Position numbers and translations under genes: made by a program
NCBI RefSeq assembly: GCF_009914755.1
Contig: NC_060948.1
Reading direction: 5' to 3' (one strand)
Length of the DNA: 64,000 nt
Source: the human T2T-CHM13v2.0 reference genome, Homo sapiens
The notes under the pieces: generated by a model
The model's input: the letters and a program-made list of their open reading frames with translations, nothing else
Told to the model about the DNA's origin: nothing
The model's database searches: none
In this document: piece after piece, positions 1-64,000 of the stretch
Numbering within the stretch: the first letter of the stretch is position 1
Layout of the letters: each line of letters opens with the position of its first letter

Positions 1-3000
1 CAACGGAATCAAATGGAATGGAATGTATTGGAATAGAATGTATTGGAATAGAATGGATTCAAATAAAATAGAATCGATTGCAATGGTATTGAATGGAAGG
101 GACTTGAATGGAATGGAAAGCAATGGAAGATATTGGAATTGAATGGCATCGAATGAAATGGAATGGAGCGGAATGGAACGGACCCGAATGGAATGGAATG
201 GACTCAAATGTAATGGACTCGAATGGAATCGACTGAAATATAATAGACTCGAAAGGAATGGCCTCGAGCGGAATTTATTTGTATAGAATGGAATCAAATG
301 GAATACAATAGTATGGAATGGAATCGAATGGAATGGAATCTAATGGAATGTAATCAAATGGAATGGAATGGAATTCAATATAATGGAGTAGATTGGAATG
401 CATTGGAAAGGAGCAGAGTGGAATCGTGTGGATTGGAATCGAGTGGAATGGAATCAAAGGGAACGAAATCGAATTGAACGGACTTGAATGGAATTGAGTC
501 GAAAGGAATTGACTCGAAAGGAATGGACTGGAACAAAAAGGAATCAAATGGACAGGAATGGAATGGAATGGACTCGAATGGAATGGAGTCAAATGCAAAC
601 GCATCGAATGGAATGGATTCAAATGGAATGCAATTGAATGGAATAGAAAGGAAGAGAATGGAATTGAGAGTAATGGAAAGATATCGATTGGAATGAAATG
701 GAATGGAAAGGAATTGAATGGAAAGGAATGGACTCGAAAGAAATGGATTGGAATGGAATGGTCTCCAATGGAATGGACTGGAGTGGAATGGAATCGAATG
801 GAAAGAAAAGAATGGAACGGAATGGAACGGGAAGGAATAGAATGTTATGGAATCCGATTGGACAGAATGGAATGGAATGCAGTTTCATGAAATGGAGTCG
901 AATAGAGTGGCATCAAAAGGAATGGAATGGAGTGGACTCAAAAGGAATGGACTCGAAAGGAATGGAGTCGAACCAAATTGAATCAAATGGATTGGATTCG
1001 AACAGAATGGAATGGAATGGAATGAACTCGACTGGAGTAGAGAGGAATGAAAAGGAAAAGAATGGAATGTAATCAAATGGATTGCAAGTGAATGGAATCA
1101 AAAATAATAGAAAGGAATGGAGTGTAAAGGGATGATATTGAATTAAATGGAATGGAATGGAATTTAATGGAATGGAGTCGAAGGAATAGACAGGAATGTA
1201 ATGGACTCCAATGGAATGGAATGGATGAAAATGGATTTGAACAGATTGGAATAGAACGGAATCGAATGCAATGAAATGGAATGGACTCGATCAGAACGGA
1301 CTGGAGAGGAATGTACACAAATGGAATGGAAACGAAAGGAATGGAATGAAATGGAATGGAATGCAATGGAATTGAAAGGAACGGAATCAAATGGAATGGA
1401 ATGGAATGGAATGGATTGGAATAGAATGGATTCAAATAAAATAGAATCGATTGCAATGGTATTGAATGGAAGGGACTTGAATGGAATGGAAAGCAATGGA
1501 AGATATTGGAATCGAATGGCATCGAATGAAATGGAATGGAACGGAATGGAACGGACCCGAATGGAATGGAATGGACTCAAATGTAATGGACTCGAATGGA
1601 ATCGACTGAAATATAATAGACTCGAAAGGAATGGCCTCGAGCGGAATTTATTTGAATAGAATGGAATCAAATGGAATACAATAGTATGGAATGGAATCGA
1701 ATGGAATGGAATCGAATGGAATGTAATCAAATGGAATGGAACGGAATTCAATATAATGGAGTAGAATGGAATGCATTGGAAAGGAGCACAGTGGAATCGA
1801 GTGGATTGGAATCGAGTGGAATGGAATCAAAGGGAACGAAATCGAATTGAATGGACTTGAATGGAATTGAGTCGAAAGGAATTGACTCGATAGGAATGGA
1901 CTGGAACAAAAAGGAATCAAATGGACAGGAATGGAATGGAATGGACTCGAATGGAATGGAGTCAGATACAAACGCATCGAATGGAATGGATTCTAATGGA
2001 ATGCAATTGAATGGAATAGAAAGGAAGAGAATGGAATTGAGTGTAATGGAAAGATATCGATTGGAATGAAATGGAATGGAAAGGAATTGAATGGAAAGGA
2101 ATGGACTCGAAAGAAATGGATTGGAATGGAATGGTCTCCAATGGAATGGACTGGAGTGGAATGGAATCGAATGGAAAGAAAAGAATGGAACGGAATGGAA
2201 CGGAAAGGAATAGAATGTTATGGAATCCGATTGGACAGAATGGAATGGAAAGCAGTTTCATGAAATGGAGTCGAATAGAGTGGCATCAAAAGGAATGGAA
2301 TGGAGTGGACTCAAAAGGAATGGTCTCGAAAGGAATGGAGTCGAACCAAATTGAATCAAATGGATAGGAGTCGAACAGAATGGAATGGAATGGAATGAAC
2401 TCGACTGGAGTAGAGAGGAATGAAAAGCAATAGAATGGAATGTAATCAAATGGATTGCAAGTGAATGGAATCAAAAATAATAGAAAGGAATGGAGTGTAA
2501 AGGGATGATATTGAATTAAATGGAATGGAATGGAATTTAATGGAATGGAGTCGAAGGAATGGACAGGAATGTAATGGACTCCAATGGAATGGAATGGATC
2601 AAAATGGATTTGAACAGATTGGAATGGAACGGAATGGAATGCAATGAAATGGAATGGACTCGATCAGAACGGACTGGAGAGGAATGTACACAAATGGAAT
2701 GGAAACGAAAGGAATGGAATGAAATGGAATGGAATGCAATGGAATTGAAAGCAACGGAATCAAATGGAATGGAATGTATTGGAATAGAATGGATTGGAAT
2801 AGAATGGATTCAAATAAAATAGAATCGATTGCAATGGTATTGAATGGAAGGGACTTGAATGGAATGGAAAGCAATGGAAAATATTGGAATTGAATGGCAT
2901 CGAATGAAATGGAATGGAACGGAATGGAACGGACCCGAATGGAATGGAATGGACTCAAATGTAATGGACTCGAATGGAATCGACTGAAATATAATAGACT

Positions 3001-6000
3001 CGAAAGGAATGGCCTCGAGCGGAATTTATTTGAATAGAATGGAATCAAATGGAATACAATAGTATGGAATGGAATCCAATGGAATGGAATCGAATGGAAT
3101 GTAATCAAATGGAATGGAATGGAATTCAATATAATGGAGTAGATTGGAATGCATTGGAAAGGAGCAGAGTGGAATCGAGTGGATTGGAATCGAGTGGAAT
3201 GGAATCAAAGGGAACGAAATCGAATTGAACGGACTTGAATGGAATTGAGTCGAAAGGAATTGACTCGAAAGGAATGGACTGGAACAAAAAGGAATCAAAT
3301 GGACAGGAATGGAATGGAATGGACTCGAATGGAATGGAGTCAAATGCAAACGCATCGAATGGAATGGATTCAAATGGAATGCAATTGAATGGAATAGAAA
3401 GGAAGAGAATGGAATTGAGAGTAATGGAAAGATATCGATTGGAATGAAATGGAATGGAAAGGAATTGACTGGAAAGGAATGGACTCGAAAGAAATGGATT
3501 GGAATGGAATGGTCTCCAATGGAATGGACTGGAGTGGAATGGAATCGAATGGAAAGAAAAGAATGGAACGGAATGGAACGGAAAGGAATAGAATGTTATG
3601 GAATCCGATTGGACAGAATGGAATGGAATGCAGTTTCATGAAATGGAGTCGAATAGAGTGGCATCAAAAGGAATGGAATGGAGTGGACTCAAAAGGAATG
3701 GACTCGAAAGGAATGGAGTCGAACCAAATTGAATCAAATGGATTGGATTCGAACAGAATGGAATGGAATGGAATGAACTCGACTGGAGTAGAGAGGAATG
3801 AAAAGCAATAGAATGGAATGTAATCAAATGGATTGCAAGTGAATGGAATCAAAAATAATAGAAAGGAATGGAGTGTAAAGGGATGATATTGAATTAAATG
3901 GAATGGAATGGAATTTAATGGAATGGAGTCGAAGGAATAGACAGGAATGTAATGGACTCCAATGGAATGGAATGGATGAAAATGGATTTGAACAGATTGG
4001 AATCGAACGGAATGGAATGCAATGAAATGGAATGGACTCGATCAGAACGGACTGGAGAGGAATGTACACAAATGGAATGGAAACGAAAGGAATGGAATGA
4101 AATGGAATGGAATGCAATGGAATTGAAAGGAACGGAATCAAATGGAATGGAATGGAATGGATTGGAATAGAATGGATTCAAATAAAATAGAATCGATTGC
4201 AATGGTATTGAATGGAAGGGACTTGAATGGAATGGAAAGCAATGGAAGATATTGGAATCGAATGGCATCGAATGAAATGGAATGGAACGGAATGGAACGG
4301 ACCCGAATGGAATGGAATGGACTCAAATGTAATGGACTCGAATGGAATCGACTGAAATATAATAGACTCGAAAGGAATGGCCTCGAGCGGAATTTATTTG
4401 AATAGAATGGAATCAAATGGAATACAATAGTATGGAATGGAATCGAATGGAATGGAATCGAATGGAATGTAATCAAATGGAATGGAACGGAATTCAATAT
4501 AATGGAGTAGAATGGAATGCATTGGAAAGGAGCACAGTGGAATCGAGTGGAATGGAATCAAAGGGAACGAAATCGAATTGAATGGACTTGAATGGAATTA
4601 CGTCGAAAGGAATTGACTCGAAAGGAATGGACTGGAACAAAAAGGAATCAAATGGACAGGAATGGAATGGAATGGACTCGAATGGAATGGAGTCAAATGC
4701 AAACGCATCGAATGGAATGGATTCAAATGGAATGCAATTGAATGGAATAGAAAGGAAGAGAATGGAATTGAGAGTAATGGAAAGATATCGATTGGAATGA
4801 AATGGAATGGAAAGGAATTGAATGGAAAGGAATGGACTCGAAAGAAATGGATTGGAATGGAATGGTCTCCAATGGAATGGACTGGAGTGGAATGGAATCG
4901 AATGGAAAGAAAAGAATGGAACGGAATGGAACGGAAAGGAATAGAATGTTATGGAATCCGATTGGACAGAATGGAATGGAATGCAGTTTCATGAAATGGA
5001 GTCGAATAGAGTGGCATCAAAAGGAATGGAATGGAGTGGACTCAAAAGGAATGGACTCGAAAGGAATGGAGTCGAACCAAATTGAATCGAATGTATTGGA
5101 GTCGAACAGAATGGAATGGAATGGAATGAACTCGACTGGAGTAGAGAGGAATGAAAAGGAATAGAATGGAATGTAATCAAATGGATTGCAAGTGAATGGA
5201 ATCAAAAATAATAGAAAGGAATGGAGTGTAAAGGGATGATATTGAATTAAATGGAATGGAATGGAATTTAATGGAATGGAGTCGAAGGAATGGACAGGAA
5301 TGTAATGGACTCCAATGGAATAGAATGGATCAAAATGGATTTGAACAGATTGGAATCGAACGGAATGGAATGCAATGAAATGGAATGGACTCGATCAGAA
5401 CGGACTGCAGAGGAATGTACACAAATGGAATGGAAACGAAAGGAATGGAATGAAATGGAATGGAATGCAATGGAATTGAAAGCAACGGAATCAAATGGAA
5501 TGGAATGTATTGGAATAGAATGGATTGGAATAGAATGGATTCAAATAAAATAGAATCGATTGCAATGGTATTGAATGGAAGGGACTTGAATGGAATGGAA
5601 AGCAATGGAAGATATTGGAATTGAATGGCATCGAATGAAATGGAATGGAGCGGAATGGAACGGACCCGAATGGAATGGAATGGACTCAAATGTAATGGAC
5701 TCGAATGGAATCGACTGAAATATAATAGACTCGAAAGGAATGGCCTCGAGCGGAATTTATTTGTATAGAATGGAATCAAATGGAATACAATAGTATGGAA
5801 TGGAATCGAATGGAATGGAATCTAATGGAATGTAATCAAATGGAATGGAATGGAATTCAATATAATGGAGTAGATTGGAATGCATTGGAAAGGAGCAGAG
5901 TGGAATCGAGTGGATTGGAATTGAGTGGAATGGAATCAAAGGGAACGAAATCGAATTGAACGGACTTGAATGGAATTGAGTCGAAAGGAATTGACTCGAA

Positions 6001-9000
6001 AGGAATGGACTGGAACAAAAAGGAATCAAATGGACAGGAATGGAATGGAATGGACTCGAATGGAATGGAGTCAAATGCAAACGCATCGAATGGAATGGAT
6101 TCAAATGGAATGCAATTGAATGGAATAGAAAGGAAGAGAATGGAATTGAGAGTAATGGAAAGATATCGATTGGAATGAAATGGAATGGAAAGGAATTGAA
6201 TGGAAAGGAATGGACTCGAAAGAAATGGATTGGAATGGAATGGTCTCCAATGGAATGGACTGGAGTGGAATGGAATCGAATGGAAAGAAAAGAATGGAAC
6301 GGAATGGAACGGGAAGGAATAGAATGTTATGGAATCCGATTGGACAGAATGGAATGGAATGCAGTTTCATGAAATGGAGTCGAATAGAGTGGCATCAAAA
6401 GGAATGGAATGGAGTGGACTCAAAAGGAATGGACTCGAAAGGAATGGAGTCGAACCAAATTGAATCAAATGGATTGGATTCGAACAGAATGGAATGGAAT
6501 GGAATGAACTCGACTGGAGTAGAGAGGAATGAAAAGGAAAAGAATGGAATGTAATCAAATGGATTGCAAGTGAATGGAATCAAAAATAATAGAAAGGAAT
6601 GGAGTGTAAAGGGATGATATTGAATTAAATGGAATGGAATGGAATTTAATGGAATGGAGTCGAAGGAATAGACAGGAATGTAATGGACTCCAATGGAATG
6701 GAATGGATGAAAATGGATTTGAACAGATTGGAATAGAACGGAATCGAATGCAATGAAATGGAATGGACTCGATCAGAACGGACTGGAGAGGAATGTACAC
6801 AAATGGAATGGAAACGAAAGGAATGGAATGAAATGGAATGGAATGCAATGGAATTGAAAGGAACGGAATCAAATGGAATGGAATGGAATGGAATGGATTG
6901 GAATAGAATGGATTCAAATAAAATAGAATCGATTGCAATGGTATTGAATGGAAGGGACTTGAATGGAATGGAAAGCAATGGAAGATATTGGAATCGAATG
7001 GCATCGAATGAAATGGAATGGAACGGAATGGAACGGACCCGAATGGAATGGAATGGACTCAAATGTAATGGACTCGAATGGAATCGACTGAAATATAATA
7101 GACTCGAAAGGAATGGCCTCGAGCGGAATTTATTTGAATAGAATGGAATCAAATGGAATACAATAGTATGGAATGGAATCGAATGGAATGGAATCGAATG
7201 GAATGTAATCAAATGGAATGGAACGGAATTCAATATAATGGAGTAGAATGGAATGCATTGGAAAGGAGCACAGTGGAATCGAGTGGATTGGAATCGAGTG
7301 GAATGGAATCAAAGGGAACGAAATCGAATTGAATGGACTTGAATGGAATTGCGTCGAAAGGAATTGACTCGAAAGGAATGGACTGGAACAAAAAGGAATC
7401 AAATGGACAGGAATGGAATGGAATGGACTCGAATGGAATGGAGTCAAATGCAAACGCATCGAATGGAATGGATTCAAATGGAATGCAATTGAATGGAATA
7501 GAAAGGAAGAGAATGGAATTGAGAGTAATGGAAAGATATCGATTGGAATGAAATGGAATGGAAAGGAATTGAATGGAAAGGAATGGACTCGAAAGAAATG
7601 GATTGGAATGGAATGGTCTCCAATGGAATGGACTGGAGTGGAATGGAATCGAATGGAAAGAAAAGAATGGAACGGAATGGAACGGAAAGGAATAGAATGT
7701 TATGGAATCCGATTGGACAGAATGGAATGGAATGCAGTTTCATGAAATGGAGTCGAATAGAGTGGCATCAAAAGGAATGGAATGGAGTGGACTCAAAAGG
7801 AATGGACTCGAAAGGAATGGAGTCTAACCAAATTGAATCGAATGGATTGGAGTCGAACAGAATGGAATGGAATGGAATGAACTCGACTGGAGTAGAGAGG
7901 AATGAAAAGGAATAGAATGGAATGTAATCAAATGGATTGCAAGTGAATGGAATCAAAAATAATAGAAAGGAATGGAGTGTAAAGGGATGATATTCAATTA
8001 AATGGAATGGAACGGAATTTAATGGAATGGAGTCGAAGGAATGGACAGGAATGTAATGGACTCCAATGGAATGGAATGTATCAAAATGGATTTGAACAGA
8101 TTGGAATGGAACGGAATGGAATGCAATGAAATGGAATGGACTCGATCAGAACGGACTGGAGAGGAATGTACACAAATGGAATGGAAACGAATGGAATGCA
8201 ATGAAATGGAATGGAATGCAATGGAAGTGAAAGGAGCGGAATCAAATGGAATGGAATGGAATGGAATGGAATGGATTGGAATAGAATGAATTTAAATAAA
8301 ATAGAATCGATTGCAATGGTATTGAATGGAAGGGACTTGAATGGAATGGAAAGCAATGGAAGATATTGGAATCGAATGGCATCGAATGAAATGGAATGGA
8401 ACGGAATGGAACGGACCCGAATGGAATGGAATGGACTCAAATGTAATGGACTCGAATGGAATCGACTGAAATATAATAGACTCGAAATGAATGGCCTCGA
8501 GCGGAATTTATTTGAATAGAATGGAATCAAATGGAATACAATAGTATGGAATGGAATCGAATGGAATGGAATCGAATGGAATGTAATCAAATGGAATGGA
8601 ACGGAATTCAATATAATGGAGTAGAATGGAATGCATTGGAAAGGAGCAGAGTGGAATCGAGTGGATTGGAATCGAGTGGAATGGAATCAAAGGGAACGAA
8701 ATCGAATTGAATGGACTTGAATGGAATTGAGTCGAAAGGAATTGACTCGATAGGAATGGACTGGAACAAAAAGGAATCAAATGGACAGGAATGGAATGGA
8801 ATGGACTCGAATGGAATGGAGTCAAATGCAAACGCATCGAATGGAATGGATTCAAATGGAATGCAATTGAATGGAATAGAAAGGAAGAGAATGGAATTGA
8901 GAGTAATGGAAAGATATCGATTGGAATGAAATGGAATGGAAAGGAATTGAATGGAAAGGAATGGACTCGAAAGAAATGGATTGGAATGGAATGGTCTCCA

Positions 9001-12000
9001 ATGGAATGGACTGGAGTGGAATGGAATCGAATGGAAAGAAAAGAATGGAACGGAATGGAACGGAAAGGAATAGAATGTTATGGAATCCGATTGGACAGAA
9101 TGGAATGGAATGCAGTTTCATGAAATGGAGTCGAATAGAGTGGCATCAAATGAATGGAATGGAGTGGACTCAAAAGGAATGGACTCGAAAGGAATGGAGT
9201 CGAACCAAATTGAATCGAATGGATTGGAGTCGAACAGAATGGAATGGAATGGAATGAACTCGACTGGAGTAGAGAGGAATGAAAAGGAATAGAATGGAAT
9301 GTAATCAAATGGATTGCAAGTGAATGGAATCAAAAATAATAGAAAGGAATGGAGTGTAAAGGGATGATATTGAATTAAATGGAATGGAATGGAATTTAAT
9401 GGAATGGAGTCGAAGGAATGGACAGGAATGTAATGGACTCCAATGGAATAGAATGGATCAAAATGGATTTGAACAGATTGGAATCGAACGGAATGGAATG
9501 CAATGAAATGGAATGGACTCGATCAGAACGGACTGGAGAGGAATGTACACAAATGGAATGGAAACGAAAGGAATGGAATGAAGTGGAATGGAATGCAATG
9601 GAATTGAAAGCAACGGAATCAAATGGAATGGAATGTATTGGAATAGAATGGATTGGAATAGAATGGATTCAAATAAAATAGAATCGATTGCAATGGTATT
9701 GAATGGAAGGGTCTTGAATGGAATGGAAAGCAATGGAAGATATTGGAATTGAATGGCATCGAATGAAATGGAATGGAACGGAATGGAACGGACCCGAATG
9801 GAATGGAATGGACTCAAATGTAATGGACTCGAATGGAATCGACTGAAATATAATAGACTCGAAAGGAATGGCCTCGAGCGGAATTTATTTGAATAGAATG
9901 GAATCAAATGGAATACAATAGTATGGAATGGAATCCAATGGAATGGAATCGAATGGAATGTAATCAAATGGAATGGAATGGAATTCAATATAATGGAGTA
10001 GATTGGAATGCATTGGAAAGGAGCAGAGTGGAATCGAGTGGATTGGAATCGAGTGGAATGGAATCAAAGGGAACGAAATCGAATTGAATGGACTTGAATG
10101 GAATTGCGTCGAAAGGAATTGACTCGAAAGGAATGGACTGGAACAAAAAGGAATCAAATGGACAGGAATGGAGTGGAATGGACTCGAATGGAATGGAGTC
10201 AAATGCAAACGCATCGAATGGAATGGATTCAAATGGAATGCAATTGAATGGAATAGAAAGGAAGAGAATGGAATTGAGAGTAATGGAAAGCTATCGATTG
10301 GAATGAAATGGAATGGAAAGGAATTGAATGGAAAGGAATGGACTCGAAAGAAATGGATTGGAATGGAATGGTCTCCAATGGAATGGACTGGAGTGGAATG
10401 GAATCGAATGGAAAGAAAAGAATGGAACGGAATGGAACGGAAAGGAATAGAATGTTATGGAATCCGATTGGACAGAATGGAATGGAATGCAGTTTCATGA
10501 AATGGAGTGGAATAGAGTGGCATCAAAAGGAATGGAATGGAGTGGACTCAAAAGGAATGGACTCGAAAGGAATGGAGTCGAACCAAATTGAATCAAACGG
10601 ATTGGAGTCGAACAGAATGGAATGGAATGGAATGAACTCGACTGGAGTAGAGAGGAATGAAAAGGAATAGAATGGAATGTAATCAAATGGATTGCAAGTG
10701 AATGGAATCAAAAATAATAGAAAGGAATGGAGTGTAAAGGGATGATATTGAATTAAATGGAATGCAATGGAATTTAATGGAATGGAGTCGAAGGAATGGA
10801 CAGGAATGTAATGGACTCCAATGGAATGGAATGGATCAAAATGGATTTGAATAGATTGGAATGGAACGGAATGGAATGCAATGAAATAGAATGGACTCGA
10901 TCAGAACGGACTGGAGAGGAATGTACACAAATGGAATGGAAACGAAAGGAATGGAATGAAATGGAATGGAATGCAATGGAATTGAAAGCAACGGAATCAA
11001 ATGGAATGGAATGTATTGGAATAGAATGGATTGGAATAGATTGGATTCAAATAAAATAGAATCGATTGCAATGGTATTGAATGGAAGGGACTTGAATGGA
11101 ATGGAAAGCAATGGAAGATATTGCAATTGAATGGCATCGAATGAAATGGAATGGAACGGAATGGAACGGACCCGAATGGAATGGAATGGACTCAAATGTA
11201 ATGGACTCGAATGGAATCGACTGAAATATAATAGACTCGAAAGGAATGGCCTCGAGCGGAATTTATTTGAATAGAATGGAATCAAATGGAATACAATAGT
11301 ATGGAATGGAATCCAATGGAATGGAATCGAATGGAATGTAATCAAATGGAATGGAATGGAATTCAATATAATGGAGTAGATTGGAATGCATTGGAAAGGA
11401 GCAGAGTGGAATCGAGTGGACTGGAATCGAGTGGAATGGAATCAAAGGGAACGAAATCGAATTGAACGGACTTGAATGGAATTGAGTCGAAAGGAATTGA
11501 CTCGAAAGGAATGGACTGGAACAAAAAGGAATCAAATGGACAGGAATGGAATGGAATGGACTCGAATGGAATGGAGTCAAATGCAAACGCATCGAATGGA
11601 ATGGATTCAAATGGAATGCAATTGAATGGAATAGAAAGGAAGAGAATGGAATTGAGAGTAATGGAAAGATATCGATTGGAATGAAATGGAATGGAAAGGA
11701 ATTGAATGGAAAGGAATGGACTCAAAAGAAATGGATTGGAATGGAATGGTCTCCAATGGAATGGACTGGAGTGGAATGGAATCGAATGGAAAGAAAAGAA
11801 TGGAACGGAATGGAACGGAAAGGAATAGAATGTTATGGAATCCGATTGGACAGAATGGAATGGAATGCAGTTTCATGAAATGGAGTCGAATAGAGTGGCA
11901 TCAAAAGGAATGGAATGGACTGGATTCAAAAGGAATGGACTCGAAAGGAATGGAGTCGAACCAAATTGAATCAAATGGATTGGATTCGAACAGAATGGAA

Positions 12001-13649
12001 TGGAATGGAATGAACTCGACTGGGGTAGAGAGGAATGAAAAGGAATAGAATGGAATGTAATCAAATGGATTGCAAGTGAATGGAATCAAAAATAATAGAA
12101 AGGAATGGAGTGTAAAGGGATGATATTGAATTAAATGGAATGGAATGGAATTTAATGGAATGGAGTCGAAGGAATGGACAGGAATGTAATGGACTCCAAT
12201 GTAATGGAATGGATCAAAATGGATTTGAACAGATTGGAATCGAACGGAATGGAATGCAATGAAATGGAATGGACTCGATCAGAACGGACTGGAGAGGAAT
12301 GTACACAAATGGAATGGAAACGAAAGGAATGGAATGAAATGGAATGGAATGCAATGGAATTGAAAGGAACGGAATCAAATGGAATGGAATGGAATGGAAT
12401 GGATTGGAATAGAATGGATTCAAATAAAATAGAATCGATTGCAATGGTATTGAATGGAAGGGACTTGAATGGAATGGAAAGCAATGGAAGATATTGGAAT
12501 CGAATGGCATCGAATGAAATGGAATGGAACGGAATGGAACGGACCCGAATGGAATGGAATGGACTCAAATGTAATGGACTCGAATGGAATCGACTGAAAT
12601 ATAATAGACTCGAAAGGAATGGCCTCGAGCGGAATTTATTTGAATAGAATGGAATCAAATGGAATACAATAGTATGGAATGGAATCGAATGGAATGGAAT
12701 CGAATGGAATGTAATCAAATGGAATGGAACGGAATTCAATATAATGGAGTAGAATGGAATGCATTGGAAAGGAGCAGAGTGGAATCGAGTGGATTGGAAT
12801 CGAGTGGAATGGAATCAAAGGGAACGAAATCGAATTGAATGGACTTGAATGGAATTGCGTCGATAGGAATTGACTCGAAAGGAATGGACTGGAACAAAAA
12901 GGAATCAAATGGACAGGAATGGAATGGAATGGACTCGAATGGAATGGAGTCAAATGCAAACGCATCGAATGGAATGGATTCAAATGGAATGCAATTGAAT
13001 GGAATAGAAAGGAAGAGAATGGAATTGAGAGTAATGGAAAGATATCGATTGGAATGAAATGGAATGGAAAGGAATTGAATGGAAAGGAATGGACTCGAAA
13101 GAAATGGATTGGAATGGAATGGTCTCCAATGGAATGGACTGGAGTGGAATGTAATCGAATGGAAAGAAAAGAATGGAACGGAATGGAACGGAATGGAATA
13201 GAATGTTATGGAATCCGATTGGACAGAATGGAATGGAATGCAGTTTCATGAAATGTATTGGAATATAGTGGCATCAAAAGGAATGGAATGGAGTGGACTC
13301 AAAAGGAATGGACTCGAAAGGAATGGAGTCGAACCAAATTGAATCAAATGGATTGCAGTCGAACAGAATGGAATGGAATGGAATGAACTCGACTAGAGTA
13401 GAGAGGAATGAAAAGGAATAGAATGGAATGTAATCAAATGGATTGCAAGTGAATGGAATCAAAAATAATAGAAAGGAATGGAGTGTAAAGAGATGATATT
13501 GAATTAAATGGAATGGAATGGAATTTAATGGAATGGAGTCGAAGGAATGGACAGGAATGTAATGGACTCCAATGGAATGGAATGGATCAAAATGGATTTG
13601 AATAGATTGGAATGGAACGGAATGGAATGCAATGAAATGGAATGGACTC
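1..13649 (+). repeat. Tandem array of ~1.37-kb higher-order units (about 10 copies, continuing off the left edge)
   Basis: Landmark GATCAGAACGG at 1289, 2662, 4040, 5393, 6771, 8144, 9521, 10899, 12277, 13650 (spacings 1373, 1378, 1353, 1378, 1373, 1377, 1378, 1378, 1373). Landmark GCCTCGAGCGG at 261, 1634, 3012, 4380, 5743, 7116, 8494, 9871, 11249, 12622, 13995. The ORF track repeats with the same period. Confidence 0.95.
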
Positions 13650-16600
13650 GATCAGAACGGACTGGAGAGGAATGTACACAAATGGAATGGAAACGAAAGG
13701 AATGGAATGAAATGGAATGGAATGCAATGGAATTGAAAGGAACGGAATCAAATGGAATGGAATGGTATGGAATGGATTGGAATAGAATGGATTCAAATAA
13801 AATAGAATCGATTGCAATGGTATTGAATGGAAGGGACTTGAATGGAATGGAAAGCAATGGAAGATATTGGAATCGAATGGCATCGAATGAAATGGAATGG
13901 AACGGAATGGAACGAACCCGAATGGAATGGAATGGACTCAAATGTAATGGACTCGAATGGAATCGAATGAAATATAATAGACTCGATAGGAATGGCCTCG
14001 AGCGGAATTTATTTGAATAGAATGGAATGAAATGGAATACAATAGTATGGAATGGAATCGAATGGAATGGAATCGAATGGAATGTAATCAAATGGAATGG
14101 AACGGAATTCAATATAATGGAGTAGAATGGAATGCATTGGAAAGGAGCAGAGTGGAATCGAGTGGATTGGAATCGAGTGGAATGGAATCAAAGGGAACGA
14201 AATCGAATTGAACGGACTTGAATGGAATTGAGTTGAAAGGAATTGACTCGAAAGGAATGGACTGGAACAAAAAGGAATCAAATGGACAGGAATGGAATGG
14301 AATGGACTCGAATGGAGTGGAGTCAAATGCAAACGCATCGAATGGAATGGATTCAAATGGAATGCAATTCAATGGAATAGAAAGGAAGAGAATGGAATTG
14401 AGAGTAATGGAAAGATATCGATTGGAATGAAATGGAATGGAAAGGAATTGCATAGAAAGGAATGGACTGGAAAGAAATGGATTGGAATGGAATGCTCTCC
14501 AATGGAATGGACTGGATTGGAATGGAATCGAATGGAATGTAAAGAATGGAACGGAATGGAACGGAAAGGAATAGAATGTTATGGAATCCGATTGGACAGA
14601 ATGGAATGGAATGGAGTTTCATGAAATGGAGTCGAACAGAGTGGCATCAAAAGGAATGGAATGGAATGGAGTGGACTCAAAAGGAATGGACTCGAAAGGA
14701 ATGGAGTCGAACAGAATGGAATGGAATGGAATGAACTCGACTGGAGTAGAGAGGAATGTAAAGGAATAGAATGGAATGTAATCAAATGGATTGCAAGTGA
14801 ATGGAATCAAAAATAATAGAAAGGAATGGAGTGTAAAGAGATGATATTGAATAAAAGGGAATGGAATAGAATTTAATGGAATGGAGTCTCAGGAATGGAC
14901 AGGAATGTAATGGACTCCAATGGAATGGAATGGATCAAAATGGATTTGAACAGATTGGAATCGAACGCAATGGAATGCAATGGAATGGAATGGACTCGAA
15001 TGGAGAAGAGACAAATGGAATGGAAACGAATTCAATGGAATTGAAAAGAATAGAATGGAATGGCCTGTAATGGTAAGATACTAAATGGAATGGAATTGAA
15101 TGGAATGTAGTTTAATGGACCCAAATGTAATGCACTCGAATGGAATATACTGAAATAGAATGGAATCGAAAGGAAAGGTCTCAAATGGAATTTCTTCAAT
15201 ATAATGGAATCGAATGGAATGCAATAGAATGGAAAGGAATCGAATGTAATGGAATCAAATAGAATGGACCAGAATGGAATGGACTGCGATAGAACGTACT
15301 GCAGTGTAAAGGATTGAATTCTAATTCATTCAAATGGAATGGAATTGAATGGAATGGAATCCAATGGAATGGATAGGATTGTACTGGAATGGAATAGCAT
15401 GGAATGCAACGGAGTGGAATGGAGTTGAATGAAGTGGAATGGAATCGATTGGAATGGAATCAAATGGAATGGACGGGAATGGAATGGACTGGAAGAGAAC
15501 AGACTCGAATATAATGGATTGCAATGTAATTGATTGAAATGGAATGGAATCAAATGGAATGTAATAAAATTGAAGGGATTGGAGTTCAATGCAATGAAAT
15601 AGAATGGAATGCAAAGGAAAGGAAAGGCACGGAGTGAAATCGAGTGTAATGGAATCGAATGGAATGAAATCGAATGGAATGGACTCAAAAGAAATGGACG
15701 AGGGACAAAACGGAATCGAACTGTTTGGAATCGAATGGAACGGAATGGAATGGAATGGTCTCCATTGGATGGGAGTAGAACGGATTGGAATGAAATGGAA
15801 TGGAAAGGAATAGAATGGAATGGAAAGGAATGGAAGGTAATGGAAAGATATCGAACGGATTGGAAAGGAATGGAATGGACGCTAATGGAATGGAGTGAAA
15901 TTCAACAGAAACGAATGGAATGGACAGGAGTGAAATGGAGTCGAATGTAATTGACTGGAGAGGAATGGGCTCGAAAGGAATGGACTCAAATAGAATGGAC
16001 TGGAATGGATTGTACTCGAATGGAGTGGAAAGGAATAAAATGGATTCCACCAGATTGGAATGGAACAGAATGTAATGGAATGGAATGGAATGCAATGGAA
16101 TGGCTCGAATGGAATGGAGTCGAATGCAATGGAAGAGAAAGGAAAGGAATTGGATGGAATTGAAAGTAATAGAATGAAATGGAGTGCAAAGGAAAGATAT
16201 CGAATGGAATGGATCGAAAAGAAATAGAATGGAATTGACAGGAATGGAATGGAATAGAATGGAATAGACTGGCGTGAAATGAAAACGAATGGAATGGAAA
16301 CGAATGGAATGGAATGGAAAGGAATGGAGTAGAATAAATACTATGGAATGGAATGGAATGGAATGGAATGGAGGCGAAAGGAAAAGAATGGATTGGAATG
16401 TCACCGAATGGAAAGATATGGAATGGAAAGGAATGGATACGAATGGAATGGAATAGAAAGGAACGGAAAGGTAAAGAATGGAATGGAATCGGATAGAATG
16501 GAATGCAATGTAATGGAGTCGAATGGAAAATAATCGAGTAGAATGATATCGAATGGAATGGAATGGAATGGACTCGAATGGAATGTACTCAAATGGATTA

Positions 16601-19160
16601 GAATAGAATGGAATGGAACTAAACGTAATGAACTCGAATGGAATGGACACAAATAGAATGGAAGAGAAAGGAATGGTATTGAATGGAATTTATTCGAATA
16701 GAATGGAATTCAATGGAATGCAACAGTGTGGCATGGAATCAAATGGAATGGAATCGAATGGAATGGACCCGAGTGGAATGGACTCACATAGAACAGCCTC
16801 GAATGTAATGGATGACAATGTATTAGATTCGAAAGGACTGAAATCGAATGGAATGTAATCAAATAGAACGGAATTGAATGCATGGAATGGCATAGAAAGT
16901 AATGCAATGGAATGGAATAGACTGGAATGGAATGGAATCGGATGGAATGTAATGAAATGTAATGGAAGGAATGCCATGGAATGGAATGGAATGGAATGCA
17001 ATGGCCCGGTGTATAATGGAGTGCAATGGATTTCAGTGGAATGTAGTCAAAAGGAATGAAATAGAATGGAATTCAATATAATGGAATGGCATCCAATGGC
17101 AAGGAATGGAGCGGACTCCAATGGAAACGACATGAAAGGAATATAATATAATGGAATGGCATTGAACGAAATGGAATGCAATGGGGTTAAAAGGTAAAAT
17201 ATCGAATGGAAAAGAATTGAATGGACTCGAATGGAATATAATGGAATGGAATGGTCTCGAATGGAATGTACTAGAGTTGAATGGAATCGAATGGAATGGA
17301 AAACAATGGAAAGGAAAGGAAGGGAATTGAAAGGAAAGGAATAGAATGGAATGGAATCGGATGGAACAGAATTGAATGGAATGGAAACTAAAGGAATAGA
17401 ATAGAAAGCAATGGCATTGAATGGAATGGAAATGAATGGAATCAGATGGAACAGAAAGGAATGGAATGGCATCGAATGGATTGGAATGGAATGTAATGGA
17501 ATGGAATGGAAAGGAATGGAATGGACTCAAATGGAATGTACTCAAATGGAATAGAATAGAATGGAATAGAAGTAAATATAATGGACTCGAGAGGAATGGA
17601 TTGGAATAAATTGGAATTGAATGTATTGGATTCGAATGGAAAGGAATGGAATGGAATGGAATGGAATGGATTCGAATGGAATGGAACGAATTGGAATGTA
17701 ATTGAATGGAGTCGAAAACAGTAGAAAGAAAAGAAGTTTAATCGAATGATATCGAATGGAATTGAATGGAATGTACGCGAATGGAATGGACTGGAATGGA
17801 ATGGAATGACATACAATGGAATCGAAAGGATTGGAATCGAATGAAATGGAATTGAATGGAATACAAAAGAATAGAAAGGAATGGAGTTTAATGGAAAGAT
17901 ATTAAAGGTAATGGAATGGAATTGAGTGGACACAAATGGAAAGGACTGGAATGGAAAGGACTCGAATGAAATGGACCGCATTAGAATGGACTCGAATGGA
18001 ACGGATTGGTGTGGAATGATCTCGAATGGATTGGAAACGAATGGAATGGAAAAGAATAGAATGGAATGTAATCAAATGGAACGAAATGTAATGGAATGGA
18101 TTCGACTGGAACAGAATTGAATGGAGTGGAGTGGAATGGAATGGAATGCAATCGAATGGAATGGACACGAATGGAATAGAATGAAATGAAATGGCATAGA
18201 ATGGAATGGAATCAATCGAATGGAATGGAATGGAATGGAATGGAATGGAATGGAATGGAATGGATGGAATGGAATGGCATGGAATGGAATGGAATGGCAT
18301 GGAATGAAATTTATTGGAATGGGATGGGCCCAAAAGTAATGGACTCAAATAAAAGGGACTCAAATAGAATGAATTGTAAAGAAACGGTCTCGAATGTAAT
18401 TTCTTTGAATAGAATGATATTGAACGGAATGCAATAGTATGGAATGGTATCGAATAGAATGGAATGGAATGGAACGGAATGGAGTGCATTTGAACGGACT
18501 CAAATGCAATAAATTGCAATATAATTGATTCAAATGGAATGAAATCGAATAGAATGTAAACAAATGGAATGGAAGGCAATGCAATGGAAAGGAATCGAAT
18601 GAAATGGAATAAATGGGATGGAATCGAATGGAAAGGACGCGAATATAATGGACTGTTAAGGAAAGGTCTCGAATCGAATTTATTCCAATAGAATGGAATC
18701 GAATGGAATGCAATACTATTGAATCGAATCGAATGGAATGGAATTGAATGGAATGGACAGGAATGGAATGAACTGGAAGTGAATGGACAAGAACGTAATA
18801 TACTGCAATGTAATTTATTCAAATGGAATGGAAAGCAATCGAATGGAATGGACGCGATTGCAATGGACTGGAGTGGAATGGACTGAAATGGAATGGAAAC
18901 GAATGTAATGGAATGGAACGGAAAGCAAAGGAATCTACCGGAATGGAATCGAACGGAACAGAAAGGAATGGAATAGAATGGAGTGGAATGGACTCGAATG
19001 GAATGTATTCGAATGTAATGGACCTGAAAGGAATGTAATCCAATGGAATGGAATGGAATGGAATCAAAAGGAATAGAAAGGAATAGAGTGTAATTGAATG
19101 ATATCGAATGGAAGGGAATGGAATGAACTCGAATGGAATGCACTGGAATGGAATGGACTC
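13650..19160 (+). repeat. 5.5-kb HOR unit U1 (5511 bp), boundary unit; first ~600 bp are of 1.37-kb type
   Basis: Lies between GATCAG landmarks. Carries the 1.37-kb-type variant GAACGGACTTG at ~14210 and the 5.5-kb-type GAATGGAGTGGAGTC at ~14310. Confidence 0.88.
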
Positions 19161-22100
19161 GATCAGAACGGACTGGAGAGGAATGTACACAAATGGAATG
19201 GAAACGAATGGAATGGAATGCAATGGAATTGAAAGGAACGGAATCAAATGGAATGGAATGGAATGGAATGGATTGGAATAGAATGGATTCAAATAAAATA
19301 GAATCGATTGGAATGGTATTGAATGGAAGGGACTTGAATGGAATGGAAAGCAATGGAAGATATTGGAATCGAATGGCATCGAATGAAATGGAATGGAACG
19401 GAATGGAACGGACCCGAATGGAATGGAATGGACTCAAATGGAATGGACTCGAATGGAATCGACTGAAATATAATAGACTCGAATGGAATGGCCTCGAGCG
19501 GAATTTATTTGAATAGAATGGAATCAAATGGAAAACAATAGTATGGAATGGAATGGAATCGAATGGAATGTAATCAAATGGAATGGAACGGAATTCAATA
19601 TAATGGAGTAGAATGGAATGCATTGGAAAGGAGCAGAGTGGAATCGAGTGGATTGGAATCGAGTGGAATGGAATCAAAGGGAACGAAATCGAATTGAATG
19701 GACTTGAATGGAATTGAGTGGAAAGGAATTGACTCGAAAGGAATGGACTGGAACAAAAAGGAATCAAATGGACAGGAATGGAATGGAATGGACTCGAATG
19801 GAGTGGAGTCAAATACAAACGCATCGAATGGAATGGATTCAAATGGAATGCAATTCAATGGAATAGAAAGGAAGAGAATGGAATTGAGAGTAATGGAAAG
19901 ATATCGATTGGAATGAAATGGAATGGAAAGGAATTGCATGGAAAGGAATGGACTCGAAAGAAATAGATTGGAATGGAATGGTCTCCAATGGAATGGACTG
20001 GAGTGGAATGGAATCGAATGGAATGAAAAGAATGGAACGGAATGGAACGGAAAGGAATAGAATGTTATGGAATCCGATTGGACAGAATGGAATGGAATGG
20101 AGTTTCATGAAATGGAGTCGAATACAGTGGCATCAAAAGAAATGGAATGGAATGGAGTGGACTCAAAAGGAATGGACTCGAAAGGAATGGAGTCGAACAG
20201 AATGGAATGGAATGGAATGAACTCGACTGGAGTAGAGAGGAATGTAAAGGAATAGAATGGAATGTAATCAAATGGATTGCAAGTGAATGGAATCAAAAAT
20301 AATAGAAAGGAATGGAGTGTAAAGGGATGATATTGAATAAAATGGAATGGAATGGAATTTAATGGAATGGAGTCTCAGGAATGGACAGGAATGTAATGGA
20401 CTCCAATGGAATGGAATGGATCAAGATGGATTTGAACAGATTGGAATCGAACGGAATGGAATGCAATGGAATGGAATGGACTCGAATGGAGAAGAGACAA
20501 ATGGAATGGAAACGAATTCAATGGAATTGAAAAGAATAGAATGGAATGGCCTGTAATGGTAAGATACTAAATGGAATGGAATTGAATGGAATGTAGTGGA
20601 ATGGACGCAAATGTAATGCACTCGAATGGAATATACTCAAATAGAATGGAATCGAAAGGAAAGGTCTCAAATGGAATTTATTCAATACAATGGAATCGAA
20701 TGGAATGCAATAGAATGGAAAGGAATCGAATGTAATGGAATCAAATAGAATGGACCAGAATGGAATGGACTGCCATAGAACGGACTGCAGTGTAAAGGAT
20801 TGAATTCAAATTCATTCAAATGGAATGGAATTGAATGGAATGGAATCCAATGGAATGGATAGGATTGTACTGGAATGGAATAGCATGGAATGCAACGGAG
20901 TGGAATGGAGTTGAATGAAGTAGAATGGAATCGATTGGAATGGAATCAAATGGAATGGACGGGAATGGAATGGACTGGAAGAGAACAGACTCGAATATAA
21001 TGGATTGTAATGTAATTGATTCAGATGGAATGGAATCGAATGGAATGTAATAAAATTGAAGGGATTGGAGTCCAATGCAATGAAATAGAATGGAATGCAA
21101 AGGAAAGGAAAGGCACGGAGTGAAATCGAGTGTAATGGAATCGAATGGAATGAAATCGAATGGAATGGACTCAAAAGAAATGGACGAGGGACAAAACGGA
21201 ATCGAACTGATTGGAATCGAATGGAACGGAATGGAATGGAATGGTCTCCATTGGATGGGAGTAGAACGGATTGGAATGAAATGGAATGGAAAGGAATAGA
21301 ATGGAATGGAAAGGAATGGAAGATAATGGAAAGATATCGAACGGATTGGAAAGGAATGGAATGGACGCTAATGGAATGGAGTGGAATTCAACAGAAACGA
21401 ATGGAATGGACTGGAGTGAAATGGAGTCGAATGTAATTGACTGGAGAGGAATGGGCTCGAAAGGAATGGACTCGAATAGAATGGACTGGAATGGATTGTA
21501 CTCTAATGGAGTGGAAAGGAATAAAATGGATTCCACCAGATTGGAATGGAACAGAATGTAATGGAATGGAATGGAATGGAATGGAATGGCACGAATGGAA
21601 TGGAGTCGAATGCAATGGAAGAGAAAGGAAAGGAATTGGATGGAATTGAAAGTAATAGAATTAAATAGAGCGCAAAGGAAAGATATCGAATGGAATGGAT
21701 CGAAAAGAAATAGAATGGAATGGACAGGAATGGAATGGAATAGAATGGAATAGACTGGCGTGAAATGAAAACGAATGGAATGGAAACGAATGGAATGGAA
21801 TGGAAAGGAATGGAGTAGAATAAATACTATGGAATGGAATGGAATGGAATGGAGGCGAAAGGAAAAGAATGGATTGGAATGTCACCGTATGGAAAGATAT
21901 GGACTGGAAAGGAATGGATACGAATGGAATGGAATAGAAAGGAACGGAAAGGTAAAGAATGGAATGGAATCGGATAGAATGGAATGCAATGTAATGGAGT
22001 CGAATGGAAAATAATCGAGTAGAATGATATCGAATGGAATGGAATGGAATGGAATGGACTCGAATGGAATGTACTCAGATGGATTAGAATAGAATGGAAT

Positions 22101-24668
22101 GGAACTAAACGTAATGAACTCGAATGGAATGGACACAAATAGAATGGAAGAGAAAGGAATGGTATTGAATGGAATTTATTCGAATAGAATGGAATTCAAT
22201 GGAATGCAACAGTGTGGCATGGAATCAAATGGAATGGAATCGAATGGAAAGGACCCGAGTGGAATGGACTCACATAGAACAGCCTCGAATGTAATGGATG
22301 ACAATGTATTAGATTCGAAAGGACTGAAATCGAATGGAATGTAATCAAATAGAACGGAATTGAATGCATGGAATGGCATAGAAAGTAATGCAATGGAATG
22401 GAATAGACGGCAATGGAATGGAATCGGATGGAGTGTAATGAAATGTAATGGAAGGAATGCCATGGAATGGAATGGAATGGAATGCAATGGGACGGTGTAT
22501 AATGGAGTGCCATGGATTTCAGTGGAATGCAGTCAAAAGGAATGAAATAGAATGGAATTCAATATAATGGAATGGCATCCAATGGCAAGGAATGGAGCAG
22601 ACTCCAGTGGAAACGACAAGAAAGGAATATAATATAATGGAATGGCATTGAACGAAATGGAATGCAATGGAGTTAAAAGGTAAAATATCGAAAGGAAAAG
22701 AATTGAATGGACTCGAATGGAATATAATGGAATGGAATGGATTCGAATGGAATGTACTAGAGTTGTATGGAATCGAATGGAATGGAAAACAATGGAAAGG
22801 AAAGGAAGGGAATTGAAAGGAAAGGAATAGAATAGAATGGAATCGGATGGAACAGAATTAAATGGAATGGAAATTAAAGGAATAGAATAGAAAGGAATGG
22901 CATTGAATGGAATGGAAATGAATGGAATCAGATGGAACAGAAAGGAATGGAATAGAATCGAATGGAATGGCAACGAATGGATTGGAATGGAATGTAATGG
23001 AATGGAATGGAAAGGAATGGAATGGACTCAAATGGAATGTACTCAAATGGAATAGAATAGAATGGAATGGAAGTAAATATAATGGACTCGAGTGGAATGG
23101 ATTGGAATAAATTGGAATTGAATGTATTGGATTCGAATGGAAAGGAATGGAATGGAATGGAATGGAATGGAATGGATTCGAGTGGAATGGAACGAATTGG
23201 AATGTAATTGAATGGAGTCGAAAACAGTAGAAAGAAATAAAGTATAATCGAATGATATCGAATGGAATTGAATGGAATGTACGCAAATGGAATTGACTGG
23301 AATGGAATGGAATGACATGTAATGGAATCGAAAGGAATGGAATCGAATGAAATGGAATTGAATGGAATAGAAAGGAATAGAATGGAATGGAGTTTAATGG
23401 AAAGATATTAAAAGTAATGGAATGGAATTGAGTGGACACAAATGGAATGGACTGGAATGGAAAGGACTCGAATGAAATGGAGCGCATTAGAATGGACTCG
23501 AATGGAACGGATTGGTGTGGAATTGTCTCGAATGGATTGGAAACGAATGGAATGGAAAAGAATAGAATGGAATGTAATCAAATGGAACGAAATGGAATGG
23601 AATGGATTCGACTGAAACAGAATTAACTGGAGTGGAATTGAATGGAATGGAATGCAATCGAATGGAATGGACACGAATGGAATAGAATGAAATGAAATGG
23701 CATAGAATGGAATGGAATGGAATGGAATGGAATGGAATGGAATGGAATGGAATGGAATGGAATGCATTGGAATGGAATGGAATGGCATGGCATGGAATGG
23801 AATGGCATGGAATGAAATGGATTGGAATGGAATGGGTCCAAAAGTAATGGACTCAAATAAAAGGGACTGAAATAGAATGAATTGTAAAGAAACGGTCTCG
23901 AATGTAATTTATTCGAATAGAATGATATTGAATGGAATGCGATAGTGTAGAATGGTATCGAATAGAATGGAATGGAATGGAACGGAATGGAGTGCATTTG
24001 AACGGACTCAAATGCAATAAATTGCAATATAATTGATTCAAATGGAATGAAATCGAATAGAATGTAAACAAATGGAATGGAAGGCAATGCAATGGAAAGG
24101 AATCGAATGAAATGGAATAAATGGGATGGAATCGAATGGAAAGGACGCGAATATAATGGACTGTTAAGGAAAGGTCTCGAATCGAATTTATTCCAATAGA
24201 ATGGAATCGAATGGAATGCAATACTATTGAATCGAATCGAATGGAATGGAATTGAATGGAATGGACAGGAATGGAATGAACTGGAAGTGAATGGACAAGA
24301 ACGTAATATATTGCAATGTAATTTATTCAAATGGAATGGAAAGCAATCGAATGGAATGGACGCGATTGCAATGGACTGGAGTGGAATGGACTGAAATGGA
24401 ATGGAAACGAATGCAATGGAATGGAAAGGAAAGCAAAGGAATCTACCCGAATGGAATCGAACGGAACAGAAAGGAATGGAATAGAATGGAGTGGAATGGA
24501 CTCGAATGGAATGTATTTGAATGTAATGGACCTGAAAGGAATGTAATCCAATGGAATGGAATTGAATGGAATCAAAAGGAATAGAAAGGAATAGAGTGTA
24601 ATTGAATGATATCGAATGGAAGGGAATGGAATGAAGTCGAATGGAATGCACTGGAATGGAATGGACTC
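19161..24668 (+). repeat. 5.5-kb HOR unit U2 (5508 bp)
   Basis: Landmark spacing. Shares private variants with U3 (GAAATAAAGTATAATCG, GGAGCGCATTAG, GGGTCCAAAAG). Confidence 0.9.
23705..23764 (+). repeat. Perfect (GAATG)12 microsatellite tract
   Basis: 60 bp of uninterrupted pentamer after GAAATGGCATA. Homologous tracts in other units differ in length. Confidence 0.9.
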
Positions 24669-27600
24669 GATCAGAACGGACTGGAGAGGAATGTACACAA
24701 ATGGAATGGAAACGAATGGAATGGAATGAAATGGAATTGAAAGGAACGGAATCAAATGGAATGGAATGGAATGGAATGGATTGGAATAGAATGGATTCAA
24801 ATAAAATAGAATCGATTGGAATGGTATTGAAAGGAAGGGACTTGAATGGAATGGAAAGCAATGGAAGATATTGGAATCTAATGGCATCGAATGAAATGGA
24901 ATGGAACGGAATGGAACGAACCCGAATGGAATAGAATGGACTCAAATGTAATGGACTCGAATGGAATCGACTGAAATATAATAGACTCGAAAGGAATGGC
25001 CTCGAGCGGAATTTATTTGAATAGAATGGAATCAAATGGAAAACAATAGTCTGGAATGGAATGGAATCGAATGGAATGTAATCAAATGGAATGGAACGGA
25101 ATTCAATATAATGGAGTAGAATGGAATGCATTGGAAAGGAGCAGAGTGGAATCGAGTGGATTGGAATCGAGTGGAATGGAATCAAAGGGAACGAAATGGA
25201 ATTGAATGGACTTGAATGGAATTGAGTGGAAAGGAATTGACTCGAAAGGAATGGACTGGAACAAAAAGGAATCAAATGGACAGGAATGGAATGGAATGGA
25301 CTCGAATGGAGTGGAGTCAAATGCAAACGCATCGAATGGAATGGATTCAAATGGAATGCAATTCAATGGAATAGAAAGGAAGAGAATGGAATTGAGAGTA
25401 ATGGAAAGATATCGATTGGAATGAAATGGAATGGAAAGGGATTGCATGGAAAGGAATGGACTCGAAAGAAATGGATTGGAATGGAATGGTCTCCAATGGA
25501 ATGGACTGGAGTGGAATGGAATCGAATGGAATGAAAAGAATGGAACGGAATGGAACGGAAAGGAATAGAATGTTATGGAATCCGATTGGACAGAATGGAA
25601 TGGAATGGAGTTTCATGAAATGGAGTCGAATAAAGTGGCATCAAAAGAAATGGAATGGAATGGAGTGGACTCAAAAGGAATGGACTCGAAAGGAATGGAG
25701 TCGAACAGAATGGAATGGAATGGAATGAACTCGACTGGAGTAGAGAGGAATGTAAAGGAATAGAACGGAATGTAATCAAATGGACTGCAAGTGAATGGAA
25801 TCAAAAATAATAGAAAGGAATAGAGTGTAAAGGGATGATATGGAATAAAATGGAATGGAATGGAATTTAATGGAATGGAGTCTCAGGAATGGACAGGAAT
25901 GTAATGGACTCCAATGGAATGGAATGGATCAAAATGGATTTGAACAGATTGGAATCGAACGCAATGGAATGCAATGGAATGGAATGGACTCGAATGGAGA
26001 AGAGACAAATGGAATGGAAACGAATTCAATGGAATTGAAAAGAATAGAATGGAATGGCGAGTAATGGTAAGATACTAAATGGAATGGAATTGAATGGAAT
26101 GTAGTGAAATGGACGCAAATGTAATGCACTCGAAAGGAATATACTCAAATAGAATGGAATCGAAAGGAAAGGTCTCAAATGGAATTTATTCAATACAATG
26201 GAATCGAATGGAATGCAATAGAATGGAAAGGAATCGAATGTAATGGAATCAAATAGAATGGACCAGAATGGAATGGACTGCCATAGAACGGACTGCAGTG
26301 TAAAGGATTGAATTCTAATTCATTCAAATGGAATGGAATTGAATGGAATGGAATCCAATGGAATGGATAGGATTGTACTGGAATGGAATAGCGTGGAATG
26401 CAACGGAGTGGAAAGGAGTTGAATGAAGTGGAATGGAATCGATTGGAATGGAATCAAATGGAATGGACGGGAATGGAATGGACTGGAAGAGAACAGACTC
26501 GAATATAATGGATTGCAATGTAATTGATTCAAATGGAATGGAATCGATTGGAATGTAATAAAATTGAAGGGATTGGAGTTCAATGCAATGAAATAGAATG
26601 GAATGCAAAGGAAACGAAAGGCACGGAGTGAAATCGAGTGTAATGGAATCGAATGGAATGAAATCGAATGGAATGGACTCAAAAGAAATGGACGAGGGAC
26701 AAAACGGAATCAAACTGATTGGAATCGAATGGAACGGAATGGAATGTAATGGTCTCCATTGGATGGGAGTAGAACGGATTGGAATGAAATGGAATGGAAA
26801 GGAATAGAATGGAATGGAAAGGAATGGAAGGTAATGGAAAGATATTGAACGGATTGGAAAGGAATGGAATGGACGCTAATGGAATGGAGTGGAATTCAAC
26901 AGAAACGAATGGAATGGACTGGAGTGAAATGGAGTCGAATGTAATTGACTGGAGAGGAAGGGGCTCGAAAGGAATGGACTCGAATAGAATGGACTGCAAT
27001 GGATTGTACTCGAATGGAGTGGAAAGGAATAAAATGGATTCCACGAGATTTGAATGGAACAGACTGAAATGGAATGGAATGGAATGCAATGGAATGGCTC
27101 GAATGGAATGGAGTCGAATGCAATGGAAGAGAAAGGAAAGGAATTGGACAGAATTGAAAGTAATAGAATTAAATGGAGTGCAAAGGAAAGATATCGAATG
27201 GAATGGATCGAAAAGAAGGAGAATGGAATGCACAGGAATGGAATGTAATAGAATGGAATAGACTGGCGTGCAATGAAAACGAATGGAAGGGAAACGAATG
27301 GAATGGAATGGAAAGGAATGGAGTAGAATAAATACTATGGAATGGAATGGAATGGAATGGAATGGAATGGAGGCAAAAGGAAAAGAATGGATTAGAATGT
27401 CACCGAATGGAAAGATATGGAATGGAAAGGAATGGATACGAATGGAATGGAATAGAAAGGAACGGAAAGGTAAAGAATGGAATGGAATAGGATAGAATGG
27501 AATGCTATGTAATGGAGTCGAATGGAAAATAATCGAGTAGAATGATATCGAATGGAATGGAATGGAATGGAATGGACTCGAATGGAATGTACTCAAATGG

Positions 27601-30165
27601 ATTAGAATAGAATGGAATGGAACTAAACGTAATTAACTCGAATGGAATGGGCACAAATAGAATGGAAGAGAAAGGAATGGTATTGAATGGAATTTATCCG
27701 AATAGAATGGAATTCAATGGAATGCAACAGTGTGGCATGGAATCAAATGGAATGGAATCGAATGGAATGGACCCGAGTGGAATGGACTCACATAGAACAG
27801 CCTCGAATGTAATGGATTACAATATATTAGATTCGAAAGGACTGAAATCGAATGGAATGTAAAAAAATAGAACGGAATTGAATGCATGGAATGGCATAGA
27901 AAGTAATGCAATGGAATGGAATAGACTGGAATGGAATGGAATCGGATGGAATGTAATGAAATGTAATGGAAGGAATGCCATGGAATAGAATGGAATGGAA
28001 TGCAATGGGACGGTGTATAATGGAGTGCCATGGATTTCAGAGGAATGCAGTCAAAAGGAATGAAATAGAATGGAATTCAATAAAATGGAATGGCATCCAA
28101 TGGCAAGGAATGGAGCGGACTCCAGTGGAAACGACATGAAAGGAATATAATATAATGGAATGGCATTGAACGAAATGGAAAGCAATGGAGTTAAAAGGTA
28201 AAATATCGAATGGAATAGAATTGAATGGACTCGAATGGAATATAATGGAATGGAATGGATTCGAATGGAATGTACTAGAGTTGTATGGATTCGAATGGAA
28301 TGGAAAACAATGGAAAGAAAGGAAGGGAATTGAAAGGAAAGGAATAGAATGGAATGGAATCGGATGGAACAGAATTGAATGGAATGGAAATTAAAGGAAT
28401 AGAATAGAAAGGAATGGCATTGAATGGAATGGAAATGAATGGAATCAGATGGAACAGAAAGGAATGGAATAGAATCGAATGGAATGGCAACGAACGGATT
28501 GGAATGGAATGTAATGGAATGGAATGGAAAGGAATGGAATGGACTCAAATGGAATGTACTCAAATGGAATAGAATAGAATGGAATGGAAGTAAATATAAT
28601 GGACTCGAGTGGAATGGATTGGAATAAATTGGAATTGAATGTATTGGATTCGAATGGAAAGGAATGGAATGGAATGGAATGGAATGGAATGGATTCGAAT
28701 GGAATGGAACGAATTGGAATGTAATTGAATGGAGTCGAAAACAGTAGAAAGAAATAAAGTATAATCGAATGATATCGAATGGAATTGAATGGAATGTACG
28801 CGAATGGAATGGACTGGAATGGAATGGAATGACATGTAATGGAATCGAAAGGAATGGAATCGAATGAAATGGAATTGAATGGAATAGAAAGGAATAGAAT
28901 GGAATGGAGTTTAATGGAAAGATATTAAAAGTAATGGACTGGAATTGAGTGGACACAAATGGAATGGACTGGAATGGAAAGGACTCGAATGAAATGGAGC
29001 GCATTAGAATGGACTCGAATGGAACGGATTGGTGTGGAATTGTCTCGAATGGATTGGAAACGAATGGAATGGAAAAGAATAGAATGGAATGTAATCAAAT
29101 GGAACGAAATGGAATGGAATGGATTCGACTGAAACAGAATTAACTGGAGTGGAATTGAATGGAATGGAATGCAATCGAATGGAATGGACACGAATGGAAT
29201 AGAATGAAATGAAATGGCATAGAATGGAATGGAATGGAATGGAATGGAATGGAATGGAATGGATTGGAATGGAATGGAATGGCATGGCATGGAATGGAAT
29301 GGCATGCAATGAAATGGATTGGAATGGAATGGGTCCAAAAGTAATGGACTCAAATAAAAGGGACTGAAATAGAATGAATTGTAAAGAAACGGTCTCGAAT
29401 GTAATTTATTCGAATAGAATGATATTGAATGGAATGCGATAGTATAGAATGGTATCGAATAGAATGGAATGGAATGGAACGGAATGGAGTGCATTTGAAC
29501 GGACTCAAATGCAATAAATTGCAATATAATTGATTCAAATGGAATGAAATCGAATAGAATGTAAACAAATGGAATGGAAGGCAATGCAATGGAAAGGAAT
29601 CGAATGAAATGGAATAAATGGGATGGAATCGAATGGAAAGGACGCGAATATAATGGACTGTTAAGGAAAGGTCTCGAATCGAATTTATTCCAATAGAATG
29701 GAATCGAATGGAATGCAATACTATTGAATCGAATCGAATGGAATGGAATTGAATGGAATGGACAGGAATGGAATGAACTGGAAGTGAATGGAGAAGAACG
29801 TAATATATTGCAATGTAATTTATTCAAATGGAATGGAAAGCAATCGAATGGAATGGACGCGATTGCAATGGATTGGAGTGGAATGGACTGAAATGGAATG
29901 GAAACGAATGTAATGGAATGGAAAGGAAAGCAAAGGAATCTACCGGAATGGAATCGAACGGAAGAGAAAGGAATGGAATAGAATGGAGTGGAATGGACTC
30001 GAATGGAATGTATTCGAATGTAATGGACCTGAAAGGAATGTAATAAAATGGAATGGAATTGAATGGAATCAAAAGGAATAGAAAGGAATAGAGTGTAATT
30101 GAATGATATCGAATGGAAGGGAATGGAATGAAGTCGAATGGAATGCACTGGAATGGAATGGACTC
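24669..30165 (+). repeat. 5.5-kb HOR unit U3 (5497 bp)
   Basis: Landmark spacing. Sister of U2. Confidence 0.9.
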
Positions 30166-30703
30166 GATCAGAACGGACTGGAGAGGAATGTACAGAAATG
30201 GAATGGAAACGAATGGAATGAAAAGAATGGAACGGAATGGAATGGAAAGGAATAGAATGTTATGGAATCCGATTGAACAGAATGGAATGGAATGCAGTTT
30301 CATGAAATGGAGTCGAATATAGTGGCATCAAAAGGAATGGAATGGAGTGGACTCAAAAGGAATGGACTCGAAAGGAATGGAGTCGAACCAAATTGAATCA
30401 AATGGATTGGAGTCGAACAGAATGGAATGGAATGGAATGAACTCGACTGGAGTAGAGAGGAATGTAAAGGAATAGAATGGAATGTAATCAAATGGATTGC
30501 AAGTGAATGGAATCAAAAATAATAGAAAGGAATGGAGTGTAAAGGGATGATATTGAATTAAATGGAATGGAATGGAATTTAATGGAATGGAGTCGAAGGA
30601 ATGGACAGGAATGTAATGGACTCCAATGGAATGGAATGGATCAAAATGGATTTGAACAGATTGGAATCGAACGGAATGGAATGCAATGAAATGGAATGGA
30701 CTC
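30166..30703 (+). repeat. 538-bp internally deleted 1.37-kb-type monomer embedded in the 5.5-kb array
   Basis: Two GATCAGAACGG landmarks only 538 bp apart. The sequence jumps at ~30,210-30,220 from ...GGAAACGAATGGAATG to AAAAGAATGGAACGG and ends in the 1.37-kb-type junction GCAATGAAATGGAATGGACTCGATCAG. Confidence 0.88.
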
Positions 30704-33700
30704 GATCAGAACGGACTGGAGAGGAATGTACACAAATGGAATGGAAACGAAAGGAATGGAATGAAATGGAATGGAATGCAATGGAATTGAAAGGAACGGA
30801 ATCAAATGGAATGGAATGGAATGGAATGGATTGGAATAGAATGGATTCAAATAAAATAGAATCGATTGGAATGGTATTGAATGGAAGGGACTTGAATGGA
30901 ATGGAAAGCAATGGAAGATATTGGAATCGAATGGCACCGAATGAAATGGAATGGAACGGAATGGAACGGACCCGAATGGAATGGAATGGACTCAAATGTA
31001 ATGGACTCGAATGGAATCGACTGAAATATAATAGACTCGAAAGGAATGGCCTCGAGCGGAATTTATTTGAATAGAATGGAATCAAATGGAATACAATAGT
31101 ATTGAATGGAATGGAATGGAATGGAATCGAATGGAATGTAATCAAATGGAATGGAACGGAATTCAATATAATGGAGTAGAATGGAATGCATTGGAAAGGA
31201 GCAGAGTGGAATCGAGTGGATTGGAATCGAGTGGAATGGAATCAAAGGGAACGAAATCGAATTGAATGGACTTGAATGGAATTGAGTCGAAAGGAATTGA
31301 CTCGAAAGGAATGGACTGGAACAAAAAGGAATCAAATGGACAGGAATGGAATGGAATGGACTCGAATGGAGTGGAGTCAAATGCAAACGCATCGAATGGA
31401 ATGGATTCAAGTGGAATGCAATTGAATGGAATAGAAAGGAAGAGAATGGAATTGAGAGTAATGGAAAGATATCGATTGGAATGAAATGGAATGGAAAGGA
31501 ATTGCATGGAAAGGAATGGACTCGAAAGAAATGGATTGGAATGGAATGGTCTACATTGGAATGGACTGGAGTGGAATGGAATCGAATGGAATGAAAAGAA
31601 TGGAACCGAATGGGACGGAAAAGAATAGAATGTTATGGAATCCGATTGGACAGAATGGAATGGAATGGAGTTTCATGAAATGGAGTCGAATAGAGTGGCA
31701 TCAAAAGGAATGGAATCGAATGGAGTGGACTCAAAAGGAATGGACTCGAAAGGAATGGAGTCGAACAGAATGGAATGGAATGGAATGAACTCGACTGGAG
31801 TAGAGAGGAATGTAAAGGATTAGAATGGAATGTAATCAAATGGATTGCAAGTGAATGGAATCAAAAATAATAGAAAGGAATGGAGTGTAAAGGGATGATA
31901 TTGAATAAATTGGAATGGAATGGAATTTAATGGAATGGAGTCTCAGGAATGGACAGGAATGTAATGGACTCCAATGGAATGGAATGGATCAAAATGGATT
32001 TGAACAGATTGGAATCGAACGCAATGGAATGCAATGGAATGGAATGGACTCGAATGGAGAAGAGACAAATGGAATGGAAACGAATGCAATGGAATTGAAA
32101 AGAATAGAATGGAATGGCGTGTAATGGTAAGATACTAAATGGAATGGAATTGAATGGAATGTAGTGGAATGGACCCAAATGTAATGCACTCGAATGGAAT
32201 ATACTCAAATAGAATGGAATCGAAAGGAAAGGTCTCAAATGGAATTTATTCAATACAATGGAATCGAATGGAATGCAATAGAATGGAAAGGAATCGAATG
32301 TAATGGAATCAAATAGAATGGACCAGAATGGAATAGACTGCCATAGAACGGACTGCAGTGTAAAGGATTGAATTCAAATTCATTCAAAAGGAATGGAATT
32401 GAATGGAATGGAATCCAATGGAATGGATAGGATTGTACTGGAATGGAATAGCATGGAATGCAACGGAGTGGAATGGAGTTGAATGAAGTGGAATGGAATC
32501 GATTGGAATGGAATCAAATGGAATGGACGGGAATGGAATGGACTGGAAGAGAACAGACTCGAATATAATGGATTGCAATGTAATTGATTCAAATGGAATG
32601 GAATCGAATGGAATGTAATAAAATTGAAGGGATTGGAGTTCAATGCAATGAAATAGAATGGAATGCAAAGGAAAGGAAAGGCACGGAGTGAAATCGAGTG
32701 TAATGGAATCGAATGGAATGAAATCGAATGGAATGGACTCAAAAGAAATGGGCGAGGGACAAAACGGAATCGAACTGATTGGAATCGAATGGAACGGAAT
32801 GGAATGTAATGGTCTCCATTGGATGGGAGTAGAACGGATTGGAATGAAATGGAATGGAAAGGAATAGAATGGAATGGAAAGGAATGGAAGGTAATGGAAA
32901 GATATCGAACGGATTGGAAAGGAATGGAATGGACGCTAATGGAATGGAATGGAATTCAACAGAAACGAATGGAATGGACTGGAGTGAAATGGAGTCGAAT
33001 GTAATTGACTGGAGAGGAATGGACTCGAAAGGAATGGACTCGAATAGAATGGACTGGAAAGGATTGTACTCGAATGGAGTGGAAAGGAATAAAATGGATT
33101 CCACCAGATTGGAATGGAACAGAATGTTATGGAATGGAATGGAATGCAATGGAATGTCTCGAATGGAATGGAGTCGAATGCAATGGAAGAGAAAGGAAAG
33201 GAATTGGATGGAATTGAAAGTAATAGAATTAAATGGAGTGCAAAGGAAAGATATCGAATGGAATGGATCGAAAAGAAATAGAATGGAATGGACAGGAATG
33301 GAATGGAATAGAATGGAATAGACTGGCGTGCAATGAAAACGAATGGAATGGAAACGAATGGAATGGAATGGAAAGGAATGGAGTAGAATAAATACTATGG
33401 AATGGAATGGAATGGAATGGAATGGAGGCGAAAGGAAAAGAATGGATTGGAATGTCACCGAATAGAAAGGTATGGAATGGAAAGGAATGGATACGAATGG
33501 AATGGAATAGAAAGGAACGGAAAGGTAACAATGGAATGGAATCGGATAGAATGGAATGCAATGTAATGGAGTCGAATTGAAAATAATCGAGTAGAATGAT
33601 ATCGAATGGAATGGAATGGAATGGAATGGACTCGAATGGAATATACTCAAATGGATTAGAATAGAATGGAATGGAACTAAACGTAATGAACTCGAATGGA

Positions 33701-36194
33701 ATGGACACAAATAGAATGGAAGAGAAAGGAATGGTATTGAATGGAATTTATTCGAATAGAAAGGAATTCAATGGAATGCAACAGTGTGGCATGGAATCAA
33801 ATGGAATGGAATCGAATGGAATGGACCCGAGTGGAATGGACTCACATAGAACAGCCTCGAATGTAATGGATGACAATGTATTAGATTCGAAAGGACTGAA
33901 ATCGAATGGAATGTAATCAAATAGAACGGAATTGAATGCATGGAATGGCATAGAAAGTAATGCAATGGAATGGAATAGAATGGAATGGAATGGAATCGGA
34001 TGGAATGTAATGAAATGTAATGGAAGGAATGCCATGGAATGGAATGGAATGGAATGCAATGGGACGGTGTATAATGGAGTGCCATGGATTTCAGTGGAAT
34101 GTAGTCAAAAGGAATGAAATAGAATGGAATTCAATATAATGGAATGGCATCCAATGGCAAGGAATGGAGCGGACTCCAATGGAAACGACATGAAAGGAAT
34201 ATAATATAATGGAATGGCAATGAACGAAATGGAATGCAATGGGGTTAAAAGGTAAAATATCGAATGGAAAAGAATTGAATGGACTCGAATGGAATATAAT
34301 GGAATGGAATGGACTCGAATGGAATGTACTAGAGTTGAATGGAATCGAATGGAATGGAAAACAATGGAAAGGAAAGGAAGGGAATTGAAAGGAAAGGAAT
34401 AGAATGGAATGGAATCGGATGGAACAGAATTGAATGGAATGGAAACTAAAGGAATAGAATAGAAAGGAATGGCATTGAATGGAATGGAAATGAATGGAAT
34501 CAGATGGAACAGAAAGGAATGGAATGGCATGGAATGGATTGGAATGGAATGTAATGGAATGGAATGGAAAGGAATGGAATGGACTCAAATGGAATGTACT
34601 CAAATGGAATAGAATAGAATGGAATGGAAATAAATATAATGGACTCGAGTGGAATGGATTGGAATAAATTGGAATTGAATGTCTTGGATTCGAATGGAAA
34701 GGAATGGAATGGAATGGAATGGAATGGAATGGAATGGATTCGAATGGAATGGAACGAATTGGAATGTAATTGAATGGAGTCGAAAACAGTAGCAAGAAAA
34801 GAAGTTTAATCGAATGATATCGAATGGAATTGAATGGAATGTACGCGAATGGAATGGACTGGAATGGAATAGAATGACATGTAATGGAATCGAAAGGAAT
34901 GGAATCGAATGAAATGGAACTGAATGGAATAGAAAGGAATAGAATGGAATGGAGTTTAATGAAAGATATTAAAGGTAATGGAATGGAATTGAGTGGACAC
35001 AAATGGAATGGACTGGAATGGAAAGGACTCGAATGAAATGGACCGCATTAGAATGGACTCGAATGGAACGGATTGGTGTGGAATGATCTCGAATGGATTG
35101 GAAACGAATGGAATGGAAAAGAATAGAATGGAATGTAATCAAATGGAACGAAATGGAATGGAATGGATTCGACTGGAACAGAATTGAATGGAGTGGAGTT
35201 GAATGGAATGGAATGCAATCGAATGGAATGGACACGAATGGAATAGAATGAAATGAAATGGCATAGAATGGAATGGAATGGAATGGAATGGAATGGAATG
35301 GAATGGAATGGCATGGAATGGAATGGAATGGCATGGAATGAAATGGATTGGAATGGGATGGGCCCAAAAGTAATGGACTCAAATAAAAGGGACTCAAATA
35401 GAATGAATTGTAAAGAAACGGTCTCGAATGTAATTTATTCGAATAGAATGATATTGAATGGAATGCAATAGTATGGAATGGTATCGAATAGAATGGAATG
35501 GAATGGAACGGAATGGAGTGCATTTGAACGGACTCAAATGCAATAAATTGCAATATAATTGATTCAAATGGAATGAAATCGAATAGAATGTAAACAAATG
35601 GAATGGAAGGCAATGCAATGGAAAGGAATCCAATGAAATGGAATAAATGGGGTGGAATCGAATGGAAAGGACGCGAATATAATGGACTGTTAAGGAAAGG
35701 TCTCGAATCGAATTTATTCCAATAGAATGGAATCGAATGGAATGCAACACTATTGAATCGAATCGAATGGAATGGAATTGAATGGAATGGACAGGAATGG
35801 AATGAACTGGAAGTGAATGGACAAGAACGTAATATATTGCAATGTAATTTATTCAAATGGAATGGAAAGCAATCGAATGGAATGGACGCGATTGCAATGG
35901 ACTGGAGTGGAATGGACTGAAATGGAATGGAAACGAATGTAATGGAATGGAACGGAAAGCAAAGGAATCTACCGGAATGGAATCGAACGGAACAGAAAGG
36001 AATGGAATAGAATGGAGTGGAATGGACTCGAATGGAATGTATTCGAATGTAATGGACCTGAAAGGAATGTAATCCAATGGAATGGAATTGAATGGAATCA
36101 AAAGGAATAGAAAGGAATAGAGTGTAATTGAATGATATCGAATGGAAGGGAATGGAATGAAGTCGAATGGAATGCACTGGAATGGAATGGACTC
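30704..36194 (+). repeat. 5.5-kb HOR unit U4 (5491 bp)
   Basis: Landmark spacing. Shares AGTAGCAAGAAAAG with U5 and GATATTAAAGGTAATGG with U1 and U5. Confidence 0.9.
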
Positions 36195-39100
36195 GATCAG
36201 AACGGACTGGAGAGGAATGTACACAAATGGAATGGAAACGAATGGAATGGAATGAAATGGAATGGAATGCAACGGAATTGAAAGGAACGGAATCAAATGG
36301 AATGGAATGGAATGGAATGGATTGGAATAGAATGGATTCAAATAAAATAGAATCGATTGGAATGGTATTGAATGGAAGGGACTTGAATGGAATGGAAAGC
36401 AATGGAAGATATTGGAATCGAATGGCATCGAATGAAATGGAATGGAACGGAATGGAACGGACCCGAATGGAATGGAATGGACTCAAATGTAATGGACTCG
36501 AATGGAATCGACTGAAATATAATAGACTCGAAAGGAATGGCCTCGAGCGGAATTTATTTGAATAGAATGGAATCAAATGGAATACAATAGTATTGAATGG
36601 AATCGAATGGAATGGAATCGAATGGAATGTAATCAAATGGAATGGAACGGAATTCAATATAATGGAGTAGAATGGAATGCATTGGAAAGGAGCAGAGTGG
36701 AATCGAGTGGATTGGAATCGAGTGGAATGGAATCAAAGGGAACGAAATCGAATTGAATAGACTTGAATGGAATTGAGTAGAAAGGAATTGACTCGAAAGG
36801 AATGGACTGGAACAAAAAGGAATCAAATGGACAGGAATGGAATGGAATGGACTCGAATGGAGTGGAGTCAAATGCAAACGCATCGAATGGAATGGATTCA
36901 AATGGAATGCAATTGAATGGAATAGAAAGGAAGAGAATGGAACTGAGAGTAACGGAAAGATATCGATTGGAATGAAATGGAATGGAAAGGAATTGCATGG
37001 AAAGGAATGGACTCGAAAGAAATGGATTGGAATGGAATGGTCTCCAATGGAATGGACTGGAGTGGAATGGAATCGAATGGAATGAAAAGAATGGAACGGA
37101 ATGGAACGGAAAAGAATAGAATGCTATGGAATCCGATTGGACAGAATGGAATGGAATGGAGTTTCATGAAATGGAGTCGAATAGAGTGGCATCAAAAGGA
37201 ATGGAATCGAATGGAGTGGAGTCAAAAGGAATGGACTCGAAAGGAATGGAGTCGAACAGAATGGAATGCAATGGAATGAACTCGACTGGAGTAGAGAGGA
37301 ATGTAAAGGAATAGAATGGAATGTAATCAAATGGATTGCAAGTGAATGGAATCAAAAATAATAGAAAGCAATGGAGTGTAAAGGGATGATATTGAATAAA
37401 ATGGAATGGAATGGAATTTAATGGAATGGAGTCTCAGGAATGGACAGGAATGTAATGGACTCCAATGGAATGGAATGGATCAAAACGGATTTGAACAGAT
37501 TGGAATCGAACGCAAAGGAATGAAATGGAATGGAATGGACTCGAATGGAGAAGAGACAAATGGAATGGAAACGAATTCAATGGAATTGAAAGGAATAGAA
37601 TGGAATGACCTGTAATGTTAAGATAGTAAATGGAATGGAATTGAATGGAATGTAGTGGAATGGACCCAAATGTAATGCACTCGAATGGAATATACTCAAA
37701 TAGAATGGAATCGAAAGGAAAGGTCTCAAATGGAATTTATTCAATACAATGGAATCGAATGGAATGCAATAGAATGGAAAGGAATCGAATGTAATGGAAT
37801 CAAATAGAATGGACCAGAATGGAATGGACTGCCATAGAACGGACTGCAGTGTAAAGGATTGAATTCTAATTCATTCAAATGGAATGGAATTGAATGGAAT
37901 GGAATCCAATGGAATGGATAGGATTGTACTGGAATGGAATAGCATGGAATGCAACGGAGTGGAATGGAGTTGAATGAAGTGGAATGGAATCGATTGGAAT
38001 GGAATCAAATGGAATGGACGGGAATGGAATGGACTGGAAGAGAACAGACTCGAATATAATGGATTGCAATGTAATTGATTCAAATGGAATGGAATCGAAT
38101 GGAATGTAATAAAATTGAAGGGATTGGAGTTCAATGCAATGAAATAGAAGGGAATGCAAAGGAAAGGAAAGGCACGGAGTGAAATCGAGTGTAATGGAAT
38201 CGAATGGAATGAAATCGAATGGAATGGACTCAAGAAATGGACGAGGGACAAAACGGAATCGAACTGATTGGAATCGAATGGAACGGAATGTAATGGAATG
38301 GTCTCCATTGGATGGGAGTAGAACGGATTGGAATGAAATGGAATGGAAAGGAATAGAATGGAATGGAAAGGAATGGAAGGTAAAGGAAAGATATCGAACG
38401 GATTGGAAAGGAATGGAATGGACGCTAATGGAATAGAGTGGAATTCAACAGAAACGAATGGAATGGACTGGAGTGAAATGGAGTCGAATGTAATTGACTG
38501 GAGAGGAATGGACTCGAAAGGAATGGACTCGAATAGAATGGAGTGGAATGGATTGTACTCGAATGGAGTGGAAAGGAATAAAATGGATTCCACCAGATTG
38601 GAATGGAACAGAATGTAATGCAATGGAATGGAATGCAATGGAATGGCTCGAATGGAATGGAGTCGAATGCAATGGAAGAGAAAGGAAAGGAATTGGATGG
38701 AATTGAAAGTAATAGAATTAAATGGAGTGCAAAGGAAAGATATCGAATGGAATGGATCGAAAAGAAATTGAATGGAATGGACAGGAATGGAATGGAATAG
38801 AATGGAATAGACTGGCGTGCAATGAAAACGAATGGAATGGAAACGAATGGAATGGAATGGAAAGGAATGGAGTAGAATAAATACTATGGAATGGAATGGA
38901 ATGGAATGGAATGGAATGGAATGGAATGGAGGCGAAAGGAAACGAATGGATTGGAATGTCACCGAATGGAAAGGTATGGAATGGAAAGGAATGGATACGA
39001 ATGGAATGGAATAGAAAGGAACGGAAAGGTAAAGAATGGAATGGAATCGGATAGAATGGAATGCAATGTAATGGAGTCGAATGGAAAATAATCGAGTAGA

Positions 39101-41689
39101 ATGATATCGAATGGAATGGAATGGAATGGAATGGACTCGAATGGAATGTACTCAAATGTATTAGAATAGAATGGAATGGAACTAAACGTAATGAACTCGA
39201 ATGGAATGGACACAAATAGAATGGAAGAGAAAGGAATGGTATTGAATGGAATTTATTCGAATAGAATGGAATTCAATGGAATGCAACAGTGTGGCATGGA
39301 ATCCAATGGAATGGAATCGAATGGAATGGACCCGAGTGGAATGGACTCACATAGAACAGCCTCGAATGTAATGGATGACAATGTATTAGATTCGAAAGGA
39401 CTGAAATCGAATGGAATGTAATCAAATAGAACGGAATTGAATGCATGGAATGGCATAGAAAGTAATGCAATGGAATGGAATAGACTGGAATGGAATGGAA
39501 TCGGATGGAATGTAATGAAATGTAATGGAAGGAATGCCATGGAATGGAATGGAATGGAATGCAATGGGACGGTGTATAATGGAGTGCAATGGATTTTAGT
39601 GGAATGTAGTCCAAAGGAATGAAATAGAATGGAATTCAATATAATGGAATGGCATCCAATGGCAAGGAATGGAGCGGACTCCAATGGAAACGACATGAAA
39701 GGAATATAATATAATGGAATGGCATTGAACGAAATGGAATGCAATGGGATTAAAAGGTAAAATATCGAATGGAAAAGAATTGAATGGACTCGAATGGAAT
39801 ATAATGGAATGGAATGGACTCGAATGGAATGTACTAGAGTTGAATGGAATCGAATGGAATGGAAAACAATGGAAAGGAAAGGAAGGGAATTGAAAGGAAA
39901 GGAATAGAATGGAATGGAATCGGATGGAACAGAATTGAATGGAATGGAAACTAAAGGAATAGAATAGAAAGAAATGGCATTGAATGGAATGGAAATGAAT
40001 GGAATCAGATGGAACAGAAAGGAATGGAATGGCATCGAATGGATTGGAATGGAATGTAATGGAATGGAATGGAAAGGAATGGAATGGACTCAAATGGAAT
40101 GTACTCAAATGGAATAGAATAGAATGGAATTGAAGTAAATATAATGGACTCGAGTGGAATGGAATGGAATAAATTGGAATTGAATGTATTGGATTCGAAA
40201 GGAAAGGAATGGAATGGAATGGAATGGAATGGAATAGAATGGAATGGATTCGAATGGAATGGAACGAATTGGAATGTAATTGAATGGAGTCGAAAACAGT
40301 AGCAAGAAAAGAAGTTTAATCGAACGATATCGAATGGAATTGAATGGAATGTACGCGAACGGAATGGACTGGAATGGAATGGAATGACATGTAATGGAAT
40401 CGAAAGGAATGGAATCGAATGAAATGGAATTGAATGGAATAGAAAGGAATAGAATGGAATGGAGTTTAATGGAAAGATATTAAAGGTAATGGAATGGAAT
40501 TGAGTGGACACAAATGGAATGGAATGGAATGGAAAGGACTCGAATGAAATGGACCACATTAGAATGGAGTCGAATGGAACGGATTGGTGTGGAATGATCT
40601 CGAATGGATTGGAAACGAATGGAATGGAAAAGAATAGAATGGAATGTAATCAAATGGAACGAAATGGAATGGAATGGATTCGACTGGAACAGAATTGAAT
40701 GGAGTGGAGTTGAATGGAATGGAATGCAATCGAATGGAATGGACACGAATGGAATAGAATGAAATGAAATGGCATAGAATGGAATGGAATCAATGGAATG
40801 GAATGGAATGGAATGGAATGGCATGGAATGAAATGGATTGGAATGGGATGGGCCCAAAACTAATGGACTCAAATAAAAGGGACTCAAGCAGAATGAATTG
40901 TAAAGAAACGGTCTCGAATGTAATTTATTCGAATAGAATGATATTGAATGGAATGCAATAGTATGGAATGGTATCGAATAGAATGGAATGGAATGCACCG
41001 GAATGGAATGCATTTGAACGGACTCAAATGCAATAAATTGCAATATACTTGATTCAAATGGAATGAAATCGAATAGAATGTAAACAAATGGAATGGAAGG
41101 CAATGCAATGGAAAGGAATCGAATGAAATGGAATAAATGGGATGGAATCGAATGGAAAGGACGCGAATATAATGGACTGTTAAGGAAAGGTCTCGAATCG
41201 AATTTATTCCAATAGAATGGAATCGAATGGAATGCAATACTATTGAATCGAATCGAATGGAATGGAATTGAATGGAATGGACAGGAATGGAATGAACTGG
41301 AAGTGAATGGACAAGAACGTAATATATTGCAATGTAATTTATTCAAATGGAATGGAAAGCAATCGAATGGAATGGACGCGATTGCAATGGACTGGAGTGG
41401 AATGGACTGAAATGGAATGGAAACGAATGTAATGGAATGGAACGGAAAGCAAAGGAATCTACCGGAATGGAATCGAACGGAACAGAAAGGAATGGAATGG
41501 AATGGAGTGGAATGGACTCGAATGGAATGTATTCGAATGCAATGTAATGGACCTGAAAGGAATGTAATCCAATGGAATGGAATTGAATGGAATCAAAAGG
41601 AATAGAAAGGAATAGAGTGTAATTGAATGATATCGAATGGAAGGGAATGGAATGAAGTCGAATGGAATGCACTGGAATGGAATGGACTC
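36195..41689 (+). repeat. 5.5-kb HOR unit U5 (5495 bp)
   Basis: Landmark spacing. Sister of U4. Confidence 0.9.
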
Positions 41690-44600
41690 GATCAGAACGG
41701 ACTGGAGAGGAATGTACACAAATGGAATGGAAACGAATGGAATGGAATGAAATGGAATGGAATGCAACGGAATTGAAAGGAACGGAATCAAATGGAATGG
41801 AATGGAATGGAATGGATTGGAATAGAATGGATTCAAATAAAATAGAATCGATTGGAATGGTATTGAATGGAAGGGACTTGAATGGAATGGAAAGCAATGG
41901 AAGATATTGGAATCGAATGGCATCGAATGAAATGGAATGGAATGGAGTGGAACGGACCCGAGTGGAATGGAATGGACTCAAATGTAATGGACTCGAATGG
42001 AATCGACTGAAATATAATAGACTCGAAAGGAATGGCCTCCAGCGGAATTTATTTGAATAGAATGGAATCAAATGGAATATAATAGTATTGAATGGAATCG
42101 AATGGAATGTAATCGAATGGAATGTAATCAAATGGAATGGAACGGAATTCAATATAATGGAGTAGAATGGAATGCATTGGAAAGGAGCAGAGTGGAATCG
42201 AGTGGATTGGAATCGAGTGGAATGGAATCAAAGGGAACGAAATCGAATTGAATGGACTCGAAAGGAATTGACTAGAAAGGAATGGACTGCAACAAAAAGG
42301 AATCAAAAGGACAGGAATGGAATGGAATGAACTCGAAAGGAATGGAGTCAAATGCAAACGCATCGAATGGAATAGATTCAAATGGAATGCAATTGAATGC
42401 AATAGAAAGGAAGAGAATGGAATTGAGAGTATTGGAAAGATATCGTTTGGAATGAAATGGAATGGAAAGGAATTGAATGGAAAGGAATGGACTCGAAAGA
42501 AATGGATTGGAATGGAATGGTCTCCAATGGAATGGACTGGAGTGGAATGGAATCGAATGGAATGAAAAGAATGGAACGGAATGGAACGGAAAGGAATAGA
42601 ATGTTATGGAATCCGATTGGACAGAATGGAAGGGAATGCAGTTTCATGAAATGGAGTCCAAGAGAGTGGCATCAAAAGGAATGGAATGGAGTGGAGTGGA
42701 CTCAAAAGGAATGGACTCGAAAGGAATGGAGTCGAACCAAATTGAATCAAATGGATTGGAGTCGAACAGAATGGAATGGAATGGAATGAACTCGACTGGA
42801 GTAGAGAGGAACGTAAAGGAATAGAATGGAATGTAATCAAATGGATTGCAAGTGAATGTAATCAAAAATAATAGAAAGGAATGGAGTGTAAAGGGATGAT
42901 ATTGAATAAAATGGAATGGAATGGAACTTAATGGAATGGAGTCGAAGGAATGGACAGGAATGTAATGGACTCCAATGGAATGGAATGGATCAAAATGGAT
43001 TTGAACAGATTGGAATCGAACGGAATGGAATGCAATGGAATGGAATGGACTCGAACGGAGAAGAGACAAATGGAATGGAAACGAATTCAATGGAATTGAA
43101 AAGAATAGAATGGAATGGCCTGTAATGGTAAGATGCTAAATGGAATGGAATTGAATGGAATGTAGTGGAATGGACCCAAATGTAATGCACTCGAATGGAA
43201 TATACTCAAATAGAATGGAATCGAAAGGAAAGGTCTCAAATGGAATTTATTCAATACAATGGAATCGAATGGAATGCAATAGAATGGAAAGGAATCGAAT
43301 GTAATGGAATCAAATAGAATGGACCAGAATGGAATGGACTGCCATAGAACGGACTGCAGTGTAATGGATTTAAATCTAATTCATTCAAATGGAATGGAAT
43401 TGAATGGAATGGAATCCAATGGAATGGATAGGATTGTACTGGAATGGAATAGCATGGAATGCAACGGAGTGGAATGGAGTTGAATGAAGTGGAATGGAAT
43501 CGATTGGAATGGAATCAAATGGAATGGACGTGAATGGAATGGACTGGAAGAGAACAGACTCGAATATAATGGATTGCAATGTAATTGATTCAAATGGAAT
43601 GGAATCGAATGGAATGTAATAAAATTGAAGGGATTGGAGTTCAATGCAATGAAATAGAATGGAATGCAAAGGAAAGGAAAGGCACGGAGTGAAATCGAGT
43701 GTAATGGAATCGAATGGAATGAAATCGAATGGAATGGACTCAAAAGAAATGGACGAGGGACAAAACGGAATCGAACTGATTGGAATCGAATGGAACGGAA
43801 TGTAATGGAATGGTCTCCATTGTATGGGAGTAGAACGGATAGGAATGAAATGGAATGGAAAGGAATAGAATGGAATGGAAAGGAATGGAAGGTAATGGAA
43901 AGATATCGAACGGATTGGAAAGGAATGGAATGGACGCTAATGGAATGGAATGGAATTCAACAGAAACGAATGGAATGGACTGGAGTGAAATGGAGTCGAA
44001 TGTAATTGACTGGAGAGGAATGGACTCGAAAGGAATGGACTCGAATAGAATGGACTGGAATGGATTGTACTCGAATGGAGTGGAAAGGAATAAAATGGAT
44101 TCCACCAGATTTGAATGGAACAGAATGTAATGCAATGGAATGGAATGCAATGGAATGGCTCGAATGGAATGGAGTCGAATGCAATGGAAGAGAAAGGAAA
44201 GGAATTGAATGGAATTGAAAGTAATAGAATTAAATGGAGTGCAAAGGAAAGATATCGAATGGAATGGATTGAAAAGAAATAGAATGGAATGGACAGGAAT
44301 GGAATGGAATAGACTGGCGTGCAATGAAAACGAATGGAATGGAAACGAATGGAATGGAATGGAAAGGAATGGAGTAGAATAAATACTATGGAATGGAATG
44401 GAATGGAATGGAATGGAAAGGAATGGAGGCGAAAGGAAAAGAATGGATTGGAATGTCACCGAATGGAAAGATATGGAATGGAAAGGAATGGATACGAATG
44501 TAATGGAATAGAAAGGAAGGGAAAGGTAAAGAATGGAATGGAATCGGATAGAATGGAATGCAATATAATGGAGTCGAATGGAAAATAATCGAGTAGAATG

Positions 44601-47230
44601 ATATCGAATGGTATGGAATTTAATGGAATGGAATGGAATGGAATGGAATGGAATGGAATGGACTCGAATGGAATGTACTCAAATCGATTAGAATATAATG
44701 GAATGGAACTAAATGTAATGAACTCGAATGGAATGGACACAAATAGAATGGAAGGGAAAGGAATGGTATTGAATGGAATGTATTCGAATAGAATGGAATT
44801 CAATGGAATGCAACAGTGTGGCATGGAATCAAATGGAATGGAATCGAATGGAATGGACCCGAGTGGAATGGACTCATAGAACAGCCTCGAATGTAATGGA
44901 TTACAATGTATTAGATTTGAAAGGACTGAAATCGAATGGAATGTAATCAAATAGAACGGAATTGAATGCATGGAATGGCATAGAAAGTAAAGCAATGGAA
45001 TGGAATAGACTGGAATGGAATGGAATCGGATGGAATGTAATGAAATGTAATGGAAGGAATGCCATGGAATGGAATGGAATGGAATGCAATGGGACGGTGT
45101 ATAATGGAGTGCAATGGATTTCAGTGGAATGAAGTCAAAAGGAATGAAATAGAATGGAATTCAATATAATGGAATGGCATCCAATGGCAAGGAATGGAGC
45201 GGACTCCAATGGAAACGTCATGAAAGGACTATAATAAAATGGAATGGCATTGAACGAAATGGAATGCAATGGAGTTAAAAGGTAAAATATCGAATGGAAA
45301 AGAATTGAATGGACTCGAATGGAATATAATGGAATGGAATGGACTCGAATGGAATGTACTAGAGTTGAATGGAATCGCATGGAATGGAAAACAATGGAAA
45401 GGAAAGGAAGGGAATTGAAAGTAAAGGAATAGAATGGAATGGAATCGGATGGAACGGAATTGAATGTAATGGAAACTAAAGGAATAGAATAGAAAGGAAT
45501 GGCATTGAATGGAATGGAAAGGAATGGAATCAGATGGAACAGAAAGGAATGGAATAGAATCGAATGGAATGGCATCGAATGGTTTGGAATGGAATGTAAT
45601 GGAATGGAATGGAAAGGAATGGAATGGACTCAAATGGAATGTACTCAAATGGAATAGAATAGAATGGAATGGAAGTAAATATAATGGACTCGAGTGGAAT
45701 GGATTGGAATAAATTGGAATTGAATGTATTGGATTCGAATGGAAAGGAATGGAATGGAATGGAATGGAATGGATTCGAATGGAATGGAACGAATTGGAAT
45801 GTAATTGAATGGAGTCGAAAACAGTAGAAAGAAAAGAAGTTTAATCGAATGATATCGAATGGAATTGAATGGAATGTAGGCGAATGGAATGGACTGGAAT
45901 GGAGTGGAGTGACATGTAATGGAATCGAAAGGAATGGAATCGAATGAAATGGAATTGAATGGAATAGAAAGGAATAGAATGGAATGGAGTTTAATGGAAA
46001 GATATTAAAAGTAATGGAATGGAATTGAGTGGACACGAATGGAATGGACTGGAATGTAAAGGACTCGAATGAAGTGGACCGCATTAGAATGGACTCGAAT
46101 GGAATGGATTGGAGTGGAATGGCCTTTAATGGATTGGAAACGAATGGAATGGAAAGGAATAGAATGGAATGTAATCAAATGGAACGAAATGGAATGGAAT
46201 GGATTCGACTGGAACAGAACTGAATGTAGTGGAATTGAGTGGAATGGAATGCAATCGAATGGAATGGACATGAATGGAATAGAATGAAATGAAATGGCAA
46301 TGAATGGAATGGAATGGAATGGAATGGAATGGCATGGCATGGAATGGAATGGAATGGCATGGAATGAAATTGATTGGAATGGGATGGGCCCAAAAGTAAT
46401 GGACTCACAGAAAAGGGACTCAAATAGAATGAATTGGAAAGAAACGGTCTCGAATGTAATTTATTCGAATAGAATGATATTGAATGGAATGCGATAGTAT
46501 GGAATGGTATTGAATAGAATGGAATAGAATGGAATGGAATGGAACGGAATGGAGTGCATTTGAACGGACTCCAATGCAACAAATTGCAATATAATTGATT
46601 CAAATGGAATGGAATCGAATAGAATGTAAACAAATGAAATGGAAGGCAATGCAATGGAAAGGAATCGAATGAAATGGAATAAATGGGATGGAATCGAATG
46701 GAAAGGAAGCGAATATAATGGACTGTTAAGGAAAGGTCTCGAATCGAATTTATTCCAATAAAATGGAATCGAACGGAATGCAAAACTGTTGAATCGAATC
46801 GAATGGAATAGAATTGAATGGAATGGACAGGAATGGAATGAACTGGAAGTGAATGGAAAAGAACGTAATATAGTGCAATGTAATTTATTCAAATGGAATG
46901 GAATGCAATCGAATGGAATGGACTCGATTGGAATGGACTGGAGTGGAATGGACTGAAATGGAATGGAAAGGAATGTAATGGAATGGAACAGAAAGCAAAG
47001 GAATCTACTGGAATAGAATCGAACGGAACAGAAAGGAATGGAATGGAATGGAGTGGAATGGACTCGAATGGAATGTATTCGAATGTAATGGACCGGAAAG
47101 GAATGGAATCCAATGGAATGGAATTGAATGGAATCAAAAGGAATAGAAAGGAATAGAGTGTAATTGAATGATATCGAATGGAAGGAAATGGAATGAACTC
47201 GAATGGAATGCACTGGAATGGAATGGACTC
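41690..47230 (+). repeat. 5.5-kb HOR unit U6 (5541 bp), transitional or mosaic between left and right subgroups
   Basis: Landmark spacing. U5-like variants early (AATGCAACGGAATTG) and right-group variants later (GACTCATAGAAC, GAATCGCATGG). Confidence 0.88.
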
Positions 47231-50200
47231 GATCAGAACGGACTGGAGAGGAATGTACACAAATGGAATGGAAACGAATGGAATGGAACGAAAAGGAATG
47301 GAATGCAATGGAATTGAAAGGAACGGAATCAAATGGAATGGAATGGATTGGAATAGAATGGATTCAAATAAAATAGAATCGATAGGAATGGTATTGAATG
47401 GAAGGGACTTGAATGGAATGGAAATCAATGGAAGATATTGGAATCGAATGGCATCGAATGAAATGAAATGGAACGGAATGGAACGGACCCGAATGGAACG
47501 GAATGGACTCAAATGTAATGGACTCGAATGGAATCTACTGAAATATAATAGACTCGAAAGGAATGGCCTCCAGCGGAATTTATTTGAATAGAATTGAATC
47601 AAATGGAATACAAGAGTATTGAATGGAATCGAATGGAATGGAATCGAATGGAATGGAACGGAATTCAATATAATGGAGTAGAATGGAATGCATTGGAAAG
47701 GAGCAGAGTGGAATCGAGTGGAATGGAATCGAGTGGAATGGAATCAAAGGGAACGAAATCGAATTGAATGGACTTGAATGGAATTGACTCGAAAGGAATT
47801 GACTCGAAAGGAATGGACTGGAACAAAAAGGAATGAAATGGACAGGAATGGAATGGAATGGACTCGAATGGAATGGAGTCAAATGCAAACGCATCGAATG
47901 GAATGGATTCAAATGGAATGCAATTGAATGGAATAGAAAGGAAGAGAATGGAATTGAGAGTAATGGAAAGATATCGATTGGAATGAAATGGAATGGAAAG
48001 GAATTGAATGGAAAGGAAGGGACTCGAAAGAAATGGATTGGAATGGAATGGTCTCCAATGGAATGGACTGGAGTGGAATGGAATCGAATGGAATGAAAAG
48101 AATGGAACGGAATGGAACGGAAAGGAATAGAATGTTATGGAATCCGATTGGACAGAATGGAATGGAATGGACTTTCATGAAATGGAGTCGGATAGAGTGG
48201 CATCAAAAGGAATGGAATGGAATGCAGTGGACTCAAAAGGAACGGACTCGAAAGGAATGGCGTCGAAGCAAATTGAATCAAATGGATTGGAGTCGAACAG
48301 AATGGAATGGAATGGAATGAACTCGACTGGAGTAGAGAGGAATGTAAAGGAATAGAATGGAATGTAATCAAATGGATTGCAAGTGAATGGAATCAAAAAT
48401 AATAGAAAGGAATGGAGTGTAAAGGGATGATATTGAATAAAATGGAATGGAATGGAATTTAATCGAATGGAGTCGAAGGAATGGACAGGAATGTAATGGA
48501 CTCCAATGGAATGGAATGGATGAAATTGGATTTGAACAGATTGGAATCGAACGGAATGGAATGCAATGGAATGGAATGGACTCGAATGGAGAAGAGACAA
48601 ATGGAATGGAAACGAATTCAATGGAATTGAAAAGAATAGAATGGAATGGACTGTAATGGTAAGATACTAAATGGAATGGAATTGAATGGAATGTAGTGGA
48701 ATGGACCCAAATGTAATGCACTCGAATGGAATATACTCAAATAGAATGGAATCAAAAGGAAAGGTCTCAAATGGAATTTATTCAATACAATGGAATCGAA
48801 TGGAATGCAATAGAATGGAAAGGAATCGAATGTAATGGAATCAAATAGAATGGACCAGAATGGAATGGACTGCCATAGAACGGACTGCAGTGTAATGGAT
48901 TGAATTCTAATTCATTCAAATGGAATGGAATTGAATGGAATGGAATCCAATGGAATGGATAGGATTGTACTGGAATGGAATAGCATGGAATGCAACGGAG
49001 TGGAATGGAGTTGAATGAAGTGGAATGGAATCGATTGGAATGGAATCAAATGGAATGGACGGGAATGGAATGGACTGGAAGAGAACAGACTCGAATACAA
49101 TGGATTGCAATGTAATTGATTCAAATGGAATGGAATCGAATGGAATGTAATAAAATTGAAGGGATTGGAGTTCAATGCAATGGAATAGAATGGAATGCAA
49201 AGGAAAGGAAAGGCACGGAGTGAAATCGAGTGTAATGGAATCGAATGGAATGAAATCGAATGGAATGGACTCAAAAGAAATGGACGAGGGACAAAACGGA
49301 ATCAAACTGATTGGAATGGAATGGAACGGAATGGAATGGAATGGTATCCATTGGAAGGGAGTAGAACGGATTGGAATGGAATGGAATGAAATGGAATGGA
49401 AAGGAATAGAATGGAATGGAAAGGAATGGAAGGTAATGGAAAGATTTCGAACGGATTGGAAAGGAATGGAATAGACGCTAATGGAATGGAATGGAATTCA
49501 ACAGAAACGAATGGAATGGACTGGAGTGAAATGGAGTCGAATGTAATTGACTGGAGAGGAATGGGCTCGAAAGGAATGGACTCGAATAGAATGGACTGGA
49601 ATGGATTGTACTCGAATGGAGTGGAAAGGAATAAAATGGATTCCACCAGATTTGAATGGAACAGAATGTAATGCAATGGAATGGAATGCAATGGAATGGC
49701 TCGAATGGAATGGAGTCGAATGCAATGGAAGAGAAAGGAAAGGAATTGAATGGAATTGAAAGTAATAGAATTAAATGGAGTGCAAAGGAAAGATATCGAA
49801 TGGAATGGACGGAAAAGAAATAGAATGGAATGGACAGGAATGGAATGGAATAGACTGGCGTGCAATGAAAACGAATGGAATGGAAACGAATGGAATGGAA
49901 TGGAAAGGAATGGAGTAGAATAAATACTATGGAATGGAATGGAATGGAATGGAATGGAAAGGAATGGGGGCGAAAGGAAAAGAATGGATTGGAATGTCAC
50001 CGAATGGAAAGATATGGAATGGAAAGGAATGGATACGAATGGAATGGAATAGAAAGGAAGGGAAAGGTAAAGAATGGAATGGAATCGGATAGAATGGAAT
50101 TAAATAGAATGGAGTCGAATGGAAAATAATCGAGTAGAATGATATCGAATGGAATGGAATTTAATGGAATGGAATGGAATGGAATGGACTCGAATAGAAT

Positions 50201-52766
50201 GTACTCAAATCGATTTGAATAGAATGGAATGGAACTAAACGTAATGAACTCGAATGGAATGGACAGAAATAGAATGGAAGAGAAAGGAATCGTATTGAAT
50301 GGAATGTATTCGAATAGAATGGAATTCAATGGAATGCAACAGTGTGGCATGGAATCAAATGGAATGGAATCGAATGGAATGGACCCGAGTGGAATGGACT
50401 CATAGAACAGCCTCGAATGTAATGGATTACAATGTATTAGATTTGAAAGGACTGAAATCGAATGGAATGTAATCAAATAGAACGGAATTGAATGCATGGA
50501 ATGGCATAGAAAGTAATGCAATGGAATGGAATAGACTGGAATGGAATGGAATCGGATGGAATGTAATGAAATGTAATGGAAGGAATGCCATGGAATGGAA
50601 TGGAATGGAATGCAATGGGACAGTGTATAATGGAGTGCAATGGATTTCAGTGGAATGTAGTCCAAAGGAATGAAATAGAATGGAATTCAATATAATGGAA
50701 TGGCATCCAATGGCAAGGAATGGAGCGGACTCCAATGGAAACGACATGAAAGGACTATAATATAATGGAATGGCATTGAACGAAATGGAATGCAATGGAG
50801 TTAAAAGGTAAAATATCGAATGGAAAAGAATTGAATGGACTCGAATGGAATATAATGGAATGGAATGGACTCGAATGGAATGTACTAGAGTTGAATGGAA
50901 TCGCATGGAATGGAAAACAATGGAAAGGAAAGGAAGGGAATTGAAAGTAAAGGAATAGAATGGAATGGAATCGGATGGAACGGAATTGAATGGAATGGAA
51001 ACTAAAGGAATAGAATAGAAAGGAATGGCATTGAATGGAATGGAATAGAATGGAATCAGACGGAACAGAAAGGAATGGAATAGAATCGAATGGAATGGCA
51101 TCGAATGGTTTGGAATGGAATGTAATGGAATGGAATGGAAAGGAATGGAATGGACTCAAATGGAATGTACTCAAATGGAATAGAATAGAATGGAATGGAA
51201 GTAAATATAATGGACTCGAGTGGAATGGATTGGAATAAATTGGAATTGAATGTATTGGATTCGAATGGAAAGGAATGGAATGGAATGGAATGGAATGGAT
51301 TCGAATGGAATGGAACGAATTGGAATGTAATTGAATAGAGTCGAAAACAGTAGAAAGAAAAGAAGTTTAATCGAATGATATCGAATGGAATTGAATGGAA
51401 TATAGGCGAATGGAATGGACTGGAATGGAGTGGAGTGACATGTAATGGAATCGAAAGGAATGGAATCGAATGAAATGGAATTGAATGGAATAGAAAGGAA
51501 TAGAATGGAATGGAGTTTAATGGAAAGATATTAAAAGTAATGGAATGGAATTGAGTGGACACGAATGGAATGGACTGGAATGTAAAGGACTCGAATGAAG
51601 TGGACCGCATTAGAATGGACTCGAATGGAATGGATTGGAGTGGAATGGTCTTTAATGGATTGGAAACGAATGGAATGGAAAGGAATAGAATGGAATGTAA
51701 TCAAATGGAACGAAATGGAATGGAATGGATTCGACTGGAACAGAACTGAACGTAGTGGAATTGAGTGGAATGGAATGCAGTCGAATGGAATGGACAGGAA
51801 TGGAATAGAATGAAATGAAATGGCATGGAATGGAATGGAATGGAATGGAATGGAATGGAATGGAATGGCATGGCTTGTAATGGAATGGAATGGCATGGAA
51901 TGAAATTGATTGGTATGGGATGGGCCCAAAAGTAATGGACTCACAGAAAAGGGACTCAAATAGAATGAATTGGAAAGAAACGGTCTCGAATGTAATTTAT
52001 TCGAATAGAATGATATTGAATGGAATGCGATAGTATGGAATGGTATTGAATAGAATGGAATAGAATGGAATGGAATGGAACGGAATGGAGTGCATTTGAA
52101 CGGACTCCAATGCAACAAATTGCAATATAATTGATTCAAATGGAATGGAATCGAATAGAATGTAAACAAATGAAATGGAAGGCAATGCAATGGAAAGGAA
52201 TCGAATGAAATGGAATAAATGGGATGGAATCGAATGGAAAGGACGCGAATATAATGGACTGTTAAGGAAAGGTCTCGAATCGAATTTATTCCAATAGAAT
52301 GGAATCGAACGGAATGCAATACTGTTGAATCGAATCGAATGGAATGGAATTGAATGGAATGGACAGGAATGGAATGAACTGGAAGTGAATGGAAAAGAAC
52401 GTAATATAGTGCAATGTAATTTATTCAAATGGAATGGAATGCAATCGAATGCAATGGACTCGATTGGAATGGACTGGAGTGGAATGGACTGAAACGGAAT
52501 GGAAAGGAATGTAATGGAATGGAACGGAAAGCAAAGGAATCTACTGGAATAGAATCGAATGGAACAGAAAGGAATGGAATGGAATGGAGTGGAATGGACT
52601 CGAATGGAATGTATTCGAATGTAATGGACCGGAAAGGAATGGAATCCAATGGAATGGAATTGAATGGAATCAAAAGGAATAGAAAGGAATAGAGTGTAAT
52701 TGAATGATATCGAATGGAAGGAAATGGAATGAAGTCGAAAGGAATGCACTGGAATGGAATGGACTC
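47231..52766 (+). repeat. 5.5-kb HOR unit U7 (5536 bp)
   Basis: Landmark spacing. GGACTTTCATG and GGCGTCGAAGC shared with U8 and U9. Confidence 0.9.
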
Positions 52767-55700
52767 GATCAGAACGGACTGGAGAGGAATGTACACAAAT
52801 GGAATGGAAACGAATGGAATGCAATGAAATGGAATGGAATGAAATGGAATTGAAAGGAACGGAATCAAATGGAATGGAATGGATTGGAATAGAATGGATT
52901 CAAATAAAATAGAATAGATAGGAATGGTATTGAATGGAAGGGACTTGAATGGAATGGAAATCAATGGAAGATATTGGAATCGAATGGCATCGAATGAAAT
53001 GGAATGGAACGGAATGGAACGGACCCGAATGGAAAGGAATGGACTGAAATGTAATGGACTCGAATGGAATCGACTGAAATATAATACACTCGAAAGGAAT
53101 GGCCTCCAGCGGAATTTATTTGAATAGAATTGAATCAAATGGAATACAAGAGTATTGAATGGAATCGAATGGAACGGAATCGAATGGAATGGAACAGAAT
53201 TCAATATAATGGAGTAGAATGGAATGCATTGGAAAGGAGCAGAGTGGAATCGAGTGGAATGGAATCGAGTGGAATGGAATCAAAGGGAACGAAATCGAAT
53301 TGAATGGACTTGAATGGAATTGACTCGAAAGGAATGGACTGGAACAAAAAGGAATGAAATGGACAGGAATGGACTGGAATGGACTCGAATGGAATGGAGT
53401 CAAATGCAAACGTATCGAATGGAATGGATTCAAATGGAATGCCATTGAATGGAATAGAAAGGAAGAGAATGGAATTGAGAGTAATGGAAAGATATCGATT
53501 GGAATGAAATGGAATGGAAAGGAATTGAATGGAAAGGAATGGACTCGAAAGAAATGGATTGGAATGGAATGGTCTCCAATGGAATGGACTGGAGTGGAAT
53601 GGAATCGAATGGAATGAAAAGAATGGAAAGGAATGGAACGGAAAGGAATAGAATGTTATGGAATCCGATTGGACAGAATGGAATGGAATGGACTTTCATG
53701 AAATGGAGTCGAATAGAGTGGCATCAAAAGGAATGGAATGGAATGGAGTGGACTCAAAAGGAACGGACTTGAAAGGAATGGCGTCGAAGCAAATTGAATC
53801 AAATGGATTGGAGTCGAACAGAATGGAATGGAATGGAATGAACTCGACTGGAGTAGAGAGGAATGTAAAGGAATAGAATGGAATGTAATCAAATGGATTG
53901 CAAGTGAATGGAATCAAAAATAATAGAAAGGAATGGAGTGTAAAGGGATGATATTGAATAAAATGGAATGGAATGGAATTTAATGGAATGGAGTCGAAGG
54001 AATGGACAGGAATGTAATGGACTCCAATGGAATGGAATGGATGAAAATGGATTTGAACAGATTGGAATCGAACGCAATGGAATGCAATGGAATGGAATGG
54101 ACTCGAATGGAGAAGAGACAAATGGAATGGAAACGAATTCAATGGAATTGAAAAGAATAGAATGGAATGGCCTGTAATGGTAAGATACTAAATGGAATGG
54201 AATTGAATGGAATGTAGTGGAATGGACCCAAATGTAATGCAGTCGAATGGAATATACTGAAATAGAATGGAATCGAAAGGAAAGGTCTCAAATGGAATTT
54301 ATTCAATACAATGGAATCGAATGGAATGCAATAGAATGGAAAGGAATCGAATGTAATGGAATCAAATAGAATGGACCAGAATGGAATGGACTGCCATAGA
54401 ACGGACTGCAGTGTAATGGATTGAATTCTAATTCATTCAAATGGAATGGAATTGAATGGAATGGAATCCAATGGAATAGATAAGATTGTACTGGAATGGA
54501 ATAGCATGGAATGCAACGGAGTGGAATGGAGTTGAATGAAGTGGAATGGAATCGATTGGAATGGAATCAAATGGAATGGACGGGAATGGAATGGACTGGA
54601 AGAGAACAGACTCGAATACAATGGATTGCAATGTAATTGATTCAAATTGAATGGAATCGAATGGAATGTAATAAAATTGAAGGGATTGGAGTTCAATGCA
54701 AAGGAATAGAATGGAATGCAAAGGAAAGGAAAGGCACGGAGTGAAATCGAGTGTAATGGAATCGAATGGAATGAAATCGAATGGAATGGACTCAAAAGAA
54801 ATGGACGAGGGACAAAACGGAATCAAACTGATTGGAATGGAATGGAACGGAATGGAATGGAATGGTCTCCATTGGATGGGAGTAGAACGGATTGGAATGG
54901 AATGGAATGAAATGGAATGGAAAGGAATAGAATGGAATGGAAAGGAATGGAAGGTAATGGAAAGATATCGAACGGATTGGAAAGGAATGGAATGGACGCT
55001 AATGGAATGGAATGGAATTCAACAGAAACGAATGGAATGGACTGGAGTGAAATGGAGTCGAATGTAATTGACTGGAGAGGAATGGACTCGAAAGGAATGG
55101 ACTCGAATAGAATGGACAGGAATGGATTGTACTCGAATGGAGTGGAAAGGAATAAAATGGATTCCACCAGATTGGAATGGAACAGAATGTAATGCACAAG
55201 AATGGAATGCAATGGAATGGCTCGAATGGAATGGAGTCGAATGCAATGGAAGAGAAAGGAAAGGAATTGAATGGAATTGAAAGTAATAGAATTAAATGGA
55301 GTACAAAGGAAAGATATCGAATGGAATGGATCGAAAAGAAATAGAATGGAATTGACAGGAATGGAATGGAATAGACTGGCGTGCAATGAAAACGAATGGA
55401 TTGGAAACGAATGGAATGGAATGGAAAGGAATGGAGTAGAATAAATACTATGGAATGGAATGGAATGGAATGGAATGGAATGGAATGGAATGGAATGGAA
55501 TGGAATGGAAAGGAATGGAGGCGAAAGGAAAAGAATGGATTGGAATGTCACCGAATGGAAAGATGTGGAATGGAAAGGAATGGATACGAATGGAATGGAA
55601 TAGAAAGGAAGGGAAAGGTAAAGAATGGAATGGAATCGGATAGAATGGAATGCAATATAATGGAGTCGAATGGAAAATAATCGAGTAGAATGATATCGAA

Positions 55701-58341
55701 TGGAATGGAATTTAATGGAATGAAATGGAATGGAATGGAATGGAATGGAATGGACTCGAATGGAATGTACTCAAATGGATTAGAATAGAATGGAATGGAA
55801 CTAAACGTAATGAACTCGAATGGAATGGACACAAATAGATTGGAAGAGAAAGGAATGGTATTGAATGGAATGTATTCGAATAGAATGGAATTCAATGGAA
55901 TGCAACAGTGTGGCATGGAATCAAATGGAATGGAATCGAATGGAATGGACCCGAGTGGAATGGACTCATAGAACATCCTCGAATGTAATGGATTACAATG
56001 TATTAGATTTGAAAGGACTGAAATCGAATGGAATGTAATCAAATAGAACGGAATTGAATGCATGGAATGGCATAGAAAGTAATGCAATGGAATGGAATAG
56101 ACTGGAATGGAATGGAATCGGATGGAATGTAATGAAATGTAATGGAAGGAATGCCATGGAATGAAATGGAATGGAATGCAATGGGACGGTGTATAATGGA
56201 GTGCAATGGATTTCAGTGGAATGTAGTCCAAAGGAATGAAATAGAATGGAATTCAATATAATGGAATGGCATCCAATGGCAAGGAATGGAGCGGACTCCA
56301 ATGGAAACGACATGAAAGGACTATAATATAATGGAATGGCATTGAACGAAATGGAATGCAATGGAGTTAAAAGGTAAAATATCGAATGGAAAAGAATTGA
56401 ATGGACTCGAATGGAATATAATGGAATGGAATGGACTCGAATGGAATGTACTAGAGTTGAATGGAATCGCATGGAATGGAAAACAATGGAAAGGAAAGGA
56501 AGGGAATTTAAAGTAAAGGAATAGAATGGAATGGAATCAGATGGAACGGAATTGAATGGAATGGAAACTAAAGGAATAGAATAGAAAGGAATGGCATTGA
56601 ATGGAATGGAAAGGAATGGAATCAGATGGAACAGAAAGGAATGGAATAGAATCGAATGGAATGGCATCGAATGGTTTGGAATGGAATGTAATGGAATGGA
56701 ATGGAAAGGAATGGAATGGACTCAAATGGAATGTACTCAAATGGAATAGAATAGAATGGAATGGAAGTAAATATAATGGACTCGAGTGGAATGGATTGGA
56801 ATAAATTGGAATTGAATGTATTGGATTCGAATGGAAAGGAATGGAATGGAATGGAATGCAATGGATTCGAATGGAATGGAACGAATTGGAATGTAATTGA
56901 ATGGAGTCGAAAACAGTAGAAAAAAAGAAGTTTAATCGAATGATATCGAATGGAATTGAATGGAATGTAGGCGAATGGAATAGACTGGAATGGAGTGGAA
57001 TGACATGTAATGGAATCGAAAGGAATGGAATCGAATGAAATGGAATTGAATGGAATAGAAAGGAATAGAATGGAATGGAGTTTAATGGAAAGATATTAAA
57101 AGTAATGGAATGGAATTGAGTGGACACGAATGGAATGGACTGGAATGTAAAGGACTCGAATGAAATGGACCGCAATAGAATGGACTCGAATGGAATGGAT
57201 TGGAGTGGAATGGTCATTAATGGATTGGAAACGAATGGAATGGAAAGGAATAGAATGGAATGTAATCAAATGGAACGAAATGGAATGGAATGGATTCGAC
57301 TGGAACAGAACTGAATGTAGTGGAATTGAGTGGAATGGAATGCAATCGAATGGAATGGACAGGAATGGAATAGAATGAAATGAAATGGCATGGAATGGAG
57401 TGGAATGGAATGGAATGGAATGGAATGGAATGGAATGGAATGGCATGGCTTGGAATGGAATGGAATGGCATGGAATGAAATTGATTGGTATGGGATGGGC
57501 CCAAAAGTAATGGACTCACAGAAAAGGGACTCAAATAGAATGAATTGGAAAGAAACGGTCTCGAATGTAATTTATTCGAATAGAATGACATTGAGTGGAA
57601 TGCGATAGTATGGAATGGTATTGAATAGAATGGAATAGAATGGAATGGAATGGAACGGAATGGAGTGCATTTGAACGGACTCCAATGCAACAAATTGCAA
57701 TATAATTGATTCAAATGGAATGGAATCGAATAGAATGTAAACAAATGAAATGGAAGGCAATGCAATGGAAAGGAATCGAATGAAATGGAATAAATGGGAT
57801 GGAATCGAATGGAAAGGACGCGAATATAATGGACTGTTAAGGAAAGGTCTCGAATCGAATTTATTCCAATAGAATGGAATCGAACGGAATGCAATACTGT
57901 TGAATCGAATCGAATGGAATGGAATTGAATGGAATGGACAGGAATGGAATGAACTGGAAGTGAATGGAAAAGAACGTAATATAGTGCAATGTAATTTATT
58001 CAAATGGAATGGAATGCAATCGAATGGAATGTACTCGATTGGAATGGACTGGAGTGGAATGGACTGAAACGGAATGGAAAGGAATGTAATGGAATGGAAC
58101 GGAAAGCAAAGGAATCTACTGGAATAGAATCGAACGGAACAGAAAGGAATGGAATGGAATGGAGTGGAATGGACTCGAATGGAATGTAATCGAATGTAAT
58201 GGACCAGAAAGGAATGGAATCCAATGGAATGGAATTGAATGGAATCAAAAGGAATAGAAAGGAATAGAGTGTAATTGAATGATACCGAATGGAAGGAAAT
58301 GGAATGAAGTCGAATGGAATGCACTGGAATGGAATGGACTC
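52767..58341 (+). repeat. 5.5-kb HOR unit U8 (5575 bp)
   Basis: Landmark spacing. GAACATCCTCG, GGAGTACAAAGG and GATACCGAATGG shared with U9. Confidence 0.9.
55451..55510 (+). repeat. Perfect (TGGAA)12 microsatellite tract
   Basis: 60 bp of uninterrupted pentamer after ATAAATACTA. The homologous tract has about 4 copies in U2, 5 in U1 and 10 in U9. Confidence 0.9.
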
Positions 58342-61300
58342 GATCAGAACGGACTGGAGAGGAATGTACACAAATGGAATGGAAACGAATGGAATGGAAT
58401 GAAATGGAATGGAATGAAATGGAATTGAAAGGAACGGAATCAAATGGAATGGAATGGATTGGAATAGAATGGATTCAAATAAAATAGAATCGATAGGAAT
58501 GGTATTGAATGGAAGGGACTTGAATGGAATGGAAATCAATGGAAGATATTGGAATCGAATGGCATCGAATGAAATGGAATGGAACGGAATGGAACGGACC
58601 CGAATGGAATGGAATGGACTGAAATGTAATGGACTCGAATGGAATCGACTGAAATATAATAGACTCGAAAGGAATGGCTTCCAGCGGAATTTATTTGAAT
58701 AGAATTGAATCAAATGGAATACAAGAGTATTGAATGGAATCGAATGGAATGGAATCGAATGGAATGGAACGGAATTCAATATAATGGAGTAGAATGGAAT
58801 GCATTGGAAAGGAGCAGAGTGGAATCGAGTGGAATGGAATCGAGTGGAATGGAATCAAAGGGAACGAAATCGAATTGAATGGACTTGAATGGAATTGACT
58901 CGAAAGGAATTGACTCGAAAGGAATGGACTGGAACAAAAAGGAATGAAATGGACAGGAATGGAATGGAATGGACTCGAATGGAATGGAGTCAAATGCAAA
59001 CGCATCGAATGGAATGGATTCAAATGGAATGCAATTGAATGGAATAGAAAGGAAGAGAATGGAATTGAGAGTAATGGAAAGATATCGATTGGAATGAAAT
59101 GGAATGGAAAGGAATTGAATGGAAAGGAATGGACTCGAAAGAAATGGATTGGAATGGAATGGTCTCCAATGGAATGGACTGGAGTGGAATGGAATCGAAT
59201 GGAATGAAAAGAATGGAACGGAATGGAACGGAAACGAATAGAATGTTATGGAATCCGATTGGACAGAATGGAATGGAATGGACTTTCATGAAATGGAGTC
59301 GAATAGAGTGGCATCAAAAGGAATGGAATGGAATGGAGTGGACTCAAAAGGAACGGACTCGAAAGGAATGGCGTCGAAGCAAATTGAATCAAATGGATTG
59401 GAGTCGAACAGAATGGAATGGAATGGAATGAAGTCGACTGGAGTAGAGAGGAATGTAAAGGAATAGAATGGAATGTAATCAAATGGATTGCAAGTGAATG
59501 GAATCAAAAATAATAGAAAGGAATGGAGTGTAAAGGGATGATATTGAATAAAATGGAATGGAATGGAATTTAATGGAATGGAGTTGAAGGAATGGACAGG
59601 AATGTAATGGACTCCAAAGGAATGGAATGGATGAAAATGGATTTGAACAGATTGGAATCGAACGGAATGGAATGCAATGGAATGGAATGGACTCGAATGG
59701 AGAAGAGACAAATGGAATGGAAACGAATTCAATGGAATTGAAAAGAATAGAATGGAATGGCCTGTAATGGTAAGATACTAAATGGAATGGAATTGAATGG
59801 AATGTAGTGGAATGGACCCAAATGTAATGCACTCGAATGGAATATACTGAAATAGAATGGAATCGAAAGGAAAGGTCTCAAATGGAATTTATTCAATACA
59901 ATGGAATCGAATGGAATGCAATAGAATGGAAAGGAATCGAATGTAATGGAATCAAATAGAATGGACCAGACTGGAATGGACTGCCATAGAACGGACTGCA
60001 GTGTAATGGATTGAATTCTAATTCATTCAAATGGAATGGAATTGAATGGAATGGAATCCAATGGAATAGATAGGATTGTACTGGAATGGAATAGCATGGA
60101 ATGCAACGGAGTGGAATGGAGTTGAATGAAGTGGAATGGAATCGATTGGAATGGAATCAAATGGAATGGACGGGAATGGAATGGACTGGAAGAGAACAGA
60201 CTCGAATACAATGGATTGCAATGTAATTGATTCAAATGGAATGGAATCGAATGGAATGTAATAAAATTGAAGGGATTGGAGTTCAATGCAAAGGAATAGA
60301 ATGGAATGCAAAGGAAAGGAAAGGCACGGAGTGAAATCGAGTGTAATGGAATCGAATGGAATGAAATCGAATGGAATGGACTCAAAAGAAATGGACGAGG
60401 GACAAAACGGAATCAAACTGATTGGAATCGAAAGGAACGGAATGGAATGGAATGGTCTCCATTGGATGGGAGTAGAACGGATTGGAATGGAATGGAATGA
60501 AATGGAATGGAAAGGAATAGAATGGAATGGAAAGGAATGGAAGGTAATGGAAAGATATCGAACGGATTGGAAAGGAATGGAATGGACGCTAATGGAATGG
60601 AATGGAATTCAACAGAAACGAATGGAATGGACTGGAGTGAAATGGAGTCGAATGTAATTGACTGGAGAGGAATGGACTCGAAAGGAATGGACTCGAATAG
60701 AATGGACAGGAATGGATTGTACTCGAATGGAGTGGAAAGGAATAAAATGGATTCCACCAGATTGGAATGGAACAGAATGTAATGTAATGGAATGGAATGG
60801 AATGCAATGGAATGGCTCGAATGGAATGGAGTCGAATGCAATGGAAGAGAAAGGAAAGGAATTGAATGGAATTGAAAGTAATAGAATTAAATGGAGTACA
60901 AAGGAAAGATATCGAATGGAATGGATCGAAAAGAAATAGAATGGAATTGACAGGAATGGAATGGAATAGACTGGCGTGCAATGAAAACGAATGGAATGGA
61001 AACGAATGGAATGGAATGGAAAGGAATGGAGTAGAATAAATACTATGGAATGGAATGGAATGGAATGGAATGGAATGGAATGGAATGGAATGGAAAGGAA
61101 TGGAGGCGAAAGAAAATGAATGGATTGGAATGTCACCGAATGGAAAGATATGGAATGGAAGGGAATGGATACGAATGGAATGGAATAGAAAGGAAGGGAA
61201 AGGTAAAGAATGGAATGGAATCGGATAGAATGGAATGCAATATAATGGAGTCGAATGGAAATTAATCGAGTAGAATGATATCGAATGGAATGGAATTTAA

Positions 61301-63927
61301 TGGAATGAAATGGAATGGAATGGAATGGAATGGAATGGACTCGAATGGAATGTACTCAAATGGATTAGAATAGAATGGAATGGAACTAAACGTAATGAAC
61401 TCGAATGGAATGGACACAAATAGAATGGAAGAGAAAGGAATGGTATTGAATGGAATGTATTCGAATAGAATGGAATTCAATGGAATGCAACAGTGTGGCA
61501 TGGAATCAAATGGAATGGAATCGAATGGAATGGACCCGAGTGGAATGGACTCATAGAACATCCTCGAATGTAATGGATTACAATGTATTAGATTTGAAAG
61601 GACTGAAATCGAATGGAATGTAATCAAATAGAACGGAATTGAATGCATGGAATGGCATAGAAAGTAATGCAATGGAATGGAATAGACTGGAATGGAATGG
61701 AATCGGATGGAATGTAATGAAATGTAATGGAAGGAATGCCATGGAATGAAATGGAATGGAATGCAATGGGACGGTGTATAATGGAGTGCAATGGATTTCA
61801 GTGGAATGTAGTCCAAAGGAATGAAATAGAATGGAATTCAATATAATGGAATGGCATCCAATGGCAAGGAATGGAGCGGACTCCAATGGAAACGACATGA
61901 AAGGACTATAATATAATGGAATGGCATTGAACGAAATGGAATGCAATGGAGTTAAAAGGTAAAATATCGAATGGAAAAGAATTGAATGGACTCGAATGGA
62001 ATATAATGGAATGGAATGGACTCGAATGGAATGTACTAGAGTTGAATGGAATCGCATGGAATGGAAAACAATGGAAAGGAAAGGAAGGGAATTGAAAGTA
62101 AAGGAATAGAATGGAATGGAATCGGATGGAACGGAATTGAATGGAATGGAAACTAAAGGAATAGAACAGAAAGGAATGGCATTGAATGGAATGGAAAGGA
62201 ATGGAATCAGATGGAACAGAAAGGAATGGAATAGAATCGAATGGAATGGCATCGAATGGTTTGGAATGGAATGTAATGGAATGGAATGGAAAGGAATGGA
62301 ATGGACTCAAATGGAATGTACTCAAATGGAATAGAATAGAATGGAATGGAAGTAAATATAATGGACTCGAGTGGAATGGATTGGAATAAATTGGAATTGA
62401 ATGTAATGGATTCGAATGGAAAGGAATGGAATGGAATGGAATGGAATGGATTCGAATAGAATGGAACGAATTGGAATGTAATTGAATGGAGTCGAAAACA
62501 GTAGAAAGAAAAGAAGTTTAATCGAATGATATCGAATGGAATTGAATGGAATGTAGGCGAATGGAATAGACTGGAATGGAGTGGAGTGACATGTAATGGA
62601 ATCGAAAGGAATGGAATCGAATGAAATGGAATTGAATGGAATAGAAAGGAATAGAATGGAATGGAGTTTAATGGAAAGATATTAAAAGTAATGGAATGGA
62701 ATTGAGTGGACACGAATGGAATGGACTGGAATGTAAAGGACTCGAATGAAGTGGACCGCATTAGAATGGACTCGAATGGAATGGATTAGAGTGGAATGGT
62801 TTTTAATGGATTGGAAACGAATGGAATGGAAAGGAATAGAATGGAATGTAATCAAATGGAACGAAATGGAATGGAATGGATTCGACTGGAACAGAACTGA
62901 ATGTAGTGGAATTGAGTGGAATGGAATGCAATCGAATGGAATGGACAGGAATGGAATAGAATGAAATGAAATGGCATGGAATGGAATGGAATGGAATGGA
63001 ATGGAATGGAATGGAATGGAATGGAATGGCATGGCTTGGAATGGAATGGAATGGCATGGAATGAAATTGATTGGTATGGGATGGGCCCAACAGTAATGGA
63101 CTCACAGAAAAGGGACTCAAATAGAATGAATTGGAAAGAAACGGTCTCGAATGTAATTTATTCGAATAGAATGATATTGAATGGAATGCGATAGTATGGA
63201 ATGGTATCGAATAGAATGGAATAGAATGGAATGGAATGGAACGGAATGGAGTGCATTTGAACGGACTCCAATGCAACAAATTGCAATATAATTGATTCAA
63301 ATGGAATGGAATCGAATAGAATGTAAACAAATGAAATGGAAGGCAATGCAATGGAAAGGAATCGAATGAAATGGAATAAATGGGATGGAATCGAATGGAA
63401 AGGACGCGAATATAATGGACTGTTAAGGAAAGGTCTCGAATCGAATTTATTCCAATAGAATGGAATCGAACGGAATGCAATACTGTTGAATCGAATCGAA
63501 TGGAATGGAATTGAATGGAATGGACAGGAATGGAATGAACTGGAAGTGAATGGAAAAGAACGTAATATAGTGCAATGTAATTTATTCAAATGGAATGGAA
63601 TGCAATCGAATGGAATGGACTCGATTGGAATGGACTGGAGTGGAATGGACTGAAACGGAATGGAAAGGAATGTAATGGAATGGAACGGAAAGCAAAGGAA
63701 TCTACTGGAATAGAATCGAATGGAACAGAAAGGAATGGAATGGAATGGAGTGGAATGGACTCGAATGGAATGTAATCGAATGTAATGGACCAGAAAGGAA
63801 TGGAATCCAATGGAATGGAATTGAATGGAATCAAAAGGAATAGAAAGGAATAGAGTGTAATTGAATGATACCGAATGGAAGGAAATGGAATGAAGTCGAA
63901 TGGAATGCACTGGAATGGAATGGACTC
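58342..63927 (+). repeat. 5.5-kb HOR unit U9 (5586 bp)
   Basis: Landmark spacing. Sister of U8. Confidence 0.9.
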
Positions 63928-64000
63928 GATCAGAACGGACTGGAGAGGAATGTACACAAATGGAATGGAAACGAATGGAATGGAATGAAATGGAATGGAA

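What the first reader, a model, noticed from the sequence alone, without database searches (positions are those of the whole stretch)
12900..19200. Birth of a new satellite repeat: the 1.37-kb unit is a microhomology-joined sub-segment of the 5.5-kb HOR
Seen: the 5.5-kb unit has two near-identical ~29-bp sites, GGAATGCAATGGAATGGAATGGACTCGA|ATGGAGAAGAGAC (ends ~14,999) and GGAATGCACTGGAATGGAATGGACTCGA|TCAGAACGG (ends ~19,162). Every 1.37-kb unit joins the left flank of the first site (GATTTGAACAGATTGG...) directly to the right flank of the second (TCAGAACGGACTGGAGAGG), skipping ~4.16 kb (15,000-19,162). Inference: one ectopic recombination or template switch (tandem duplication or an excised 1.37-kb circle) made the junction, which was then amplified at least 10 times. 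The short units look more homogeneous than the long ones, so they are probably younger. This is the strongest candidate for an undescribed system in the window.
Basis: partly seen in the sequence, partly recalled or inferred. Interest (0 to 1): 0.8.

Follow-up and report, generated by a model that had tools for sequence, protein, structure and literature searches.

The report
Deletion-derived 1.37-kb satellite unit, chrY
Within the human Y chromosome's pericentromeric GGAAT satellite, a 1.37-kb repeat unit arose once from the 5.5-kb unit by loss of 4.16 kb between two short matching sites and then grew into a block of about 200 kb, which is a clear but ordinary example of how satellite arrays remodel themselves.

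Summary
The 5.5-kb unit has two 32-bp sites with one mismatch, ending at 14,999 and 19,162. All 10 short-array junctions in the window, plus one more at 30,705, join the left flank of the first site to the right flank of the second, skipping 4,163 bp.

The wider picture changes the story:
- The window shows only the right edge of a ~206-kb island of ~146 short units (chrY 11.960-12.166 Mb). There is also a ~9-unit patch at 11.914-11.927 Mb. Both lie inside a larger array of 5.5-kb units, which become 7.6-kb units further out.
- The junction 27-mer occurs 113 times in the genome, all in chrY 11.916-12.183 Mb.
- All but one junction share one crossover and one private substitution (144 A, one T), so the origin was single.
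- Deletion of the long unit is favoured over insertion, on four lines of evidence: rooting on the 7.6-kb units, pentamer polarity, island topology and pre-existing direct repeats.
- "Young because more homogeneous" is not supported. Short units differ by ~2%, while neighbouring long-unit blocks differ by 0-0.9%. The family probably predates modern Y lineages.

This is ordinary satellite dynamics. I found no description of it in print, and it is not a new system.

The parts
1..13651 (+). Right-hand end of the short-unit array: one partial unit (1-1290) and nine full units of 1353-1378 bp, starting at 1291, 2664, 4042, 5395, 6773, 8146, 9523, 10901 and 12279
   Evidence: The array continues leftwards to chrY 11,959,747.
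13620..13651 (+). Last copy of the hybrid junction tract J: the A-type left part, carrying the private G>A (…GCAATGAAATGGAATGGACTCGA), followed at 13652 by TCAGAACGG. The same tract ends at 1290, 2663, 4041, 5394, 6772, 8145, 9522, 10900 and 12278.
13652..14999 (+). Shared segment of the first long unit. It is a mosaic: short-like states at alignment columns 46-427 and long-like states from column 956 onwards, so it is a recombinant boundary unit.
14968..14999 (+). Site A, the left-hand direct repeat. The deletion breakpoint lies within its last 19 bp (14981-14999).
15000..19162 (+). The 4,163-bp long-unit-specific segment that every short unit lacks
19131..19162 (+). Site B, the right-hand direct repeat, followed at 19163 by TCAGAACGGACTGGAGAGG
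13652..63929 (+). Nine long units of 5491-5586 bp, starting at 13652, 19163, 24671, 30706, 36197, 41692, 47233, 52769 and 58344. A tenth starts at 63930. They fall into two subgroups, units 1-5 and units 6/7-9.
30168..30705 (+). P, a 538-bp truncated short unit lying inside the long array. It matches short-consensus positions 1-42 plus 878-1373, so it has an internal 835-bp deletion. It ends in a J junction with the private A, but keeps the long-unit state (T) at alignment column 1212.

Best explanation
The window lies in the pericentromeric HSat3 ((GGAAT)n-derived) array of Yq, the region called DYZ17. The ancestral repeat here is a long unit of 5.5 kb, or 7.6 kb further distally.

Origin (inferred). 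One long unit lost 4,163 bp between two direct repeats, site A and site B, which share 32 bp with one mismatch. The crossover fell in the last 19 identical bases. On a male-specific, non-recombining chromosome this must have been an intrachromatid or sister-chromatid event. Candidate mechanisms are single-strand annealing or microhomology-mediated end joining after a break, a replication template switch, or an unequal sister exchange. The event left two shared segments next to each other, separated only by the junction.

Amplification (inferred). Unequal sister-chromatid exchange between adjacent 1.37-kb segments then expanded the short unit in place. Later duplications of blocks of 2-6 units added more. 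The result is ~146 units (206 kb) plus a ~9-unit patch. Exchanges with long units made mosaic units at the array edges.

Shown directly: the anatomy, the single junction type, the restriction to one locus, the mosaic edge units and the block duplications. Inferred: the direction (deletion), the molecular mechanism and the age. The array is non-coding satellite DNA, and no cellular function is implied.
For: Structure:
- The short unit is collinear with the long unit. Both consensus sequences are 1373 bp and differ by 9 substitutions and 2 pentamer indels.
- The junction homology of 19 bp exact is beyond chance: P = 0.0004 for random breakpoints.

Single origin:
- Of 146 junction-type sites in the 304 kb held, 144 have the private A, one has T and one is a different junction.
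- Two substitutions separate 144 of 144 short units from 20 of 20 long units; a third, the private junction base, separates 142 of 144 from 20 of 20.
- The short units form one clade, 144 of 144, with support 0.75.

One locus: the 113 exact hits of the junction 27-mer all lie in chrY 11.9155-12.1827 Mb (100 listed, and the other 13 sort after 12,147,812). The A marker has 57 hits, all listed on chrY. The B marker has 169 hits, and the 100 listed start on the last contig.

Island topology: long units lie on both sides and one is embedded.

Direction:
- Rooted on the 7.6-kb units, the short clade nests among long units.
- Group distances: S to the 5.5-kb groups 2.7-3.1%, 5.5-kb groups to each other 2.5-2.9%, and everything to the 7.6-kb units 3.8-4.6%.
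- At the 3 diagnostic sites that can be polarised by the canonical pentamer, the short state is the deviant one in 3 of 3.
- At 9 of the 11 tabulated diagnostic columns the 7.6-kb units carry the common long-unit state. At the other two (143 and 1135) they match the short units and some long units, and the left-flank and right-distal long units differ.
- Sites A and B, with G at the private position, already exist in the 7.6-kb units.

Amplification by block duplication: the nearest relative of a unit usually lies 2-6 units away, the median nearest-neighbour distance is 0.66%, and the local best lags are 2, 3, 4 and 6.

Edge mosaics.
Against: - The root is assumed (most distant units, roughly clock-like). 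No other species or other human Y could be examined, so an insertion polarity is not formally excluded.
- Branch supports are moderate (0.61-0.87), and recombinant units blur the tree.
- The short units are not more homogeneous than the long-unit blocks.
- The junction alone is symmetrical between a deletion and an insertion mediated by 32 bp of homology.
- Only 334 kb of the array of at least 750 kb was read. The remainder is known from marker coordinates only, and the tool lists only the first 100 places.
- Rolling-circle amplification followed by homologous reintegration would leave the same edges.
Confidence: 0.8

Rival explanations
1. Reverse polarity. The 1.37-kb unit is ancestral, and the 5.5-kb unit arose when 4.16 kb of other HSat3 sequence was inserted at the junction by a homology-mediated template switch. 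The long unit then spread.
For: The junction anatomy (one hybrid copy against two flanking copies of a 32-bp tract) reads equally well in either direction. The short array's internal diversity of 1.98% is as large as or larger than that of most long-unit blocks.
Against: - Long units occupy both flanks and at least 0.5 Mb more. They include the most divergent units, the 7.6-kb type, which already carry both sites.
- The short clade nests inside long-unit diversity under distance or clock rooting.
- The short-specific states depart from the canonical pentamer at 3 of 3 sites that can be polarised.
- The J-private base is A in the short units but G in site A of all 18 long units shown and in both 7.6-kb units.
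Confidence: 0.08
2. Same deletion junction, different amplification. The 1.37-kb segment was excised as a circle (site A x site B recombination gives a circle, or its complement). It was multiplied by rolling-circle replication and reinserted by homologous recombination into the array.
For: - Pairwise differences among short units are unimodal around 2%.
- Divergence rises only weakly with distance: 1.83% at lag 1 against 2.01% at lag 16. This is compatible with an early burst.
- The array edges are in register, as homologous reintegration would give.
Against: - A x B recombination within one unit would excise the 4.16-kb segment, not the 1.37-kb segment. A 1.37-kb circle carrying J needs a second step.
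- Recent growth is clearly by local duplication of blocks of 2-6 units.
- The array centre is the most homogeneous (1.1-1.4%) and the edges the least (2-2.4%), as in layered in-place expansion.
- No circle data were available.
Confidence: 0.1
3. Assembly artefact. The short block is a mis-assembly (collapse or false expansion) of the satellite in this reference.
For: None from the sequence. Satellite arrays are generally the hardest regions to assemble. DYZ17 is excluded from variant calling in population studies (PMC13252187, passages).
Against: - Units differ by ~2% and carry many unit-specific variants.
- There is an orderly internal structure of sub-blocks, mosaic edges, an embedded diverged long unit and a unique second junction. 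A collapse or a duplication artefact would not create these.
Confidence: 0.02

Closest known systems
Structural variants of alpha-satellite higher-order repeats (units that gain or lose monomers by unequal exchange and then spread locally within one array)
   Same: A shorter unit that is a collinear subset of the parent unit. One shared junction. It lies inside the parent array in the same orientation, expands in place by integer blocks and is most homogeneous in the centre. De novo integer-unit gains and losses of this kind are documented in pedigrees (PMC12240836, passages).
   Different: In alpha satellite the crossover is in register between paralogous ~171-bp monomers. Here the 5.5-kb unit has no internal 1.37-kb sub-period: self-alignment gives 68-70% identity at every offset. 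The exchange used only 19-32 bp of fortuitous identity, one of ~260 repeat pairs of 19 bp or more in the unit.
DYZ1 / HSat3A6 on Yq12 (3.6-kb nested tandem repeat derived from the CATTC pentamer)
   Same: A Y-specific HSat3 array with a kilobase-scale nested unit that evolves by unequal exchange (Rhie et al. preprint 10.1101/2022.12.01.518724, passages; PMC4022460, passages).
   Different: A different locus (pericentromeric Yq, not Yq12), different unit sequences and different lengths. Here three nested unit lengths (7.6, 5.5 and 1.37 kb) coexist in one array.
DYZ17, and probably the Y-specific subfamily HSat3A3 of Altemose et al. 2014
   Same: The position next to the Y centromere on the q arm, a GGAAT-based sequence and marker motifs found only on chrY.
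   Different: The passages I could read give only array sizes (858 kbp-1.74 Mbp; preprint 10.1101/2022.12.01.518658). None describes internal unit lengths. Equating this array with HSat3A3 is my inference. The consensus file of Altemose 2022 was not available.
Smith-type unequal-crossover model of tandem-repeat evolution (recalled, not from a call)
   Same: It predicts the emergence and local fixation of new period lengths, block duplications and recombinant edge units, all of which are seen here.
   Different: It is a general model, not a family. The founding step here needs a short-homology deletion rather than an in-register exchange.

Membership tests
Human satellite 3 (HSat3) | Sequence derived from tandem GGAAT/CATTC pentamers, strongly strand-asymmetric | tested here: met
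   Tandem Repeats Finder gives periods of 10, 15 and 35 bp (multiples of 5) over 12-64,000, with consensus AATGGAATGG. Array samples have 60-63 GGAAT per kb against 0.3 ATTCC per kb.
DYZ17 / Y-specific HSat3 array | Located on proximal Yq beside the centromere, with sequence specific to the Y | tested here: met
   The hub places the window at chrY:12.15-12.22 Mb. The A marker (57 of 57 listed) and the J 27-mer are confined to chrY 11.75-12.51 Mb, and the B marker's listed hits start on the last contig. The literature places DYZ17 there.
DYZ17 / HSat3A3 subfamily assignment | Match to the published subfamily consensus or its subfamily-specific k-mers | not testable with these tools
   The consensus file and the review are not held. 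The name HSat3A3 comes from PMC4022460 passages. Assigning this array to it is an inference.
Deletion-derived unit-length variant of a satellite repeat | The variant unit is a collinear subset of the parent unit, with no foreign sequence | tested here: met
   Both consensus sequences are 1373 bp. The differences are 9 substitutions plus two 5-bp indels.
Deletion-derived unit-length variant of a satellite repeat | One junction shared by all copies (single origin) | tested here: met
   Of 146 junctions, 144 have the private A, one has T and one is the unique J2 junction.
Deletion-derived unit-length variant of a satellite repeat | The parent form is older, so the variant nests within parent diversity | tested here: inconclusive
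   Nested when rooted on the 7.6-kb units, with supports 0.75-0.87. Distances agree, as does pentamer polarity at 3 of 3 sites. No true outgroup was available.
Alpha-satellite-type HOR variant (in-register monomer exchange) | The crossover is between paralogous sub-repeats of the parent unit | tested here: not met
   There is no 1.37-kb sub-period in the 5.5-kb unit. Identity is 68-70% at all offsets, and the 1375-bp bin is at background level.
eccDNA / rolling-circle amplified satellite | Circular intermediates, a star-like burst and no local block structure | tested here: inconclusive
   The pairwise distribution is unimodal, but nearest relatives lie at lags of 2-6 units. Circles cannot be tested here.
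Transposon-borne or dispersed repeat | Copies at several unlinked loci | tested here: not met
   All 113 hits of the junction 27-mer lie in one 270-kb interval of chrY, on one strand.

The most novel reading that the evidence does not exclude
The DYZ17 array keeps a readable step-by-step record of how a satellite unit is born, with the intermediates still in place:
- A series of unit lengths, 7.6 kb to 5.5 kb to 1.37 kb, each step bounded by short homology.
- A diverged 'parental-type' long unit stranded inside the short array. It carries the short-like states up to alignment column 1135 and the long-like states at 1212, 1306 and 1441.
- A truncated early short unit (P, window 30168-30705) that has the junction but lacks one of the three fixed substitutions.
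- A second, never-amplified junction (J2).

If these are true intermediates and not later recombinants, the order of events can be reconstructed on a non-recombining chromosome whose genealogy is known. Rates of satellite unit birth, spread and loss could then be measured directly across the published Y assemblies.
Probability: 0.35. Interest if true: 0.5.

Novelty: new member of a known kind. Interest (0 to 1): 0.3.

Why it matters
It gives a fully resolved, single-origin case of a new satellite period arising by a short-homology deletion and expanding to ~200 kb on a chromosome that exchanges only with its sister chromatid. The junction 27-mer is a specific marker found at this one locus. 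It could be counted in any male genome to follow expansion and contraction of this block across the Y phylogeny.

It does not reveal a new mechanism or a functional element. It also shows that 'more homogeneous means younger' is unreliable inside arrays, because old unit types can be re-homogenised locally.

Tried and rejected
- The 5.5-kb unit as an old tetramer of 1.37-kb units (5.5/1.373 = 4.0), which would make sites A and B paralogous positions. Rejected: self-alignment gives 68-70% identity at every offset, with nothing special near 1375, 2750 or 4125. The k-mer offset peaks near 1325-1350 and 4675-4700 match the offsets I worked out for P against the shared segments of the neighbouring long units (my arithmetic, not a separate test), and the 1375 bin is at background.
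- A general 4-unit super-period in the short array that matches the long-unit length. Seen locally: units S0 and S4 differ by 0.2%, and lag 4 is best in 3 of the 10 overlapping 24-unit blocks examined. Other blocks prefer lags 1, 2, 3 or 6.
- Error-prone repair at the junction as the cause of the clustered fixed substitutions. Five of six diagnostic changes are transversions, but 460 of 766 variant alleles in the array are transversions too (P = 0.23). The clustering remains unexplained.
- Reciprocal product (B-left joined to A-right). Not present at site A of any of the 18 long units shown. I did not search the whole genome for it, because that would need a joined string.
- The junction 27-mer in other collections, as a proxy for other individuals through human contamination: 0 hits in genome contigs and 0 in viral contigs.
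- Altemose 2022 review (DOI look-up): not held.
- Literature searches for a description of the internal structure of DYZ17 returned array sizes and names only. The searches were 'DYZ17', 'classical revival' / 'human satellite DNAs', 'pericentric long arm region' / 'Y chromosome' / '5 bp satellite' and HSat3 with Y chromosome and higher-order repeat.
- The bioRxiv supplements of the two Y-assembly preprints are closed and may contain such a description.
Full report
**What is in the window**

The whole window is HSat3. Tandem Repeats Finder reports pentamer-based periods from 12 to 64,000 with consensus AATGGAATGG. On top of this lie two long periods. Distances from each 24-mer to its next copy peak at 1378 and 1373 (3614 and 3034 cases) and at 5486-5590. 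The 1.37-kb period fills 1-13,651 and the 5.5-kb period fills 13,652-64,000.

Taking TCAGAACGG as the unit start, there are:
- one partial and nine full short units of 1353-1378 bp;
- nine long units of 5491-5586 bp, with the start of a tenth;
- one odd 538-bp piece at 30,168-30,705.

- Site A ends at 14,999 and site B at 19,162.
- They share GAATGGAATGCA[A/C]TGGAATGGAATGGACTCGA, which is 32 bp with one mismatch. The last 19 bp are exact.
- All 10 short-array junctions in the window, plus the one ending the 538-bp piece, read site-A left flank | site-B right flank. They skip 15,000-19,162, or 4,163 bp.
- Every junction carries the A-type base at the mismatch, so the crossover lay within the last 19 bp.
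- Every junction also carries a private G>A (…CAATGAAATGG…) that is absent from both parental sites.
- A 5.5-kb unit contains roughly 260 repeat pairs of 19 bp or more. Even so, only 0.042% of 165,587 random breakpoint pairs had that much homology.

So the join was guided by homology. The tract itself is just one of many available in pentamer-derived sequence.

**Wider context**

- The window shows only the right edge of a short-unit island running from chrY 11,959,747 to 12,165,652. That is about 146 units, interrupted by a single long unit at 11,991,346-11,996,932.
- Marker coordinates show a second patch of about nine short units at 11,914,161-11,926,518, separated from the island by six long units.
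- Long units of ~5.5-5.6 kb run from about 11.754 Mb on the left to about 12.31 Mb on the right. Beyond that the site-A marker is spaced ~7.6 kb apart, out to at least 12.507 Mb.
- The 7.6-kb unit is the 5.5-kb unit plus ~2.05 kb at one point, again bounded by ~11-13 bp of shared sequence.
- The junction 27-mer occurs 113 times in the 3.1-Gb genome. All hits are on the + strand between chrY 11,915,506 and 12,182,683, and the backwards control gives none.
- All 57 hits of the site-A marker are on chrY. The site-B marker has 169 hits, and its listed ones start on the last contig.

**Single origin**

In the 304 kb held there are 146 junction-type sites. Of these, 144 have the private A and one has T. 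One, at chrY 11,998,305, is a different junction (J2), and it is unique in the genome.

I aligned 144 short units with the shared segments of 20 long units. One double-length unit and the 538-bp piece were left out. Two columns separate 144 of 144 short units from 20 of 20 long units. The junction-private base separates 142 of 144 from 20 of 20. The short units form one clade in a FastTree tree, with support 0.75.

The short and long consensus sequences are both 1373 bp. They differ by 9 substitutions and two 5-bp indels, so the short unit contains nothing that the long unit lacks.

**Direction: deletion or insertion**

The junction anatomy alone fits either direction. Four observations favour deletion.

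1. Rooting. With the tree rooted on the most distant units (the 7.6-kb type), the short clade nests among long units. Its sister is the embedded long unit (0.87), followed by one window unit (0.85).
2. Distances. Short units lie 2.7-3.1% from the 5.5-kb subgroups. These subgroups lie 2.5-2.9% from one another, and all lie 3.8-4.6% from the 7.6-kb units.
3. Polarity.
   - At the three diagnostic sites where the canonical GGAAT pentamer indicates the ancestral state, the short state is the deviant one in 3 of 3.
   - At 9 of the 11 tabulated diagnostic columns the 7.6-kb units carry the common long-unit state.
4. Pre-existing repeats. Sites A and B, with G at the private position, are already present in the 7.6-kb units.

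Long units also flank the island on both sides. The limits are that the root is assumed, the supports are moderate, recombinant units exist, and no other Y chromosome or ape could be examined.

**Age and homogeneity**

- Inside the window the short units look somewhat more uniform: 1.60% against 2.66% over all pairs. The gap is small for adjacent units (1.76% against 2.06%) and for long-unit subgroups (2.0% and 1.42%).
- Over the whole island the mean pairwise difference is 1.98% and adjacent units differ by 1.83%.
- The long-unit blocks on both sides are much tighter: 0-0.6% on the left and 0.1-0.9% on the right-distal side in the 4.16-kb segment.
- Short units average 1.06% from their own consensus.
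- I converted this to time using published per-generation rates (PMC12240836, passages): 1.17e-8 for autosomes, 1.0e-7 for centromeres and 3.86e-7 for Yq12 satellite. My arithmetic, assuming ~29 years per generation, gives roughly 26, 3 and 0.8 million years.

Even at the fastest rate the family is older than the ~180,000 years spanned by sequenced human Y lineages (preprint 10.1101/2022.12.01.518658, abstract). So it is a derived unit, but not a recent birth. Homogeneity here reflects local re-amplification, not the age of a unit type.

**How it spread**

- A unit's nearest relative usually lies 2-6 units away. The median nearest-neighbour distance is 0.66%.
- Local best lags are 2, 3, 4 or 6 units.
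- The centre of the island is the most uniform (1.1-1.4%) and its edges the least (2-2.4%).
- The first short unit on the left is long-like in its 5' part. The first long unit on the right (window 13,652-14,999) is short-like in its 5' part.

This pattern is what unequal sister-chromatid exchange and block duplication in place would produce. A rolling-circle episode cannot be excluded, but nothing requires one.

**Possible relics**

- The embedded long unit is short-like up to alignment column 1135 and long-like at 1212, 1306 and 1441. Its 4.16-kb segment lies 2.5-3.6% from every other long unit sampled. It is therefore old: either a stranded parental-type unit or an old recombinant.
- The 538-bp piece P is a short unit lacking consensus positions 43-877. 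It has the junction and its private A, but keeps the long state at column 1212. It may be an early branch.
- All three fixed substitutions lie within 240 bp to the left of the junction. I could not explain this clustering. The substitution spectrum is not unusual.

**Comparison with what is known**

- The region is DYZ17, the HSat3-type array next to the Y centromere (preprint 10.1101/2022.12.01.518724, passages).
- Its size varies from 858 kbp to 1.74 Mbp among men (preprint 10.1101/2022.12.01.518658, passages).
- It is usually excluded from variant calling (PMC13252187, passages).
- A Y-specific subfamily, HSat3A3, was reported in 2014 (PMC4022460, passages). That this array is HSat3A3 is my inference.
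- None of the passages I read describes the 7.6, 5.5 and 1.37-kb organisation.
- The Altemose 2022 review, which holds the DYZ17 consensus, was not available, and the preprints' supplements are closed. I therefore cannot say that the organisation is unpublished.

The process itself is the classical behaviour of satellites and alpha-satellite higher-order repeats: a unit-length variant forms by deletion and spreads locally by unequal exchange. The one difference is that the founding exchange was not in register between paralogous sub-repeats.

**Verdict**

The core interpretation (a single homology-guided deletion derivative, later amplified) is well supported, at about 0.8. The claims of 'young' and 'undescribed system' are not supported. 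Interest is modest. The junction 27-mer is a useful marker specific to this one locus for population studies of this block.

Noticed in passing
L013:6253-6305 (chrY 11,998,253-11,998,305; outside the window): A second junction type, J2. The site-A left flank runs up to …CAGATTGG and is joined to the last 41 bp of the long-specific segment (the left side of site B), followed by TCAGAACGG. It is unique in the genome at up to 2 mismatches. It sits one short unit to the right of the embedded long unit. It could be an independent deletion or a template switch from a site-B donor.
   Followed up: partly
L012:9346 to L013:4932 (chrY 11,991,346-11,996,932): A single 5,587-bp long unit embedded in the short array. 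Its shared segment is short-like up to alignment column 1135 and long-like after that. Its 4.16-kb segment lies 2.5-3.6% from all 17 other long units compared.
   Followed up: partly
L034:2415-4469 and L035 (chrY 12.35 and 12.50 Mb): Distal units are ~7.6 kb. They equal the 5.5-kb unit plus ~2.05 kb inserted or retained at about position 4200 of the long unit, with ~11-13 bp of shared sequence at the breakpoints. Site-A marker spacing changes from ~5.5 kb to ~7.6 kb near 12.31 Mb.
   Followed up: partly
chrY 11,914,161-11,926,518 (marker coordinates only, not read): A second patch of about nine short units, separated from the main island by six long units. It is inferred from the spacing of B-marker and junction 27-mer hits.
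   Followed up: partly
window 1-6772: The partial unit 1-1290 and the unit at 5395-6772 differ by only 0.2%, which indicates a recent four-unit (5.49-kb) block duplication. Elsewhere in the island the preferred block size is 2, 3, 4 or 6 units.
   Followed up: yes
L025 (chrY 12,113,865 and 12,119,177): Two copies of an 1183-bp short-unit variant lie 5,312 bp apart. This is a ~190-bp internal deletion carried along by a four-unit block duplication.
   Followed up: no
short-unit consensus positions 1133, 1227 and 1357 (for example window 13,411-13,651): All three fixed short-versus-long substitutions lie within 240 bp to the left of the junction. Six of the seven fixed or near-fixed differences lie in the last 410 bp of the unit. 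The cause is unknown: perhaps a chimeric founder unit, perhaps repair-associated mutation.
   Followed up: partly
window 26224-26693: Tandem Repeats Finder reports a 205-bp period (2.3 copies, 78% matches) inside the third long unit. I did not check whether the other long units share it.
   Followed up: no
L029-L030 and L009 (chrY 11,937,600-11,959,746): The left-flank long units alternate in an 11-kb (two-unit) super-period. Their shared segments are identical at lag 2 (0.00%), which makes them far more homogeneous than the short array.
   Followed up: partly
L033 (chrY 11,600,001-11,610,000): This stretch is not HSat3 (1.4 GGAAT per kb). The GGAAT array that contains the window therefore starts somewhere between 11.61 and 11.754 Mb.
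   Followed up: no
whole short array (alignment of 144 units): Variant alleles are rich in transversions (460 transversions against 306 transitions, each site and allele counted once). Part of this may come from pentamer-shift misalignment.
   Followed up: no

What the first reader, a model, noticed from the sequence alone, without database searches (positions are those of the whole stretch)
30166..30870. Stranded 538-bp relic carrying the 1.37-kb junction, 16 kb inside the 5.5-kb array
Seen: the U3-U4 interval is 538 bp too long (GCCTCGAGCGG spacing 6050). The extra piece has 1.37-kb-type markers (GCAGTTTCATG, the 30-bp AACCAAATTG segment, GATATTGAATTAAA, AGTCGAAGG, the GCAATGAAATGG...GATCAG junction, AACGAAAGG at ~30,752). 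It also keeps 5.5-kb-type states (AATGTAAAGG at ~30,461, ATCGATTGGAA at ~30,865) and shares GAATATAGTGGC (~30,315) with the last short monomer (~13,261). Inference: either an early intermediate of the junction that predates the array's own mutations, or a long-range conversion or insertion from the 1.37-kb array.
Basis: partly seen in the sequence, partly recalled or inferred. Interest (0 to 1): 0.7.

Follow-up and report, generated by a model that had tools for sequence, protein, structure and literature searches.

The report
Stray satellite copy on human Y
In a block of repeated DNA near the human Y centromere, one 5.5-kb repeat unit carries an extra 538 bases that almost exactly match the middle of a neighbouring array over 100 kb away, so it is likely an ordinary DNA-repair copy rather than a fossil of that array's origin.

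Summary
The extra 538 bp is real, and it is the only copy of the 1.37-kb junction downstream of the short array. It is a truncated monomer: positions 1-55 of a 5.5-kb unit joined, at a 9-bp microhomology, to monomer position 890; monomer-type sequence then runs through the junction to somewhere in 30,752-30,868.

With 155 monomers in hand, the tract is 2 of 649 bases from a monomer 124 kb upstream and 14 of 659 from the last monomer. It carries the array-internal haplotype 946A+990T+49A (14 of 146 monomers) and has no private mutations. That favours copying from the array's core over a fossil.

Against this: one base (30,465) has the long-unit state found in 0 of 155 monomers, and AU tests do not reject a basal position (p 0.24 and 0.12).

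Best model: homology-primed repair synthesis from a distant monomer, closed by microhomology joining. Ordinary satellite turnover; no gene. Reads were not checked.

The parts
30166..30220 (+). Host 5.5-kb unit start (monomer-equivalent positions 1-55), with one private substitution at position 30; ends in the microhomology junction
   Evidence: Preceded by the normal long-unit end, not the monomer junction; breakpoint scan; T at 30,219 fits host position 54, since 14 of 14 monomers with 946A+990T have A at position 889
30210..30218 (+). 9-bp microhomology (CGAATGGAA) shared by host positions 45-53 and monomer positions 880-888; out-of-register join that skips 835 bp of monomer
   Evidence: run of 9 reached by 4.1% of 3,499 random in-phase position pairs; 24 of 30 identity reached by 3.0%
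30220..30703 (+). 3' 484 bp of a 1.37-kb monomer (positions 890-1373) with array-wide alleles 965C, 1058C, 1229T, 1359A and array-internal alleles 913T, 946A, 990T
30465..30465 (+). Single long-unit-type base (position 1135 T) inside the tract; likely a later small conversion from a long unit or a back mutation
   Evidence: T in 11 of 11 long units and 0 of 155 monomers; U2, U7 and U8 match the tract exactly for 57-76 bp left and 93 bp right of it
30678..30712 (+). 1.37-kb head-to-tail junction; only copy downstream of the main array
   Evidence: 144 genome-wide matches at up to 1 mismatch = 136 in the 264 kb held + 8 in an upstream block
30704..30868 (+). Start of the next monomer grading in register into U4; switch lies between 49A (30,752) and 166G (30,869)
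1..13649 (+). Distal end of the 1.37-kb array (chrY about 11,959,745-12,165,650; 146 monomers, one embedded long unit); the likely donors lie upstream of the window at chrY 11.96-11.99 and 12.04-12.08 Mb
13650..64000 (+). 5.5-kb GGAAT-based units U1-U9; U1-U5 and U6-U9 form two groups

Best explanation
The extra 538 bases are a partial 1.37-kb satellite monomer that was likely copied in one repair event from the interior of the neighbouring short array into the start of a 5.5-kb unit. Shown: the 1.37-kb monomer is homologous to the first 1.35 kb of the long unit; the tract runs from monomer position 890 through the junction to positions 49-165; its right end is in register within long homology; its left end is out of register at a 9-bp microhomology; no host sequence is missing beyond small indels. 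Inferred: a break near positions 55-165 of the host unit; the right end invaded a monomer in register (sister chromatid or same chromatid, as this part of Y has no pairing partner); synthesis ran about 540-650 nt backwards across the junction; the new strand came off and was joined to the left end by microhomology (SDSA followed by end joining, or an equivalent double template switch at a fork). The one long-type base at 30,465 is inferred to be a later small conversion from a long unit, or a back mutation.
For: Nearest monomer (chrY 12,057,428) differs at 2 of 649 sites; mean over 155 monomers 10.5; last monomer 14 of 659. Lowest mean distance, 5.3, is in the 12.04-12.06 Mb bin, against 11.1-13.5 in the bins from 12.08 Mb to the boundary. 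Four of the tract's eight derived alleles are polymorphic within the array (913T 14/146, 946A 36/146, 990T 16/146, 49A 91/146); 14 of 14 monomers with 946A+990T are followed by 49A, as the tract is; these alleles flank position 1135 on both sides. Only 4 of 115 long-unit alleles coincide with such array alleles, so three or four independent coincidences have rough probability 8e-5 to 3e-6. The tract has 0 private substitutions where U2-U5 rates predict 3.4-5.8 (P 0.003-0.033). The more diverged upstream block already has 1135A in 9 of 9 and 946G in 9 of 9, so 1135A likely predates 946A. Free tree nests it in the 946A group (SH-aLRT 84 and 83); nested placement beats basal by 16 lnL. SDSA+EJ products are described in Drosophila (PMC2895639, passages).
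Against: Position 1135 is ancestral in the tract and derived in 155 of 155 monomers, which needs one extra event. AU tests do not reject a basal position (p 0.244; 0.121) and no strongly supported branch holds the tract. The coincidence estimate assumes independence; 913 is a CpG site and 990 varies in U2, U3 and unlinked monomers, so both may recur. No monomer carries the tract's exact haplotype. The 9-bp microhomology is only modestly unusual in GGAAT DNA (4%). A two-step history gives the same sequence. One assembly only; no reads seen.
Confidence: 0.55

Rival explanations
1. Two steps with the same donor: one or more whole monomers entered the site in register by unequal sister exchange or long-tract conversion, and a later microhomology-mediated deletion removed positions 56-889 and any extra monomers. 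A large duplication followed by an in-register collapse is a variant.
For: Blocks of whole monomers between long units exist here: 9 monomers at chrY 11,914-11,926 kb, and a long unit splits the main array at 11,991 kb. A 190-bp out-of-register deletion is seen in 2 monomers. All evidence for an interior donor fits equally.
Against: Needs two independent events; large internal deletions are rare among monomers (one deletion, in 2 of 155).
Confidence: 0.27
2. Fossil intermediate: the piece branched off after the junction, 1229T and 1359A arose but before 1135A was fixed, and its other array-like alleles came by parallel mutation or later conversion.
For: 1135T in the tract against A in 155 of 155 monomers. 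U6 carries 965C and 1058C with 1135T, 1229A and 1359G, which allows an ordered series U6-like, tract, array. Basal placement not rejected.
Against: Needs three or four coincidences with array polymorphisms on both sides of 1135, in a linked combination already present in the array; no private substitutions despite isolation; 16-22 lnL worse.
Confidence: 0.1
3. Assembly or polishing artefact: reads from monomers were merged into the long-unit path.
For: Highly repetitive region; no reads could be examined here.
Against: The left junction is unique and has microhomology; the tract differs from every one of 155 monomers at 2 or more sites; flanking long units are 1-3.6% apart, so long reads should place it (inference).
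Confidence: 0.04
4. Tandem duplication of the 17,054-bp boundary block (last monomer end + U1-U3), which would make the piece a copy of the last monomer.
For: 17,054-bp offsets of shared 24-mers and of GAATATAGTGGC.
Against: 14 differences from the last monomer; U4/U1 1.83%, U5/U2 2.24%, U6/U3 3.64% apart and U6 belongs to the other group; placement fails the AU test (p-SH 0.087).
Confidence: 0.02

Closest known systems
HSat3 nested tandem repeats (NTRs); pericentromeric HSat3/DYZ17 block of Yq
   Same: [quoted passage not shown] 10.1101/2022.12.01.518658 (passages) places an HSat3 array and then DYZ17 (0.86-1.74 Mb) next to DYZ3.
   Different: The passages seen give no internal structure for DYZ17 (no 5.5-kb or 1.37-kb unit, no such insertion). 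That this window lies in DYZ17 rests on recalled coordinates, not on a call.
Interlocus gene conversion in Yq12 DYZ1/DYZ2 satellites
   Same: Non-allelic, same-chromosome copying between satellite units: 13 of 45 de novo Yq12 SNVs matched other sites (PMC12240836, passages); 6 of 35 events in PMC13252187 (passages).
   Different: Those are single-base changes, and the de novo SVs there are whole units. Here a non-integer 538-bp gain crosses between arrays of different period.
SDSA followed by end joining (aborted gap repair)
   Same: One end made by homologous copying, the other joined at microhomology (PMC2895639, passages).
   Different: Shown in Drosophila at induced breaks; here inferred from one sequence, with an ectopic template.
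Rsp-like insertion into 1.688 satellite clusters in Drosophila simulans and mauritiana
   Same: Truncated satellite monomers placed in another satellite at microhomology junctions, proposed to be by MMEJ, SDSA or template switching (10.1101/846238, passages).
   Different: Unrelated satellites that then expanded; here donor and host are parent and daughter repeats and the piece has not expanded.

Membership tests
HSat3 nested tandem repeat | Diverged (GGAAT/CATTC)n pentamer base | tested here: met
   TRF: whole window, period 10 AATGGAATGG, 63% matches
HSat3 nested tandem repeat | Kilobase-scale periodicity with high unit identity | tested here: met
   1,373/1,378-bp units 0.4-2% from consensus; 5.5-kb units 1-3.6% apart
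HSat3 nested tandem repeat | Subfamily assignment (e.g. HSat3A3) and DYZ17 boundaries | not testable with these tools
   No consensus library; review and Nature supplement not held, preprint supplement unreadable
Ectopic templated insertion / long-tract conversion | Insert matches a distant donor better than local sequence | tested here: met
   2 of 649 differences to a monomer 124 kb away; 9-20 substitutions to the 11 long units over positions 880-1373, plus a 30-bp gap against U1-U5
Ectopic templated insertion / long-tract conversion | Donor array left intact; host flanks continuous | tested here: met
   Regular monomer spacing in the core; U3 5,497 bp and U4 5,491 bp. Loss of whole units could not be seen.
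Ectopic templated insertion / long-tract conversion | Nested position among donors with statistical support | tested here: inconclusive
   Nested in the best tree, but basal not rejected: p-AU 0.244 and 0.121
SDSA + end joining | One end in long homology, other end at microhomology | tested here: met
   Right end within a 117-bp in-register interval; left end 9-bp run, top 4% of in-phase pairs
SDSA + end joining | Single event, without a whole-monomer intermediate | not testable with these tools
   Needs other Y assemblies
Fossil intermediate of array birth | Lacks alleles that arose inside the expanded array | tested here: not met
   Carries 913T, 946A, 990T, 49A
Fossil intermediate of array birth | Keeps an ancestral state at a site fixed in the array | tested here: met
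   1135T against 155 of 155 A; 1 of the 5 near-fixed diagnostic sites in the tract
Fossil intermediate of array birth | Private mutation load like neighbouring long units | tested here: not met
   0 private against 3.4-5.8 expected

The most novel reading that the evidence does not exclude
The piece is a surviving early form of the 1.37-kb repeat. With U6 (965C, 1058C) it would record the order of steps by which a 205-kb array was born from one 5.5-kb unit: 965C/1058C, then junction, 1229T and 1359A, then 1135A. Its shared alleles would then come from later exchange over more than 100 kb, making it a dated, sequence-level record of a satellite's birth.
Probability: 0.1. Interest if true: 0.45.

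Novelty: new member of a known kind. Interest (0 to 1): 0.22.

Why it matters
It is a clean, base-resolved example of sequence moving more than 100 kb between two satellite arrays of different period on a chromosome part with no pairing partner, with an asymmetric pair of junctions that points to repair synthesis. It shows how a junction could seed a new array elsewhere. Its unique left junction could serve as a lineage marker in Y assemblies. No gene or annotated element is involved, and exchange between Y satellite units is already documented, so a specialist would find it neat rather than surprising.

Tried and rejected
1) Copy of the last monomer or a 17,054-bp boundary duplication: rejected. 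2) Local duplication of U4's or a neighbour's own segment: U1-U5 lack the 30-bp segment and differ at 9-17 sites; U2 and U6 placements rejected. 3) A hidden source of 1135T monomers: the exact 31-bp 1135T motif has 57 genome matches, which apart from the tract follow long-unit spacings, and 9 of 9 upstream-block monomers have A. 4) Other stranded junctions: none at up to 1 mismatch; more diverged ones would be missed. 5) Two upstream over-long units examined as possible similar events are local 654-659-bp tandem duplications. 6) Tree tests of basal versus nested were inconclusive; two chimeric long rows (chrY 11,991,344 and U1) were dropped from both, and duplicate rows. 7) Literature: seven searches found no description of this insertion or of a 5.5/1.37-kb structure; most subscription papers, the 2022 HSat review and the supplements of the Y-assembly papers were not visible and may describe it. 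Long units beyond 12.216 Mb and most of those before 11.952 Mb were not read. No ORF, RNA-family or protein search was run, as the stretch is satellite with no annotated gene.

Full report
Setting. The window is entirely GGAAT-type satellite. It has a 1,373/1,378-bp period up to about 13,650 and a 5.5-kb period after it. The hub annotation gives chrY:12,152,001-12,216,000 with no gene. The literature places an HSat3 array and then DYZ17 distal to the Y centromere (10.1101/2022.12.01.518658, passages). That the window is in DYZ17 is my recall of coordinates, not a call result.

Observation. I number positions from the GATCAG that starts each unit. The 1.37-kb monomer is homologous to the first 1.35 kb of the long unit. 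The long unit's end and the end of that segment match at 31 of 32 bases, which likely explains how the monomer arose by unequal exchange. The 538-bp interval 30,166-30,703 aligns as positions 1-44 joined to 880-1373, with 835 bp absent. Because 14 of 14 monomers with the tract's 946A+990T have A at 889, while the tract has T, the T fits host position 54 and the switch is best put at host 55 / monomer 890. After the junction at 30,704 the sequence is monomer-type at position 49 (30,752) and long-type at 166 (30,869).

Wider data. I read 200 kb upstream and 20 kb further up. The main short array has 146 monomers from chrY 11,959,745 to 12,165,650 with one embedded long unit. A separate block of 9 monomers lies at 11,914-11,926 kb. 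The junction 35-mer has 144 matches genome-wide at up to one mismatch, all on the forward strand: 136 in the 264 kb held and 8 in the upstream block. The tract is therefore the only copy downstream of the array at that stringency.

Donor. Over 649 sites the tract differs from the monomer at 12,057,428 at 2 sites, and from six more monomers at 3; the mean over 155 is 10.5. The last monomer differs at 14 of 659. Distances are lowest in the 12.04-12.06 Mb bin, where monomers are also closest to the consensus. The tract differs from the long-unit majority at eight sites. Four are near-fixed in the array (965, 1058, 1229, 1359). Four are polymorphic: 913T (14 of 146), 946A (36), 990T (16), 49A (91). 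946A and 990T are linked (Fisher p 5.5e-8), and all 14 main-array monomers with both are followed by 49A. The closest copy of that haplotype is about 103 kb upstream today; later expansion may have changed the distance.

The contrary site. At 1135 (30,465) the tract has T, as do 11 of 11 long units, whereas 146 of 146 main and 9 of 9 upstream-block monomers have A. This is the only real evidence for a fossil. Array-internal alleles flank it on both sides, and the diverged upstream block has 1135A with ancestral 946G in 9 of 9, so 1135A looks older than 946A. U2, U7 and U8 match the tract exactly for about 150-170 bp around the site, so a short conversion from a long unit is possible; a back mutation cannot be told from it.

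How strong. A fossil needs three or four chance coincidences with array alleles; the empirical rate is 4 of 115, giving about 8e-5 to 3e-6 if independent. That overstates the case, since 913 is a CpG site and 990 varies elsewhere. A fossil should also carry 3.4-5.8 private changes at its neighbours' rates, and it has none (P 0.003-0.033); 66 of 146 main monomers also have none. The tree of 167 rows nests the tract in the 946A group with SH-aLRT 84 and 83 and no strong support. Forcing all 155 monomers together without it costs 21.7 lnL but is not rejected (p-AU 0.244; two chimeric long rows dropped). On a fixed backbone, basal placement costs 16.1 lnL (p-AU 0.121); placements beside the last monomer, U2 and U6 are rejected by AU. 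I put about 0.82 on an interior donor and 0.10 on a fossil.

Mechanism. The ends are asymmetric. The right end is in register within long shared sequence. The left end is out of register at a 9-bp run that 4.1% of in-phase position pairs reach. The simplest single event is inferred to be invasion of a monomer by the right end of a break, about 540-650 nt of synthesis across the junction, and microhomology joining to the left end. SDSA followed by end joining is described in Drosophila (PMC2895639, passages), and similar proposals exist for Rsp-like insertions (10.1101/846238, passages). In-register entry of whole monomers followed by an 835-bp deletion gives the same sequence and cannot be excluded. 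A 17,054-bp boundary duplication is ruled out by unit distances.

Age. One difference per lineage in 649 sites is about 5,000 generations at roughly 3e-7 per base per generation (my estimate from two DYZ17 SNVs in six transmissions, PMC13252187 passages, and the 1.085-Mb mean size). At 1.17e-8 (PMC12240836 passages) it is about 130,000 generations. The range is too wide to say whether living men differ at this site.

How ordinary. The region has other non-integer changes: 654-659-bp local duplications in two upstream long units and a 190-bp deletion in two monomers, and 3,361-bp spacings near 11.76 Mb. Interlocus conversion in Y satellites is documented (PMC12240836; PMC13252187). Seven searches found no description of this insertion or of the 5.5/1.37-kb structure. 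I saw passages only of eight papers (searches cover nine look-ups, of which searches gave nothing relevant); the 2022 HSat review and the Y-paper supplements were not visible and may bear on novelty.

Verdict. Observation confirmed; conversion or insertion from the array interior is the likely reading; fossil unlikely but open; reads unchecked. New member of a known kind, interest 0.22.

Noticed in passing
window 42,640-42,750 (U6, monomer-equivalent positions 965-1058): U6 is the only non-boundary long unit with the monomer alleles 965C and 1058C, and has a different 5-bp insertion; either an older conversion patch from the short array or the long unit closest to the array's founder.
   Followed up: partly
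L021:1159 to L022:3516 (chrY 11,914,159-11,926,516): A separate block of 9 more diverged 1.37-kb monomers among long units; the following long unit switches from monomer to long type between positions 1135 and 1224.
   Followed up: yes
L004:9344 to L005:4930 (chrY 11,991,344-11,996,931): One 5,587-bp long unit embedded in the main short array, monomer-type up to position 1058 and long-type from 1135.
   Followed up: partly
L023 (chrY about 11,838,400-11,839,700) and L024 (about 11,878,700-11,880,000): Long units of about 6.2 kb that carry local tandem duplications of 659 and 654 bp.
   Followed up: partly
L017 (chrY 12,113,863 and 12,119,175): Two 1,183-bp monomers share a 190-bp deletion (positions 226-415), 5,312 bp apart, suggesting a four-monomer duplication.
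   Followed up: partly
window 13,650-14,250 (U1 start): U1 is monomer-type through about position 585 and long-type by 668, so the array's own boundary crossover differs from the tract's.
   Followed up: partly
chrY 11.756-12.507 Mb (motif spacings): The 5.5-kb period runs from about 11.755 to 12.31 Mb, with 3,361-bp spacings near 11.76 Mb and about 7.6-kb spacings at 12.31-12.32 and 12.47-12.49 Mb.
   Followed up: no
window 13,650-63,930: U1-U5 share a 30-bp deletion and 7 substitutions; U6-U9 share 35; U2 and U3 share 21.
   Followed up: yes
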